Shown one piece after another: positions 1-64,000 of a stretch of DNA of 64,000 bases; positions within the stretch are counted from its first letter, which is position 1, and each line of letters opens with the position of its first letter. This DNA comes from Phycisphaerae bacterium (lineage in GTDB: Bacteria > Planctomycetota > Phycisphaerae > UBA1845), in NCBI GenBank assembly GCA_963666835.2, contig CAXXGO010000006.1, positions 576,001 to 640,000 of the forward strand, written 5' to 3'. Both the position numbers and the translations under genes were made by a program. A model generated the notes under the pieces. It saw only the letters and a list, made by a program, of their open reading frames with translations. It did not search any database and was not told the DNA's origin.

Positions 1-1
1 T

Positions 2-739
2 TCGTTTCCGAAGGGTGATTCCGTCAAGGACATCGGTTTGGGTGACATCGACCGGGACGGTGATCTGGACGTTGTTGCCACCTACCCAACCGCCCCGGCG
101 ATGAACGTTCGCTGGTACCGCAACCCCGTGACGGATACGTTGGATGATTACCACATTTCCGACGGAGCGTGGCAGGTCGGTACGGTGGCCCAGATCGCGA
201 CCGGAGCGGACGTTCTCGAATTGTCCGACATTGACTTGGACGGGATTCTGGATGTCGTAGTCCGTTCGTCGGCCGGCAGTGTTATCCAATGGCTAAAGGG
301 TCCGGAGGGACCGACGACCGCCCCGGTGCGCAGTATTCCCTGGCAGGTGTACACCCTGGCGGAATTCACCGAGCGCACCCCGCAAGCCATCGCCGTCGTC
401 GATCTTGATCTGGACGGGCAGGCCGAAGTCGTCGCCACCGCCGATGGCGGGCTGGTATGGTTCGACTCCACCCGAGCTCCGACGGTGTACGATCAGTGGG
501 GCGAAACGCTCATCATCGACGATATCTCGGCCGACGCGACGGATAACTCTCCCGCCACGACCGATCCCAACGTGCAACCGGTTGAAATCGCCGGGACAAC
601 GTTCATGAATTCGGTTCTGGCCGTGGACCTCGACGGCGACGGAGCCCGCGATCTTATTGTGCCCATGGATCGCGCCGGTTTGAGTGGGCTGACCAACGAC
701 GCTCTGGTCTGGTTCCGCAACACGCGCTTGGGTGAGTAG
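2..739 (+). CDS. FG-GAP/VCBS-repeat protein, 5'-truncated by the window edge
   Basis: The frame is open from position 2. Repeated DxDxDGxxDxV motifs (GDIDRDGDLDVV, DIDLDGILDVV, DLDLDGQAEVV, DLDGDGARDLI) occur with W(Y/F)xN motifs. Confidence 0.8.
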   Translation, partial: SFPKGDSVKDIGLGDIDRDGDLDVVATYPTAPAMNVRWYRNPVTDTLDDYHISDGAWQVGTVAQIATGADVLELSDIDLDGILDVVVRSSAGSVIQWLKGPEGPTTAPVRSIPWQVYTLAEFTERTPQAIAVVDLDLDGQAEVVATADGGLVWFDSTRAPTVYDQWGETLIIDDISADATDNSPATTDPNVQPVEIAGTTFMNSVLAVDLDGDGARDLIVPMDRAGLSGLTNDALVWFRNTRLGE

Positions 740-775
740 AAAGGGCGCCGCGGCGGACCCGAAGCAATCGGACCG

Positions 776-1339
776 TCAGTCTGTGGGTCCCGCTCCAATG
801 CGCCGGCTCAAGCGATCATAGAAATGCAGGGCGACGGCCTGTTCGGCCTTCACCACGTCGTCGGCGCCGAGCTGGCTGGCCTGCATCCCCTTCGATGAGT
901 AATTCGTTCGCGCGATGATGTAAATGTCCGGCTGGAGCCGCCGAGCCAGAGAGGTGGCCCGCAAAACCGCATCTTCGTCCGGAATGGTCAACGCCAGGAT
1001 TGTGGCACTACTGAGCCCGGCCTGCACCATGGTCTCCACCTGGGATATGTCGCCCTCCACGATCCGGCGCCCGAGAGCCCGCTGGGTTGCCACGGCCGCA
1101 GAGTTCCGCTCGACGATGGTGTAAGGAAGACCCGACTGGTCCAGCAAGTCGGCAACGCAGCGGCCCACCAAGCCGAACCCGACGACGATCACCCGGCCGG
1201 CGGATACTCCGCCCTCCGCCGGGCTCTGGGCCGGAGTAACCACCAGCCGCGTTCCCTCCGCCCACTCGGCCGGGCCGTCCAACTGTACCTGGTGATTCCG
1301 GTAGGTAGCGTTATAGGACTGGTTTGACGCAGGATCCAA
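776..1339 (-). CDS. TrkA-N/RCK (NAD-binding) domain protein with a short N-terminal extra domain
   Basis: Rossmann motif VIVVGFGLVG, plus IVEGD, IIART and LGADDVV segments typical of RCK_N domains. No transmembrane channel part. Confidence 0.8.
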   Translation of the reverse strand: MDPASNQSYNATYRNHQVQLDGPAEWAEGTRLVVTPAQSPAEGGVSAGRVIVVGFGLVGRCVADLLDQSGLPYTIVERNSAAVATQRALGRRIVEGDISQVETMVQAGLSSATILALTIPDEDAVLRATSLARRLQPDIYIIARTNYSSKGMQASQLGADDVVKAEQAVALHFYDRLSRRIGAGPTD

Positions 1340-1441
1340 AGGGGGACCTCACCACGCGGCTGCTGGAAACCACATTATCCGCAAGTCGGCATAATGCTCC
1401 CTCGCCAGGTCAGCCGCAACCGAGATCAGGCAGGGTTTTTA

Positions 1442-2836
1442 TCAAGACTTCCGCGAGTACTTCCGGATTGCTTCGCCGACCAGATAGAACGACCCGGTGA
1501 TGCAAATCAAGTCTTCCCGGGTAATGGCGCTGTACGCGATCTGCAGAGCCTCATCGAGCGAATCGGCCACCTGAGCCATCTTCCCACAACGATCGGAGTA
1601 CTCGGCGGCCAGCTCTGCCGGATCGCACGATCGGGGCGAGCCGATCGTCGTGAAGATGATCTTGTCCGCCCCAAGCTGGATCCGCCGGATCATCCCGGTG
1701 ACATCTTTGTCTTTGTGGCAGGCGAAAATCACGATCATCGAGTCGTAGGTAATATGCTGCCCGATACCGCGTACCAGAGCTTCGATGCTGGCGGCATTAT
1801 GCGCCCCGTCCACCAGAATCCGCGGCTCTTCCGAGATCATCTGCATCCGCCCGAGCAGCTTGACCTTCGACAGTCCCTCCATCGCCGCCTGGTCGTCCAC
1901 GGGGAACCCCCGGGACTTCAATACATCGAGCATATTGAGCGCCAAGGCGCAGTTCCGCGCCTGATGCTCGCCGAACAACGGGACGTGAAGATGCTCGAAC
2001 CGGCTGTTCGGTGTGGTCAGGCAGATCCGGGCGTGCCGACCCGCAGACCGTGAGAACTCGAACCGGTAGCTGAAATCGACCCCTTCGTTGGCGAACCGGA
2101 GCGGAGCGTCCATCTTCTTGGCCGCGTCCTGTAACACCGCCTTGACCTCCGGCCGTTGCGGAGAACTGACCACGGGGATCTCCTCCTTGAAGATTCCCGC
2201 CTTCTCCCTGGCAATCGACGCGATGTCCGTTCCAAGCTGGGCGAGGTGGTCGAAGCTGATATCCGTTATGCCGACCACCTCCGGCTTGACTACGTTGGTG
2301 GCATCCAACCGCCCGCCCAAGCCCGTCTCGATGACCGCGATATCCACTTCCTGCAGGGCGAACCAGTTGAGCGCCGCGGCCGTCATGACCTCGAAATAGG
2401 TCGGATTCGGAACCCGGGCCTTTTCCGTAATTGCTGCAACGGCGGAAACCGCTTTCGCAAAAGCGGCTTCGGTGATCATCTCGCCGTCGAGCATGATGCG
2501 CTCACGCACCGAAAGAACGTGTGGAGACGTGTACAACCCGGTCTTCATACCGCAAGCCTGGAGCATCCCGGCCAGCATCGTCGCCGTGCTGCCCTTCCCC
2601 TTGGTACCGGCAATATGAACGGTAGTCAGAGACTTATGCGGGTTTCCCAGCGCCGCCAGCAGCCGGTTCATCCGGGCCAGCCCAAAGTTGTCGGTGTTGT
2701 ACGGAGTGCGCGCGGAGCGCTCGTAGTTCGTCAGAGAGTTTAAAAAGTTCTCCGCTGAGCGAAAAGTACGAATACGCTTCACGAGCGCCTTGGCCTTGGC
2801 GGCCGGCTTCGGTCTGTCGATCGTTGCCCTAGTCAT
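1442..2836 (-). CDS. folC: Bifunctional folylpolyglutamate/dihydrofolate synthase
   Basis: HIAGTKGKGST P-loop, GLYTSPH, ETGLGGRLDATN, LVDGAHN and ITGSFYLVGE motifs. Confidence 0.95.
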   Translation of the reverse strand: MTRATIDRPKPAAKAKALVKRIRTFRSAENFLNSLTNYERSARTPYNTDNFGLARMNRLLAALGNPHKSLTTVHIAGTKGKGSTATMLAGMLQACGMKTGLYTSPHVLSVRERIMLDGEMITEAAFAKAVSAVAAITEKARVPNPTYFEVMTAAALNWFALQEVDIAVIETGLGGRLDATNVVKPEVVGITDISFDHLAQLGTDIASIAREKAGIFKEEIPVVSSPQRPEVKAVLQDAAKKMDAPLRFANEGVDFSYRFEFSRSAGRHARICLTTPNSRFEHLHVPLFGEHQARNCALALNMLDVLKSRGFPVDDQAAMEGLSKVKLLGRMQMISEEPRILVDGAHNAASIEALVRGIGQHITYDSMIVIFACHKDKDVTGMIRRIQLGADKIIFTTIGSPRSCDPAELAAEYSDRCGKMAQVADSLDEALQIAYSAITREDLICITGSFYLVGEAIRKYSRKS

Positions 2837-3180
2837 AGGCGATGAGTTTACTGAACTTTCAAGATATCGTCAATGCGGATTAATCCGCGGTACCGTCATA
2901 TCCCAGTAACAGCTAGTACGGGACCACACCTGTAACTTCCTGAAAGAGAACAGGTTGCGCCAGTTTCCCTGTTCATGGAGACCCCCAAGCGGGGGCACCA
3001 ACTGCTGAAGAACACGTCACTATTATACGCACTATGGGCCCAAAAGTGCGCAGAGTTCCGTAAAAAACCGTACTGCCCGACATCTGCAGCAGCCTCGCCG
3101 CCGGAGGACAGCCCTCCCGCGCAACGAAATGATGCGCACGCCGGGGGCTCAGATTCGGCCTCGACGGGTACAATCCTGCC

Positions 3181-4278
3181 ATGTTCGATTTCGAAGTCTC
3201 CTATCCCGACTCGAGAACGAGCGTCGTGGTGCGCCCTGCGGTCTTGAGCCAGGTTGGAACGCTGCTCAGAGCCGCCCGCGGGCCATCGGCGGCTCCGCGG
3301 GTGTTCCTGGTCTCGGACACGACCGTTGGTGGGCTCTACGCGGACCGGGTGCTCACCTCATTGCGCAATGCCGGCTTCGTACCGGATGAGTTCCGTATCG
3401 TGCCCGGGGAGGCGTCGAAGAGCCTGCGCGTGGCCGAAGAGGTTTATCGGGCTATGGCCGAAGCGCAACTTGGCCGAGACTCGTTACTCCTCGCGCTGGG
3501 CGGCGGAGTGGTCAGCGACCTGACGGGGTTCATTGCGGCCACGTGGATGCGCGGGGTCCCCTTTGCGATATGCCCGACCACTTTGGAGGCCGATGTCGAT
3601 GCATCTCTGGGCGGTAAGACCGCAGTCAACATACCTGCGGGGAAGAACTTGGTTGGGGCGTTCCACCAGCCGGTCGTCGTCGCGGTCGATCCGGATTGCC
3701 TCACTACGCTCGATCCCAGAGACGTTCGGTCCGGCATGGCGGAGTCTATCAAGCACGGGCTGATTACTTCTGAGGAACTGGTTGCGTGGCACGAGGACCA
3801 TGCAGACCGGATCCTTGCCCTCGAAGGCACGGCGGCGACCGAGCTGATCTTGAAGAACCTTAGGGTCAAGGCGAACGTGGTCACGCGCGATCCCGGAGAA
3901 CAGACCGGGGCGCGGATCATGCTGAACCTCGGCCACACGATCGGTCATGCGATCGAAGCACGTTGCGGTTTTACCCTGCGGCATGGGGAATGTGTAGCTT
4001 TGGGAACACTCGCCTGCGCCCGGCTGTCGGAAAGGCTGGGTTTGCTGGAGAGACCCGTGGTCGACCGTATTGCGCGTTTGCTGGACCGGTTCGGGCTCCC
4101 AACCTCGTTGGGTGTGCCAATCGCCACCGATGACATCATCACGACTCTGCGCCGGGACAAGAAGGCTCGTGACGGGAAGGTGCAGTTCGTGCTACTCGAA
4201 GGTCTCGGCCGGCCTGTTGTGCGTCACGATGTTCCCGAAGACCTTGCGGCGGAGGCCTACGAGTCGTTACTGGATTAG
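3181..4278 (+). CDS. aroB: 3-dehydroquinate synthase
   Basis: GEASKSL, ALGGGVVSDLTGF, PTTL..DASLGGKTAVN, KNLVGAFHQP, LNLGHTIGHAIE and HGECVA motifs. Confidence 0.95.
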   Translation: MFDFEVSYPDSRTSVVVRPAVLSQVGTLLRAARGPSAAPRVFLVSDTTVGGLYADRVLTSLRNAGFVPDEFRIVPGEASKSLRVAEEVYRAMAEAQLGRDSLLLALGGGVVSDLTGFIAATWMRGVPFAICPTTLEADVDASLGGKTAVNIPAGKNLVGAFHQPVVVAVDPDCLTTLDPRDVRSGMAESIKHGLITSEELVAWHEDHADRILALEGTAATELILKNLRVKANVVTRDPGEQTGARIMLNLGHTIGHAIEARCGFTLRHGECVALGTLACARLSERLGLLERPVVDRIARLLDRFGLPTSLGVPIATDDIITTLRRDKKARDGKVQFVLLEGLGRPVVRHDVPEDLAAEAYESLLD

Positions 4279-4287
4279 GGCAGGCGG

Positions 4288-4968
4288 TCAGACATCGACC
4301 TTGCGGGTGACGGGCGCGGGATATGAACCGCAGCGCCCGGGGCTTTCGCAGGGCGCTCCTGCCAGTTCGGCGAACATGCGGGAGAGAAGTTCCATGGGAA
4401 GACCGACCACGTTGGTGAAGCTGCCCGAGATAGTCCTGACGAACGGGTCGCCCTGGTCCTGAATCCCGTATGCTCCGGCCTTTCCCGCCCACGCCCCCGT
4501 ATCGAGGTAGCTCTCCAGCTCCGTGTCGCTCAACAACCGCATGGTTACGGCGGTGGATTCACTGCGGATCAGTCGCCGCCGCTTGGCCGCGTCGAGGATT
4601 GTGACGCCGGTAATCACCTCGTGGGTGGTCCCACCCAAACTGGTGAGGATCCGCCGGGCGTCGGCTCGGTCTCGGGGTTTACCGAATACGGTCTCGGCGA
4701 GAGCGACCACCGTATCGGCGGCAATGACGATTCCCTCATCGAGTCGGTCGGCTACGCTCCGGGCCTTGAAGTAGCTGAGGGCCTCGGCTTGTCGGACAGG
4801 GGACGTTCCTTCGGACAATTGCTGCGGTTCATCGATCTGCGGTGGAGATTTAACAAACTGATAGCCGTGGTCCTTGAGCAAGGCAGACCGTTGCGGACTG
4901 CCCGATGCCAGAACCAGCCGCGTCTTGCCGGACCGCTTGTCACCTTTCGTATCCACAACTTGCCTCAT
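4288..4968 (-). CDS. maf: Maf-family nucleoside triphosphate pyrophosphatase
   Basis: LVLASGSPQR, IAADTVV, GKP, GKAGAYGIQ and GSFTNVVGLP motifs. Confidence 0.93.
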   Translation of the reverse strand: MRQVVDTKGDKRSGKTRLVLASGSPQRSALLKDHGYQFVKSPPQIDEPQQLSEGTSPVRQAEALSYFKARSVADRLDEGIVIAADTVVALAETVFGKPRDRADARRILTSLGGTTHEVITGVTILDAAKRRRLIRSESTAVTMRLLSDTELESYLDTGAWAGKAGAYGIQDQGDPFVRTISGSFTNVVGLPMELLSRMFAELAGAPCESPGRCGSYPAPVTRKVDV

Positions 4969-5092
4969 CCATAGCGAAGCCGCCGATCCCCGTCGACCTT
5001 ACGGCAAGATACCACTGCCGAGACGATCAGGGAACGGCGGCTCCACCGCGCTATTGGATGTCAGCGCGTTTTTTCGGTAGCGGCCAGCGAGT

Positions 5093-5854
5093 TTAGCGCC
5101 GGCGTTTGCGGGTACGAAGGGTCGCAAACGCGCCGACCAGCATCAGCCCCAAAGTAGCCGGCTCGGGAACGGCGACGCCCTGCACCAGGACCAGCATGTC
5201 CTGGTAATCCTGATCGCAACCGGGGTCGAAGGCCATAATGTACGAACCGTCTTTCGCCTGCGGTACGACCAACTGATATCCGTTGGCAGTCCACCCGTAG
5301 ATGTCCAACCCGCTGACATCGAAAGTCACCACGCGGTCACGCTCACCGTTGGAGAAGGCAGCGTTGAGCGGCGCGGCGGTCCAGGCCGTGGGGTTATTGG
5401 AGTCGTCCCCGAAGACTATCCAAGTGGGCGTCGAGAAGCTCAGTGACGAAGTTGCCCCAAAGGTGTTGACCCTCGGAGCGAACTGGGTCTCGGTGGCGCC
5501 GTCCAGCAGCATACCGTCGTAGACCAGTTCCTGCCCGAGCGTGTCGAGGGGGTTTGCGGAGCCGCCCCAGTAATCGGTCAGCAGGGTGACATCGATCTTG
5601 CTCCCGAGCCAGGCATTGTCGAGCATGTCAGGCACCCGGCGCCCACCTGCTCCGCTGTTGAGGTAGTCCGTACTGGTCCAGGCGTAGCCCGGAGCCACAC
5701 TGCTGAGCGCCTGCCAGAGGTCCGGCTCCTGCCCCGACGTAGCGTCGTGGATAGTAGTGAAGACGCTCGCCGATGCCGAATTCGCGATAACCACAGTCAA
5801 GATCCCGACCAATCCCGTACACGCAAACCGCTTAGTGCCCTTCATCTGATGCAT
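5093..5854 (-). CDS. PEP-CTERM sorting-domain protein (start may be 5845)
   Basis: N-terminal signal peptide. C-terminal VPEPATLGLMLVGAFATLRTRKRRR has the PEP motif, a hydrophobic helix and a basic tail. GGAGG spacing favours the second ATG at 5845. Confidence 0.88.
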   Translation of the reverse strand: MHQMKGTKRFACTGLVGILTVVIANSASASVFTTIHDATSGQEPDLWQALSSVAPGYAWTSTDYLNSGAGGRRVPDMLDNAWLGSKIDVTLLTDYWGGSANPLDTLGQELVYDGMLLDGATETQFAPRVNTFGATSSLSFSTPTWIVFGDDSNNPTAWTAAPLNAAFSNGERDRVVTFDVSGLDIYGWTANGYQLVVPQAKDGSYIMAFDPGCDQDYQDMLVLVQGVAVPEPATLGLMLVGAFATLRTRKRRR

Positions 5855-6236
5855 TCCTCCCCGCTTATTCGTTCTCGGACAATTCCGAGCCCCCCCCGTT
5901 GACCTGTATCCGGGTTGCTCGCAATCCTAGCCCTCGCGCAGTGAACAAGTCCAATGCCTTTTCCGGCATGGTCCGCCTAACCGCTACGCTTCCGGTGAAA
6001 TGCGGACCCGCCCGCCATTCCACCGATAATGACGTTCATGTGACACCTAAGAGCAGGCATTTGTTGTACCTTATCAATACCAATCGGACGAGTTCGGCAG
6101 AATTTTCCGCCCCGCATATCGGAGGTGGGTATCGGGCCTTATCTCGAGCGGAAAGCGGGCGGACCCGGATTATTCACGAAGTTCGCGTGAATTCGCGCAG
6201 CTCGCTTTAGCGCCATCCCTTGAAGATGGCGTCATG

Positions 6237-6795
6237 GTAACACAGGGCGCTTTCACGCCAGGGACAAGCCCTGGCGTTACATTGATTCGCGGCCTGCAGT
6301 TCATTCGGGTGAACGACCCCAAGGCAGGTAGGTCGGGCTCAGCCCAATTGTACTAACCTTGGCAGGCGAAACGAGAGAGTCCTCTCTGATGTGTGGATTG
6401 CGTCCCGTCCTAGTACGCCAACGGCGTCGCGTCCTACAGCCCAGGGTTGCCGCGTAGCAGCTACCCTGGGATTACGGTTACATTAAAGATGGACCCCAAC
6501 GATCCCGGAGCGGTGGCGAAACCTCCCGGCCCGATTGCCGTCCGCGGTTTGCGGCTATTCGGGCAATCTATGAAACCGTCCGCCGGCTCTTCGGGACACC
6601 CCCGTAGCGTAGGCTTCCAGCCTGCCTCGAGATCCGCCCTCCTCCGGCCCTTCGGGACGGGAGTACGTGGGGAGCGATCTCACCCACGGGTTCTGCTTCG
6701 CTCCACCCGCGGCTACTTGCCCAAAGTCCCTTCGGGACGGGTTACCGCACGACTACCTAACAAGGTTAGTACCATTGGGCAGAGCCCGACTTACC
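6237..6795. repeat. Intergenic mosaic of REP-like palindromes, with 40-bp inverted repeats at 6327-6366 and 6756-6795
   Basis: The inverted repeat pair matches at 35/40 positions. Hairpins include acgccaggg-acaag-ccctggcgt (just outside the pair), cccagggttgc..gcagctaccctggg, gtagcgtaggcttccagcctgc and cccttcgggac twice. Confidence 0.75.
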
Positions 6796-6798
6796 GTA

Positions 6799-9700
6799 CT
6801 ACTCTTCCAGCGGTTCGTCCGACGCGAGTTGTTCGGCCAGGGTTCGCTTTGGAGCGCCTTGGACTTTGCTGCGGCGAATGAACTTCTGGGCAAACAGGTT
6901 GTTGGGTACGGCGATCTTCTTGCCCTCCTCGGACCGCAGAGTCGTGAAAAGGAAGTTGATGTCAATCGCTTGGCCCTCCAGGCCTTCGGGTAGGACCTCG
7001 ACCCATTCTCCTACGTTGAAAGGTCGCCAGATAAGAATCACAAACGTCGCCAGGACGTTACTCAGAATACTCCAAACCGCGACGAACCCGATCGCAACCA
7101 TGGCTAGTACCGCGGTCAGAAACGTCCACAGGCTGTCCATCTGGAAGCCAGCTAAGGCCACGATTATCAAGACAACCAGCAGGGCGAGCACCCCGCGCGC
7201 CCAACGCCTTATTATGTTGACGGTGCTAATCGGAAGTCGTCCGGAGGCAAAGAGCGTGTACAGTGCGGCAAAGGCGACGCGGTCGATCATCAGGGCGACC
7301 ACGACCACCAAGGCGCCGAACCCGACCTTGCGCCACGCAAGCCACTCCGACCGGAACGGAATATCCCATGCCCAGAGAACGAGCACGACCGCCGCGGCCA
7401 GTCCCCCCAGACGCACCAGGGCTTTGAGCAGTTTGAACGAATACCGGGTGCGACCTTCGTCAAGGTCTCCCATTCCACCGCCGAACTCGGCCGGGGGCTC
7501 GTCGGAATTCTCCACGGGAAGGCCTACATGCCGGTCGATGACGTCGGCCAAATACTCCGTCGCAGCACCCAGAATAAGAACGATTCCCGTGGCCAGGAGC
7601 AGTCCGGTACCGACAAACGTCACCAGCGCCCCGAATCCCAGAAGCTGTAACAACAGGAGCAGGACGACGAGGATCAAGGCCAGCGGATAGACGATCCATG
7701 CGACCATCATGCCCCAGTGCCGCCGCCGCCCATCGCCAAGACCGAGCACCCGCTCTTTGCGAAGCAAAAAGAGCAGCAACAAGACCAGAAAGCACGCCTT
7801 GTACGTTTCCACAAGAACATCGTGAAGGGCCGGGGCTAAGCCGACCACGCGCAGCAGCAATGGTATCGGCAACGCCACCAGCGAGAGCACGACAAGCATC
7901 GACAGCCACCAGTGGTAATGCCGGGCGACGGGATCGCTGCAAGGAATGGGCCGATGGACCGGGCTGTGGGCCTCGAACAGATGATGCACCAATCGAAGCG
8001 CCGTTATCGCCGCGGCAATTGCGGCGAAGAAAGCCAGCATCCCCATCCACAGAAGGTCATGGCCCAGCACGCGCCACGCCCCGAATACGAGGGCGGATGC
8101 CAGCAGGAGCGGAATCGCCAAATCACCGACCATGTTAAGAGCCATCAGGTTGACACGCATGCTCAAACCGGAGCCGACCGGCGCGCCGTCCGGACGGTTC
8201 TCGCTTTGAACCACAATGTCACGTGCCAGGCGGACGCCTCTTCGCCGGGCGACGCGAAAGAGCAGGAACCCGAGTGCCAGCGACGCGACAATGGCCGACG
8301 CCACCCAGACCCAGTCTCCTGCGGAGGCGGCGGCCAGATCCGCCCGCCCCCCGCGCGCCAGCGCCTGCAACACCTCGCCGTTTTCGACGTCATCGCCAAA
8401 CAGCTCTTCGTGAAAGAGCTCCCGAGCATTCTGCTCCACGTCGGTTTGTAGCTCAGGCTCCGGGGGACGCGCCAGAGCAGCCAGTTCCACCCAGGCTGCC
8501 GACCAGCCTATCCCCATTAGACCGGGATCACGGCTCGTGATGCGCTTCCACCGTAACTGCTGGCCGATGTTCTGCAGGTAGAGTTCGTGCTGCTCGAGAC
8601 CGGAGAGTGCGTCGTTGAGTCGGCCGGCCACGTCCTCCCAGGTCTTAATGGCATCGCGCATTGACTCCTCGAGGCTTGCGCGCAGGTTTGCCACTTCCGC
8701 GTCACGCGGAGCCCTTTCCTGCACATCCAAAGCGGCAAGCTCCGCGGTCAGCCGATCCGTAAGGGAGGAGAATCGTTTTCGCACGTTTTCGCGCACAAGT
8801 TGCAGGTCCTGGGATTCGTCCATGGTGCGAGCGAGTCGCGCGCGGACCATGGCCGGATTGGTGGCGAACTCGGCCCGTTCCGCTTCAAGCTGTCGCTGAA
8901 GCTCGGCAGCCTCTTCGCCGCTGCAGTATCCCAGGGATCTCATCGTGCGATCCCAATAGGTCTTCGAAAGCGCGATTCGTTCAGTAATACGCTCGAGAGC
9001 CCGCTGTGGGAAACGGCGTTGAAGGGCCTCGAGCTCTTCCGGTCGCTGGAAGTAGTGGACCCGGGCCTTCTCTCCGAGCAGTTGCAGATCCAGCAGGGTC
9101 GATTGGATCGGGTCCGTGGTTTGGGCTCGCTCCATTTCCAGGTTCGCGAGCCGGCTTCGGCTTCGGGCCTCGCCGAGCGCTGTGATCCGCCGGTTCAGGG
9201 CTTGCAGTTTCCGGCGGCTGGTCTCCAGTAGGAGCTTGTCCTGTTTACTCAGGAGTTCCGCCTCCTGCCGCTCCATGGGCAGAGTTTCCAACGCCAGCTC
9301 GGCCGTGGCCGATTGCACGTCGAGCCGTTCGCGTTCAAGAAGCAGTCGTCGTTGCTTATCCGGGGCGGCGGCCGCGTGATTGGCATCTGCCCGTTTCCTA
9401 AGTTCTTCCCTCTCCGCGCGCAGCCGGGCCAACTCTGCTTCGAGCTGCTCTTGTTGTTGCCCCAGGCCGCCGGTCAACATTTGCAGCCGGCGAGCCTGGG
9501 TATCCGACAATGTTGCGACCTGAACTTCGAGGTTACCGACTTGGGTGGTAAGCTCTTGGGTTTGCACGTCTCCCGCTGTATCCGGGTCGACTGCTTCGTT
9601 CAGCTTGTCCGTATCGCGTTGGAGTTGCGCCAGCTTCTCGTTCGTCGCCGCCAGATACTCCTCACTCGTCAAGTTCGCGATGCTGGTTCGCAAAGGCCCG

Positions 9701-10008
9701 GAGCGCCCGAGTTGGTTGGCGTACCCCTCCCACGCGCGATACGCGGATTCCTGCAGAGCGCGGACGGCAGTGGCGTTCTCGTCAGCGGGGTCGGGAGGGT
9801 CCCCGGCCAGGAGCGGTCCCAGCTCCGCCATCCGCTGCTGGGCTTGGGCGATGCGGTCGGCGACGTCCTGTTCCGAACGCGGAACTTGTCGCAGAAGCGC
9901 CTCGGAGTACGGCGGCACGGGCGAACCCCCATTCAGCGGTTTCGGCTCCGCCTGCCCGGCGGCCGTAAAAGCCAGTAACGCCCCGACCAGAAAGTTCTGC
10001 AACACCAT
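6799..10008 (-). CDS. Large MscS-family mechanosensitive channel with a long coiled-coil periplasmic region
   Basis: Signal peptide, ~500 aa of coiled coil and multiple TM helices. C-terminal MscS core: IGFVAVWSILSNV..RPFNVGEWVEV..G...DINFLFTTLRS..IAVPNN. GGAGG RBS upstream. Confidence 0.85.
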   Translation of the reverse strand: MVLQNFLVGALLAFTAAGQAEPKPLNGGSPVPPYSEALLRQVPRSEQDVADRIAQAQQRMAELGPLLAGDPPDPADENATAVRALQESAYRAWEGYANQLGRSGPLRTSIANLTSEEYLAATNEKLAQLQRDTDKLNEAVDPDTAGDVQTQELTTQVGNLEVQVATLSDTQARRLQMLTGGLGQQQEQLEAELARLRAEREELRKRADANHAAAAPDKQRRLLLERERLDVQSATAELALETLPMERQEAELLSKQDKLLLETSRRKLQALNRRITALGEARSRSRLANLEMERAQTTDPIQSTLLDLQLLGEKARVHYFQRPEELEALQRRFPQRALERITERIALSKTYWDRTMRSLGYCSGEEAAELQRQLEAERAEFATNPAMVRARLARTMDESQDLQLVRENVRKRFSSLTDRLTAELAALDVQERAPRDAEVANLRASLEESMRDAIKTWEDVAGRLNDALSGLEQHELYLQNIGQQLRWKRITSRDPGLMGIGWSAAWVELAALARPPEPELQTDVEQNARELFHEELFGDDVENGEVLQALARGGRADLAAASAGDWVWVASAIVASLALGFLLFRVARRRGVRLARDIVVQSENRPDGAPVGSGLSMRVNLMALNMVGDLAIPLLLASALVFGAWRVLGHDLLWMGMLAFFAAIAAAITALRLVHHLFEAHSPVHRPIPCSDPVARHYHWWLSMLVVLSLVALPIPLLLRVVGLAPALHDVLVETYKACFLVLLLLFLLRKERVLGLGDGRRRHWGMMVAWIVYPLALILVVLLLLLQLLGFGALVTFVGTGLLLATGIVLILGAATEYLADVIDRHVGLPVENSDEPPAEFGGGMGDLDEGRTRYSFKLLKALVRLGGLAAAVVLVLWAWDIPFRSEWLAWRKVGFGALVVVVALMIDRVAFAALYTLFASGRLPISTVNIIRRWARGVLALLVVLIIVALAGFQMDSLWTFLTAVLAMVAIGFVAVWSILSNVLATFVILIWRPFNVGEWVEVLPEGLEGQAIDINFLFTTLRSEEGKKIAVPNNLFAQKFIRRSKVQGAPKRTLAEQLASDEPLEE

Positions 10009-10465
10009 GGCACCTCCCTAAAATGGGGACAGTCACCTATTTTCGTCGGGCCTCATTCGTCACTGCCACGCCGGGCATACCGACGCCCGTGCGGCATCGT
10101 AGCTGATTCCCGAATCGTTGCGAAACGCATGATAAGCGGTCTCGGGGGACCGGTCGAGATGCGGGATCTGCCACGACACACGGGCGAGTACTAAGGCGTT
10201 CGGGACACTCGTCTGCTCCGTCCGCAGACGAAGTACGTCTCGTGTCTCGACGCTGGTCCGCTGAGCTGCCGGTGTCGCAGGAGCGACTCACTGCGGATCA
10301 TCGATTCTCCGCCTCCCGAGGCGGCAGGCCACCGGGCGGGACTGCGAATCCGCGAGACCCGAGCACGTTGCCGGCTTTCGGCCGTAGTGCCGACCTTGTT
10401 GCACTGGTGGTCGAACCGCCGACACTGGACGCCGGCCCGGCGTCGGGTGTTCGGGGGAGAGCCTG

Positions 10466-11728
10466 CTAATCACATGGATCCAGATCCGACACATCGATAC
10501 CGGCTAAACCTACGGCGGAAGCGTCCTCGTGGATCGCATTACTGATCCAGAGACAACCGGCAGCGTATTCATCACCCCACCGGCTCACCATCACCTCGGA
10601 AGTGCCTACGTCAAGTGCGGTTTCGTTGACCGAGTTAATCCACGCGCTCTCGACGCTGTCGATCTCCGCCCCGGGATCGAGGCCGGTACTGTACCAGCCG
10701 TCGGTCTCGACACCGTCGGTCGAGGGATTGTCTTTGATAACGTGCCACCAGATGGCGATAGTGCCGGTTCCGACGTTCTTGAAGTGGATCTTCGCCAGGC
10801 ACGACTCGTTGCCCGCACTTCCTGAGTAACGCGGCGGGTTCTCGGCGGTTATCTCGACCCACGTCGAGGCGTCGCATGCATCGGCCGAGAAGTTGCCGTC
10901 GCCGTCCGGATCACGGGAATCGATCGGATCTTCATTGTCTTCGTCATCGACATCGTCGCTGCTGGTGTTGTCATTGACGTTATCGTTGGTCGTATCATCG
11001 TTGGCGCTGTCATCCGCGTTGTCGTTATCGTCGTCGTCATTCCCGTTGTCGGATGTGTTATCGTTGTCATTGTCGTTCTGGTTCGTGTTGCCGTCGCCGT
11101 CCGTCTCGTCGAAGCGAACCTGCAGACCGTCGATCAGAACCCGCCCGGTTTGTTTGCCCGTGACCCTCAGGCACAAGTTGAACAGACCCGCTCGCACGGA
11201 TTCCAGCAGGGAGTCCTGGATCTGCATTTCGCTGTCATTCAAGTAGGTCACGTTGTTGCCAAAGCACATGACTTCATAGGTGCCGACCCACACCCCGTCC
11301 TCGCAGGGATTCTCCATGCCCGTGTCACCGATGAAAACGTCAATCAACACCAGAAGATCCGCGGTGCCGTCCTCCCCCTCGTCCCGCTCTCCGGCCGCGG
11401 TGGCCGTCGGCTGCCATTTGCCGGACGTGTCGTTGGGGATGAACTCGACACTCTCAGCGTTGAGAATCAAAGTTGCACCAAGTGGCTCGTCTTCGGGAGC
11501 CTCCGAGAACAGCTGCACGGCGAAAGACTTCTCCACGCCCGGTCCGTCGGCTGCCACGTCGAAGATGCCGTTCCCGCCCAGGGTAATCGAGAAGGTCGCT
11601 CCTCCGATCGTGAATCCTACGGTGGCCCCGCCGTCATCATTCGTCGTGACCGTTACCGTGCATGCGGCTATCAGGCCGACGCCCATGACCACGAGGACTC
11701 CGTAGCTGAGTTTCATGTTGCTGCGCAT
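10466..11728 (-). CDS. Putative lipoprotein with an Asn/Asp-rich linker, function unknown
   Basis: Start reassigned to ATG 11728 (GGAG RBS). MRSNMKLSYGVLVVMGVGLIAAC is a lipobox-like signal. A low-complexity NDNDND linker separates two Cys-containing domains. Confidence 0.7.
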   Translation of the reverse strand: MRSNMKLSYGVLVVMGVGLIAACTVTVTTNDDGGATVGFTIGGATFSITLGGNGIFDVAADGPGVEKSFAVQLFSEAPEDEPLGATLILNAESVEFIPNDTSGKWQPTATAAGERDEGEDGTADLLVLIDVFIGDTGMENPCEDGVWVGTYEVMCFGNNVTYLNDSEMQIQDSLLESVRAGLFNLCLRVTGKQTGRVLIDGLQVRFDETDGDGNTNQNDNDNDNTSDNGNDDDDNDNADDSANDDTTNDNVNDNTSSDDVDDEDNEDPIDSRDPDGDGNFSADACDASTWVEITAENPPRYSGSAGNESCLAKIHFKNVGTGTIAIWWHVIKDNPSTDGVETDGWYSTGLDPGAEIDSVESAWINSVNETALDVGTSEVMVSRWGDEYAAGCLWISNAIHEDASAVGLAGIDVSDLDPCD

Positions 11729-12120
11729 GTTCGTGTTCTCCCAGCGTCTCAACGCGCGACCTACCCAAAGGACGAATTCGGCAACGGCGGCCAAACCCAA
11801 CCGGGCGTAGGAACGCCCGGTCGCTCCGGGCGAGGGGCGCATGGCCACTGCACGATTCTCCGGCAGCGTACCTCGACAGATCGCCGTCTTCAAGCGATAT
11901 TCGCTTACTGACGGAAGTAAGCCGTACACCCGCGAACGGTGCCCCAGCGACGGTTCACAATTGTGCCGCCACGCGCTCCGAGGCCTCCCGGTACGGGCGA
12001 GAGGTTCAGCTCGGCGCCCGGACCGTTCTCTGAAACGGGAGCTTCCGGCTGGACGGGTTGAGCGTAGTCCGCCGGGACGGACTGGATCGAAGCAAGTGAT
12101 GCGGAAGGCCAGCGCGTCAA

Positions 12121-12155
12121 CAGGCGTGCGCACAATCATCCGAGGCGCACGCCTG
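12121..12155 (-). terminator. Possible terminator hairpin downstream of the MCP gene
   Basis: Perfect 11-bp stem caggcgtgcgc/gcgcacgcctg just after the stop codon. The U-tract is weak. Confidence 0.45.
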
Positions 12156-12178
12156 AAGACCGTTTCTCTCGGTACGAA

Positions 12179-14068
12179 TCAGAAGTCCTGCAACTCTCTC
12201 TCCGGTATCGAGGCGAACTCATCCGATGAATAGCCGGCTTCTCTTTGCTCAGTTTCAAGGTGGCCGCCTACCGGGGCGCCCCCAAGGGCGGCTACTGCGG
12301 TCCTCTTCTTGGCGTTGCGCCTGGATGTTGTCTGCAAACTGACTGACGTGTTTGCTTTGGCTCCTCTGACAATGCCGATGAGTTCGCCCACGATTGCCTT
12401 GACGGAGCCAGCCTGAGCGCTGAGCTCCTCGGCGGCACTGGCCGATTCCTCAGCCCCAGCGGCGTTTTGCTGAGTGACCTTGTCCATCTGAGAGACGGCC
12501 GTGTTGACTTGATCCACCCCCTGAGCCTGTTCCTCGCTGGCCGTGGCAATGCCCTCAATCAACTCGCTGACTTTGGCGACGCCGCCCACGATCGCCTCCA
12601 TTGCGTTGGTACCCTCGCGCGCCCTACTGACGGAATCCTCGATAAGACCGGTGATTTCTCGAGACGCCGCGGCTGCCCGCTGGGCTAAGTTGCGAACCTC
12701 ATCCGCTACGACGGCAAAGCCCTTGCCGTGTTCCCCGGCGCGGGCCGCCTCAACCGCCGCGTTCAACGCCAGCAGATTCGTCTGGAACGCGATCTCCTCG
12801 ATCACCTTGATGATCTTGTTAATCTGGCCCGACGACTCCGAAATCGCTCCCATCGTCTCATTCCCGCTACTGGCGTCCCGGTGAGATTGCGCAGAGAGTT
12901 CGTTGGCCTCCTGAGCTCTGGACGCGTTCGTTCGCGTCATTGCGGTTATCTCCTCCAAAGCGCTGGAAGTCTCTTCCAAGGAGGACGCCTGTTCACTGGC
13001 GCCGGCGGCCAACTGCTGCGAGGCGGTCGATACCTGTTCGGCGGCGTCGTTAACTTGATCCGCTCCGTCGTTCAGCCCGTTGATGATTCGATTAATAGGT
13101 CCTGTGATCGAGCGGGCGAGGAGCAGGGCGAGGATGATCCCGAAAACAATCGCGCCTGCGGAGACACTCATGACTGTCTTGACTGCTCGTTCATTTGAGG
13201 CCTGCAGTCGTGGACCCAACGCGTCCTGGTCCGTCTTGACGGAGAGTTTCACTCCCTCAACCTCCTCGGCGATTTCCGGACCGAGCCTATCCAGCTTATC
13301 CTCAATGAGTTTGTTTCGCGCATTGATGGTTGCGACCAGTTCATTGAACGTATGAGAGTAGGTCTTTTGGGCGTCTACGACCGTAGCCAGCATTCCGCGC
13401 CGCTCGGAGTTTTCGAGGTTTTCATTTAAGATGGTGAGGTTTGCGGCCATCGTCTCTAGTTCCTTATTCACTCTCTCGACCGCCGATGGATCGTTGGTGT
13501 CGAGGAACTTTGCCATATACAGCCGCGCCAGCATCATGTGCCTCATGGCAATGCCGCTCAAATAGGCTGCCGCCAAGTCCTCGTCTTCGTGTGCGGATGT
13601 CATGATGCCGGTCAAATTGTCCTCCATAAGCGGTCCTTTGACATTGAGAACATCGTTGACAAGCGTGTCCCGCTCGGCCATGTACTGTTTGACCTGCTCG
13701 AAAGCTGCGCCGTATTGATCCACCATGTCCTCTGCAGAATCGACCAGGGCCGCCCGCTCGGGTTTCTGGATTTCCGTTTGGGCTTCCGCCATGAACCCCG
13801 CCATCTTTTCGAAATACTCGTCGTACTGTTGTATGTCCTTGTCAGCGCCTGTTATGAGAAAGTCCTTGACGTTCATTCGAACCATGAGCATATTCGCCTG
13901 CAAGCGCCCGCTGAGGTTTGCATCGCGCGCCAGACCGCGATACTCCACAAACCCGTCCTGCGCTTCGTTTAGAGCATTCCAGGATACGACGGATCCGGCA
14001 ACAAGCAAAACCAAGATACAGGCGAAACCTGCGAAGATCTTCATACCTAGCCCGAGGTTCTTCAGCAT
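12179..14068 (-). CDS. Methyl-accepting chemotaxis protein with a helical periplasmic sensor domain
   Basis: Two TM helices, the hairpin tip [37 protein letters not shown] and EQ/EE methylation motifs. Start moved to ATG 14068 (GGGAG RBS). Confidence 0.93.
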
Positions 14069-14900
14069 CGTCAGTAGCTCCCAGAAAGGTCCGGTCGGAC
14101 AGCGTGCGCCGGCCGGTATATGTGAAACGGACAGGCCTTTACAAAACAAGTCACCTAGATAGCTGCAATGGTCGTGCAGGCAGCCGGCAGAACACCGCGG
14201 GAGTTGTCTTATGGCGGCTTCTGCAACGTACTACCCAGCATTTGATTTGATCGGTATCAGCACAGGGAGGCTACAGTAAATGGCGGGCAAAATAATCCAG
14301 ATTAGTGCAACACTGCTTGGGGAAATTGGGAGAAGGCCAGTCTCGCAATAGCCTGGCCGAATAGGAGCTCGCCGTCGACGATCGGGTCTGTATATCCGGC
14401 GTTTTGGTTAGGGGGAACCCTACACCGCAAGGCCGCTCGTTCGACAAGGGTCTTCGGGTTTTTCCCAGCGCGTCAGTCGACGTTGACTTGGTTGCATGGC
14501 AAGACGTGGGGAATTCGGGTTCCAGCGAGCAGGGCTTGGCCACCACGACTCCATTCTACTGGCAGGACAGCTAAACACCTGACATGTCGAAGGCGACGGA
14601 CACCACCGACCGAATTCACGCCCGGGGATCGGTTGCCCGAGACGGCAGCCGGTCGGCCAGTGGAGACGGTCTGTACTAGGCCTGTGTGGTACCGCCCGGA
14701 CGTTTGACTTGCGACATCCAAGCATGATCGGGACGTTCGATGTTATCGGATGGTCGGTTTACCATCGGCATCCGCTGCTGCTGTCTGGAGAAGATAGGCA
14801 CTTTACAAAATAACAGTAAAACTACTTGGATCCGACGGCCGCGGGTGATACACTGAGGGGTTTGCACACCGTCCCAATAAGAGGAGGAGGTGAGGAGACG

Positions 14901-17630
14901 ATGCGCCAATTGGTTTTAATTGCTCTGACCGTTCTGGCAATCACGCCGTGGAGTGTTGCCCAGCAGGCCAAGACGGTTCCCCAGGATGTGCTGGATCGCA
15001 TCGTCGATAACGATCCGAACCCACTTCCGAAGTACCTGACGCCCGCGGAGCGGCTGATCCCGCGGAAGACCCGCACTGCTCTCGAGGTGCTGCAAACGAC
15101 GGCGCCCCCGACGGGAACGGTACATACCCCGGCGGAGTACGAGCTGAACGAGGGGTTGCTGATCAGTTGGGGGTCGTACAACGACGTGCTGACGGCCATG
15201 ACGGTCGGGGTGACCACGGGCGACCCGGACGGCATCATGTACATCCTGGTCAGCGGGGCGTCGGAACAGAGTAGCGCGACCAGCACGCTGACGTCGGCCG
15301 GGGCGGACATGAGCCAGGTGAGTTTCATCACGTACTCGACCAACACCGTCTGGATACGCGACTACGGTCCGCGTTTCATCTTCGAGGACGGAGTGCGGGC
15401 GATAGTCGATCACGACTACAACCGCCCGCGGCCGTCGGATGACGCGTTCCCGGCGTTTTTGAGTTCGCAGTGGGGCGAGCCGTTGTACGACATTGGTCTG
15501 ACCCACGGAGGCGGCAACTTCCATCTGTTCGCCACCGGTGACGCCTTCATGACAGACCTGATTCTGGACGAGAACTCCGGCTGGACGGAATCGCAGGTTC
15601 AAGACCGGTACGCGGATTACCAGAATCTCGATTTGACGATATACCCCGGCTTCCCCACCAGTTTCGATTCGACTCAGCACATCGACATGTGGATGCTCCC
15701 GGTTGGGGACGACGAGGTAATCATCGGGCAGTATTCGAGTTCTGCGGGTCAGCCGTACACGATTACGGAAAACGCGGTAACGGATCTCACGTCGCGCGGG
15801 TACACGGTTCACCGCACGCCGGGCTGGAACTCGGGCGGGACTCACTACACTTACACGAATGCGGTGATCTTCAACGATATCGTGTTTGTGCCGCGCTTCG
15901 GCGGCTCGTACACGACCCCGGACGCCCAGGCTTTGACGGTATTCGAGACCGCGTTCCCCGCGCCGCAGTATCAGGTTATCCAGGTGGATTGTTCGAGCAT
16001 CATCCACGCGGCCGGGGCGATGCACTGCATCGTAATGCACGTGCCGGCGTACGCGGACCCGATTCCGGTCGTCAAGGTGGTTTCTCCGAACGGGGGCGAG
16101 TACCGGACGGTGGGTCAGGAGTATGACATCACGTGGACGGCGCACGATGACGTCGGGATCACCGGGGTGGACCTGTATTATTCGACGGACGGTGGGGCGA
16201 CTTACCCTCACGTTATCGCCCTGGGCGAGCCGGACGATGGATCGTTTACGTGGCTGGTGCCGAATACCCCATCTACGGAGTGCCGGGTCCGGATCGTGGC
16301 ACATGATGCGGACACCAACTCCGGCGAGGACGTTTCCGACGCTGACTTCGAGATCACGCTATACGGCCCGCAGTTGTTCTACGATTTCCCGATGGATACC
16401 AATCCCGGGTGGACCACGCAGGGGCAATGGGCTTTCGGCAAGGCCACCGGCGGAGGGGGAGCCAACGGCGGTCCCGATCCCACGATGGGGAGCACGGGGA
16501 ACAATGTGTACGGATACAACCTCACCGGCGACTATGCCAACGGCATGCCGGAGTATCATCTGACCAGCACCGCTCTGGATTGCACCGGACTGGAGGACGT
16601 CCACCTGGTCTTCCAGCGGTGGCTGGGCGTTGAGACTTCGACCTACGACCACGCGTACGTGCGGGTGAGCAACAACGGCACGGCGTGGACCACCGTGTGG
16701 GAGAACACGGGCGAGGTCGCCGACACCGCGTGGATAGAGATGGACCTGGACATTTCCGCGGTGGCCGATGACCAGTCGACCGTGTATCTGCGTTGGACGA
16801 TGGGTATCAGCGACAGTTGGGAGGTGTATTGCGGTTGGAATATCGACGACGTCGAGATTTGGGCGATCGGCGATCCCGTGGACTGCAACGCCAACGGCAT
16901 CCCGGACAACCTGGACATCGCGCAAGGGACCAGCGAAGACTGCAACGTCAACGAAGTACCCGATGAGTGTGATATTGCCGAAGGGACCAGCACGGACTTG
17001 AACGGCAACACCGTCCCCGATGAATGTGAAGTCAGTGCACCGCTGGCGGCTTCCTGGCCGTACGGTTTCGGCAAGAACCGGTACATATCGCTGGCGCCGA
17101 ACAACAGCGGCGGGGTAAGCGTTGCCTTGCAGATCGAGTTGGAATCCAGTGTGTTCTTCCCGGATTCGGCCGGGCTGCTGGGATGGATCGGGGAGCCGGA
17201 CGGCGAGGGTATCAGCCGGATAACGACCACGCCGTTCTATACCGACGGCTGGCCCGCGATCGTTCATGTTGGAGACTGCTGGATAGTGCCGGCAGCGACC
17301 TATCATGTTCGGGCGACCGCGGATGAGGCCGTTTTTTCCGAAGATCTCGAACTTGATACTGTCTCGCAACCGTCGCCCAAGTACTGGTGCGACGCGGTGG
17401 GCAGTTACATCGGTGATGAATGGACGGGGCCGAACGGGGTGGTGAGCATGGATGACATCATGGCCACCATCCAGATGTTCCAGGCCTCGCCGAGCGCGCC
17501 GCCGCTTGTTTGGGTTGACGTTGATCCGCAGGTCCCCAACAAGGTGGTCAACATGACCGACGTCATGCAGATGGTGGGTGGATTCAAGGGTCTGCCTTAC
17601 CCGTTCAGCGCTCCGGCGGATTGCCCGTAG
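14901..17630 (+). CDS. Secreted agmatine/peptidyl-arginine deiminase family protein with Ig-like, MAM-like and shared C-terminal domains
   Basis: Strong RBS and signal peptide MRQLVLIALTVLAITPWSVA. Catalytic motifs PAEY, WIRDYGP, GGN, HID, YTN and GAMHC, followed by a VVSPNGGE Ig-like domain. Confidence 0.9.
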   Translation: MRQLVLIALTVLAITPWSVAQQAKTVPQDVLDRIVDNDPNPLPKYLTPAERLIPRKTRTALEVLQTTAPPTGTVHTPAEYELNEGLLISWGSYNDVLTAMTVGVTTGDPDGIMYILVSGASEQSSATSTLTSAGADMSQVSFITYSTNTVWIRDYGPRFIFEDGVRAIVDHDYNRPRPSDDAFPAFLSSQWGEPLYDIGLTHGGGNFHLFATGDAFMTDLILDENSGWTESQVQDRYADYQNLDLTIYPGFPTSFDSTQHIDMWMLPVGDDEVIIGQYSSSAGQPYTITENAVTDLTSRGYTVHRTPGWNSGGTHYTYTNAVIFNDIVFVPRFGGSYTTPDAQALTVFETAFPAPQYQVIQVDCSSIIHAAGAMHCIVMHVPAYADPIPVVKVVSPNGGEYRTVGQEYDITWTAHDDVGITGVDLYYSTDGGATYPHVIALGEPDDGSFTWLVPNTPSTECRVRIVAHDADTNSGEDVSDADFEITLYGPQLFYDFPMDTNPGWTTQGQWAFGKATGGGGANGGPDPTMGSTGNNVYGYNLTGDYANGMPEYHLTSTALDCTGLEDVHLVFQRWLGVETSTYDHAYVRVSNNGTAWTTVWENTGEVADTAWIEMDLDISAVADDQSTVYLRWTMGISDSWEVYCGWNIDDVEIWAIGDPVDCNANGIPDNLDIAQGTSEDCNVNEVPDECDIAEGTSTDLNGNTVPDECEVSAPLAASWPYGFGKNRYISLAPNNSGGVSVALQIELESSVFFPDSAGLLGWIGEPDGEGISRITTTPFYTDGWPAIVHVGDCWIVPAATYHVRATADEAVFSEDLELDTVSQPSPKYWCDAVGSYIGDEWTGPNGVVSMDDIMATIQMFQASPSAPPLVWVDVDPQVPNKVVNMTDVMQMVGGFKGLPYPFSAPADCP

Positions 17631-17886
17631 CTTACGGGTAGATGAAGGGAACCGGCAACGAGTCGATTCCCGCTCGCAGTAGCAAGCGAAGCCTTCCGCG
17701 AGATGCTCGTGTTTCTTTCGGCGGGCCGTCGTAGGAAGAAGGCGGCGAAGCAGGGAGCGCCGCGTATCGGAGTCGTGCGGGTGCGCGTGCAGAGTCACCC
17801 GTACCGGGCGTTTGTGGAAGTCGGCGTATGCCCGCGCCGGAGAGCAAGCCGTCGTATGTTATTCATGCGGCATAGGAGAGAGTCCG

Positions 17887-20817
17887 ATGATCAGCACTAA
17901 TTGCCTCCCCGTCTTTTTGACGAGCATCTTGTTCGCGACTGCGTTATGCGGTACCGGCTTGGCAGACCCGCCATCCTCGTTTGATCTGCGCGACGTGGGC
18001 GGAATCGACTACGTCACCTCAATAAAAAGCCAGACCGGGGGGACATGCTGGACGCATGGAACGATGGCGGCGATCGAAGGCAACCTGTTGATGACCGGCG
18101 CCTGGACGGCGGCCGGCGAAACCGGAGAGCCGAACCTGGCCGAGTATCACCTCGACTGGTGGAACGGTTTCAACGAGCACAACAACGACGACCTTGATCC
18201 TCCGTCCGGCAGTGGGCTGGTAGTCCACGAAGGAGGCGACTATCGCGTGGCGACCGCATACCTTAGCCGGGGTGAAGGAGCGGTTCGGGACGAGGACGGG
18301 CAATCGTACAGTTCACCCCCCTCCCGGTCGGAACCGGGTTACCATTACTACTACCCGCGCGATGTGGAGTGGTTCACGGCCGGGGCGGATCTGAGCAACA
18401 TCGATACGCTCAAGAACAAGATCATGGCCGAAGGAGTCATGGGTACGTGCCTGGCGTACAGCAGTAGCTTCATCTCCAATTACATCCACTATCAGCCGCC
18501 GACCAGTACGATGCTCCCGAATCACGCGGTGGCGATCATCGGTTGGGATGACGATCAGGCGACGCAGGCCCCGCTGGACGGCGCCTGGCTCTGCAAGAAC
18601 AGTTGGGGGTCCGGCTGGGGTAATGACGGCTGCTTCTGGATCTCCTATTACGACAAGTGGGCCGGCCAGGAGCCCGAGATGGGCGCCGTGACCTTCCGAA
18701 ACGTCGAACCGTTCGCCTACGATAACATTTACTACCACGATTATCACGGCTGGCGGGACACGATGACCGGAATCACCGAGGCGTTCAACACGTTCACGGC
18801 CGAGGCCGACGAAACGCTGCAAGCGGTGAGTTTCTTCGTGGCCGCGGACAACGTGACGTATACCGTGCGGATCTATGACCGGTTCGAGGGCGGGGTGCTA
18901 CTGGATGAGCTTTCCAGCACTACGGGTCTGATCGAGTACTCCGGTTTTCACACCATCGATCTGGACAGTGCCGTCGGGTTGTCTGCGGGTGACGACTTCC
19001 ACATTTACGTAGAGCTATCCGCCGGGGGGCACCCGTTCGATCGCACGTCGGATGTGCCGGTTCTGCTCGGAGCGCGATATCGCACGATCGTCGAGTCGGC
19101 GGCCGGGCCGGGCGAGAGCTATTATCATAACGGCTCCGATTGGCGAGACCTGTACGATCATGAGTTTGCCGATTCTTCGTGGGATGGGACGGCCAACTTC
19201 TGTATCAAGGGGTTGGCGGTGGAGAAGGGGCTTTCGGTCACTCCCGACACGGGCCTGTTGGCTGCCGGGCCGGTCGGCGGTCCGTTCGAGCCGGTTTCCG
19301 CCGTTTATGACATAACGAACCAGGACGATCATGCGATCGACTTCGAGGTAACGAAGGACCCTGGGGACACGTGGTTCACGATTACCGGTGACACTACCGG
19401 AAACCTGGACCCGCAGGAGACCGCGCAAATAACCGTCGAGATCAACAGCGGGGCGGACGTTCTGAGCTCCGGAGCGTATAACGGCACGGTGTACATCACC
19501 AACACCACGGATCACCTGGGCGATACGGAGCGTCCGGTGCTATTGGCCGTGGGAGACCCGACCCTGCAATATGAATGGCTTCTCGATACCGATCCCGGCT
19601 GGACCACGGAAGGGCAGTGGGAGTTCGGAATTCCGTTGGGCGGAGGAGGATCTTCCGGAAATCCGGATCCGATGGGTGGCGGCTATACGGGCAGTAATGT
19701 TTATGGATATAACCTGGCCGGCGATTACTCGGTTAACGAACCTGAGCGGCACCTGACCAGTACGGCGATCGATTGCACCGGCCTGCTCAACGTGCATCTG
19801 AAGTTCTGGCGGTGGTTGGGCGTCGAGGAGCCGCGCTGGGATCATGCGTATGTTCGGGTGAGTAATGATGGGACCGATTGGGTCACCGTTTGGGAAAACG
19901 AGGATGAAGTGACCGACTCGACGTGGGTGGAGATGGACTTGGACATCTCGGAGGTGGCCGCCGATCAGGCGACCGTCTATTTGCGCTGGACGATGGGTAC
20001 TACGGATACCGCCGACGTCTTCTGCGGATGGAATATCGACGATATAGCCATTTGGGCGGTGGGTAGCCCGCCCGACTGCAACGACAACGGTATTCCGGAT
20101 CATTTGGATATTTCCGGCGGAACGAGCCCGGACTGCAACGGCAATGGCATTCCGGACGAGTGTGATATCGAGAGCGGGTTCAGCGTGGATAATAACGGCA
20201 ACGATATCCCCGACGAATGCGAGTTGTATCCGCCGGTCGCGGCCGATCCGCCCCACGACGTACTCAAGAACCGGTATTTGTCGTTCAACCCGAACAATAC
20301 CGAAACCGTAGCGCTCCGCGTCGAGATGACCGACAGCACCTTATTCCCGGGCTCTGTCGGCGCGTCCGGATGGGTTGCGGAGCCGGACGGAACCGGACGG
20401 GCCTCGCTTGCTGCGGCGCCGTTCTACAGCTCGGCCTGGCCGGCGCTCGTTCATGTGGGCCATTGCCGGATCACGCCGGGTTCGGAATACGAAGTCCGCG
20501 CCACCGCTGACGGGACCAACTTCTCCGACGCTTTGACGGTCATGACGGCGGACCAGCCGCTACCCAAGGTATGGGCCGACGTCGTGGGACCGTTCGGCAG
20601 TGCAGAGTGGACCGCACCCAACGGTATTGTGAGTATGGACGACCTCATGGCGGCGGTTCAGAAGTTCCAGGCGGTAGCAACAGCGCCACCTTTGACCTGG
20701 GTAGACGTAGACGGCGAACAGCCCAACGGGGTCGTGAATATGACCGACCTCCAGCAGATTGTGAATGCGTTCAAAGGTCAGTCGTACCCGTTCAGTGCTC
20801 CGGCTGACTGTCCATAG
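17887..20817 (+). CDS. Secreted papain-family (C1) cysteine protease with lectin-like, BACON-like, MAM-like and shared C-terminal domains
   Basis: Signal peptide followed by PSSFDLR. Catalytic Gln/Cys in SQTGGTCW, His in NHAVAIIGW and Asn in KNSWG. Start set at ATG 17887 after an AGGAG RBS. Confidence 0.9.
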   Translation: MISTNCLPVFLTSILFATALCGTGLADPPSSFDLRDVGGIDYVTSIKSQTGGTCWTHGTMAAIEGNLLMTGAWTAAGETGEPNLAEYHLDWWNGFNEHNNDDLDPPSGSGLVVHEGGDYRVATAYLSRGEGAVRDEDGQSYSSPPSRSEPGYHYYYPRDVEWFTAGADLSNIDTLKNKIMAEGVMGTCLAYSSSFISNYIHYQPPTSTMLPNHAVAIIGWDDDQATQAPLDGAWLCKNSWGSGWGNDGCFWISYYDKWAGQEPEMGAVTFRNVEPFAYDNIYYHDYHGWRDTMTGITEAFNTFTAEADETLQAVSFFVAADNVTYTVRIYDRFEGGVLLDELSSTTGLIEYSGFHTIDLDSAVGLSAGDDFHIYVELSAGGHPFDRTSDVPVLLGARYRTIVESAAGPGESYYHNGSDWRDLYDHEFADSSWDGTANFCIKGLAVEKGLSVTPDTGLLAAGPVGGPFEPVSAVYDITNQDDHAIDFEVTKDPGDTWFTITGDTTGNLDPQETAQITVEINSGADVLSSGAYNGTVYITNTTDHLGDTERPVLLAVGDPTLQYEWLLDTDPGWTTEGQWEFGIPLGGGGSSGNPDPMGGGYTGSNVYGYNLAGDYSVNEPERHLTSTAIDCTGLLNVHLKFWRWLGVEEPRWDHAYVRVSNDGTDWVTVWENEDEVTDSTWVEMDLDISEVAADQATVYLRWTMGTTDTADVFCGWNIDDIAIWAVGSPPDCNDNGIPDHLDISGGTSPDCNGNGIPDECDIESGFSVDNNGNDIPDECELYPPVAADPPHDVLKNRYLSFNPNNTETVALRVEMTDSTLFPGSVGASGWVAEPDGTGRASLAAAPFYSSAWPALVHVGHCRITPGSEYEVRATADGTNFSDALTVMTADQPLPKVWADVVGPFGSAEWTAPNGIVSMDDLMAAVQKFQAVATAPPLTWVDVDGEQPNGVVNMTDLQQIVNAFKGQSYPFSAPADCP

Positions 20818-20890
20818 ATGGAGAATCTCTACGGAGCGCTTTCTCAGGGAAGTGTGCCCCGGATGATATGTAGAAAGGAATGGAACGAAA

Positions 20891-23800
20891 ATGTACGAGC
20901 CGACCGCTGCCCGAGATGCAAGGTTTCTCCGCATCGTGATGTTGGTCGTATTCGCCGCGGCTCTGGGACGCAGTGCGGGGGCGAGTCAATCCGAGCCGAT
21001 CGTTGTTTCCATGACGATCCCGGCGGAGTCGCCGAAAGTGATCCCGGGTGACGAGGGCAGCGAGTTGCGGGTCGAGGGGTTTGGCAACCTCCATTGCGCC
21101 GGCGAGCCGGCACTGCCCAGCAAGATCTTCGCGATCGGAATTCCCCCGGGGAGCGAAGTCGCCAAGGTGACGTTTGATTTGGGTGCCGAGGTTGTTTTAC
21201 CCGGAACGTATCGCGTCGCTCCGGCCAAGCTCTCGCGGGTCATCGGCGAGGAGGATCCCGCGCTGTACGCCCGAGATCTTCAGCGTTTCAACGAGCGTTA
21301 CGAAGCCGTGTACGGCAGCGATGATGCCTACCCATCGTTGACGGTGGAGCCCGTGCGGCAGGCCGGCTATCGCAAATATGATCTTGTCGATGTGCGGGTC
21401 ACCCCGGTCGCCTATCATCCGAAGTCCGGCCGGCTGAGCTACTACTCCGCTATCACGGTTCACGTCCACTGTGAGCCGGCGTCTGCTCCGAAGCAGGCTA
21501 TCGTGGACAGCCTGGCCAAGAACGAGCGTATTGCCCGGGAGATCGTGGCCAACTACGACCAGGCGGCCGGCTGGCATCCGCAGACGGACGCCGCTGCCAA
21601 GGGGCTGTACGACTTCGTTATTGTCACTTTGGATACTCTGACATCCGCGGTAACGCCGTTGGTTAATTGGGAGACGTCCAAAGGTCGCAATGTAAACGTC
21701 GTCACGACGTCCTGGATCGACGCCAACTACACCGGATACGACCTGGCCGAGAAGATCCGCAACTTCCTGCGGGAGAAGTACCCGTCCGGTGAATGGGGAA
21801 TACAGGATGTGTTGCTGATCGGGCATTACGACGATGTCCCGATGCGGCGGACAGCCCAGGATGTGGGATACGGCCAGCCGGAGACTGACTTCTATTATGC
21901 GGAGCTGTCGCTGCCGGATAGCGAATCCTGGGATTCCAACGGGAACCACCAATGGGGCGAGGACGCCGATGCGATTGACTTTTACGCGGAAGTGAACGTC
22001 GGGCGGATTCCGTGGAGCCAGCCGACTACGGTCGCGAGTATCTGCAACAAGTCGGTGGCATTCGAGCAGAACCAGGACCCCGCGTTCAAGAAGAACATGC
22101 TGCTTCTCGGGGCGTTCTTCTGGTGGGATACCGACAACGCTTATCTCATGGAGGCCAAGATCGATCAACCCTGGATGAGCGATTGGACGTTCACCCGGAT
22201 GTACGAGAAGAATACGGATTATTCGTCATCGTTCGATTGCGACTATCCGCTGCTCAACAGCAACGTAATGTCGGTCTGGCCGACAGGGCAGTACGCATTC
22301 GTGAACTGGGCCGGGCACGGTTCACCGACGTCGACGCACATATACGGTCTGGGAGCCCCCGCGTTTATCGATTCGTCCGATTGCCCCTCGCTGAGCGACG
22401 ACTATCCGGCGATCATCTTTGCGGATGCGTGCAGTAACTCGGACACGGACGATTTGAATATCGGCCAGGCCATGCTGGAGCACGGCGCGGTCGGATTTGT
22501 CGGTGCCACCAAGGTGGCTCTGGGTACTCACGCATGGTCGAGCGGCTATGACGGCTCCAGCCAATCACTCGACTACTTCTTCACTACGTGCGTAACTTCC
22601 GGCGAGTATACGCAAGGTGAAGCGCTGCAGTGGGGTCTGCGAGAGATGTACACCCACGGGCTGTGGGACTACAACAAGTACGAGACGTTCGAGTGGGGCG
22701 CGTTGTGGGGTAATCCGAATCTGCGAATCGGCCCACCGCCGATTATGAAGATTCAACTGCCGGACGGTCCGCCGGAGTATATGGAGCCCGGAGTCGCCAC
22801 GGAGTTTACCGTGCAGATTCAGAGTGGGTCCGAGACCTACGTGCCGGGCTCAGGCATGCTCCATTATCGCTACGACGGCGGAGTGTATCTGACGACTCCG
22901 CTCACCCACAATGTGGCGGATTACTATATCGCCACTCTGCCGGGGACCGGTTGTGCGTCTACGCCCGAGTTCTATATCAGCGCTCAGGGCGACGGGGGCA
23001 GCACGGTGCTCAACCCGGCCGCGGCGCCCAGCTCGGTCTACACCGCAACGGTGGGATTATGGGCTGCGGTTTTCGAGAATCCTCTTGACGTCGACCCCGG
23101 CTGGACTACCGAGGGGCTGTGGGCGTTCGGGCCGCCGACCGGCGGTGGAGGGGAACATGGCGGCCCGGATCCGACGAGCGGCTACACCGGTGATAACGTC
23201 TATGGCTATAACCTCAGCGGTGATTACGAAGATGAACTTACCGTCGAGCAGCATTTGACCAGCGCGGCCATCGACTGCAGCGCAAAGAGCAACGTGAAGC
23301 TGATGTTCCAGCGTTGGCTGGGGGTCGAACAGCCGCGCTGGGATCATGCATACGTTCGAGTTAGTAACAATGGTACGAATTGGACCACCGTATGGGAGAA
23401 TGAGCAGGAAGTCACCGACACCACTTGGCAGTTGTGCGAGTATGACATCTCCTCCGTCGCCGACGATCAGCCGAGTGTATACGTTCGCTGGACTATGGGT
23501 ACTACGGATACCAGTTACAGATACTGCGGCTGGAATATCGACGATGTCGAGGTATGGGCTCTGGATACGTCGTTCGAGACCTGTGCAGACGGCGTACTGA
23601 ACCAGGGCGAAGAGCGCATCGACTGCGGCGGGCCGTGCCCGCCCTGCGAATGCCTGACCGACGAGGAGTGTGGCGACGGGCTCTACTGCAACGGTGGGGA
23701 AGTGTGCGACGTGCTCGGGCACTGCGGATCCGGCGCGTACCCGTGCCCGGGCCAGATGTGCGATGACGCCGGCGACGCGTGCGTGGACATCGCTTGCACG

Positions 23801-25090
23801 ACGGCCCCGGAGTGCGACGACGGACTCTACTGCAACGGGATAGAAACTTGCGTAGGCGATGTTTGCCAACCGGGAACACCGATCGATTGCGGCGACGGCA
23901 TTGCCTGTACGGTAGATTCGTGTGACGAGGTCGCGGACACCTGTGTTAACCTGCCGAGTGCGACGCGATGTGATGACGGCCTGTACTGCAACGGGGTTGA
24001 GATCTGCGATGCTCTGACCGGTTGCCAGGGAGGCGCGGCCATCGAGTGCGGCGATGACGTGGACTGCACCGTAGACTCCTGCAACGAGCTTCTCGATACG
24101 TGCAATAACATTCCCAGCGACGCGGCGTGCGACAACGCTCTGTTCTGTGACGGAGCGGAAACGTGCGATCCGGTGGCCGGTTGTCTGACCGGAGTGGCTC
24201 CATGTGTTCCGGACCAGATGTGTCGCGAGACCGATGACCAGTGTGTCGAGTGCGTAGAGGACAAGGACTGCCCGGACGACGGGGATCTCTGTAATGGAGC
24301 GGAAGTATGCACGTACGCGGGCGATTGTACTCATACGCCGGTCGCCGACTGCAACGAGAACGGCGTGGAGGATGAATGCGATATTCTCGACGGTACGAGC
24401 GAGGACTGTCAGCCGAATGGGGTTCCGGATGTGTGCGATCTCGACGGCGGGGGATCGGCCGATGAGAATGGCAACGACATCCCGGACGAATGTGAGGCTG
24501 AGCCGCCGCTGGCGGCCCCAGCCCCGTACGATATCAGTTACAATCGCTACATCGCATTCATACCAAACAACTCCAGCGCTGTCGCGCTGCGGGTCGAGGT
24601 GACCGGGAGTGTGCATTCACCGGATTCGGTCGGAGTCTTCGGTTGGGTCGGGCAGCAGGGGCCGGATTCGGTATCGCAGATTGTCTCGGAGCCGTATTTC
24701 TCAGATTTCTGGCCCGCAGTGGTGCGCGTGGCCGATTGCCTGATCGTCCCGGCCGCAACGTACTCGATTACCGCGACCACCCAGGGGACGCTCTTTAGCG
24801 AGCCCTTGGAGGTAATGACCACGCCTGCGCCGTTGCCCAAGGCGTGGGCCGATGTAGTTGGCGAGTTTACGGGCGACAGTTGGTCGGCACCTGACGGTTT
24901 GGTGGGTATGAACGACATTATGGCGACTGTCCAACGGTTTCAGGCCGTACCGACGGCTCCGCCGACGATGCAGGTGGATGTCGACGGGCAGACGCCCAAC
25001 CGAGTGATTAACATGACGGATGTGCTTCAGGTGGTGAACGCGTACCAGGGTGAGCCGTACCCGTTCAGCGATCCGGCAGGCTGTCCGTAA
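20891..25090 (+). CDS. Secreted gingipain-like C25 cysteine peptidase with propeptide, MAM-like domain, Cys-rich repeats and shared C-terminal domain
   Basis: C25 propeptide (GEPALP..IGIPPG), IRNFL, VLLIG, TDFYYA, VGRIP, catalytic AGHGS and FADACS, and LWGNP. Confidence 0.9.
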   Translation: MYEPTAARDARFLRIVMLVVFAAALGRSAGASQSEPIVVSMTIPAESPKVIPGDEGSELRVEGFGNLHCAGEPALPSKIFAIGIPPGSEVAKVTFDLGAEVVLPGTYRVAPAKLSRVIGEEDPALYARDLQRFNERYEAVYGSDDAYPSLTVEPVRQAGYRKYDLVDVRVTPVAYHPKSGRLSYYSAITVHVHCEPASAPKQAIVDSLAKNERIAREIVANYDQAAGWHPQTDAAAKGLYDFVIVTLDTLTSAVTPLVNWETSKGRNVNVVTTSWIDANYTGYDLAEKIRNFLREKYPSGEWGIQDVLLIGHYDDVPMRRTAQDVGYGQPETDFYYAELSLPDSESWDSNGNHQWGEDADAIDFYAEVNVGRIPWSQPTTVASICNKSVAFEQNQDPAFKKNMLLLGAFFWWDTDNAYLMEAKIDQPWMSDWTFTRMYEKNTDYSSSFDCDYPLLNSNVMSVWPTGQYAFVNWAGHGSPTSTHIYGLGAPAFIDSSDCPSLSDDYPAIIFADACSNSDTDDLNIGQAMLEHGAVGFVGATKVALGTHAWSSGYDGSSQSLDYFFTTCVTSGEYTQGEALQWGLREMYTHGLWDYNKYETFEWGALWGNPNLRIGPPPIMKIQLPDGPPEYMEPGVATEFTVQIQSGSETYVPGSGMLHYRYDGGVYLTTPLTHNVADYYIATLPGTGCASTPEFYISAQGDGGSTVLNPAAAPSSVYTATVGLWAAVFENPLDVDPGWTTEGLWAFGPPTGGGGEHGGPDPTSGYTGDNVYGYNLSGDYEDELTVEQHLTSAAIDCSAKSNVKLMFQRWLGVEQPRWDHAYVRVSNNGTNWTTVWENEQEVTDTTWQLCEYDISSVADDQPSVYVRWTMGTTDTSYRYCGWNIDDVEVWALDTSFETCADGVLNQGEERIDCGGPCPPCECLTDEECGDGLYCNGGEVCDVLGHCGSGAYPCPGQMCDDAGDACVDIACTTAPECDDGLYCNGIETCVGDVCQPGTPIDCGDGIACTVDSCDEVADTCVNLPSATRCDDGLYCNGVEICDALTGCQGGAAIECGDDVDCTVDSCNELLDTCNNIPSDAACDNALFCDGAETCDPVAGCLTGVAPCVPDQMCRETDDQCVECVEDKDCPDDGDLCNGAEVCTYAGDCTHTPVADCNENGVEDECDILDGTSEDCQPNGVPDVCDLDGGGSADENGNDIPDECEAEPPLAAPAPYDISYNRYIAFIPNNSSAVALRVEVTGSVHSPDSVGVFGWVGQQGPDSVSQIVSEPYFSDFWPAVVRVADCLIVPAATYSITATTQGTLFSEPLEVMTTPAPLPKAWADVVGEFTGDSWSAPDGLVGMNDIMATVQRFQAVPTAPPTMQVDVDGQTPNRVINMTDVLQVVNAYQGEPYPFSDPAGCP
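23575..24345 (+). repeat. Cys-rich protein repeats within the first C25 gene
   Basis: About five CxDG(L/D)xCNGxExC-type units, two CTVDSC units and one CADGVLNQGEERIDCGGPC unit. Confidence 0.8.
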
Positions 25091-25173
25091 GGGAGCAGGG
25101 GAGGTATCCGGTCGGCACTGGGAGCGTTTTGCCCTCGGGCCTGCCGGGTCCTCGAATGAAAGGAAACGTCACG

Positions 25174-27600
25174 ATGCAACGTATGACCGGTTGTACCAGC
25201 AAGCCTCATTGCAGGGCGTATTGGATTCTGGCAGTTGTCGTTGGGCTCAGTGCGAGCGGGGCCTTCGCGGGTGATTCAGCAGTCAGCCTGACGATATCGC
25301 CCGGCGAATGTCAGATAATCGACACGGAGAATGGGGTGAAGCCCTTTCTGGACGGGTTCGGCTACTCGCTCGTGCCGGGTACCCCGACCTTGCCGTCCAG
25401 GATCTTCGCCATTGCCGTCCCCGCCGGCGCGCAAGTGCAGGCAATCGACGTCGAGATGGGCGAAGGCGTACTGCTACCCGGGGCTTTCGATATCGCTCCG
25501 GCTCCGTTGCCGCGTGTGATCGGGCAGGAAGATCCGACGGTCTATGCCCGCGAAAAGGCGACCTATGACAGCAACTTCACCGCCGTGTACGAAAGCGCCG
25601 ACGCCTACCCAAAGCTCGCGGCGGAGCTGGTCCGCACGGCCGGGTATCGCAAGTATAACCTTGCAGATGTGCGGGTAACGCCGTTCGCCTATCGTCCCTT
25701 GCTGGGTGAGTTGACGTACTATCCGAACGTGACGGTCCATGTTCAGTACGATCTGCCGGATACGGCCCGGGCCGCGATTATCGACGACCTGCCCCGCACG
25801 GAACGGATCGCGCGGGAGATCATTGCTAATTATGACGAGGTTTCCGATTGGTATCCGCGGTCTGCGCGGGCGGGTCGCGGACTCCACGATTACGTCATCG
25901 TCACGACCGACTCCCTGGCCTCGTCCGTAACGTCTTTGGTTGATTGGGAGACATACAAAGGGCGAACGGTCGAGGTGGTAACCACGTCGTGGATCAACTC
26001 CAACTACTCGGGTTATGATACCGCGGAGAGAATCCGCAACTTCCTTCGGGACAAATACCCGTCCGGGGAGTGGGGTATAGAGGACGTGCTGCTCGTCGGG
26101 CATTACGATCAAGTGCCCATGCGCCGCACCGCTCAGGACGAAGGCTACGGAAGACCGGAGACGGACTTCTACTATGCAGAGCTTTCGCAAGCGGACAGCG
26201 ATTCGTGGGATAGCGACGGCGATCGGCAGTATGGGGAGTACAGTGATTCGATCGACTACTATGCGGAGGTCAACGTCGGGCGCATCCCGTGGAGCGATCG
26301 GGATACGGTTCAGCACATTTGCGAAAAATCTGTGGCCTACGAGCAGAACGGCGATCCAACCTATAAGAAAAACATGCTGCTGCTGGCCGCCTACTTCTGG
26401 GCGAATACGGATAACGCCGAGCTGATGGAAGAGAAGACCGCCCAACCTTGGCTGGCGGATTGGACGTTTACCAAGCTCTACGAGAAGAACGGCGATTACT
26501 GGTCCTCCTATGCCTGTGACTACCCGCTTACCCGTGCGAATGTCCAATCGGTATGGCGGAACGGTCAATTCGCATTCGTCAACTGGGCCGGGCATGGTTC
26601 TCCAACCTCGACCCACATTTACGGACTCGGGGGCACGGCCTTCGTGAACTCGTACGATTGCGGATTCCTGAACGATGATTATCCCGCCGTTATTTTCGCG
26701 GACGCCTGCAGCAACTCCGATACGGACGAAACCAACATAGGCCAGGAGATGCTCAGGCAGGGCGCGGTGGGGTTCGTCGGGGCCACCAAAGTGGCGTACG
26801 GCTGTAGCGGCTGGAACAGCCCCTATGACGGATCGAGCCAATCACTGGACTACTTCTTTACTTCGTATGTAACCAGCGGGGACTACACGCAGGGCGCGGC
26901 CCTGCAGCGGGCAATGCGCGAGATGTATACGAATGGGTTGTGGTACTACACCAAGTATGAGACTTTCGAGTGGGGGGCCTTATGGGGCAATCCGAATCTT
27001 AGTATGGATATACCCGACGTGTCGGCGCCTATAGCCGTGGGAGGACCGAAGAACCGTTATGTCTCCTTCGGACCTAATAGTGGCGGAATGTGGACGGCGT
27101 ATCAGGTCGAGCTGACCGACAGCGAGTACTTTCCGGAGTCCCGCGGAGTGCTCGGCTGGGTCGGTGAACCTGACGCCGATGGAATCGCGAGCATCGTTGC
27201 CGAGCCGTATTTCACCGGGGACTGGCCGGAGGTTGTTCATGTAGGTGACTGCCGGATCGTCCCGGCTGCGGTTTACGAAGTCCGGGCGAGCGGGGACGGA
27301 GTAATGCTGACCAACGCGCTGGAGCTGCCTACGATAACCAGCCCGAATGGGAAATACTGGTGCGACTGCGTCGGCCCGTTTATCGGAGAGTGGTCCTGGC
27401 CGGATGGCAATGTGACGATGGACGACATAATGGCCGCCGTTCAGGTCTTTCAGGCCGCGCCGTCCGCCCCGCATGTGACCTGCGTGGACGTCGACGCCCA
27501 GGAACCCAACAAGGTGGTCAATATGACCGACATTATGCGGATTGCTCAGGGATTCGGCGGAGAGCCGTATCCGTTCTGTGATCCGGGTGCGTGCCCGTAG
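25174..27600 (+). CDS. Secreted gingipain-like C25 cysteine peptidase, paralogue of the upstream gene, with shared C-terminal domain
   Basis: Same propeptide and catalytic motifs (AGHGS, FADACS, VGRIP, LWGNP). Start at ATG 25174 after an AAGGA RBS. Signal peptide ends ASGAFA. Confidence 0.9.
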   Translation: MQRMTGCTSKPHCRAYWILAVVVGLSASGAFAGDSAVSLTISPGECQIIDTENGVKPFLDGFGYSLVPGTPTLPSRIFAIAVPAGAQVQAIDVEMGEGVLLPGAFDIAPAPLPRVIGQEDPTVYAREKATYDSNFTAVYESADAYPKLAAELVRTAGYRKYNLADVRVTPFAYRPLLGELTYYPNVTVHVQYDLPDTARAAIIDDLPRTERIAREIIANYDEVSDWYPRSARAGRGLHDYVIVTTDSLASSVTSLVDWETYKGRTVEVVTTSWINSNYSGYDTAERIRNFLRDKYPSGEWGIEDVLLVGHYDQVPMRRTAQDEGYGRPETDFYYAELSQADSDSWDSDGDRQYGEYSDSIDYYAEVNVGRIPWSDRDTVQHICEKSVAYEQNGDPTYKKNMLLLAAYFWANTDNAELMEEKTAQPWLADWTFTKLYEKNGDYWSSYACDYPLTRANVQSVWRNGQFAFVNWAGHGSPTSTHIYGLGGTAFVNSYDCGFLNDDYPAVIFADACSNSDTDETNIGQEMLRQGAVGFVGATKVAYGCSGWNSPYDGSSQSLDYFFTSYVTSGDYTQGAALQRAMREMYTNGLWYYTKYETFEWGALWGNPNLSMDIPDVSAPIAVGGPKNRYVSFGPNSGGMWTAYQVELTDSEYFPESRGVLGWVGEPDADGIASIVAEPYFTGDWPEVVHVGDCRIVPAAVYEVRASGDGVMLTNALELPTITSPNGKYWCDCVGPFIGEWSWPDGNVTMDDIMAAVQVFQAAPSAPHVTCVDVDAQEPNKVVNMTDIMRIAQGFGGEPYPFCDPGACP

Positions 27601-27761
27601 CACGGACGCGCTGACCGGCAGAAGACCGCAGCGCATTCGTAATAGAGACTGGGCCCACTCTTTCCCCCCGTGGCAAGAGGGGTTGAGTACCGCGCGCGTT
27701 GAACGCCGCGCTTGTTGAGCACTTTGCCTGTCGACAACGGCGGCGACTGAAGGAGTCGACC

Positions 27762-30700
27762 ATGGTGCAGTGGGTAGCTTGGGTTGTCATCGGGCTGGCG
27801 ACCGCGGCGTCGGTGACGGGCGCGGATCCGGAATCCGTGGCCGAGGTCACTACAAGGAGCCCGGACGCGCTAGTCACGGCGAAAGCTGAGTTGCGCGGTA
27901 TTGAACGAACCGGCAGGGTTCGGCAGGATCCGCGGGACATTCCCCGTTTGAAGTGGACTTCGCCGCATGGCGAGCTACCCGGTACGTACGCTGAGTATCT
28001 GCGCCGCCATCCACTCGAGACGGCACGCTACTTACCCGAGCGGACAATGCCGGCCGCACCACCGGCACGGGGAGTCGAGCCCGTAATCCTCTCTATCCTT
28101 GTCGACGCCGATCTGCAACCACTGATCTCCGTTGCGCTGGACGAATACGTTGCGGACCTCTCGGCCGAGGGATATACGGTCCGGGTCGGAAGCGTCTCCG
28201 GCGGCACGCCGGCGGAGATCAAGGGGTGGGTGGCGGGGCAACACGCCACCGGAAGCGACGGAGTGATCTTCATCGGAGATATCACGGCCGCCTGGGCGGA
28301 GGTCTCGGAATCGGTCTTTCCCAGCGATCTGTTCTATATGGATCTTGACGGGCTGTGGGCGGACGAGGACGGGGATGGGGACTTCGAAGTCCATGAGGCC
28401 GGGGCGGGGGACGAGGGCCCGGAGATCTACGTGGCCCGCATGTACGCCCACACTCTCGATTACGACACCGAAGCCAACATGGTCAGCGCGTATCTGGCCA
28501 AGGCCCACGCCTATCGCACCGGTACTCTGACCCAGCCTTGGCGAGGTTTGGAGTATGTCGACGAAGACTGGTACTCCATGTCGGTCGATTTGGAACAGGT
28601 CTACGGCGGTGATGTCGCCCGGTACGATCTCGGGTTCTCCACCACGGCCGCGGATTACCTGGAGAAGATGGATATTGGACAGCATTTCGTCCAGGTGTGT
28701 GCCCACAGCTACTCGGGCGGTCATCACTTCGGCCAACGTCCGACCGAGGCGGCGGCCTATGCCCATGTGTATGTCCACAGCCCGACTGCTCGGGCGGCTA
28801 AGCTGCTGGTCGGCAGCGACGATGGTATCAAGGTCTGGCTGAACGGCGCAAACGTCCTGACCGAGGACGTGTATCAGGGTTGGATAGCGGATCAATTCGA
28901 TGTCGACGTGACGCTTGATGAGGGCTGGAATAGCCTGTTGTGCAAGGTCAGCCAAGCCGGGGGCAGTTACGGGTTCTCGGCCCGGGTGACGGATCCGGCG
29001 TACTCATCGTTTAGCGATCTTACCTATCAAGTGAATGATCCGACGGTCTTCGTATCGCAGGAACAGTTCATTCGCGGTTGGCTGCTCAATGGGTTTCACG
29101 AGGACATCTCGGACAACTTCTGGAGTTATCTGACCACGAACTACCTGGGGACGGATGAGGACAGAATCAACCCAACGGCCGGTGATGTAATGGGCGGTCA
29201 GACTTGGACCCTCTACACGACGGACAGCGGCTATGTCAATATGGATCCCGGCGATGAGCTGAGTTTCGGTGCTTCTTACGCGTTCACCAGAGTGTACGCG
29301 GTGGAGGCCACGAGTTGTCAGCTCTGGCTTGGTTACGACGAAGGCGCCCGGGTGTGGCTGAATGGGGCGGTCGTGCTTACGGACAATCGCTACGGTGATT
29401 TCGAATTGGACCTGGCCAAGATCGATGTGAATCTGACTGCCGGAGAGAACCGGCTGCTCATCAAAGTGTCGGAGTGGGTGGGCCCGCACGGTCTGGCTGC
29501 CCAGTTCCGCCAGGCGGACGGCGGGGCGGTCGCCGGCCTGACGTACGATCCGGACCCGCCGCCGATAAGTTTCATTGCAGACTGGCTCATCAACGGGCCC
29601 TACGGGAATGTCGACGACGCCACCCGGCTGAGCCAGGACTACCTCGGCGATGAAGCGACCGTGACACCCAGCGAGGGCGATCCCGCGGCGTTCGAAGTGT
29701 GGAACCGCCTCTTCGCCACCGGCGCCCCGGTCGACCTGGTTGCCCCTCTGGAACGCGACGGCGGGTGGGTAACCTCGGCCGACATCCAACAACAGGATCC
29801 GCCGGTGCTCTTCTACAATCTGTTCGCGTGCGGGCCCGGCCGGTTTACCGACGACAATTACTTAGCCGGGTCGTATATCTTCAACACGACATACGGTCTG
29901 ATTACGATTGCGTCATCCAAGAGCGGCAGCATGCTCAACTTCGCAGACTTCACCGCTCCGCTTGGTGAAGGCAAAACAATCGGCACAGCCTTTCTCGAGT
30001 GGTTTGACGCCCAAGCCCCGTTCGACCTGTGGGAACGTGAGTGGTACTACGGCATGGTCCTCAACGGCGACCCGACGCTTCGTCCGGTCAAGGCCGGTGA
30101 CCTCGATCGCGACGGCGACGTTGACGCGGACGACTTCGATTCGTTCGTAATGTGCTTCACCGGTACGGGCGGCGGACCGATCGCTCCCGAATGTGCCCCG
30201 GGTGATTCCGATTCCGACGGCGACGTCGATTGTGATGACTGGACCCAGTTTGAGCTATCCTGGACTGAGGCCGGTGCCCCGCCGACACTGGCGGTGTGCG
30301 ACGTTGCCGCTCCGCTTCCGGCCCCGGCACCTCACGACGGTCCTAAGAACCGCTACGTGTCCTTCGCTCCCGCCGCCGGCGAGAATCTCGCGTTCCGCGT
30401 GGAGCTGACGCAGTCGGCGCTGTTTCCCGATTCGACCGGTCCGGTCGGCTGGGTCGGTGCTCCGGATGCCGAAGGGTTGGCACTATTGATTAGTGAGCCG
30501 TATTACACCGACTCCTGGCCTGCGGTAGTGCATGCCGGGGGCTGTGCGGTGACGCCGGCGGCGACGTATCGGATTCGGGCAACGGACGGAGTGGGTGAAT
30601 CCGACCCGCTGGATGTGGCAACGGCCGCAGCCCCGACGCCGAAACACTGGGCTGACTGCGTAGGCGAGTTCGTCGGCTCCTGGGGCCCGCCGAACGGGTT

Positions 30701-30890
30701 AGTTAACGTAAACGATCTAATGGCCGCGATTCAGAAGTTCCAGGCCCTTCCCACCGCCCCGCATTCATCCTGGGTCGACGTAGACGGCGAGACGCCGAAT
30801 CAAGTCGTCAATATGACCGACGTCCAACAGATTCTGAACGGGTACAAAGGCAGTCCGTATCCGTTCAGCGCCCCGGCCGACTGCCCGTAG
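27762..30890 (+). CDS. Secreted divergent C25-like peptidase with inserted beta-sandwich domains, a dockerin-like pair and shared C-terminal domain
   Basis: AGGAG RBS and signal peptide. GVIFIGD, PSDLFYMDLDG, PEIYVAR, CAHS (His), LFAC (Cys) and LNGDPTL. Insert motifs GSDDGIKVWLNG and GYDEGARVWLNG. GDLDRDGDVD..GDSDSDGDVD pair. Confidence 0.8.
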   Translation: MVQWVAWVVIGLATAASVTGADPESVAEVTTRSPDALVTAKAELRGIERTGRVRQDPRDIPRLKWTSPHGELPGTYAEYLRRHPLETARYLPERTMPAAPPARGVEPVILSILVDADLQPLISVALDEYVADLSAEGYTVRVGSVSGGTPAEIKGWVAGQHATGSDGVIFIGDITAAWAEVSESVFPSDLFYMDLDGLWADEDGDGDFEVHEAGAGDEGPEIYVARMYAHTLDYDTEANMVSAYLAKAHAYRTGTLTQPWRGLEYVDEDWYSMSVDLEQVYGGDVARYDLGFSTTAADYLEKMDIGQHFVQVCAHSYSGGHHFGQRPTEAAAYAHVYVHSPTARAAKLLVGSDDGIKVWLNGANVLTEDVYQGWIADQFDVDVTLDEGWNSLLCKVSQAGGSYGFSARVTDPAYSSFSDLTYQVNDPTVFVSQEQFIRGWLLNGFHEDISDNFWSYLTTNYLGTDEDRINPTAGDVMGGQTWTLYTTDSGYVNMDPGDELSFGASYAFTRVYAVEATSCQLWLGYDEGARVWLNGAVVLTDNRYGDFELDLAKIDVNLTAGENRLLIKVSEWVGPHGLAAQFRQADGGAVAGLTYDPDPPPISFIADWLINGPYGNVDDATRLSQDYLGDEATVTPSEGDPAAFEVWNRLFATGAPVDLVAPLERDGGWVTSADIQQQDPPVLFYNLFACGPGRFTDDNYLAGSYIFNTTYGLITIASSKSGSMLNFADFTAPLGEGKTIGTAFLEWFDAQAPFDLWEREWYYGMVLNGDPTLRPVKAGDLDRDGDVDADDFDSFVMCFTGTGGGPIAPECAPGDSDSDGDVDCDDWTQFELSWTEAGAPPTLAVCDVAAPLPAPAPHDGPKNRYVSFAPAAGENLAFRVELTQSALFPDSTGPVGWVGAPDAEGLALLISEPYYTDSWPAVVHAGGCAVTPAATYRIRATDGVGESDPLDVATAAAPTPKHWADCVGEFVGSWGPPNGLVNVNDLMAAIQKFQALPTAPHSSWVDVDGETPNQVVNMTDVQQILNGYKGSPYPFSAPADCP

Positions 30891-30899
30891 CCGCTTCGA

Positions 30900-31340
30900 A
30901 GGGCACGGTCGCCCCATATAGCACAGGCGTCCGCACTATGTGACGCAGGCATCCGCAGTATGTAACGCAGGCATCCTGCCTGCAATATGACAGATAACGC
31001 TCGCAGCGCAGGTAGGGCAGCGTTGGCGGGCGTAGGGCACGGTCGAGGCACGAGACCTGCCACGATGGCCGGCACTTCACGGATTAATCGCTCGCCCTCG
31101 GCATGGACGGGTGGCCCATCGCTTTAGCGGTGGGGGACTCGATCCGCTACAAAGGCCTGCGTCACGCGAAGATCACGGCAGGTCTCGTTCCTCGACCTGC
31201 CCTACAAGCCGGGTGTGACCCGGTCAAACCTTCTCTCTCCATGGCCACGCAAGCGTGGACCATGACCTCCGGCACCTCCTCCCTAATCCTCAGCATGGCT
31301 TCCCCCCTTACCAAGGGGGGATTGAGGGGGGTCTTGTTGA
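30900..31340. repeat. REP-like palindrome cluster, left part
   Basis: GTAGGGCA(C)GGTCGAGGNACGAGACCTGCC copies at 31032-31061 (+) and 31177-31205 (-). Also tandem gtaacgcaggcatcc units, cccatcgctttagcggtggg and cccccttaccaagggggg. Confidence 0.75.
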
Positions 31341-31867
31341 GAAGGGGGGCTCCGATAGAGCTGATTCGCGGTCCCATCACGGTATGATTGACGCTTCGGA
31401 CTTTCCGGAACGGCTCCGAGGCCATCTACGCTTGTCACGACGCCGTTTCCGCATTTCGGGCATCGTCCGCTCGTGTTTCCGGTCAGATCGTATCCGCATT
31501 CTCTGCAATGACCGGGCAGGACGCGACCGTAGTAGCGCCGAACGAGCATGGCACCCGCCGCCCCAGCCACGACCAGCGGCCAAAGAGGCAACAACACCAT
31601 AAACCCATTGCTGGCGTTCCGACCTATGTACGGCAGTAGCAGGTAGTCACTCTCCGCCGGCTTCACCACGGACCCAGGAGGCCAATGAGACGGAAAGGGG
31701 GCGAGGTGCAAACCTAGGCCGCCGCCAGCCACCATGAACCCGCCTTGTGCGCCGAAGTAACCAACCTCGTAGACAAGACCGGCCAAAAGCGGCACGAGAG
31801 CGAGGAGACATACCACCAGTCCGGCAGCGATGAGACGTTGGCGTCTTGCCTGGCGGGTCCTGATCAT
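31283..31867 (-). CDS. Small membrane protein with a C-terminal CxxCGYDLxG...CPxCG zinc ribbon
   Basis: Hydrophobic segments, LPLWPL, then GHCRECGYDLTGNTSGRCPKCG. Start set at ATG 31867 because the upstream ORF extension lies in repeat DNA. Confidence 0.7.
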   Translation of the reverse strand: MIRTRQARRQRLIAAGLVVCLLALVPLLAGLVYEVGYFGAQGGFMVAGGGLGLHLAPFPSHWPPGSVVKPAESDYLLLPYIGRNASNGFMVLLPLWPLVVAGAAGAMLVRRYYGRVLPGHCRECGYDLTGNTSGRCPKCGNGVVTSVDGLGAVPESPKRQSYRDGTANQLYRSPPSQQDPPQSPLGKGGSHAED

Positions 31868-31897
31868 TCCAATATCGATCGCCAACGGAGAAGTCTT

Positions 31898-32072
31898 GTA
31901 GGGCAGGTCGAGGTACGAGACCTGCCGCAGTCTTCGCACGACACGCGCCTTCGTGGCAGGTCTCGTTCCTCGACCGTGCCCTACGAACCCCGTAACGCGG
32001 GCATCCTGCCTGCAGCCATTGCGGCAGGTCTCGTTCCTCGACCTGCCCTACACCCGCCGATGTTGCTCTGCT
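31898..32072. repeat. REP-like palindrome cluster, right part
   Basis: The same ~29-bp unit occurs at 31898-31926 (+), 31955-31984 (-) and 32023-32051 (-), with gtaacgcgggcatcctgcctgca at 31992-32014. Confidence 0.8.
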
Positions 32073-33187
32073 TAAGCCGACGCCGTCTTGGGAAAAGCCC
32101 GGAACGTCGGCCAGGCCTCACCATCCAGCTCGGACCAGAAGACCTGCCCGCTGGTCATGGCTAAGCCGATCTGAGGATCCTTCGAGTGCGCCGCCCATCC
32201 GCAGAACATGTCTTTCAAAGATGCTCCGTGCCGAACGGCCGCAGCGGTTAGCGCCGGGTCAGTGCAGGGCCCGGCAATCATGGTCAGCCCTTCGCCCGCG
32301 GCATGCCTGAACAGAGAGCCCAGCGCCGCCGCCCAGAGCGTCGGACGACAGGCCAGCTCCAGCAGCGTCACCGCCCCCTCGGGTGAAACCTGGCCGATTG
32401 CCCAACCGATTGCCCCGTTCTCGTCATCAACAACCGCAACAGCCCACGGCCGGACCCGGGCCGGCGAGTCGTGCATCATGTCCCAAAGCCACTGGGTATG
32501 ATCCGCATCGTAATGCGAAGAGAGCGGAAAGAACTCGCGGGCGGCAAGCCGTAACCGATGCCATTCCGCGGAATCGGTAATCGGACGGCACGCAATTCTC
32601 CGAGAGTGGTCTTCGCTGTCGGCAACCCCGCTGCGGCCGAGCAGTCGCTTCAAACGGCCCCGTAGCCGGGAGACTCTCGTTTCGTCCGAATGAAGGGACT
32701 TTCGCCATTTCAGCCCGCCGAATGGCGGATGCCAGAAGCCGAGCTTCCGGAGCACGGCCGCGGAAGCCTGATTGGCTGAGGTTGTTAACGTCACGGTGTG
32801 GGAACCGTCGGTCAGGGCTGTAGCCAGGCGCTGGGCAATCCCCTGGCGGCGGGCGGAAGGGTGTACCATTAGTTGCCCGACTGCCACGGCGGATACCGTT
32901 CGTCCCTCGAAAGAGAATCGCCGAGGGTGACCGCCGAAGAACCCGAGCACTTGGCCATCGTCATCCACACACACGCGTGACAAAGCGGGCTTGTCCGAGA
33001 CCCAGGGATCGGAGAAGAACAGCCGATCCATGTAATCGCAAAGCTGTTCATGCGGCGGCCGGTCGTCGCCCAGCAGCAGGCTGTTGTGTAGTTGAGCAAT
33101 CTGCCCAATGTCCGCCCGTCGAAGCGGGCGTATCGCCGGGGCGGAAGCTGTTGCGGAAATCGGGTTTCCGGTTGCGAGTACCGTCAC
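32072..33187 (-). CDS. GNAT-family N-acyltransferase (tandem-GNAT length)
   Basis: IRPLRRAD start of the fold, acetyl-CoA motif LMVHPSARRQGIA and ANQASAAVLRKLGF. Start reassigned to in-frame GTG 33187 with a GGAG RBS. Confidence 0.8.
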   Translation of the reverse strand: MTVLATGNPISATASAPAIRPLRRADIGQIAQLHNSLLLGDDRPPHEQLCDYMDRLFFSDPWVSDKPALSRVCVDDDGQVLGFFGGHPRRFSFEGRTVSAVAVGQLMVHPSARRQGIAQRLATALTDGSHTVTLTTSANQASAAVLRKLGFWHPPFGGLKWRKSLHSDETRVSRLRGRLKRLLGRSGVADSEDHSRRIACRPITDSAEWHRLRLAAREFFPLSSHYDADHTQWLWDMMHDSPARVRPWAVAVVDDENGAIGWAIGQVSPEGAVTLLELACRPTLWAAALGSLFRHAAGEGLTMIAGPCTDPALTAAAVRHGASLKDMFCGWAAHSKDPQIGLAMTSGQVFWSELDGEAWPTFRAFPKTASA

Positions 33188-33239
33188 GTTCGTGTCTCCG
33201 ACCGCAGGACGTCGCAGTCCGTCGTACGGGTCCGTCTCT

Positions 33240-34238
33240 TCACAGCCCAAGCCCCCCGGCGATAAGATGTTCTTCCAGTTGGTTCGCCCCGACTCCATCA
33301 CAGATGATCCGGCGCACATCGAGTCCGGCCATGGTCGCCGAGTTGATCCCTCCATAGGCGGTGACAAATTCGTGTCTCGTATTCGCCGCGGCGGCCAGCG
33401 TATCGAAGTTCCAGTCCGTCGGCTTACCAAAGGGCAGCGCGAAGAGGCGTCGGTAGTTCGAGAACCCGGCCAGCAAGGCCTCGTTCTGTTCGATCTGAAG
33501 GCGTTGCTCCTCCGCGGGTATCTGCGAGAACCGCGGGTGGTCGAAACTGTGGTTGCCGAGTTCAACCAGCTTATTCCGCGAGAGTCCGGTCAGACGCGTT
33601 TCGTCGAAATACCGGGTGTTGGGACCGTCCATTTCCAACATGAGTTCGGCGAGATGTTGCCGCTTGGCCACAACCTCCGGGCCGGCCTGCCGCCGCAGGT
33701 ATGTCGAGTATGAGGCACCTGGACACGGACCGAAAGCCGCATGCAGAACGTCCGTTCTTCCCGCGGACTCCAGAGAGACAACGTCGTCGAACCAGTATCG
33801 CCCGCCGTTCAGGAAAGCGCCGTTTACGAAGAACGTGCAGGGGATGGCGAGCCTCTCCAGGATCGGAAGAGCATGCTCCAGGGTCGCCAGGAATCCGTCG
33901 TCAAAAGCCACAGCTACGCTGGTGCGGCGTAGCTCACCGGCCTGCCAACAGGCGATTCCGTCGGCGAGCGAAACGGTTTCGTAATGCTCCTTGACCCAGC
34001 GCATGTGACAATCGAAATCGCGCGGGCTGGTCGCCACGCCCATCGCGGACATATAGGTCGGTGGTTCGGGATCCACCGCATGGTAAGTAAGCACGATGAG
34101 AGCGGGCCTGCGATCGAGGACGGAACGCGCCAGGCGCCGGCGCATGATGGCGCGGACCAGCGGCTTACATCCGAGCAGGCTTTCGGTGATCCGCAGAGAT
34201 CGCAAGACGGTGCTCCCAGCAACTTGTACCGCCCTCAT
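33240..34238 (-). CDS. Polysaccharide deacetylase (CE4/NodB) family protein
   Basis: VLTYHAV, VAFDDGF, TFFVN, LGNHSFDHP and FALPFG motifs. ATGA overlap with the upstream gene. Confidence 0.9.
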   Translation of the reverse strand: MRAVQVAGSTVLRSLRITESLLGCKPLVRAIMRRRLARSVLDRRPALIVLTYHAVDPEPPTYMSAMGVATSPRDFDCHMRWVKEHYETVSLADGIACWQAGELRRTSVAVAFDDGFLATLEHALPILERLAIPCTFFVNGAFLNGGRYWFDDVVSLESAGRTDVLHAAFGPCPGASYSTYLRRQAGPEVVAKRQHLAELMLEMDGPNTRYFDETRLTGLSRNKLVELGNHSFDHPRFSQIPAEEQRLQIEQNEALLAGFSNYRRLFALPFGKPTDWNFDTLAAAANTRHEFVTAYGGINSATMAGLDVRRIICDGVGANQLEEHLIAGGLGL

Positions 34239-35965
34239 TCCCCCCTTGCTAAGGGGGAGAGGCCTTTGAACGACTTCTCCGGCTGCAGAACGAGATCACG
34301 CTTCTCCCCCGTCCCCAGAAGCAACAACAACTCTGAGCCTTTTTCGGCGCGCGCGGAATTCAAGGCGATTGTCCGATCTTCGAAGCGACTTACTCCCGCT
34401 TGCGGGGTTGTGTTCTGCCAGGCGTCCAGGTCGCGCCGCGGCAGGCCGACACCGTAGTCCCAGAAATGTACCCCGCCTTCCAACTGCCGAGGAGAGGCAA
34501 TCAAACACCCTTGCGTCGGAGCCGGCAACGGCCTGTGCCGCGACGTAATACTGACACACGCCTGACGCCACCAATCGGGAGCGTCTGCATCGACGGCCAC
34601 CCGCAGCCGGTTCCGCAGATCTTGCGGGAACAGCACGCGATAACGCAGGTACACCGATGCCGGCACGAAGATCTCGTAATCCCCATCCAACTCTGCCGAC
34701 GCGATAAGACGCTGAAGGGCAACGCCGACCCGCGAAGTCGGCCGGTCACGAAAACCGTTAACCGTGCCTCCGTCCGCGAACGACAGCCACACCAGCAGGC
34801 CCAGGACTACCGGCCAGGCGCGCTGCAGTCTACCCGGGCCGATCATCCGCGTAATCAGTCGACACCCTACCAGACCCAGGCACAGCGCGAACGGTATGCA
34901 CGTCACCAGAATGTGGCGACCATCGAACGGCGTGAACGGGTGCCAGCCGTTGTGATGCGTGACCGGCACCAGTGCAATCACCGCGTAAGCCCCTATCGCC
35001 CAAGCCGCCATCGCCCGCCCTCGGCCGTCGAGAAAGAACGCCACGATCGCGGTCGGGAAGAACAGCACGGCCACACGCCCCCATCCGGAAATGCCGGGGT
35101 GAAACAGCATCGTCATCCGGTCCCAGGCTAAGCCGAGGTACGTTGAAGCTCGGTAGTACCCGGTTTTCGGGAAGTAGTGGTCCTCCGCCTGTGCGCTTTG
35201 CAGGGCGTGCAGCTTGAACCAGAAGTCGTCGCCGAACCGCAAGTAGAACAGTCCATCAACCAGGCAGTATGCCGCCAGCCCCAAACCGACTGCGGCTAGC
35301 ATGCCCATTCGCCGACGGAGCTGCCAACCGTGGGGCAGCCAGATGATCCAGATGATCGGGATCACCGCCATCCCCGCGAAGATTTTGGCCGAGGACCCCA
35401 ACCCGACGGCGAACCCGCAGCCGATTGCCAGCAGCCAGGCGCGACGCGGGTGAACCGCTCGCACGGCCCATGCGACCAGCAACACCCCCACGGCGGCCCA
35501 CAAACACGTATGCACGTCGGGATATGCTGCGGTGGACATCACCCGGAAGTAAGGGAGAAATGCCACCACTCCGGCAGCTAAGAGCCCTTCGGCCCAACCC
35601 CACAGCAGCCGCCCAAGGATCACCACCGCCCCCACGCACGACAATGCCGCCAACACCGTTGGCAACGCTACCATCGAGGGGCTGTCGCCGAACAAAGCGA
35701 TGGACGCGGCCACCGGCACGACGAGCGCCATCCGCGCGAAATGATGATGGACGCGATGGAAGGTCTCACCGGCCAGCACGTATTCCGCGGCCGAGTGGTA
35801 GTAGGCGTCGTCCGAGCCGAGCCACCCGGTCGGATCGATCAGCAGCGCCGCCAGCATCACGGCCAGCAGGGCTGTGAACCACACAATTGCCCAGACGGGC
35901 CACTTCTTCGAGGTGGCGGTTTTCAGGGCATCACTGCTGGTTTCAAGTGCTTGAGACGACGCCAT
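34235..35965 (-). CDS. ArnT/PMT-like (GT39/GT83) integral-membrane glycosyltransferase
   Basis: An N-terminal TM followed by SDDAYY, many TM helices, and YPD, SAK and GRH motifs typical of GT-C enzymes. Confidence 0.8.
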   Translation of the reverse strand: MASSQALETSSDALKTATSKKWPVWAIVWFTALLAVMLAALLIDPTGWLGSDDAYYHSAAEYVLAGETFHRVHHHFARMALVVPVAASIALFGDSPSMVALPTVLAALSCVGAVVILGRLLWGWAEGLLAAGVVAFLPYFRVMSTAAYPDVHTCLWAAVGVLLVAWAVRAVHPRRAWLLAIGCGFAVGLGSSAKIFAGMAVIPIIWIIWLPHGWQLRRRMGMLAAVGLGLAAYCLVDGLFYLRFGDDFWFKLHALQSAQAEDHYFPKTGYYRASTYLGLAWDRMTMLFHPGISGWGRVAVLFFPTAIVAFFLDGRGRAMAAWAIGAYAVIALVPVTHHNGWHPFTPFDGRHILVTCIPFALCLGLVGCRLITRMIGPGRLQRAWPVVLGLLVWLSFADGGTVNGFRDRPTSRVGVALQRLIASAELDGDYEIFVPASVYLRYRVLFPQDLRNRLRVAVDADAPDWWRQACVSITSRHRPLPAPTQGCLIASPRQLEGGVHFWDYGVGLPRRDLDAWQNTTPQAGVSRFEDRTIALNSARAEKGSELLLLLGTGEKRDLVLQPEKSFKGLSPLARGE

Positions 35966-36295
35966 TTCGGGAATTCCCTGTGGTCAACCAACGCCGGAGC
36001 CTCACCATCCGCTGCCGGCGCAGGCTCCGATAATATTGTCGGCGGATCCGGAGCGTCGCTGAACCTGCCCGGATACGGTCCACGCCGCGACGTCGCAGAG
36101 ACGCGGCTTCTTTTTCGGCGAGAGGTGTCAAGCCGGCTCCTTTTTCAGGCTGAAAGCCTGCAAGATAGTAGACGGCTGCAGTTGATGGATCAGTCGAATG
36201 ATGTGTAGAACAACGAGGGGTGTGGCGCGAGGGCGGAACGTCAGAACACTGGACGTGAGGAGAGGAGGGACGGTCAATCCGCCGGTACCGGAAAC

Positions 36296-36340
36296 GAATC
36301 CCACCCGCCGAGCGTTTCGCGCGTCCGGCGGGTGGGATTC
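36296..36340 (-). terminator. Hairpin downstream of the DUF1579-like gene, possible terminator
   Basis: Perfect 15-bp stem gaatcccacccgccg/cggcgggtgggattc about 50 nt after the stop codon. Confidence 0.55.
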
Positions 36341-36391
36341 TCCCGTATCTTCAGTCGACTCGGTAGTTTCCCTAGAGTCGCTCGCCAACAG

Positions 36392-37009
36392 CTACGCCGC
36401 GCGGGACTCGTGTCGTGAGGAGTCAATCTCGAGGAACATGAACTGCGGAGATCCAGGAGTGATATCGTAGACCTTGAGGTTCGCCGCGCCTTTCTTGTCC
36501 AAGATCGTCATGACGATCTTGATCTCGCGCATCTTCGAGGCAATCGTGTCGTAATACTCTCCAAACAGGCTGATGGCCCCGGTGGCTTCGTCGATCGTGC
36601 CCCGGCAAACGAGAATGCGAGTGCTCAGCGTGTCCATCCACACGATCACATACTCTTGGGCGCCGGAATCGTAGCCCATGGCCCCGCGTCCTTCGAACTC
36701 GAAATCGAGCCACTTCCCACTGGCGGTCACCTCGACAAACGTGCTTCCCAGCGGGCGATCCGCCTCGCATCGGGCGGTTGCGGTGCGGGGCTCGCTGTCC
36801 GGGGCGGCCGACCATTTGATCGCCTGATCGTATTTGCCTTTGATCGTCTTGAACACCTTGTGCATGTCGGTCGGTGCGGCGGCCCTCCTCAAGGCTTCGA
36901 CCAGTTGCCGGTCGGTCATTCCCGGGCCTTCAGCCTTCGACGAAACCGCTACGCCGCTAAGCAGCACAGCTACGAACATCGACCCGCATATCAGTACGTT
37001 TCGCTTCAT
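36392..37009 (-). CDS. Exported DUF1579-like protein
   Basis: Signal peptide and the AAPTDMH..GKY, FEGRGAMGYD..YVIVWMDTLS pattern. Confidence 0.7.
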   Translation of the reverse strand: MKRNVLICGSMFVAVLLSGVAVSSKAEGPGMTDRQLVEALRRAAAPTDMHKVFKTIKGKYDQAIKWSAAPDSEPRTATARCEADRPLGSTFVEVTASGKWLDFEFEGRGAMGYDSGAQEYVIVWMDTLSTRILVCRGTIDEATGAISLFGEYYDTIASKMREIKIVMTILDKKGAANLKVYDITPGSPQFMFLEIDSSRHESRAA

Positions 37010-37191
37010 GGTCCCAACCCTTTCAATTCAAGATGGATTGCCCTGGCGGTTGGCGGCCGACGCCCCGCCGGCCACGCAGCTTCGTGCTATTGTGAACGAC
37101 CATCGCCGACTTGGCAACGCGCGGACTCGGGCAACGAGGCTCCGAGGCTTCGTAGGTACGGCATCATTGTCAACGGGCCGCCATGGTTCGG

Positions 37192-38862
37192 TCAGCAGCC
37201 GGGGATATTAACACCACGCTCCTTGGCGATTTCGCGGGCTTTCTCGTAGCCGGCGTCGGCGTGACGGAACAGCCCGGTAGCCGGATCGGCGGTGAGGACC
37301 CGCTCCAATCGGGCGGCTGCTTCCGGAGTTCCGTCAGCCACGATAACCTGCCCGGCGTGGATGGAATATCCGATACCCACGCCGCCGCCGTGATGAACCG
37401 ATACCCAGGTCGCCCCGCAGGACGCGTTAGTTAAAGCGTTGAGGATCGGCCAGTCGGCAATAGCGTCGGATCCGTCCTTCATCCCTTCGGTTTCCCGGTT
37501 CGGGGAGGCGACGCTCCCGCAATCGAGATGATCGCGTCCGATGACGATCGGCGCGGAAATCTCACCCTTGGCGACCAGCTCGTTGAAGATGAGTCCCATC
37601 TTGCTCCGTTCCCCGTACCCCAACCAGCAAATTCGCGAGGGCAACCCCTGAAAGGCGACCTGTTCACCGGCCATGCGAATCCACCGGCACAAGTGCTCGT
37701 TCTCGGGGAAGGTGTCGAGGATGGCGCGATCGGTACGAGTGATGTCCGCCGGATCGCCGGAGAGGGCCGCCCACCGGAAAGGCCCTTGCCCTTCGCAGAA
37801 CAACGGCCTGATGAACAGGGGCACGAACCCCTTGAAATCAAAAGCGTTTTCTACTCCGACCAGCTTGGCCTGCCCGCGGATATTGTTGCCGTAGTCGAAC
37901 GTCACCGCTCCGCGTCGTTGCATCTCGAGCATAGCCTTAACGTGCTCGCCCATACTACGCATCGACTCGGTAATATACCGGTCCGGGTCGCTCTCTCGAA
38001 GCCGCAGAGCTTCATCATAGCTCATACCGTTGGGCACGTATCCGTTGAGCGCATCGTGCGCTGAAGTCTGGTCGGTTAATAAGTCGGGGATAACATCGCG
38101 CTTGATGAGTTCCGGCAGAACGTCGGCACAGTTGCCAAGCAGGCCGACGGACCGCGGCTCTTTTCGTTCTAACGCCTCGTTAACCCACTTGAGAGCTTCG
38201 TCAAGGCTCGCCGTCCAGCGATCACAGTATTTCGTGTCAATGCGTCGTTGAATGCGCGCCTCGTCGACCTCAATGCACAAACACACTCCCTCGTTCATCG
38301 TACATGCCAGGGTCTGGGCACCGCCCATCCCTCCGAGCCCCCCGGTGACGACCAGGCGTCCGCGGAGCGAGCCGCCGAAGTGCTCGCGGGCCGCCGCTCC
38401 GAACGTCTCGTAAGTGCCCTGCAGAATCCCCTGCGTGCCGATGTAGATCCAGCTCCCCGCGGTCATCTGCCCGTACATCGTCAGACCCAACGCTTCCAAC
38501 CTGCGGAACTCGTCCCACGTAGCCCAGTGCGGAACCAGTAGGGAGTTGGCAATAATGACCCGTGGCGCGTCGGGGTGAGTCTTGACCACGCCCACCGCGC
38601 GCCCCGATTGAACCAACAGAGTCTCGTTGTTCTCCAGGTCCTTTAGCGCCGCTACGATGCGGTCGTAGTCCGCCCAACTGCGGGCGGCACGGCCACTACC
38701 ACCATAGATAATCAGCTCGGCCGGGTTCTCCGCGACATCCGGGTCGAGGTTGTTCATGAGCATGCGCATGGCGGCTTCCTGCTGCCAACCTTTGCACGTC
38801 AGCTCGGTTCCACGCGGCGCTCGGACGGTCCGAACGTTCTCACCCTTCGAAGCTGCCATCAT
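37192..38862 (-). CDS. hutU: Urocanate hydratase
   Basis: [69 protein letters not shown] and HHGGGVG motifs. Confidence 0.97.
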
Positions 38863-39064
38863 TACTAGTTCCCCATAGCCTGGTTTGGCACGAAACAACT
38901 ACGTACGAGCATCAGCCGCCGCCGCAGCCGATTAGTCCGGCATTATATGACTGCCTCGCCGCCGGCCGCAAGACACCTCGAACCGGCCCGGCAAGGGCGC
39001 AAAGGCAGCATCAGCGCATGTGGGGCAGTACTGAGGCACGTGACCTGCCGCGGACCCGCGGCGC

Positions 39065-39919
39065 TCATGTGGATGGTGATCGGCGGCGGGCTTTTTCGAG
39101 GCTATCGGCGATCTTCCAGCTTTGCGAACCTTCAACGGCTTCGATATCGATCATATCGGGAGGGTGGTCCTCCGAGAGCGAAACCCCTGGTGAAAAGGGT
39201 TCCGCCTTCTTACCTGCGCGGCCGTTACCGACTTTCGATTCGACCATGCGGACGCGGAAGCGGGTATCACCGATTCCCAGCTCATCGTTGTTTTGAAGGA
39301 CCTGATACACCACCGGCTCGCCATTGACCCGGACTTGATTCTGGCTGAGCAGATCGAAGACGGCCAACTGACCGAAATAGGTGAGGAGCAGGCTGTGGGT
39401 GCGCGAGATTCGCCGATCGGAAATAACAATATCGCAGCCGGTTCGGCGCCCGATGACACATCCGTCGCGATTCGGCTTGAGGATACGTCCGGTGGTCAGA
39501 TGCTCCAACGCGATCACCTGCGGTGACGGCTCCAAGCTGAACGGATGAAGGTCGGCGTCTCCACGGCTCTGGGGTTGCTGGATTTCCACACGAATCCGCC
39601 ACGGATCGATGGTGAGTAAGTCACCGTCCGAAAGCTGCTCGTGTTCCATCTTCAGTTCATTGAGGAACGTTCCCTGGCGAGTTATCAGATCAACCGCGAC
39701 AATCTCCCGCCCGTTGTTGATGAGCGCAACGTGCACGGGAGATACCTGCCGGTGCTGCAAGCGCAGCTTGCATCCGGAACGCGAACCCACCAGAGTGACC
39801 ACCCGACGGCATTCTATCGTAGTGCCGACCCCTTGGCCCTTCTCGATCTTCAGTCGGACTCGCGGAGCGGAATCCGCCACGATCGGCACACCTGCAGATG
39901 GCCCGTTGACTGTGGTCAA
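39065..39919 (-). CDS. Tandem FHA-domain protein
   Basis: Two FHA-like units: VGSR..VSPVH..GTFLN and IGRR..ISRTH..VRVNG. Confidence 0.85.
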   Translation of the reverse strand: MTTVNGPSAGVPIVADSAPRVRLKIEKGQGVGTTIECRRVVTLVGSRSGCKLRLQHRQVSPVHVALINNGREIVAVDLITRQGTFLNELKMEHEQLSDGDLLTIDPWRIRVEIQQPQSRGDADLHPFSLEPSPQVIALEHLTTGRILKPNRDGCVIGRRTGCDIVISDRRISRTHSLLLTYFGQLAVFDLLSQNQVRVNGEPVVYQVLQNNDELGIGDTRFRVRMVESKVGNGRAGKKAEPFSPGVSLSEDHPPDMIDIEAVEGSQSWKIADSLEKARRRSPST

Positions 39920-40655
39920 AGGCGCGACTCCCGTCTCGGCTCAGCACAAATACGAATCGCAACGCCGAATCCGCCGTTCGTGCGATCGGCGGAATTCACC
40001 GCAGACACCCCATCGGATAAGTATAGTGCCATCGGATGATCTTTTCCAGTGTCGCGCCGTGCTCCTCGCTCTACGGCCATTAGATAATGTCGGCCAGGCT
40101 CGGCAACTGATCCAGGCGAGCCGTCGCAACCATCTTCAAACCCCGCTGAAGGGGGCGCAACCGGCGGTTTGAGTGCAGACAACACCCCAATGGACTCTCC
40201 GGACTAGTCGCCCGGGAGCGTTTCAAGCATGTCCGACGACCTCCACCCCGTTCCATTTCGCTTCGCCGTTCGGAGGTCTCACCACAGCCGCGGACCCGCA
40301 ACGCGATCATGCCCGCCCCATCCGTAGTACCAACCGCAGGGGCTTTTCTGAATCGAGGTAATCGGGGTAGGCGGTGGGATCGAAAGACGGGTCGCCTCAA
40401 CTGATTCTGAAAGCGGCACCATCTTCGATGGCGCTGAAGATGACTCCGTGAGGTCGCCGCGTCAGCGCGGCGAGGTCGAGGCTTGGCCGGCGCGGCCGGA
40501 GATACGTCGCGGCTTGGAAGTTCTCTGCGGATTCAAGATGGACGGGCACATCGCCCGGCACCCGCAGGATGGTGTCAGCGCAGTCAGCCCGATGACGGCA
40601 GGCAACTCCAAAGCCGATTGCCCTTCCCGATTAGTCCCGATAGCAAACGGTACGG

Positions 40656-41120
40656 TTACTCGGGAGTATCCAAGGAAGCGGCAAACCAGTCGTACCGCGC
40701 ACGGGCGGAGCCCACATCGTGCATCAATATCGGAGCGTTCCCGGCGGCTTTGACGGAAATGCCAATTTCATGGCACCCGTCGTCGACCTCGCGACAGAAC
40801 GCGGCCGTTCCGGCAATGTGCTTCCGGGTGTGATCCGGAGCGACCACGATCGCCTCGACCGGTCGACCAACCGATACCGGCCGCGCGAGGGTCGCTACCA
40901 CCGACAATCCCAGAAAGGTCAGATTCCGGGTAAGCGCATCACTTACGATTACGGGCTCGCCGGTGGGGCCGAACAGGCAAATCTCACACTCCGCCTGAAG
41001 CACCCGGCGGCGTTCGGAGCGGCTGTCCGTTCCGTTCGGAACGGTCTTGGCCGCCTCGGCCTCCATGGCTTCGATCAACGCAGTGAGAGTCCGCTGAGTC
41101 TCAATTGAACAAGACGGCAT
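40656..41120 (-). CDS. PilZ-like domain protein
   Basis: RSERR (RxxxR) and RNLTFLGL ((D/N)xSxxG-like) motifs, beta-rich with a terminal EIGI strand. RBS present. Confidence 0.6.
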   Translation of the reverse strand: MPSCSIETQRTLTALIEAMEAEAAKTVPNGTDSRSERRRVLQAECEICLFGPTGEPVIVSDALTRNLTFLGLSVVATLARPVSVGRPVEAIVVAPDHTRKHIAGTAAFCREVDDGCHEIGISVKAAGNAPILMHDVGSARARYDWFAASLDTPE

Positions 41121-41507
41121 CGTACATCCCTCTTCCCGTACAGAATATCGGTTGCGAGATCACCCCTCACGAGTTGAGCCGGGGCACACCTCCAAACGTG
41201 CAAAATCCGGGGAGCTTCCGCCACATCTAATCTGCCGGATGGTCCCCCCGCTTCACCCAGACTCTAGGACCGGCGCCCGGCGGAAGGCAAACTTCTCTCT
41301 TTCTACTCGGTCCTTGGGCCTCACATCTAAGGCGGAGCCGGATGTAATCCGTAGTAAGCCCTATAACGTTGCCGTTTCGACGCTTACCGCGGCCGCTCGA
41401 TTCGCGCCCGCTCTGCCCGATAACACAACCCCCGCCGCGCCGGCGCAGTGGCACCGGCCCTTATGACAGTGAAGTTGATTACCGGCAAAGCAGCCCGTTT
41501 AGCGCGA

Positions 41508-42470
41508 TCAAGCGGGGTTCACGCAGTTGATGAACTCACCGTTGGCTTTGAAGGCGAGAACTATGCGAACCGCTTCCTCGCCGACCGCGTCCTGGGCCTG
41601 ATCCGTCGACGCCCCCACATGGTGGGTCCCGTAGAGGTTGGGGGCTTTGACGACGGGATCAGCGAAGTCCTTGTCCGTGGCGGCCGGCTCCAGCTCGTAG
41701 ACGTCCAACGCCGCCCCGCGGATGGTCCCGCTGTGCAACGCCTCTGCGAGTGCGACTTCGTCGATCACTCCGCCGCGACTGCAATTCAACAGGAACACCG
41801 TCGGCTTCATTTTGGCGAGTTGCTCTTTGCCAATTACGTGCTTCGTGTCCTTGCCGCCGGGGACGTGTAAGGAAATGAAGTCGGACTCAGCCAGGAGCTC
41901 ATCAAACGAGACTCTGCGGATGCCCAGCTCCGCCTCCGCGGTCTTCTGGTCGATTACGTCGGTGTAAATCAGCTTCATATCGAACGCGGCCGCCCGTTTG
42001 GCCACCTCGTAACCGATCCGCCCGAGCCCCATCACGCCCAGGGTCCTACCCTTCAGGCCGAGAGCCTTACTGTATTCCTTCTTGTTCCACACGCCGTTGC
42101 GAAGGTCGACCGTTTCATCCACTATCCGTCGATCGAGGGCGATCATCAGTCCGATGGACAGCTCGGCCACGGCGACGGCGTTCATCCCCGGGCAATTACA
42201 CACGCGGATATTGCGGCTGCCGGCCTGTGCGGTATCGATGGTGTCGTATCCCGATCCTGCCCGGATTACGAGCTTGAGATCGGTGCCCGCCTCTAGCATC
42301 GGTTTCTGCACCTTCGTGCTGCGTACGATCAAGACGGTCGGGTTTACTTCGGCGATGGCTTTGGTCAGTTCCTCGTCCTTCAGCTCCGCGTTGAAGATGA
42401 CCTCGCAGCCCGCTTCGCGCAGCGTGTCCATTCCCTGATCCGAGAACTTGTCGGCAATGAGCACTTTCAT
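41508..42470 (-). CDS. D-isomer-specific 2-hydroxyacid dehydrogenase, SerA-like and lacking an ACT domain
   Basis: RAGSGYDTID, NAVAVAE, GLGRIG, LNCSRGG, AALDVY..EP and HVGAST motifs. Start reassigned to ATG 42470 (MKVLIAD). Confidence 0.9.
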   Translation of the reverse strand: MKVLIADKFSDQGMDTLREAGCEVIFNAELKDEELTKAIAEVNPTVLIVRSTKVQKPMLEAGTDLKLVIRAGSGYDTIDTAQAGSRNIRVCNCPGMNAVAVAELSIGLMIALDRRIVDETVDLRNGVWNKKEYSKALGLKGRTLGVMGLGRIGYEVAKRAAAFDMKLIYTDVIDQKTAEAELGIRRVSFDELLAESDFISLHVPGGKDTKHVIGKEQLAKMKPTVFLLNCSRGGVIDEVALAEALHSGTIRGAALDVYELEPAATDKDFADPVVKAPNLYGTHHVGASTDQAQDAVGEEAVRIVLAFKANGEFINCVNPA

Positions 42471-42645
42471 ATTACGATCTCCGTCTTGAAGTTCTGAGTA
42501 CGTCGCAGGATCCCACTCTTTCTTTGCATGCACAGTCGGGCGTCGCTTTGCACTCATGCAATTGTCGTGCCGACGTGCGTTCGTTCCGCGGTCGGCACCC
42601 GAATACGGACGCCGCGCACTTCTTCTACGCCGCGGCGAGGTCCCC

Positions 42646-43884
42646 TCAGGCGCTTCCGGCCGGTTGAGCGTTCCGTCTGGTCTCAGTAGGGGCCTCGTCG
42701 TCGAACACGGCATGATACCGTGCCCCGCACCCCTGGCAGATCCAGCCGGTAGCAGTTTCACCTACGTCCGTCCGGGCATGCCGCAGCGGAATCGGCAAGC
42801 CGCAGTCGATACAGCTTCCGATCCGACCCGTCAAGGTGTTAATCAGGTCATCAATCCGCCACGGTTTCTGAAGGAAGTGCTTGACCCCCAACGCGGCGAA
42901 GTCATCGCGGTGGTAGGCCCCGCTCGTGCCAACGATGACCGCGTCCGGTCGGGCCTGCCGAATCCTCTTGACCGTCTCCGCGGGTTTCGTGTTCGGGATG
43001 TTGTAGTCCATCACGACGAACTTCAGACCCTCGTCGTGTTCCAGGAGGCGGATCCCTTCGTTCGGAGACTCCACCGCGTGGCCGCTGGCTCCGACGCTCT
43101 CGAGAAGAGAGATAGAGAACGTGCGGTTCAATACTTCGTCGTCGAGTACGAGCACTCTTTCTTCAAAGGGCCACCGGGCGTGTACCGGATCCTTGAATCC
43201 CAGCAACATCTCCAGCAAGCTAAGATCGAGATACTGGGGATCGTCCGGATGCCGCAGGACAACAAGACGCAGATCGCTCGCCCTCTGGGCGCGTATGTGC
43301 CACGTCACTGACTCAGCCGCTTTCGGAAATACCACCACCCAATCCTCAACGGCCGCGTCCAGATCGGGAATCGCGTCCGGAGAGAATAGATCGGTCAGCG
43401 AGGCGGCTTCACCCCCCGCCCGCGTCTCACCGAGCATCTCACGGGCATGAGCGTTGGCATACGTGATCGTTCCGGCGCGATCCACCTCCAGCACGGCCAC
43501 CACCGCCCCGCCGTTCCTCGTCGGAACTCCCGCACCGGCGGCCTGGACCGCCGATCTGATCTGCTCTACATCAAACGGTTTCTCGACGAAATCGAAGACC
43601 CGGCTCTTGCCGGCCTCTGCCCGAAGGTCGGCAGAGGCGAATCCGGTCACCAGAATCGTTGCGACATCAGGCCGCACCGCCCGCAGCACCCGGGCCACAT
43701 GCAAGCCGTGAATGTGGTTCTTCAGCATCCAGTCCGCCACCAGGACATCGGGTCGATATCGCATACCGATATCGATGGCCTCCCGGCCGCTGGATGCCGT
43801 GCGGATCTCATGTCCGGCCGGCGCCAACGCGATCTCCAATTGGCGCCGGTATACTTCCTCGTCATCGACTATCAGAACTTTCAC
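42646..43884 (-). CDS. Response regulator, REC-PAS-like-REC with a C-terminal four-Cys motif
   Basis: VLIVDDE..VADWML..TGF..EKPF, then ITYANAHA (PAS-like), a second VLDDE..MDYNIP..QKPW, and CIDC...CQGC. Confidence 0.85.
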   Translation of the reverse strand: MKVLIVDDEEVYRRQLEIALAPAGHEIRTASSGREAIDIGMRYRPDVLVADWMLKNHIHGLHVARVLRAVRPDVATILVTGFASADLRAEAGKSRVFDFVEKPFDVEQIRSAVQAAGAGVPTRNGGAVVAVLEVDRAGTITYANAHAREMLGETRAGGEAASLTDLFSPDAIPDLDAAVEDWVVVFPKAAESVTWHIRAQRASDLRLVVLRHPDDPQYLDLSLLEMLLGFKDPVHARWPFEERVLVLDDEVLNRTFSISLLESVGASGHAVESPNEGIRLLEHDEGLKFVVMDYNIPNTKPAETVKRIRQARPDAVIVGTSGAYHRDDFAALGVKHFLQKPWRIDDLINTLTGRIGSCIDCGLPIPLRHARTDVGETATGWICQGCGARYHAVFDDEAPTETRRNAQPAGSA

Positions 43885-46800
43885 GATTCCCTTCCTCCGT
43901 GGTGGTTGCTGAGCATAGCGGTAGGTCGATTATGAAGGTTGTACCCCTCCCCGGGCGACTCCGCACATCGATCGCACCCTGATGTTCAGTGATGATACCA
44001 TGCACGATACTCAGTCCAAGCCCGGTCCCGCCATATTCCCGGCGAGTAGTGAAGAATGGGTCAAACAGGTGCTTTATATGCTCCACGGGGATACCGCCGG
44101 CACTGTCTTGGACGATAGCTCGGACTGATTCCGTGGTTTTTTCCGTTCGGATGAGCACGCTCACCATGCCATCGCCGGTTTGAAGAGCGTTACGGATCAG
44201 GTTAACGAATACCTGCTCCAGCTCGAAAGGGTTCATATCGGTCGCCGGTACGTCCGGAGACAACTGGAGTTCGACGAGTCCTCCCCGATTTTCGACGAAC
44301 TGGCGGGTCAAAGTGGCGACCCGGCGGATCACCGCGTTGAGGTTGTATGCCCATTTCTCCGTCTCTCTCTGCCGGGCGAATTGAAGAACGCTCTGGATGA
44401 TCTGGCTGCAACGTTTGGCATTGTCGATGACATCCTCAAGACACGTGTCCAGCAACTCGGGATCGTTCGCTTGCTCCATCAGCTCCCGAGCGTTCTGGGC
44501 GGCCAACAGGATTCCCCCGACCGGATTGTTGATCTCGTGAGCGATGCCGGCAGCGAGAGTGCCGATCGACGCCAGCCGTTCGGCCTGGCGAAGTTGCTCG
44601 CGCGATTTGTCCAGCTCGCGCGTACGCTCCTCCACAAGCTCCTCCAAGTGGAAGCGATGTCGCTCCAACGCCTCCTCTATGTTCTTGCGTTCGGTAATGT
44701 CCCAGTCGATTCCGCTCCATCGAACCGGTTCGTTTCGGGTGTTGCGTTGGATTCGTCCGCGGCACAGCATCCACCGGATGCCTCCGTCGCGGTGACGTAT
44801 TCTGTATTCTATCTCGGAGAGTTCCTCGCGCCCGGCTAATTGCTTCTGCGCGTCCTCGTCCAACCGTTTCAGGTCTTCCGGGGGAATCCGGTCGCGCCAC
44901 GCCTGCCAGGAGTCCGGAAACTCCTTCTCTGCAAAACCGATTAGGGCTTTGAGCCGGTTGGACAGGAAGACGTCCTCTGGGATTGTCTGCGGACTGGATG
45001 GATCGAGCACAATATCCCAACAACCGCCATGGGATCCGGCAACTGCCAGGTCGAGACGCTGCTCGCTTTCACGAAGAGCCTCTTCGGCAAGCCTTCGCTG
45101 AAGAACAACCGAGGCCTGGTTCACATAGGTCTCGATCAGCTCGGCATTACCCAGATGCGCCCCTTCGTACAGCCCGATGGTAACATTCCCCAGAATCTCG
45201 CCCTTTCGCAAGACGGGTATCGTGTACAGGTCGCCGATCCCCGGCAGCAGATGAAGCGTCTGCAAGATCCAATCCGGGACCGATCCCTCCGGCGGTTCGC
45301 GAGGCGCTCCCCGGAGCTTCGTCAGCTTGGATCGTAAGTCACGCGTCTGCAAGCTGCGTTCGAAGACAAAAGTCGACCCAACCGGATTCTGCCCGAGCAG
45401 GCTGTCAGATGCATCAAACAGCCGTCCTTCTCCACGAATCGCGCGGATGACCGCCCGTTCGTGTGACGCATCTACGGCACTAGTGACTACGACGGCGTCT
45501 TTGACAAGCTCATGGAGATGCTCGGCGATTAACTCGAAAGCATCCTGTTCCGGGGGGAGATCCACAAACTCCATCGTCGTCCGCGAGAGGAATCTCATCT
45601 CTTCCAGCAGCCGTCTCTCCTCTTCCTGCGCAACCTTGCGATCGTGGATGTCCTGGAACGAACCCGACATTCGGGTCGGTTTGCCGGCTTTGTTCCACAG
45701 GGCTTGCCCGCGCGCGCGGAACCAACGGTACTCGCCGGACTTCGTGCGAAGGCGGTATTCGACATCGTAGGCCGCGCGTCGCTCGAGGTGCTCCCGCAAC
45801 GCGCGGGCCACGCGGTCGCGATCGTTCTGATGCAATAGTTCATGAAACGACTTCGCATTGGGCTCGAACTCGTTGACGGCGTAGCCGAGCAGCTCGAAAC
45901 AGCGCGGCGACCACCATTCAACGTCGCTGCTGAGGTCCGACCAGTCCCACAGACCGTCGCTGGATCCCAGCGCGGCCAGCTCGAATCGTTCCTGGCTATC
46001 CCGAAGCTCCCGTTGCATCCGGGTTCGCTGCGTAATGTCCCGGGCGGTCGTGTGCATGTAGTCGATCCCGTCGACCGTGATCCGGCGGTTGCTGAACTCC
46101 GTAGTCACCCTCCGGCCGCTCTTGGTGAGAAGCTTAGCCTGGCTTGTAATCGGGATACCGGCCATGATCTCCGCAAAGTGCTTATCGAGCGCCGTCCGAT
46201 CTTCGGGTCCGTGTACGTCGGGAATCGTCATGCCGCGGAGCTCGTCCTGAGAGTATTCCGTGAGATCTGCGGCAGCTTGATTGACGTCGACAAAGGCCGC
46301 GTTCTCATCCACGATGAAGATTGCATCCCGCGACCCGTCGAAGACGGAGCGGAACCACTCCTCGGACACTCGCAGGGCGTTCTCCGCGCGCTTCTGTTCG
46401 GTTATGTCCTCAACCGTTCCCTCATAGAAGACCGCTTTTCCGGAAGCATCTCTAACGACTCGGGTGTTCTCCCGGACGATGATCGGGCAGCCATCCTGCC
46501 GAATCCAAGTCGCCTCAAGCCCTCCAATGACCCCTTCCCGCTCCAGCCGCTCCCGAAATGTGCGTCGGCCGTACTCGGGTTCGAACCCCTCTGACTCCAG
46601 GTTGCGTTTGGCCAACTCACGGAAGTCTGGAAACGCCAACATCCTGATCAGTGCCGGGTTTGCCCCGTCGATTCGTCCATCAGGAGTTGTGCGGTAGATT
46701 CCGATCGGAGCGTTTTCAAACAACGAGCGGTACTTCTCTTCACTCGCCGCTAAAGCTAATTCAGTGCGTTTTCGCTCGGTGATATCGCGGGCCGTACCTA

Positions 46801-49800
46801 GAACGCCGATGATCTTCCCTTCCTTATCTCGCATCGGAGTGTTGCTGAATTGGCATACCGGGCCCGCCGCTAAGGTCAGCTCAAACTCGAGGCTCTCTCC
46901 CGCCAGCGAACGCTCATAGATGCCCATCACCACCTTCTGACCTTCATTGTCGAACAACGGCAAGAACGGCCGGTTCACGATTTCCTCAACCGGCAAGCCC
47001 GTCAACCTCTCAGCCGCCCGATTGACATAAGTCACATTGCCTCTTGTATCCGTTTCGTAGGCAACGTCGTTCAGATTATTCAGAAAGAGCCTGAAACGCT
47101 CTTCGCTGTGACTCTGAGCCTGCTGGGCGGCCAGCCGCTCGGCAATCTCCTTCCGCAACCTGTCGTTGGCATCCTGAAGTTCCCGGGTCCGAGCCGCCAC
47201 CCGTCCTTCCAGCTCGGTGTGGGAGATCCGCAAGGTCTCCTCCGCGCGCCGATGATCGTCAACATCCACGCACGAACCGACAAAGCCCAAGAAAGATCCG
47301 TCTGCCGCGAACCGGGGAACGCCGGTAACGCGTACCCATCGATACTCGCCATCACTTCGGCGGAGACGATGCTCCGAGCGCCAGCGCACCCGAGCCGCGA
47401 CCGCCGCGCGGTACGCCGCCCAGCTTTCTTCGACATCCTCAGGATGCACGCTGACCGGGCTCCCCGCGCCGTACTCCTCCTCCAGGGTGCGACCCGTGAA
47501 TTCATGCCACGTCCGATTGAGATAGGTGATCGCCCCGTCCGGGCCGGACATCCACACCATCACGGGAGTCGTATCGGCCATCGTGCGAAAACGGCCTTCG
47601 CTCTCGCGCAATACCTCCACACTCCGGCTCTGGCGAATGATCATCATCACCGCCGAGAGAACCACGGCCAGGAACGTTCCGGCCGTCATGAGCAGGAACA
47701 ACGGATGGCGATGGACCGGATAGGGAATGTCAAAGCTGATCCGGGCGCTGGCTGCCGGAGAATCCGCCAACCGGCAGCGCGCTTGGACGACCAGGCTATG
47801 ACTCCCCGAGCCGACGACCACTGCCCCCGGATGCTCCACCGACCATTCCGACCATCCCTCGTCGTCGAGAAGATACCGCGTCTCAATCTGGGATTCCGCG
47901 ACCAACGCCTCCCGGGCGGTGGCATGCCAATGCAGCAATGCCGACCCCTCGCGCATCGCCGGTTTGACCACTTCCACGTGCAGGTCGGCGTCTTCCAGCG
48001 CAAGTCGGTCAAGTACCGCTACGCCTTCACCCAACGTGCCGACGTAAATGTGATCCTCGGTGGGCAGTACCGGCCAGAAGGAAGAATGACCGAGGCCATC
48101 GGCTGCTCGAAAAGTGTACCACCGGCCCTGCCGGTACTTCTGAACCGCACCCGAGCAAGTAAGCCACAGCCCTCCACGAGGATCGGCCCGAACATCCTGA
48201 ATCTGATTGTCGATAAGCCCGTCTTCGGTGGTCAGATACTGAGGCACTCCGTCCCGCACGGTTCCCAGGCCGTTCAACCGGTCGGTGAACCACACCGTGT
48301 TGTCCCGGTCAACGGTTATTGCCCAGATTCGGCTCTTCGCTAACCCATTGGCGATGGTCCAATGCGTCCACTCGCCATCCTCCAATCGACTGAGCCCGGC
48401 CGCGGTCCCGAACCAGTACTCGCCCTCCAGCCCTTCGGCGAATGCATATACACGGTCATGCAGAAGTCCGTCGCGGGTCGTCCAATGGGTGAACCGGTCG
48501 TTCTCATACACCGCCACTCCCACGCCATAAGAGTTGCTGTTGTCCAGAGCATCTCCTAACCCCAGAAACCACGGTCGACCGCGCCGGTCTATGCGCACCT
48601 TGTGACGATAACCGGGAAGTCCCTGCTCAGAGCCGAAGTGCTGCCAGTTCGACCCGTCGAACCGGAAGACCCCTTCGTAGGCCCCCCCACTCGTCACCCA
48701 TACTGCGCCCCTCCCGTCTTCGGCGATTCCCGTCGAGTCGCACATCCTCTGACCGGCGATATCGTTGATCCGCCGCACCGTCCCGTCCGGATCGCGGACC
48801 TGCACGCCCTCGGTCGATGTAATCCAGATGTGACCGTCACGCGCCTCTACAATCTCAGTGATTCGGTTCAGGCTGCCCGGAGACCGATCCTTCCAGTGAT
48901 CCCAGAGCCGGATGACCGCAGAGTGGACGTAGAGCCCGTGATCCGTTCCGACCCAAAGGTCCCCGTTCGAACTGAACTCCAGCGACGTTACCCCCGCAAA
49001 CTGTGGTCCACCCGACTCGAACTCGGCCCACACTCCGTGCTGCCGCACGTGGATTACCCCGGTGTCTTCCACCGCCAGGGCAAACCCGTCCGAGCCCGAA
49101 GCCACCGCGCTGAACCGGCCACAGTGCTGCGGCAGGACCAGAACCGGGTCGGGGCCCTCCGACCATTCCCAAAGCCCCCGGTCGACCCCGCCACGCCCGA
49201 CCCAGCCGAAGGCGATCCCATCCGACTCGGACACTCGGGTGATGTCTCCCCGAGGCGCCTGGCTGGCCAAGTGCAAAACCCAGGAACCCTCCGCCCATCG
49301 ATACAGACCCCCGCGAGCACGAGCCAGAATACTCTCATCCGAACTGCTCCACACATCGAACACCTCTGGGTCCTGCGGGTGGTTCGGCCCATCGACGCGG
49401 GTCACTTCCCAACGGTCGGCCATGAACAGAACAGACTGGTCTGTTCGACGGTTTCTCCCTACCAGAAAATACTCGTGTTGCCCGAGCGGCGCGACGGCTG
49501 CTACCACGTACTCAGCGTCATCCAACGTAGGCCGGAACCGCTGCATCCCAGTCCGACCGCCGCGATACAAAACGCCGCCTGCAAAAACCAACACCTTGCC
49601 CCTTTCGTCAGCGGCGAGGCCCGTAAGCGGCGCCGCAGGCAACCCTTCCGCCGGTCCGACAGTTCTCCAGCGATATCCGTCATACCACGCCAGCCCCGCC
49701 GTCGTGGATGCCCAGACGGTCCCGTCCGCCGCCTCGCAGATGTCGATGATGCGCCCGGACGGCAATCCGCTCTCCGTCGAGAAATGACGCCAGCGCCACG

Positions 49801-49972
49801 GATCGTTAAGCCCATGAGGGTCCGAAGGACCCGCGGCCTCCGTAGAACCCGGCCAGCACAGTGTCGGAACCAATAGCCCGACACCCAGCAACCATGACCG
49901 GGCACCCCCACGGCCGGGATTCGAGGATCCCCGGCCAATAAGGCGATGCCAAGCCGTTTTCAGAATGCGCAT
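43862..49972 (-). CDS. Very large sensor histidine kinase: periplasmic beta-propeller repeats, Y_Y_Y-like domain, TM, ~6 PAS, GAF-like, HisKA and HATPase
   Basis: GL..x..I..D..G.LW propeller repeats, YLLD..WSEW, repeated DITERK PAC ends, AHEINNP, NLIRNA, FDPFFTT and GTGLGL. Start at ATG 49972 (GGAGG RBS). Confidence 0.92.
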   Translation of the reverse strand: MRILKTAWHRLIGRGSSNPGRGGARSWLLGVGLLVPTLCWPGSTEAAGPSDPHGLNDPWRWRHFSTESGLPSGRIIDICEAADGTVWASTTAGLAWYDGYRWRTVGPAEGLPAAPLTGLAADERGKVLVFAGGVLYRGGRTGMQRFRPTLDDAEYVVAAVAPLGQHEYFLVGRNRRTDQSVLFMADRWEVTRVDGPNHPQDPEVFDVWSSSDESILARARGGLYRWAEGSWVLHLASQAPRGDITRVSESDGIAFGWVGRGGVDRGLWEWSEGPDPVLVLPQHCGRFSAVASGSDGFALAVEDTGVIHVRQHGVWAEFESGGPQFAGVTSLEFSSNGDLWVGTDHGLYVHSAVIRLWDHWKDRSPGSLNRITEIVEARDGHIWITSTEGVQVRDPDGTVRRINDIAGQRMCDSTGIAEDGRGAVWVTSGGAYEGVFRFDGSNWQHFGSEQGLPGYRHKVRIDRRGRPWFLGLGDALDNSNSYGVGVAVYENDRFTHWTTRDGLLHDRVYAFAEGLEGEYWFGTAAGLSRLEDGEWTHWTIANGLAKSRIWAITVDRDNTVWFTDRLNGLGTVRDGVPQYLTTEDGLIDNQIQDVRADPRGGLWLTCSGAVQKYRQGRWYTFRAADGLGHSSFWPVLPTEDHIYVGTLGEGVAVLDRLALEDADLHVEVVKPAMREGSALLHWHATAREALVAESQIETRYLLDDEGWSEWSVEHPGAVVVGSGSHSLVVQARCRLADSPAASARISFDIPYPVHRHPLFLLMTAGTFLAVVLSAVMMIIRQSRSVEVLRESEGRFRTMADTTPVMVWMSGPDGAITYLNRTWHEFTGRTLEEEYGAGSPVSVHPEDVEESWAAYRAAVAARVRWRSEHRLRRSDGEYRWVRVTGVPRFAADGSFLGFVGSCVDVDDHRRAEETLRISHTELEGRVAARTRELQDANDRLRKEIAERLAAQQAQSHSEERFRLFLNNLNDVAYETDTRGNVTYVNRAAERLTGLPVEEIVNRPFLPLFDNEGQKVVMGIYERSLAGESLEFELTLAAGPVCQFSNTPMRDKEGKIIGVLGTARDITERKRTELALAASEEKYRSLFENAPIGIYRTTPDGRIDGANPALIRMLAFPDFRELAKRNLESEGFEPEYGRRTFRERLEREGVIGGLEATWIRQDGCPIIVRENTRVVRDASGKAVFYEGTVEDITEQKRAENALRVSEEWFRSVFDGSRDAIFIVDENAAFVDVNQAAADLTEYSQDELRGMTIPDVHGPEDRTALDKHFAEIMAGIPITSQAKLLTKSGRRVTTEFSNRRITVDGIDYMHTTARDITQRTRMQRELRDSQERFELAALGSSDGLWDWSDLSSDVEWWSPRCFELLGYAVNEFEPNAKSFHELLHQNDRDRVARALREHLERRAAYDVEYRLRTKSGEYRWFRARGQALWNKAGKPTRMSGSFQDIHDRKVAQEEERRLLEEMRFLSRTTMEFVDLPPEQDAFELIAEHLHELVKDAVVVTSAVDASHERAVIRAIRGEGRLFDASDSLLGQNPVGSTFVFERSLQTRDLRSKLTKLRGAPREPPEGSVPDWILQTLHLLPGIGDLYTIPVLRKGEILGNVTIGLYEGAHLGNAELIETYVNQASVVLQRRLAEEALRESEQRLDLAVAGSHGGCWDIVLDPSSPQTIPEDVFLSNRLKALIGFAEKEFPDSWQAWRDRIPPEDLKRLDEDAQKQLAGREELSEIEYRIRHRDGGIRWMLCRGRIQRNTRNEPVRWSGIDWDITERKNIEEALERHRFHLEELVEERTRELDKSREQLRQAERLASIGTLAAGIAHEINNPVGGILLAAQNARELMEQANDPELLDTCLEDVIDNAKRCSQIIQSVLQFARQRETEKWAYNLNAVIRRVATLTRQFVENRGGLVELQLSPDVPATDMNPFELEQVFVNLIRNALQTGDGMVSVLIRTEKTTESVRAIVQDSAGGIPVEHIKHLFDPFFTTRREYGGTGLGLSIVHGIITEHQGAIDVRSRPGRGTTFIIDLPLCSATTTEEGNRESSDSR

Positions 49973-50330
49973 TACGACCTCCGTGGAACGATGGATGCGA
50001 CGGATTGTCGACAGCGCGGGCGCGCACGACCGAACGGCCAAACGAGCTCCGCGCTGGACGCCGAGGATACCCTATTTGCCCTGGCAAAACCATCTTCTCA
50101 CCGCGAGGTCGCCCGCGGTTACCTGGGAAACGCCGGCGGGGCAAGGTGGCTCGTTGCGATCCTGTATCGCGGCTCGGCGGGAGTGCTGCGAGGCCACGGC
50201 GAAGCCCCATATGCAGAAGACGAGTCGATTCCGCCATCCGAACCCGTGCCGTGCATCTTGAAATGGCGTTCTTCTCGGACCCGCGGGTTTTCCACTTGTC
50301 TCGGCGCCGGGGATATCAGAGGTTTGATTC

Positions 50331-51134
50331 GTGATATCAGCGATTACCAACACCAGCGCGCTGGCCGCTAAGACCGCGCTCAACCGGAACCAGAGCAGCC
50401 TTGCGGCGAACCTGCAACGGCTGTCTACCGGCAAGAGAATCAACTCCGGAAAGGACGATCCGGCGGGCCTGATCTCTAGCGAGCAACTGAGCCTTGAGAT
50501 CAGATCACTGGAAGCCCAGAGCCGCGCCCTACGCCGAGCGGATGCCAACGCTAACGTCACGGAAGGCCACACCCGCCAACTGTCGAGCCTGATGGCCGAT
50601 CTCAACGGTCTGGTAGTATCCAGTGCCAACCAGGCCGGAATGAGCGATGCGGAGATCGAAGCCAACCAGATGCAGGCGGACAGTATCGTCAACAGCATTC
50701 GACGGTTCACTAGTGACGCGGTTACGTCGCTCGGCGGCATCTCCATGTCCGGCGATGGGAACGTTGAAGTCGAGGCGATGCTGAATTCGGCGGCTTCGGC
50801 CGCGGCCTCGCTGGCAACCGGCGGAGCCAACGACCTGCGCAGCGGCAACCTCGAAGCGGCCCAGACGGCCATCTCCGGCGCCATCACGAACGTAGCCACT
50901 GCCCGCGGTCGAATCGGCACGTTTCAGAAAGACGATCTTCAGCCGCGGTACAACTCCAATCAGGTAGCGATCACCAACCTGACGGAAGCCAGGAGTATGA
51001 TTGTCGACACCGACTTTGCCGTGGAAACCGGCAACCTGACCCGCAACACCATCCTCGTACACTCGAACATGAAGACCCTGCAGATCGCCCAACAACAGGC
51101 CGGCACCGTCCTCAACCTGCTGTCCCCGCTCTGA
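50331..51134 (+). CDS. Short flagellin-like protein
   Basis: TNTSAL, RLSTGKRINSGKDDPAGL, RGRIGTFQ, NLTEARSMIVDTDFAVE and terminal VLNLL motifs. Confidence 0.9.
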   Translation: MISAITNTSALAAKTALNRNQSSLAANLQRLSTGKRINSGKDDPAGLISSEQLSLEIRSLEAQSRALRRADANANVTEGHTRQLSSLMADLNGLVVSSANQAGMSDAEIEANQMQADSIVNSIRRFTSDAVTSLGGISMSGDGNVEVEAMLNSAASAAASLATGGANDLRSGNLEAAQTAISGAITNVATARGRIGTFQKDDLQPRYNSNQVAITNLTEARSMIVDTDFAVETGNLTRNTILVHSNMKTLQIAQQQAGTVLNLLSPL

Positions 51135-51191
51135 CCGCTGCATAGGTGATCGGTCTACGCTGCCGGTTCTTGATTGCGGATTCCGCCTTGC

Positions 51192-51713
51192 TTACCGAGG
51201 CAGAATGCGCGCCAGCTCCGTAATTCGTGCCAGGTGGTAGTCATCGTGCTCGGCGGCGAAGAGGCAAAGGTCTACCAGGCGCATCGGCTTCTGCAGGCGG
51301 GGGTGTTGGCATGCCGTGCCGAAGGCCTCCTCGTCCAGGCCGTCCAGGCGAGTCACAAGCCGGGTCCGTGCTTGGCGAAACGACGCGGTTAAGAGCCCGA
51401 TTTCGACGGCGTCGTGATCGGCTTCGCAGGTCCGGCGGTTGGTGACGTCGGCGGGGCGCATGGTCTCCTGGCCACCGAGGATGTCGTCGATCCGCCCGAT
51501 CCACAACTGCTCCACGTCGACCAGGTGCCCCACGTTTCGCTGAATGGACCAGCTTTCGCCTTCCTGTAAGGTCAGAATCTCCGGCGGCAACGACCCGATT
51601 CTCTCTTCCAGCCGGGCCGGCGTACCCCGGAGCCGCTCGACAATGTCCGGGTACTTGGTAACCGGGAAGGCGAAATCGAACTTCCGCTCGAACCAGGCGA
51701 ACTTGGCAGGCAT
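51192..51713 (-). CDS. DinB/YfiT-family metalloprotein
   Basis: WSIQRNVGHL and AEHDDYHL His motifs. Start at ATG 51713 (GAGGA RBS). Confidence 0.85.
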   Translation of the reverse strand: MPAKFAWFERKFDFAFPVTKYPDIVERLRGTPARLEERIGSLPPEILTLQEGESWSIQRNVGHLVDVEQLWIGRIDDILGGQETMRPADVTNRRTCEADHDAVEIGLLTASFRQARTRLVTRLDGLDEEAFGTACQHPRLQKPMRLVDLCLFAAEHDDYHLARITELARILPR

Positions 51714-51853
51714 GGGTTTGTTCCTCAGCCAAACATCGTGCCGGGCGTTATTCCGTTCGGCCATTCGCGGCGCGGCGACGTCCGACCGGAGATGACCTGT
51801 CATACGGGCGACACCACCTGGGCTCCCGCTCGCCGCAACGTCGTATCGGAGCA

Positions 51854-52843
51854 TCAGTCCCACAAGGTCGCGCTCGGGGAGGCTTCCTCCCGGCGTCCGC
51901 GCCTGCCTGACCCGCTCTTCTTGATCCGCTTGCCGGTTGACGTGCGGATGGTCCCGTTGGCGGTATTCGGCACGCTCAGCAGCGGGTTCTCGGCGCCGTC
52001 CAGCGGGTCGCCGGGGGTGATGCGATTAAGCCGGGCCCGGCCTTGCTTGACGTACTCTTCGGACAGTTCAGTGCCAAGCCATTGACGCTTGAGCTTCTTC
52101 GCCACGGCCAGGGTGGTCGCGCTTCCGGAAAACGGATCGAAGACCAGCTCGCCTTCGTTGGAGCAAGCCCGGATAATACGCCCCAGCAGATGCTCGGGCA
52201 TCTGGCAGCCGTGAAAGCCCTTGCGCTCCTTGAACGTGCCGCATACGCGGGAAAAATACCACGTATCGCTGTCGGCCGTGAACCCCTCCGGGTGATCCTG
52301 AGGACGCAGAATCCACGATTCCTCGGGAGCCGGGCGGATGATCCAGGTGTCATCCGGGACCCGTCCTTTCGGGTTGGCCCGCTTGTCGCCGTAGACAAGC
52401 TGACGCGCCGACGGCACTCGAATCTCCATATCGTTGAACGTAAAGAGCTTCGGGTTCTTCACGAAGTGAAACAGATGCGCGTGAGAACGCGTGAACTTCG
52501 AGTGACAATGGACCCCGAACGTGTAATACCAGACCACCCAACTGCGACAGGTGAAGCCCAGCTCGCGGGTGGCCAACACCTTCAGCTCGGCCGCATACTC
52601 ATCCCCGATAGCCAACCAGAACGCCCCGGTCGGCATCAAGATGCGCTTAACCTCGCTCATCCACGCCTTGGACCAATCGAGGTACTCATCGCAAGAGCGC
52701 TCATCGTCGTAAACGTCGTAATCGTAGCCGATGTTGAAGGGCGGATCGGCGAAGATCAGATCGACGCAGCCGGCGTCGAGCTTCTGCATGCGCGCAACAC
52801 AATCGCCTTGAATAATCCGGTTGACTGCCGGCGGCATGGTCAT
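51854..52843 (-). CDS. Site-specific DNA methyltransferase (N6-adenine/N4-cytosine, beta-class motif order)
   Basis: IIQGDC and [10 protein letters not shown] (catalytic motif) come before HGCQMP and [10 protein letters not shown] (SAM-binding motif), followed by GTEL..Y. Confidence 0.9.
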
Positions 52844-53096
52844 TCCTCCCTGGCCTTACAGGTTCATCAACTCCGTCGCGGTGCGATATCGTAACGGGCT
52901 TCACCAATCGAGCAAGAGCCGCGTCCCGCAACGAAGCGTAAGGTAAGGTCCACCAACAGCGGGCCCAACAAATCACAGGGGGACGGCGTCCTAGAAAACC
53001 ACCTTACCAGTTGCTCACCGAACAAACCCCGAATATAATGCCGGGCATGTTCACCGGCCGGCGATCACCGCGATGGGCTCAACGGGCGGGCGATAG

Positions 53097-54158
53097 ATGA
53101 AGCTGCGCCCAATCGACAACCCGCCGAACCCATACCTGTCGGAACACGCAGAGTGGTTGGAGCCGCCTCCGCCGGCGCGGGTCGAGGTGTTTGAAGAAAC
53201 GACCAATTCCATCTTGTCGCGGAATGACAGCCCCGACCTTCCGCACACGTGGTCGGTCAATCCGTATCGCGGTTGTCTGCACGCTTGCAGCTACTGCTAC
53301 GCCCGCCGCCTGCACGAGTACCTCGGCTACGGCGCCGGTACCGATTTCGACACGAAGCTGGTGGTCAAGCCGGATGCCCCCCGCCTCCTTCGAAACGCGT
53401 TGACTGCACCGAAGTGGAAACGGGAAGCGGTGCATTTCTCCGGCGCGACGGATTGCTATCAGCCACTCGAGGCGACCTATCAGCTTACCCGCGCCTGTCT
53501 CGAGGTCTGTCTGGACCTGGGCAACCCGGCTTGCATCGTGACGAAATCGTGCCTTGTCATACGTGATGTCGACCTGCTGGCCGAGTTGAACCGGGTCGCC
53601 GCGGCACGCGTGCAGATCAGCATCCCCTTCGCCGATGCCAAAACCAGCCGCCTGATGGAGCCGCAAGCGGCGCTGCCGGAACGACGCTTCGAGGCCGTGC
53701 GGCGTCTGCGCGCAAAGGGGGTGCCCGTGGGGGTGCTTATGGCCCCGATTATCCCCGGCCTCAATGACCGGGACATTCCTCGCATAGTAGAGAAAGCCGC
53801 CGCGGCCGGAGCCCAAGGCGTCAGCTATTCGCCCCTTCGTTTGCCTGGCAATGTGGCCGGCGTCTTCGTCAAGCGTCTAGGCGAAACGATGCCGTTACGC
53901 GCAAACCGTGTTCTCAGCCGAATTCGAGACATCCACGGAGGCGGCTTGAACGACCCTCGTTTCGGAGAGCGCTTCAGCGGCCACGGGCCCTATTGGGACA
54001 GCATTCGCGGCCTCTTTGAGGTTTCGCTGGCCCAGCACGGGTTCGGCAAGGGTGGGCTCTCGCCTTGTGTAGATTGTCTCGCCAACCGCGTCCCTGATTC
54101 GACCGGTGGTAAGACAGAGAGAACGGGCGAACAACTAAAGTTTGACTTTGAACAGTAA
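53097..54158 (+). CDS. Radical SAM protein, PA0069/Rv2578c (SplB-like) family
   Basis: SVNPYRGCLHACSYCYAR (CxxxCxxC), TDCYQP.E, TKS..V.RD.DLL and APIIPGLND. Confidence 0.92.
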   Translation: MKLRPIDNPPNPYLSEHAEWLEPPPPARVEVFEETTNSILSRNDSPDLPHTWSVNPYRGCLHACSYCYARRLHEYLGYGAGTDFDTKLVVKPDAPRLLRNALTAPKWKREAVHFSGATDCYQPLEATYQLTRACLEVCLDLGNPACIVTKSCLVIRDVDLLAELNRVAAARVQISIPFADAKTSRLMEPQAALPERRFEAVRRLRAKGVPVGVLMAPIIPGLNDRDIPRIVEKAAAAGAQGVSYSPLRLPGNVAGVFVKRLGETMPLRANRVLSRIRDIHGGGLNDPRFGERFSGHGPYWDSIRGLFEVSLAQHGFGKGGLSPCVDCLANRVPDSTGGKTERTGEQLKFDFEQ

Positions 54159-54684
54159 CGGTTGCCCCCGTGTCTTATGAACGGGCGATTGCGGCCAGAT
54201 TGGCGTCGTCTCCGAGCGTCAATGTCGAGCGTGCGAAGTACCGGACTGTGCCGGCTATGGTCGGCGTCCGCGGGACCTGTCTTGTGCGGCAGGGCCTGCC
54301 CGCCGGTCTAGGGTTTACGGTATGGGGTCCCCCGCATTCCCGAACCCGAGGTTGTTGGCACCGAAGCCCAGCCTTTGCCGATCTCGGTCGATGTACTGAG
54401 TAGCAGTACGGCGCAGCCCGGCAGCTTTGGAAGAGAATCAGCGCGCGGGCGGCGACATCTCCCCGCGAGCGGCGACTGGCGCTGCAGGGGGGGTGGTATA
54501 CCATCACACACTTCGTAACGCGCGAGTGAGGTCGTCCGGAGAACTTGTTTTGTCCGTCACCAAAGAGAATCCTCCTGCCGGTTGGCGCGGTCGAGTGGCG
54601 GGACAAGAAGTCGGCTCGGAGTCCGGCCGCGCACTTGCGGTAGAGCAACATGATCCTGCGGCAATCCCGGATACTGCCGGGGCT

Positions 54685-55890
54685 GTGGATGTCAACCTCA
54701 CTCCGAGAACAGGGCATCAGGTTATAAGACCCGCACCGGCTCAGACGGTCCTCACGATAGACGACGACCCCGCCGTTCGTGAGAGTATCGCGGCGTACCT
54801 GAGGGACTGCGACTTCAGAACGATCGAGGCGGACAACGGCGTGGCAGGTATCCGTCTCTTCCAGGAGGCGCGTCCTGATCTGGTTCTGGTAGACCTGCGT
54901 ATGCCCGAGGCGGACGGGTTCGAGGTTCTCTCTGCGATCACCCGGCGCGCCCCCCAGACCCCGATTATCGTGGTTTCGGGTACGGGGGTGATCGCCGATG
55001 CCGTCGAAGCTCTGCGCTCCGGCGCCTGGGACTACGTTCTGAAGCCCATCGAGGATATGGGAGTGCTGCTCCACTCCGTCCAACGCTGCCTCGAGCGGGC
55101 TCGCCTCCGCCGGGAGAACGAAGCCTACCAAAGGCACCTCGAAGAAACGCTCAAGAAGATCAAGGATGACGAAGAGGCCGGGCGTAAGATTCAGAGCAAA
55201 CTCCTTCCGCCCGCCATCAGCGTTCTGGGCCCCTATTCACTTACCCGGCACGTGATGCCCTCGATGGACCTCAGCGGTGACTTCGTCGACTACTTCAACA
55301 TTGATGACGAACACGTGGCATTCTACACCGCCGACGTTTCCGGGCACGGCGTGTCCTCCGCCCTGGTCACGGTTCTTCTCAAAAGCTTCATTCGCAAACA
55401 GTTGGAACGACACGCCAACCGCAACGGCGATACGATTCTAAGGCCGGGAGCCCTTCTGCAGATGTTCAATGAAGAGCTCCTGGAAGAAGATCTCGACAAG
55501 CACGTCACCATGTTGTACGGCGTGTTGCACGTCCCTGAAAACACCCTGACGTTTGCCAACGGCGGGCAGTTTCCGTATCCTATCATCTGGAGCAATCATA
55601 CTTGCGAGACCATCAAGGAGAAGGGCCGCGCCGTCGGCCTCTTTCCCCGGGTGACTTTTCAAGACGTCCACCGACCACTTCCCGAGCAGTTCCTTCTCGC
55701 AGTGTTCTCCGACGGGGTGCTTGACGTTCTTCCCCAGCCGACTCTGGCGGAGAAGCTCGGGTTCCTCGAAAAACTCGGAAGCGAAACCACCATCGCCGAC
55801 TTCGTCACCCGGCTCAGATCTCACACGGACCTTCCGGACGACATTACCGTGCTGACTATCAAAAGAGGTAACGCCAATGGCTCCGAATAA
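54685..55890 (+). CDS. Response regulator with a PP2C/SpoIIE phosphatase domain (start uncertain; the ORF is open from 54427)
   Basis: REC: IDDD, LVDLRMP, VSG, LKP. PP2C: IQSKLLP, LSGDFVD, ADVSGHG, FSDGV, DDITVL. Confidence 0.9.
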   Translation: MDVNLTPRTGHQVIRPAPAQTVLTIDDDPAVRESIAAYLRDCDFRTIEADNGVAGIRLFQEARPDLVLVDLRMPEADGFEVLSAITRRAPQTPIIVVSGTGVIADAVEALRSGAWDYVLKPIEDMGVLLHSVQRCLERARLRRENEAYQRHLEETLKKIKDDEEAGRKIQSKLLPPAISVLGPYSLTRHVMPSMDLSGDFVDYFNIDDEHVAFYTADVSGHGVSSALVTVLLKSFIRKQLERHANRNGDTILRPGALLQMFNEELLEEDLDKHVTMLYGVLHVPENTLTFANGGQFPYPIIWSNHTCETIKEKGRAVGLFPRVTFQDVHRPLPEQFLLAVFSDGVLDVLPQPTLAEKLGFLEKLGSETTIADFVTRLRSHTDLPDDITVLTIKRGNANGSE

Positions 55891-56413
55891 GATCCTCCAC
55901 GCTGAGCACGGTCATCAGTGCTTCGTCAAGATGGTCGGGGAGATTCGCCACCCTCTTAGTCCGAGCCTGGACGCTTTTATCAACCAGGTTTTTCATGACG
56001 GGAAGACAAACACCTTCGTCATCGACCTGAGCGAAACTCGCTTCATCGACAGCACGAATCTGGGCCTGTTGGCCAAGATCGCCCGCCAGACCATGCAGAA
56101 CAAATGGGATCCGCCCATCCTGGTGTCCGGCAGCGAGGAGGTCGATGCCGTCCTCGAGAGCATGGGGTTTGACGAGGCCTTCACCGTAGTCGGTTCCGCC
56201 GGCTGTCCCGGGGAAGAACTCCACGAAACGCCGGCCGCCGATGTCGAAGTCCAAGCCCGAGCCCGCCTCATTCTCGAAGCTCATCGAGCGCTGGCGGACA
56301 TGAACGACACCTGCCGGGACATGTTCCACGACGTAGTGGAAATGTTCGAAAGAGAGGTTGCTTCTCAAAGTCGCCCGTCGGATACTAAAACAACAGTCTT
56401 GGAGAACGACTGA
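55877..56413 (+). CDS. STAS-domain anti-sigma-factor antagonist
   Basis: VIDLSETRFIDSTNLGLL with the phosphorylatable Ser, and a C-terminal ILEAHRAL helix. Overlaps the upstream phosphatase gene. Confidence 0.88.
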   Translation: MAPNKILHAEHGHQCFVKMVGEIRHPLSPSLDAFINQVFHDGKTNTFVIDLSETRFIDSTNLGLLAKIARQTMQNKWDPPILVSGSEEVDAVLESMGFDEAFTVVGSAGCPGEELHETPAADVEVQARARLILEAHRALADMNDTCRDMFHDVVEMFEREVASQSRPSDTKTTVLEND

Positions 56414-59400
56414 TGCGGATTCCCGCTCGCAGCCTCCAGATTATTGCTCCGGCCGCGCTTTCGGTGGCGCTGTTCTGGCTTGCCCTCTTTCACATCCTGC
56501 TCCCGTCGCTCGAACGCGACATCATGACCCGAAAGCGCAATATGCTCCGGGAGATGACGACGGTAACCTGGACGCTTCTGCGAGATTACGAGGAGCGTGT
56601 GGCCAGCGGCGAGCTTACTCTCGAGGACGCCCAGTCCCGTGCCGCGAAGCGCCTCCGTAACATTCGTTACGGACCGGAGGGGAAAGACTACTTCTGGATC
56701 AATGACATGGACTCAATCATGGTCATGCATCCGTACCGCAATGATCTGGAAGGGAAGAACATCTCGAAGATTGCCGACCCGAACGGCAAATTGATCTTCG
56801 TCGAGGTCATCGAAACCGTCAAAGCCAAGGAGGCCGGCTTCGTCGAGTACGGGTGGCAATGGAAGGACGACGCCACGCGCATTGTCCCGAAACTGTCATA
56901 CGTTCGAGGATTCGCACCTTGGGGATGGATCATCGGGACCGGCATGTACCTGGAAGACGTGCGCATGGAGATTGCCGCCGTTACCGGGAGGTTGACCCGA
57001 GTATGCCTGATGATCCTGGCCGCGGTCAGCGCGCTCTCGTTGTATGTGGTTTGCCACAGCGCCACAATCGAGCGAAAACGCAGACAAGCGGAAGCGGAGT
57101 TGACCGACTATCGCGATCATCTCGAGGAACTCGTCGAAACGAGAACAACAGAACTTGCGGCCACTCACGAGGCGTTACGCGAATCAGAACGCCGACTTGC
57201 CGACATCGTCGACTTCCTTCCGGAGGCGACCTTCGTAATCGACCGCCGCGGAGTTGTTATAACCTGGAATCGGGCGATGACGGAACTGACCGGCGTTGCC
57301 GCCGAAGAGATGCTCGGCCGGGGGGATTATGAATACGCACTGCACTTCTATGGCGAGCGCCGGCCGATGTTGATAGACGAGGCTCTGGACCCCGAACGCG
57401 GTGCTACGGCTTACTATCCCGCCATGGAGCAGCAGGGTGACATCCTTACGACTGAGGGCTTCGCGACCACGTTTCGAGGAGGGGCTCATCTGTGGGGCAT
57501 GGCCACCGCGCTGCGCGACTCTCAGGGAAGAGTCGTCGGGGCGATCGAATCGATTCGCGATACCACCTCCCGCGTGCAGGCCGAAGAGGAACTCTCCAAG
57601 CACCGCGAACATCTCGAGGAGATGGTCAGCGAGCGAACGGCAGAACTGGCCAACGCCAACGAGCAGCTTCGCCAAGAGATCGCCGATCGCCGGCGGGCAG
57701 AGGAGGCTCTAAGCAAGGAGGAAGAACGCTACCGGACGATCGTCGAGACCGCCGGGGAGGGCGTTTGGATCCTTGACAAAGACGAACGCACCTCGTTCGT
57801 CAATCGACAAATGGCGGCAATGATCGGGTACTCCATCGAGGAGATCATCGGTCGCCGTGTCACAGACTTTCTCGACGAGGAGGACCGCGCCGACTTCCTT
57901 TCCCGGCGCAAGCCGCGTCGAGAGGGAGTGAATGAGCAGTACGACTTGCGTTTTCGCCGGAAGGACGGATCCGACGTTTGGACGATCATCAACGCCAGCC
58001 CGATACTCGATGCAGACAGGTGTTTCGCCGGCGCCTTCGGTATGATCATGGATATCACTGACCGGAAGCACGCCGAGAACGCCCTCCGCGAGAGTGAGGA
58101 GAAGTTCCGTCTGCTCTCTGATCAAGCTCTCATGGGTATTCACATCATCCGCGACGGCGTGCTCGAGTACGTCAACCAGGCAACCGCCGCTATGTGCGGG
58201 TACTCGGTGGCCGAGATGTTGAGCTGGGCACCCAACGAGTTCATCAAGGTAATTCACCCCGATGATCGACCCATGGTCATGGAACAGGCGCGGCGAAAAC
58301 AGAATGGCAGCAGTGATGTTGTCCTCAATTATGAATGGCGTCTGCTCACATCGTCAGGCTTGGTCCGGAGAGTCGAGTCGTTTTCGAAGACAATAACTTA
58401 TGGCGACGCTCCTGCTGATTTTGTGATGATGATCGACGTCACCGAGCGACGGCAAGCAGAGGAGGCCATGCTGGAATCTCAGCGGCGCTATCGGGAGGTC
58501 TTCGAAGGCAGCCGCGACGGCTTCGTGATCGTGGACACGCAGGGGCGGATCACCGATGCCAACCAGGCCTATTGCGAAATGGTAGGGTATTCGCTCGATG
58601 AGCTGCGTAGTATGAAGGACTTCTACCAAATAACGCCGCAGCGCTGGCACGACTGGGAGCAGAGCGAGATCTTCAGACACCGGCTGCTCCAAATAGGATA
58701 CTCCGGCGTCTACGAGAAGGAGTACATGCGAAGCGATGGGAACATCATCCCTGTGGAAATCCAGGCGTATGCCCACCGCGACGAACACGGGAATCCACTC
58801 TACCTGTGGGGGATTGCCCGAGATATTACCGAACGCCGGCGGGCGGAGGACGATCTTGCGGCAACTACGTCGTTCCTCGATACCATTGTTGATATGAGCC
58901 CATTCCCCATGTGGGTGTCCGACCCCGCAGGAACGCTCATAAGGACCAACCACTCACTTCGCGAAGCTCTGAACCTGACGGAGAAACAGCTCGTCGGTGT
59001 TTACAATGTACTCGCGGATGCCAACCTCGATGCCCAGGGATTGAAACCCGCGGTGGTAGACGTCTTCGAGAAGCACGAGCCCGCGCGCTTCAGTATGTCG
59101 TGGAAGCCCGGGGAGGTCGGCAACATCGACTTCGGCGGCGCACGCGATCGATATGTCGACATATCCATGTTCCCGATCCTAAGCGCCGCCGGCGAGCTGA
59201 CGAACGTAGTGTGTCAGTGGGTGGACATCACCGAGCGCCATCGGGCTGAAGAGGAACTGCGCCGGCTCCGCAACTACCTTAGCAACGTTATCGACTCCAT
59301 GCCTTCCATTATGATTGGCGTCGACGCTGAAGGCCGGGTCACGCAATGGAACCGTCAGGCGGAGCAAGCTACCGGCATGCCGCTCGGGCAAGCTCAAGGA

Positions 59401-60486
59401 CAACTGTTGAACGCCGTTTATCCCCCAATTCAATCTGCCATGGTCATGGTTGACCAGGCCGTGCGCTCCGGTCAAGCCCGGAAGGACCCCAAAGTCGTGC
59501 AGGAGATCGCAGGAGAGAGACGCTTCTGCGACATCACGGTCTACCCGCTGGTTACCGACGGCAACCAGGGGGCCGTGGTCCGGGTTGACGACGTGACCGA
59601 CCGGGTGCGGATCGAGGAGATTATGGTACAAACCGAGAAGATGATGTCCGTCGGCGGGCTTGCGGCCGGTATGGCTCACGAAATCAACAACCCTCTCGGC
59701 GGAATCATCCAGGGCGCTCAGAACATAGAACGCCGCCTGTCTCCGGAGTTGGCGATGAATGCCGAGGTCGCTCGCGAGTGCGGGCTGAATCTCGACACTA
59801 TGCGGCTCTACCTGGAGAAACGGGAGATTCCCAAGTTCCTGGCGGGCATTCGCGAGTCCGGCGCCCGCGCCGCGCGGATCGTTGCGAATATGCTCCAGTT
59901 CAGCCGAAAGAGCGAGCCTCACCGGGTGCCGGCCGATCTGGCTGAGCTGATCGACCGCACCGTCGAGTTGGCGGCCAACGACTACGACCTCAAGAAGAAA
60001 TTCGACTTCAGGCATATAGAAATCGTCCGCGATTACGACCCGGATCTCCCGCACGTGCCGGTCGTCACGACGGAGATAGAGCAAGTAATCCTGAACCTCC
60101 TGAGAAACGCCGCCCATGCCGTGCAGCAAGCCCCCGGCAACCGGCATCCTCGGTTTGTGCTTCGAACCAGGCTTGCGGGCGACATGGCCCGGATCGAGAT
60201 CGAGGACAACGGCCCCGGTATGTCCGAAGAGGTTCGGCGACGAGTGTTCGAGCCGTTCTTCACTACGAAGACCGTCGGTACCGGTACCGGACTCGGCCTG
60301 TCGGTCTCGTATATGATTATTACTAACAACCATCAGGGCAGAATGGTCGTGGAATCAGCTCCGGGAATCGGAGCGCGGTTCATTATCGAACTGCCCCTGG
60401 CGCACCGTGAATCCGGGACGGCAGCACTTCTGGAGAAGGTCGGTGTGTCCCGAACCGACGAGACTTCAAGGTCTCTCCCGGGATGA
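56413..60486 (+). CDS. Sensor histidine kinase: single Cache, ~6 PAS, HisKA and HATPase
   Basis: YFWIND..MVMHP..D.NGK..Y.W..KLSYV..WGWIIGTGMY (sCache_2 pattern), AHEINNP, NLLRNA, DNGPG and GTGLGL. Confidence 0.93.
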   Translation: MRIPARSLQIIAPAALSVALFWLALFHILLPSLERDIMTRKRNMLREMTTVTWTLLRDYEERVASGELTLEDAQSRAAKRLRNIRYGPEGKDYFWINDMDSIMVMHPYRNDLEGKNISKIADPNGKLIFVEVIETVKAKEAGFVEYGWQWKDDATRIVPKLSYVRGFAPWGWIIGTGMYLEDVRMEIAAVTGRLTRVCLMILAAVSALSLYVVCHSATIERKRRQAEAELTDYRDHLEELVETRTTELAATHEALRESERRLADIVDFLPEATFVIDRRGVVITWNRAMTELTGVAAEEMLGRGDYEYALHFYGERRPMLIDEALDPERGATAYYPAMEQQGDILTTEGFATTFRGGAHLWGMATALRDSQGRVVGAIESIRDTTSRVQAEEELSKHREHLEEMVSERTAELANANEQLRQEIADRRRAEEALSKEEERYRTIVETAGEGVWILDKDERTSFVNRQMAAMIGYSIEEIIGRRVTDFLDEEDRADFLSRRKPRREGVNEQYDLRFRRKDGSDVWTIINASPILDADRCFAGAFGMIMDITDRKHAENALRESEEKFRLLSDQALMGIHIIRDGVLEYVNQATAAMCGYSVAEMLSWAPNEFIKVIHPDDRPMVMEQARRKQNGSSDVVLNYEWRLLTSSGLVRRVESFSKTITYGDAPADFVMMIDVTERRQAEEAMLESQRRYREVFEGSRDGFVIVDTQGRITDANQAYCEMVGYSLDELRSMKDFYQITPQRWHDWEQSEIFRHRLLQIGYSGVYEKEYMRSDGNIIPVEIQAYAHRDEHGNPLYLWGIARDITERRRAEDDLAATTSFLDTIVDMSPFPMWVSDPAGTLIRTNHSLREALNLTEKQLVGVYNVLADANLDAQGLKPAVVDVFEKHEPARFSMSWKPGEVGNIDFGGARDRYVDISMFPILSAAGELTNVVCQWVDITERHRAEEELRRLRNYLSNVIDSMPSIMIGVDAEGRVTQWNRQAEQATGMPLGQAQGQLLNAVYPPIQSAMVMVDQAVRSGQARKDPKVVQEIAGERRFCDITVYPLVTDGNQGAVVRVDDVTDRVRIEEIMVQTEKMMSVGGLAAGMAHEINNPLGGIIQGAQNIERRLSPELAMNAEVARECGLNLDTMRLYLEKREIPKFLAGIRESGARAARIVANMLQFSRKSEPHRVPADLAELIDRTVELAANDYDLKKKFDFRHIEIVRDYDPDLPHVPVVTTEIEQVILNLLRNAAHAVQQAPGNRHPRFVLRTRLAGDMARIEIEDNGPGMSEEVRRRVFEPFFTTKTVGTGTGLGLSVSYMIITNNHQGRMVVESAPGIGARFIIELPLAHRESGTAALLEKVGVSRTDETSRSLPG

Positions 60487-60615
60487 GCCGGATTTTGACA
60501 TGCGGGAACCTCGACCGATCGTTACGGCAATAGGACTCTCATCCATGACCGAGGAAGGCTGCAAACAGAATCCGGCAATATCGTCGTTCATTGAACCTCG
60601 GAAGGAAACCGCGGA

Positions 60616-63600
60616 ATGAGCTTGCCGATTCGCTGGAAAGTAGCTCTTTTCACGGTTCTGCCCGTTCTCGGTGTCTATTCGGCGTTCATGGTCCTCGACG
60701 CTTCCGAGGGGCGAAGTCTTACGGAAGCCAATGCCAAGTGGCGTCTGAATGAACTCGCCCAACACGGCGCGCGGCTCTTCGACAGTCGCCTGCGCGGAAC
60801 CGCGCGTTGCGCGCGGATGACTGCCGCCTACATCGAGAACCACCCGCACCTGACGTCGGATGAGATATACGTCCTGCTTCAAGCCAATCTCGAGATAAGC
60901 CCCCTGGTGTACGGCTCCGCTATCTGTTTCGAACCTTACCAATACGACTCTAATCAGCGCGTAGTGGTGCGTTACGTTTTTCGGGACGGCGAGTCCTTGC
61001 GGCGAGTCGATCCCGCAGCCACCGGGTACGACTACACCACCGAGAACCAACAATACTGGCACGTCCCCAGAGACACCGGCAAGCCGCTGTGGACCGAGCC
61101 CTATTACGACGAAGGTGGCGGCAACATCCTGATGAGCACGTACTCCGTACCCTTCTTCCGCAACGGTGAATTCTGGGGCGTCGCCACGGTTGATATCCCC
61201 CTGGAACCGCTCCGGGAGCTGGCCAATGTTCCCATGCCGGAGCAGCATGCCCCCACGATCATCACTAGGAAAGGCACCTTCGTCTTCAGCCCGGTGCACG
61301 AGAGGATAAACCGGTCGATCTTCGAAATGTTCGATTCGGACGCCGGGGATGAGAGGATCGAACTCGCCAAGGCGATTGCCGCCGGCCAAAGCGGCATAAC
61401 GAGAGTGTCCGGCTGGGTCTCCGACGAACCCGAGTGGGCCGCACATGCGCCGATGGACTCAACCCAATGGGGTTTCGTGGTCAGCGTTCCCGAGCGAACC
61501 GCTATGGCGGCGGTTCGCGGTCAAGCCCGTCGCAACTACCTCGCCACGGGCACCGTCTTGGTTCTGGTTGTTGTCGGCCTCTGGTTCTTCTCCGTCCACA
61601 TATCAATGCCTATCACCAGTCTTGCGCGCGCCGTCAAAGCGATTGCCGCCGGAGATGTGGATGCAAGGGCCGAGAAGACGGGCGATGATGAGATCGGGCT
61701 TCTGGCAGATAGCTTCAACGACATGGCCGGGCGCATCGCCGAGCGCGAGAAAGCCCTCCGCGAAAGCGAGGAGCGTTTTCGGGCGATCGCGGAAGACACC
61801 CCGGTTCCGGTTTGTCGGTTCCTGCCCGGGGGCGTAATCACCTACGTCAACGCCGCGTTCTGCCGGAGTTTCGCCAAAACGTCCGAAGAACTGGTCGGGC
61901 AGACTTTTCTGCCGTTGATTCCGGAGGCGGACCGCGAAACCGTCATGGCCGACATCGCGATGTTGACGGTTGAGTCGCCGACGCAATCTCACGAGCACCG
62001 AGTTATCGCTGCCAACGGGGAGATTCGCTGGCACCGCTGGACGAACCGGGCGATCTTCGATGCCGCAGAGCAAGCCGTCGCCTACCAGGCCATCGGTCAG
62101 GACGTCACCGAGCGTAAACGCGCAGAAGAGGAGCATCTGGCCCACCTTCACTACTTGGAGAGTATGGAACGAATCGATCAAGCAATCCGGTCAACAACCA
62201 ATCTTGAGCAGATGCTGACCGATGTGCTTGACACGACCCTTTCGGTTTTCCAATGCGATCGAGCCTGGTTATTGTATCCATGCGATCCGAGCGCCACGAG
62301 CTGGCAAGTTCCCATGGAGAGTACGCGCCCGGAGTACCCGGGAGTCCACGCCTTGGGCGTCGACATGCCGATGAACGCCGATTTGGCGAAAGCCCTTCAG
62401 ACGCTGTTGGACACTGACGGGCCGGTACGCTATGACCCCCAAAGCGATAGCCAATTAGGCGCGGAAGCCGCCGAGCCGTACGGCATCAAGTCGCAGTTGT
62501 GCATGGCCGTGTACCCCAAGCAGGATAAACCCTGGGTCTTTGGTTTGCATCAATGTTCCCATGGCCGGGTGTGGACGGAACCGGATCAGAGGATCTTCCA
62601 GGAGATCGGTCGTCGAATCGCGGATGCTACCAGTAGCCTGGTATTCCTGCGCAACCTCGAAGCAAGCGAAAGGCGCTTCCGCACCCTGGTTTCGAACATC
62701 CCCGGGGCGGTGTACGAGTCTGAAAACGACCCGCAGTGGACGGTGCACTTCATTAGCGATGCTATTGAGGGAATCTCGGGCTACCCCGCCGCGGAGTTCG
62801 TGCAGAACCGGGTCCGGGCTTATGCCGACGTCATCCACCCCGACGATGTCGAGCTGGTCGATCGGGGCGTCCAGCAGGGTATTCGAGATCACGAGCCCTT
62901 CATGCTCGAGTATCGTATCATCGCCGCGGACGGAGTCATCCGGTGGGTCTACGAGAAGGGTAGGGGAGTGTGGAACGATGCCGGAGAACTGACCTGCCTC
63001 AACGGCGTCATTTTTGACATTACCGAACACCGGGAGGCATTCGAAGAGATTCGGCATCTTCGCAACTACCTCAAGAATGTCATCGATTCCATGCCGTCCG
63101 TGTTGATCGGCGTGGATGCCGAGGGCGTGATCACTCAGTGGAATCTGGCGGCGGAGCGTGCCACTAGCATGTCATCCGATGAAGCCGCCGGGCAACCTCT
63201 TGCGCGGGCATTCCCGCGCCTCGGCGATGTGATGGAGTCGGTTCATGAATCGATGCTTCAGCGCCAGACCGTATCTCTGCCCAGGCGGGTCCGGCGCGAC
63301 GGCGGCGAGACGCGATTCGAAGACGTGACTGTCTTCCCCCTGATCGCCAGCGACGTCAAAGGTGCCGTTATCCGCGTGGACGATGTCACTGACCGTGTGC
63401 GGATCGAAGAGATGATGGTCCAGACCGAGAAGATGATGTCCGTCGGTGGGCTCGCGGCCGGCATGGCCCACGAAATCAACAATCCCCTCGGCGGGATCAT
63501 CCAGGGAGCGCAGAACATCCAGCGACGCGTCTCGTCGGATCTTCCGAAGAACGTCGCCGTCGCCGCCGAGTGCGGCGTTGATCTGGAGGCCATGCGCGCC

Positions 63601-64000
63601 TACCTCGAGAAACGCGACATTCTCCGATTCCTGAGCGGCATTCGCGAATCCGGAGCCCGCGCCGCCCGCATTGTCGGAAACATGCTCCAATTCAGCCGCC
63701 GAAGCGACTCACACCGAACTCCATCCGATTTGTCTGAGCTGATCGACAATACGCTCGAGTTGGCCTCCAGTGACTATGATCTCCGCCGAGGCTTCGACTT
63801 CCGCTACATAGAACTTATCCGTGAGTATGACCCCGACTTGCCGACCGTATCGGTGGTGGCTCCTGAAATCGAACAAGTGCTTCTGAACATCCTGAGAAAC
63901 GCCGCCCAGGCGATGCTGGCCGACTCCGAAACCAAGAAGCCCCGGCTGATCCTCCGGACGATGTCCGTCGGTGACATGGCCCGCATCGAAATCGAGGACA
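60616..64000 (+). CDS. Sensor histidine kinase (dCache, HAMP, PAS, GAF, PAS, PAS, HisKA), 3'-truncated by the window edge and absent from the supplied ORF track
   Basis: My translation from ATG 60616 (AAGGA RBS): MSLPIRWKVALF.., WTEPYYDEGGGNILMSTYSVPF..GVATVD (dCache), DEIGLLADSFNDM (HAMP), AHEINNPLGG and NILRNAAQA. I saw no stop codon before the window end. Confidence 0.92.
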   Translation, partial: MSLPIRWKVALFTVLPVLGVYSAFMVLDASEGRSLTEANAKWRLNELAQHGARLFDSRLRGTARCARMTAAYIENHPHLTSDEIYVLLQANLEISPLVYGSAICFEPYQYDSNQRVVVRYVFRDGESLRRVDPAATGYDYTTENQQYWHVPRDTGKPLWTEPYYDEGGGNILMSTYSVPFFRNGEFWGVATVDIPLEPLRELANVPMPEQHAPTIITRKGTFVFSPVHERINRSIFEMFDSDAGDERIELAKAIAAGQSGITRVSGWVSDEPEWAAHAPMDSTQWGFVVSVPERTAMAAVRGQARRNYLATGTVLVLVVVGLWFFSVHISMPITSLARAVKAIAAGDVDARAEKTGDDEIGLLADSFNDMAGRIAEREKALRESEERFRAIAEDTPVPVCRFLPGGVITYVNAAFCRSFAKTSEELVGQTFLPLIPEADRETVMADIAMLTVESPTQSHEHRVIAANGEIRWHRWTNRAIFDAAEQAVAYQAIGQDVTERKRAEEEHLAHLHYLESMERIDQAIRSTTNLEQMLTDVLDTTLSVFQCDRAWLLYPCDPSATSWQVPMESTRPEYPGVHALGVDMPMNADLAKALQTLLDTDGPVRYDPQSDSQLGAEAAEPYGIKSQLCMAVYPKQDKPWVFGLHQCSHGRVWTEPDQRIFQEIGRRIADATSSLVFLRNLEASERRFRTLVSNIPGAVYESENDPQWTVHFISDAIEGISGYPAAEFVQNRVRAYADVIHPDDVELVDRGVQQGIRDHEPFMLEYRIIAADGVIRWVYEKGRGVWNDAGELTCLNGVIFDITEHREAFEEIRHLRNYLKNVIDSMPSVLIGVDAEGVITQWNLAAERATSMSSDEAAGQPLARAFPRLGDVMESVHESMLQRQTVSLPRRVRRDGGETRFEDVTVFPLIASDVKGAVIRVDDVTDRVRIEEMMVQTEKMMSVGGLAAGMAHEINNPLGGIIQGAQNIQRRVSSDLPKNVAVAAECGVDLEAMRAYLEKRDILRFLSGIRESGARAARIVGNMLQFSRRSDSHRTPSDLSELIDNTLELASSDYDLRRGFDFRYIELIREYDPDLPTVSVVAPEIEQVLLNILRNAAQAMLADSETKKPRLILRTMSVGDMARIEIED

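Follow-up and report, generated by a model that had tools for sequence, protein, structure and literature searches.

Five consecutive plus-strand open reading frames (14826-17630, 17812-20817, 20891-25090, 25129-27600 and 27699-30890) in a 64,000-nucleotide stretch of a Phycisphaerae bacterium genome, referred to here as the window, raise the question of why diverse secreted enzymes should all terminate in a common module of ~197 amino acids. An earlier note on this DNA had taken the module for one ~200-residue domain and a candidate undescribed sorting, anchoring or assembly system, guessing at a secretion signal, a surface anchor or a scaffold-docking unit. The gene order, the module positions and the termini that it gave (YPFSAPADCP three times, YPFSDPAGCP and YPFCDPGACP) were confirmed. 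The single domain proved to be two, and the last ~84 residues are not a sorting signal but, by predicted fold, sequence profile and conserved calcium ligands, a dockerin; of the three guesses, scaffold docking is the one that the evidence favors. We describe the whole as a two-part X-dockerin, in which residues 1-113 are predicted to form a fibronectin type III (FnIII)-like X module and the final ~84 the dockerin.

The cargo is as varied as had been noted: one peptidylarginine-deiminase-like, one papain-like C1 and three gingipain-like C25 enzymes. Catalytic motifs are present in the cluster enzymes, and signal peptides were called only by eye and with a crude hydrophobicity window. All five genes lie on the plus strand and encode a signal peptide and an X-dockerin tail. 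Between these, gene 1 (14901..17630) carries a Porphyromonas-type peptidylarginine/agmatine deiminase (PAD_porph, PF04371, E 5e-28; NF038128 below cut-off) with Ig-like and choice-of-anchor-J-like domains, and gene 2 (17887..20817) a papain-family peptidase (Peptidase_C1, PF00112, E 2e-14) with a lectin-like domain (Lectin_like, PF18560, E 1e-29). Gene 3 (20891..25090) has a C25 propeptide and peptidase (PF01364, E 6e-38), a MAM/choice-of-anchor-J-like domain and Cys-rich repeats; in gene 4 (25174..27600, with its start at 25156 or 25174) the C25 propeptide and peptidase (E 9e-43) are fused straight to the X-dockerin. Peptidase_C25 exceeds its cut-off in these two genes. The divergent C25-like peptidase of gene 5 (27762..30890) is interrupted by an insertion of ~375 amino acids and scores below cut-off (E 5e-4), with the C25 motif His at 28698 and Cys at 29823. 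Gene 5 also carries, immediately upstream of its X-dockerin, an internal GC-type-like dockerin of another class (30099..30251, plus strand, the best NF041540 stretch); the whole-protein NF041540 score, 30.4 against a cut-off of 29, is a sum over several stretches. A promoter and terminator scan was uninformative (3 and 12 sites, with 6.5 and 11.0 expected).

Pairwise BLASTP comparisons of the five modules gave identities of 51-59% (188-225 bits, E 1e-65 to 1e-79), against a best score of 26.2 bits in 100 sets of shuffled domains, and the alignment has 48 invariant columns. In copy 1 the X module (17031..17384), a predicted FnIII-like beta-sandwich with a mid-domain cysteine (C83), is followed by the dockerin (17385..17627), which consists of a W-x-D loop 1 with an insertion of ~10 amino acids, a helix, a loop 2 with an insertion of 2-3 amino acids, a helix and the YPF..CP tail. 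By alignment, the remaining plus-strand copies lie at 20227..20814, 24497..25087, 27022..27597 and 30303..30887, with dockerin parts beginning at 20572, 24845, 27358 and 30648.

The AlphaFold model of the whole module (copy 1) has a pLDDT of 97.2 and a pTM of 0.91. A fold search with this model revealed the FnIII half only, and the dockerin surfaced on folding the back half alone. The best VIA match of the X module is an FnIII domain (Z 5.9, rmsd 2.3, 81 residues aligned) in a list full of FnIII chains at Z 5.0-5.9, where X-dockerin chains do not appear but are not thereby excluded; Foldseek returned FnIII at E 5.5e-4. The dockerin part (pLDDT 88.4) has helices at residues 25-35, 44-47 and 60-70. 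Rows 1-15 of its 27 VIA matches are all dockerin chains (best Z 6.4, which is below the VIA caution line of 8; rmsd 2.3, 59 aligned), and the first other fold appears at Z 2.2. Foldseek ranks 1-14 are dockerins as well, at E values of 0.45 or more and none at or below 0.001. On the predicted model, then, both searches return the dockerin fold, and a beta-sandwich lies directly ahead of it, a trait of type II X-dockerins.

The sequence carries the two EF-hand-like calcium loops of a dockerin, each with its following helix. In an alignment of 87 rows (59 copies from the genome under study and 28 from other genomes) D121, D142 and D177 are kept in all rows and D163 in 85, and N or D occupies positions 135 and 170 in most. 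Position 3 of loop 1 (repeat 1) is neither Asp nor Asn; this change and the insertions in both loops may affect how calcium and cohesin are bound. In the distant members L036 and L037 loop 1 is not interrupted. The recognition positions are nearly uniform in the genome under study (M140 in 44/59 copies, M175 in 57/59, T/S176 in 57/59) and varied among the 28 rows from elsewhere. A disulfide between two invariant cysteines had been suggested. It is plausible, and a bond linking the final Cys to the X module would likely clasp the dyad, but the mid-domain Cys is kept by 54 of the 59 copies in this genome and by 13 of the 28 rows from elsewhere and so is not invariant across the family.

In line with the earlier note, Pfam and NCBIfam searches matched the module to no named family over its full length, and no cut-off was reached by the module. 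PF00404 (Dockerin_1) matched none of 36 members at E <= 1, and other Pfam matches to these members were weak and unrelated. NF041540 (GC-type dockerin) gave weak matches in 28 of the 36; against its 29-bit cut-off, copy 1 scored 14.4 and copy 2 18.8, and 0 of 11 matches in the genome rose over it. The module profile reaches the type II X-dockerins of ScaA and CipA at E 0.01-0.03, and a whole-module profile found nothing among PDB sequences. A literature search found no paper describing the module, though subscription papers or supplements may do so.

The module is not restricted to five local duplicates: the genome under study holds 59 full copies, 52 of them C-terminal and 7 not. Local tandem duplication as the sole origin of the five was ruled out by a quick, preliminary tree, on which they require four changes, and by nearest neighbors, which lie elsewhere in the genome for four of the five. 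The 59 copies ride on mostly proteolytic or adhesive cargo (54 carriers scanned: a peptidase family in 20, BNR repeats in 2, a glycoside-hydrolase catalytic family in none), and no cohesin was detected in cis for 49. The wider family comprises 3,459 clusters at 50% identity (E <= 1e-10). Among its best 150 representatives the module is terminal in 126, while 46 carry two or more modules and up to seven copies occur; N-terminal and internal copies also exist, some inserted within RHS proteins. The view of the module as autonomous and mostly C-terminal therefore stands, but not that of strictly terminal placement, and internal and multiple copies suit a binding module rather than an export signal placed at the terminus. 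A pattern scan of genome contigs gave 51 stretches, none confirmed; a metagenome scan gave two loci; and a narrow five-row profile found 0 of 400 in a phylum sample whose family labels include none of this order's families.

Of three profiled cohesin-like classes, two figure here as candidate sockets. CohI, a classical class with 13 domains in the genome under study, matches solved cohesins to E 1.8e-8. CohII is a divergent cohesin-like class with ~25 domains, set against ~59 plugs; it has no PDB sequence match, and profile comparison with CohI gave no match. For the CohII member L057, cohesin clusters make up 23 of 30 Atlas matches (top score 0.94), and Pfam Cohesin matches at E 0.035. CohII forms no long tandem array in this genome. 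IPTL-CTERM tails terminate five proteins: L052, which has two CohI domains and resembles an anchoring scaffoldin, and L053, L055, L056 and L072, which have CohII; separate CohII proteins with such tails and without any dockerin exist. An XrtH-like gene scores 81.1 bits, below the cut-off of 86. Dockerins are also joined directly to CohII through linkers of 11-45 amino acids, and about 40 such tandem sequences were seen.

Phylogenetic profiling for cohesin genes, as the earlier note had advised, was carried out over 200 genomes of the same order. Module and CohII occur together in 39, the module alone in 7, CohII alone in 6 and neither in 148 (phi 0.82), an association that common descent and the frequent presence of both domains in one polypeptide make too strong, and one subject to false negatives (G418, scored without both, carries an X-less dockerin-CohII tandem). 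For CohI phi is 0.44. A second X-dockerin class, class B, mirrors the pattern, with phi 0.82 for CohI (94 both, 16, 3, 87) and 0.42 for CohII; comparison of the class A and class B profiles gave a probability of 7.7% and no meaningful alignment. In favor of the pairing, G482 contains a single module gene and, 10 kb away, a separate CohII gene with an IPTL-like tail, and it has no CohI or class-B match; a further cohesin-looking domain that lies nearby weakens this case. The 7 genomes with the module in which CohII went undetected count against the pairing.

Our best reading, which we think probable, is that the tail is an X-dockerin that stays on the mature enzyme and docks the proteases via CohII into a surface complex. 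The enzyme would leave by Sec export and then cross the outer membrane. Its X-dockerin would likely be retained and likely dock, in a putatively calcium-dependent manner, on the lineage-specific CohII; CohII proteins with IPTL-CTERM tails would probably anchor the complex on the cell surface by an exosortase-H-like route, and Met-x pairs at loop positions 10-11 may confer genome-specific recognition. The pattern of the recognition positions, uniform within the genome and varied elsewhere, fits such docking.

CohII is found in 48 of the best 150 representatives and CohI in none, which favors CohII as the partner. In cellulosomes, the cohesin in cis is often not the cognate one, and by that logic the partner would be CohI instead. 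The same X-dockerin might then bind the CohI of the IPTL-anchored two-cohesin protein, with CohII in cis serving a different dockerin class as in an adaptor. CohI occurs in cis on none of the 59 module proteins here and none of the 150 representatives, the pattern that avoidance of self-binding would produce; L052 has the look of an anchoring scaffoldin, CohI is the only class to match solved cohesins, and 41 of 46 module-positive genomes have it. Yet 56 genomes have CohI without the module, CohI tracks class B much better, and G482 pairs the module with CohII in the absence of a CohI match; we regard this alternative as unlikely. We also doubt that the dockerin-like part has ceased to bind cohesins in trans and serves as a calcium-stabilized surface-binding or folding module, for cell-surface polymers, minerals or, within the same molecule, its own neighboring CohII. 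The insertions in both loops would allow this, as would the short-linkered tandems, which might close on themselves, the ~2:1 excess of plugs over CohII and the 7 genomes with the module alone, but the 49 copies without a cohesin in cis still keep uniform recognition residues, dockerin-free CohII proteins with IPTL tails exist, and the module co-occurs with CohII.

Cargo of the C25, C10, PAD and choice-of-anchor J kinds resembles type IX substrates. Together with the terminal position of most copies, it might suggest a dedicated signal like the type IX C-terminal domain, recognized and removed by an export machine. The predicted terminus is a helical dockerin rather than a beta-sandwich, copies occur internally, N-terminally, up to seven-fold and inside RHS proteins, TIGR04183 has no match in the genome, and a scan of 30 window ORFs showed neither a transporter nor a processing gene next to the five genes, all of which make such a signal very improbable. 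A SprA translocon search was uninformative, with no match in this genome or in control genomes. Nor do the modules resemble substrates of sortase or exosortase (PEP-, IPTL-CTERM), as the earlier note had held: the terminal transmembrane helix and basic tail are absent from all five sequences, and no such family matches.

Several known systems resemble the module. Cellulosome dockerins (PF00404; PDB 2ccl_B, 4dh2_D, 3ul4_B) share the predicted fold of its back half, the calcium loop-helix unit present twice, with Asp at positions 1 and 12 of the loop, the C-terminal place on many secreted enzymes and the presence of cohesins in the same genome. The module differs in its loop insertions, its X module (obligate in this subfamily), its YPF..CP tail with a likely disulfide, the lack of a Pfam match, and a cargo of peptidases and adhesins, not cellulases; a primary scaffoldin with many tandem cohesins is likewise missing, as no polypeptide of this 92%-complete genome has more than two domains from the three cohesin-like classes profiled. 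The type II dyads of Clostridium thermocellum CipA and A. cellulolyticus ScaA (PDB 2b59, 5g5d, 4u3s, 4wi0) and the R. flavefaciens type III dyad (4iu2) also place a beta-sandwich before the dockerin, and CipA and ScaA, the module's best PDB sequence matches, share the W-x-x-D start and the loop 1 insertion. Those X-dockerins occur once, on scaffoldins, the type II as the single copy ending a multi-cohesin scaffoldin, whereas the module here sits on dozens of enzymes, and its X module matches FnIII domains, with no solved X module listed among the VIA matches. Going by NCBI names, GC-type dockerins occur in organisms of the same class; the module has longer loops, an X module and the CP end.

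The "planctosome" of Nemodlikiaceae (PMC6461901) and the cellulosome-like complex of Ca. Stygibacter (PMC8542988) are hypothesized cohesin-dockerin complexes with peptidases in Phycisphaerae or other diderms, untested models that, in the passages describing them, rest on domains recognizable as Pfam-type and on anchoring by a lamin-tail or a CTD. Those passages do not mention an X-dockerin, a second cohesin class, an IPTL-CTERM anchor or multi-dockerin hubs. Dockerin-borne peptidases and cohesin proteins do occur together in the Phycisphaerae genome studied here. As for the planctosome's lamin-tail/P-domain anchor, LTD is found in module-bearing proteins of out-family clusters such as the G479 cluster, and IPTL-CTERM tails in the genome under study. 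In R. flavefaciens, the adaptor scaffoldin ScaH, made of one cohesin and one dockerin, is described as a "variable length spacer" (PMC12484212), a precedent for chain extension; it is a single dedicated adaptor, whereas here dockerin and CohII are joined on many cargo proteins themselves.

The frequency of dockerin-CohII and multi-dockerin polypeptides leads us to propose, tentatively, that Phycisphaerae form a self-extending extracellular protein mesh that needs no large scaffoldin. IPTL-CTERM CohII proteins might seed it on the cell, plug-and-CohII proteins might lengthen it head-to-tail, those bearing two to seven plugs might branch and cross-link it, and plug-only enzymes, these five among them, might cap it. 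Class-B X-dockerin and CohI, as another pair orthogonal to the first, might form a parallel layer, and a third pair perhaps one more.

The module does not amount to a novel system for secretion or sorting; it is a divergent, previously unannotated variant of the known dockerin kind, best read as a tag that would dock proteases through CohII into a planctosome-like complex on the surface. A large unannotated family, those 3,459 clusters, can now be named, and the planctosome idea gains specific parts that are small and can be expressed, namely a plug together with a candidate socket and a candidate anchor. A diderm source of two cohesin-dockerin pairs that look orthogonal would also widen the choice of parts for designer enzyme scaffolds. 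Should plug and socket in cis be cognate, the assembly logic is unlike that of the cellulosome. Were the mesh real, it would invert that logic, with multivalent dockerins and monovalent cohesins, and would connect the display of cohesins in a diderm with sorting by exosortase H.

Translation and alignment of the ORFs confirmed the earlier note's observation that five consecutive plus-strand ORFs, at 14901-30890 of the window, share a C-terminal module of ~197 aa. The five copies align with 48 invariant columns and are 51-59% identical in pairwise comparisons, with BLASTP scores of 188-225 bits (the best score over 100 shuffled sets was 26.2 bits), and they do not form one clade in a quick, provisional tree. 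By eye, the N-termini of the five proteins look like signal peptides. The cargo domains are PAD_porph in one protein, Peptidase_C1 accompanied by a lectin-like domain in another, and C25 in the other three, clear in two and weak in one. In gene 5 (window 27762-30890) the C25-like His and Cys motifs are set ~375 residues apart by an insertion that contains two jelly-roll-like repeats, and the same gene bears two different dockerins in succession. A scan of 30 other ORFs of the window found no cohesin, sortase or transporter for the five enzymes.

Other genes of the window include an unannotated probable lipoprotein (10466-12139, minus strand) that has a long Asp/Asn-rich low-complexity linker, has no Pfam match and lies upstream of the 3' end of a methyl-accepting chemotaxis gene. 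At 6799-10008 (minus strand), a 1,069-aa MscS-family protein has an extended coiled coil at its N-terminus and is MscK-like. SpoIIE phosphatase and STAS partner-switching genes adjoin two very large histidine kinases with multiple PAS domains (43862-50041, minus strand; 56413-60486, plus strand).

The family is not restricted to five local duplicates, a possibility that the earlier note had raised. Profile A3, built from 36 rows, matches 65 ORFs in the source genome (G000), and 59 of these carry more than 80% of the module. It ends within 20 residues of the stop codon in 52 of the 59; two further copies lie inside RHS repeat shells, two are followed by a cohesin-like domain and three have other tails. 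A crude hydrophobicity window flagged signal-like N-termini, several of them doubtful, in 52 of the 59 carriers. Pfam scans of 54 carriers, pooled from runs with differing thresholds, found a peptidase family in 20 (S8 in eight, C25 in four, M1 and C10 in two each, and C1, M10, M43 and trypsin once each), along with FGE-sulfatase-like, DUF7901, FG-GAP and propeller domains; none of the 54 had a glycoside-hydrolase catalytic family. The module was found in 46 of 200 genomes of the order, including 30 of the 47 from its own family, most of these with at least 16 matches each; a narrow five-row profile found it in none of 400 genomes sampled across the phylum. HMMER returned 3,459 clusters at E <= 1e-10 from 1.84 billion representatives, and NCBI names two homologues "Phycisphaerae bacterium" and "Planctomycetes bacterium". 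In the Atlas protein-cluster resource, the nearest clusters hold Planctomycetota proteins without names, and Dockerin_1 and dockerin/FnIII clusters come next, with recognition just below the Atlas threshold. The module is real, widespread and unannotated, and our literature searches returned no description of it.

Of the roles that the earlier note had proposed for the tail (secretion signal, surface anchor or scaffold-docking unit), the last is favored: the module is a predicted FnIII-X-dockerin, for which the genome offers a separate candidate class of cohesin. The AlphaFold model of the whole module has a pLDDT of 97.2 and a pTM of 0.91. Residues 1-113 resemble FnIII domains (best Z 5.9, rmsd 2.3, 81 aligned; Foldseek E 5.5e-4), a likeness that is one of common arrangement and not of specific homology. 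When the last 84 residues were modelled separately (pLDDT 88.4), dockerin chains filled rows 1-15 of 27 (best Z 6.4, rmsd 2.3, 59 aligned) and the best non-dockerin fold reached Z 2.2; Foldseek ranks 1-14 were also dockerins, none attaining E 0.001. NF041540 matches 28 of 36 members, all under its cut-off, and Pfam Dockerin_1 matches none of the 36. A half-module profile search, in which the top row was a repetitive viral protein matched only through many weak stretches, found ScaA and CipA through their type II X-dockerins (E 0.01-0.03). Distant members are without the loop-1 insertion and resemble ordinary dockerins.

Among 87 aligned copies, 59 of them from G000, D121, D142 and D177 are kept in every row and D163 in 85. 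The last Cys is present in all 59 G000 copies and C83 in 67 of the 87 rows. The 20 rows without C83 have a Cys at 66 (eight rows), 48 (eight), 46 (one) or 39-40 (three); no C83-bearing row has a Cys at 66 or 48, and three C83 rows without the last Cys have C40 in its stead. From this distribution we infer a disulfide clasp that joins the tail to the X module.

G000 encodes three cohesin-like classes. The 13 CohI domains match solved cohesins at up to E 1.8e-8, and one protein (L052) has a signal peptide, two CohI domains and an IPTL-CTERM, with CohI and IPTL-CTERM both above Pfam cut-offs. The ~25 CohII domains, each ~184 aa, matched neither PDB sequences nor, in profile comparison, CohI; for a stand-alone member (L057), 23 of 30 Atlas matches were cohesin clusters. 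This 194-aa secreted protein (G000:C1:1543088-1543672) is a single free CohII domain and is possibly a cap, chaperone or decoy. CohII occurs in four IPTL-CTERM proteins (L053, L055, L056 and L072). IPTL-CTERM matches exceed the cut-off in 35 of 50 cases, and an XrtH-like gene scores 81.1 bits, under the cut-off of 86; exosortase H handles IPTL-CTERM, in agreement with the model names. There are five secretins. One carrier of the dockerin module (L110, G000:C1:489798-494546) has two secreted modules separated by an IPTL-CTERM-like segment in mid-protein (roughly residues 470-500), recalling the midcut-by-XrtH arrangement.

We consider it probable that the enzymes are exported tail-on, dock onto CohII in a calcium-dependent manner and are held at the surface by IPTL-CTERM CohII proteins. 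Across the 200 genomes (both, first only, cohesin only, neither), the module gave 39/7/6/148 against CohII (phi 0.82) and 41/5/56/98 against CohI (phi 0.44), counts in which related genomes are not independent, paired domains often share one polypeptide and diverged copies are missed. The corresponding values for class B, a second X-dockerin (alignment A8) borne on CohI proteins, were 94/16/3/87 against CohI (phi 0.82) and 42/68/3/87 against CohII (phi 0.42). Each of the 30 genomes of the module's own family that carry the module also has CohII. Recognition positions are uniform within G000 and varied elsewhere (one row per other genome). We think it unlikely that the partner is CohI, with which the module also co-occurs, and likewise unlikely that the module binds nothing in trans. 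In cis, CohII is present in 10 of 59 G000 carriers and in 48 of the 150 best representatives, and CohI in none of either set.

In 18 of the 150 best representatives a dockerin runs directly into CohII; the same tandem occurs in 22 of 55 distinct ORFs taken from chosen loci in other genomes, among them a cluster conserved in G479, G446, G464, G500 and G590. In G418 (scored as neither), G450 and G462, CohII directly follows an X-less dockerin from this family. An in-trans case is found in G482, where a single module gene lies 10 kb from a single CohII gene whose product ends in an IPTL-like tail (19.2 bits, slightly under the cut-off); searches of this genome for CohI and class B gave no match, and a cohesin-looking candidate domain lies between the two genes. 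We give very little credence to an export signal, the remaining reading of this mostly terminal module. At L140-L152 (G450, G462 and G418), a wide range of cargo proteins end in the X-less dockerin plus CohII. In order-level relatives without detected CohII (L023, L028, L031 and L033), a single module sits within a calcium-repeat protein of ~2,200 aa, and another dockerin comes after it.

Docking onto CohII could, more tentatively, extend to a surface mesh without a scaffoldin, self-extending and branched, with orthogonal plug-socket pairs. At least two modules occur in 46 of the 150 best representatives (one has seven), a list biased to repeats. The non-catalytic-looking proteins P0026 and P0027-P0031, with three to seven X-dockerins, several of them around a single CohII, are candidate branching hubs.

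Module copies also occur in unusual settings. One interrupts the repeat shell of an RHS protein that has a signal peptide (L116, G000:C1:1482366-1489136, minus strand). Downstream, an orphan RHS C-terminal cassette that differs in its tip (G000:C1:1474984-1477089, minus strand) likewise has an X-dockerin inserted in its repeat shell, which suggests interbacterial RHS toxins displayed on the surface via an X-dockerin plug. A cluster at G000:C1:1707307-1729245 holds near-identical and broken copies, with frameshifted or split ORFs at 1710604-1711818 and 1727371-1729245, and the copy at G000:C1:484279-485271 is fused in frame after a four-helix-bundle/Avd-looking ORF. Class B, found in 110 of the 200 genomes and tracking CohI, terminates the CohI-bearing proteins L046-L051, L066 and L071 of G000 and L086-L091; a third calcium-loop-like segment comes after it. 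A third dockerin type directly precedes the third cohesin-like class, CohIII (L063, G000:C6:1340067-1342043; L089:8483-17089; L090:3124-11343), the same order as in the module-CohII tandem but with different parts. A fourth, C-terminal type with Pfam Dockerin_1 matches and a conserved LNGAG-W end is found on CohII-bearing L054, L069, L070 and G000:C6:848554-850341, two of which are large S8/beta-helix proteins.

The module would work like a cellulosomal dockerin, yet it falls under every curated cut-off, and it resembles X-dockerin dyads but is borne by enzymes rather than scaffoldins. Unlike a cellulosome, the G000 system has neither a multi-cohesin primary scaffoldin nor cellulases. At the level of whole systems, the closest proposal is the hypothetical planctosome (PMC6461901), with a parallel in the Ca. 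Stygibacter complex (PMC8542988); a review (PMC12484212) covers dockerin features and ScaH as a spacer precedent, and giant proteins with multiple dockerins are described in Omnitrophota (bioRxiv 10.64898/2026.06.07.730766). In the mechanism we favor, docking onto CohII, enzymes would leave the cell with the tail still attached, calcium would fold the dockerin while the X module and clasp brace it, and the dockerin would plug into CohII. The IPTL-CTERM CohII proteins would then fix the assembly on the surface, where it may concentrate proteases to break down polypeptides.
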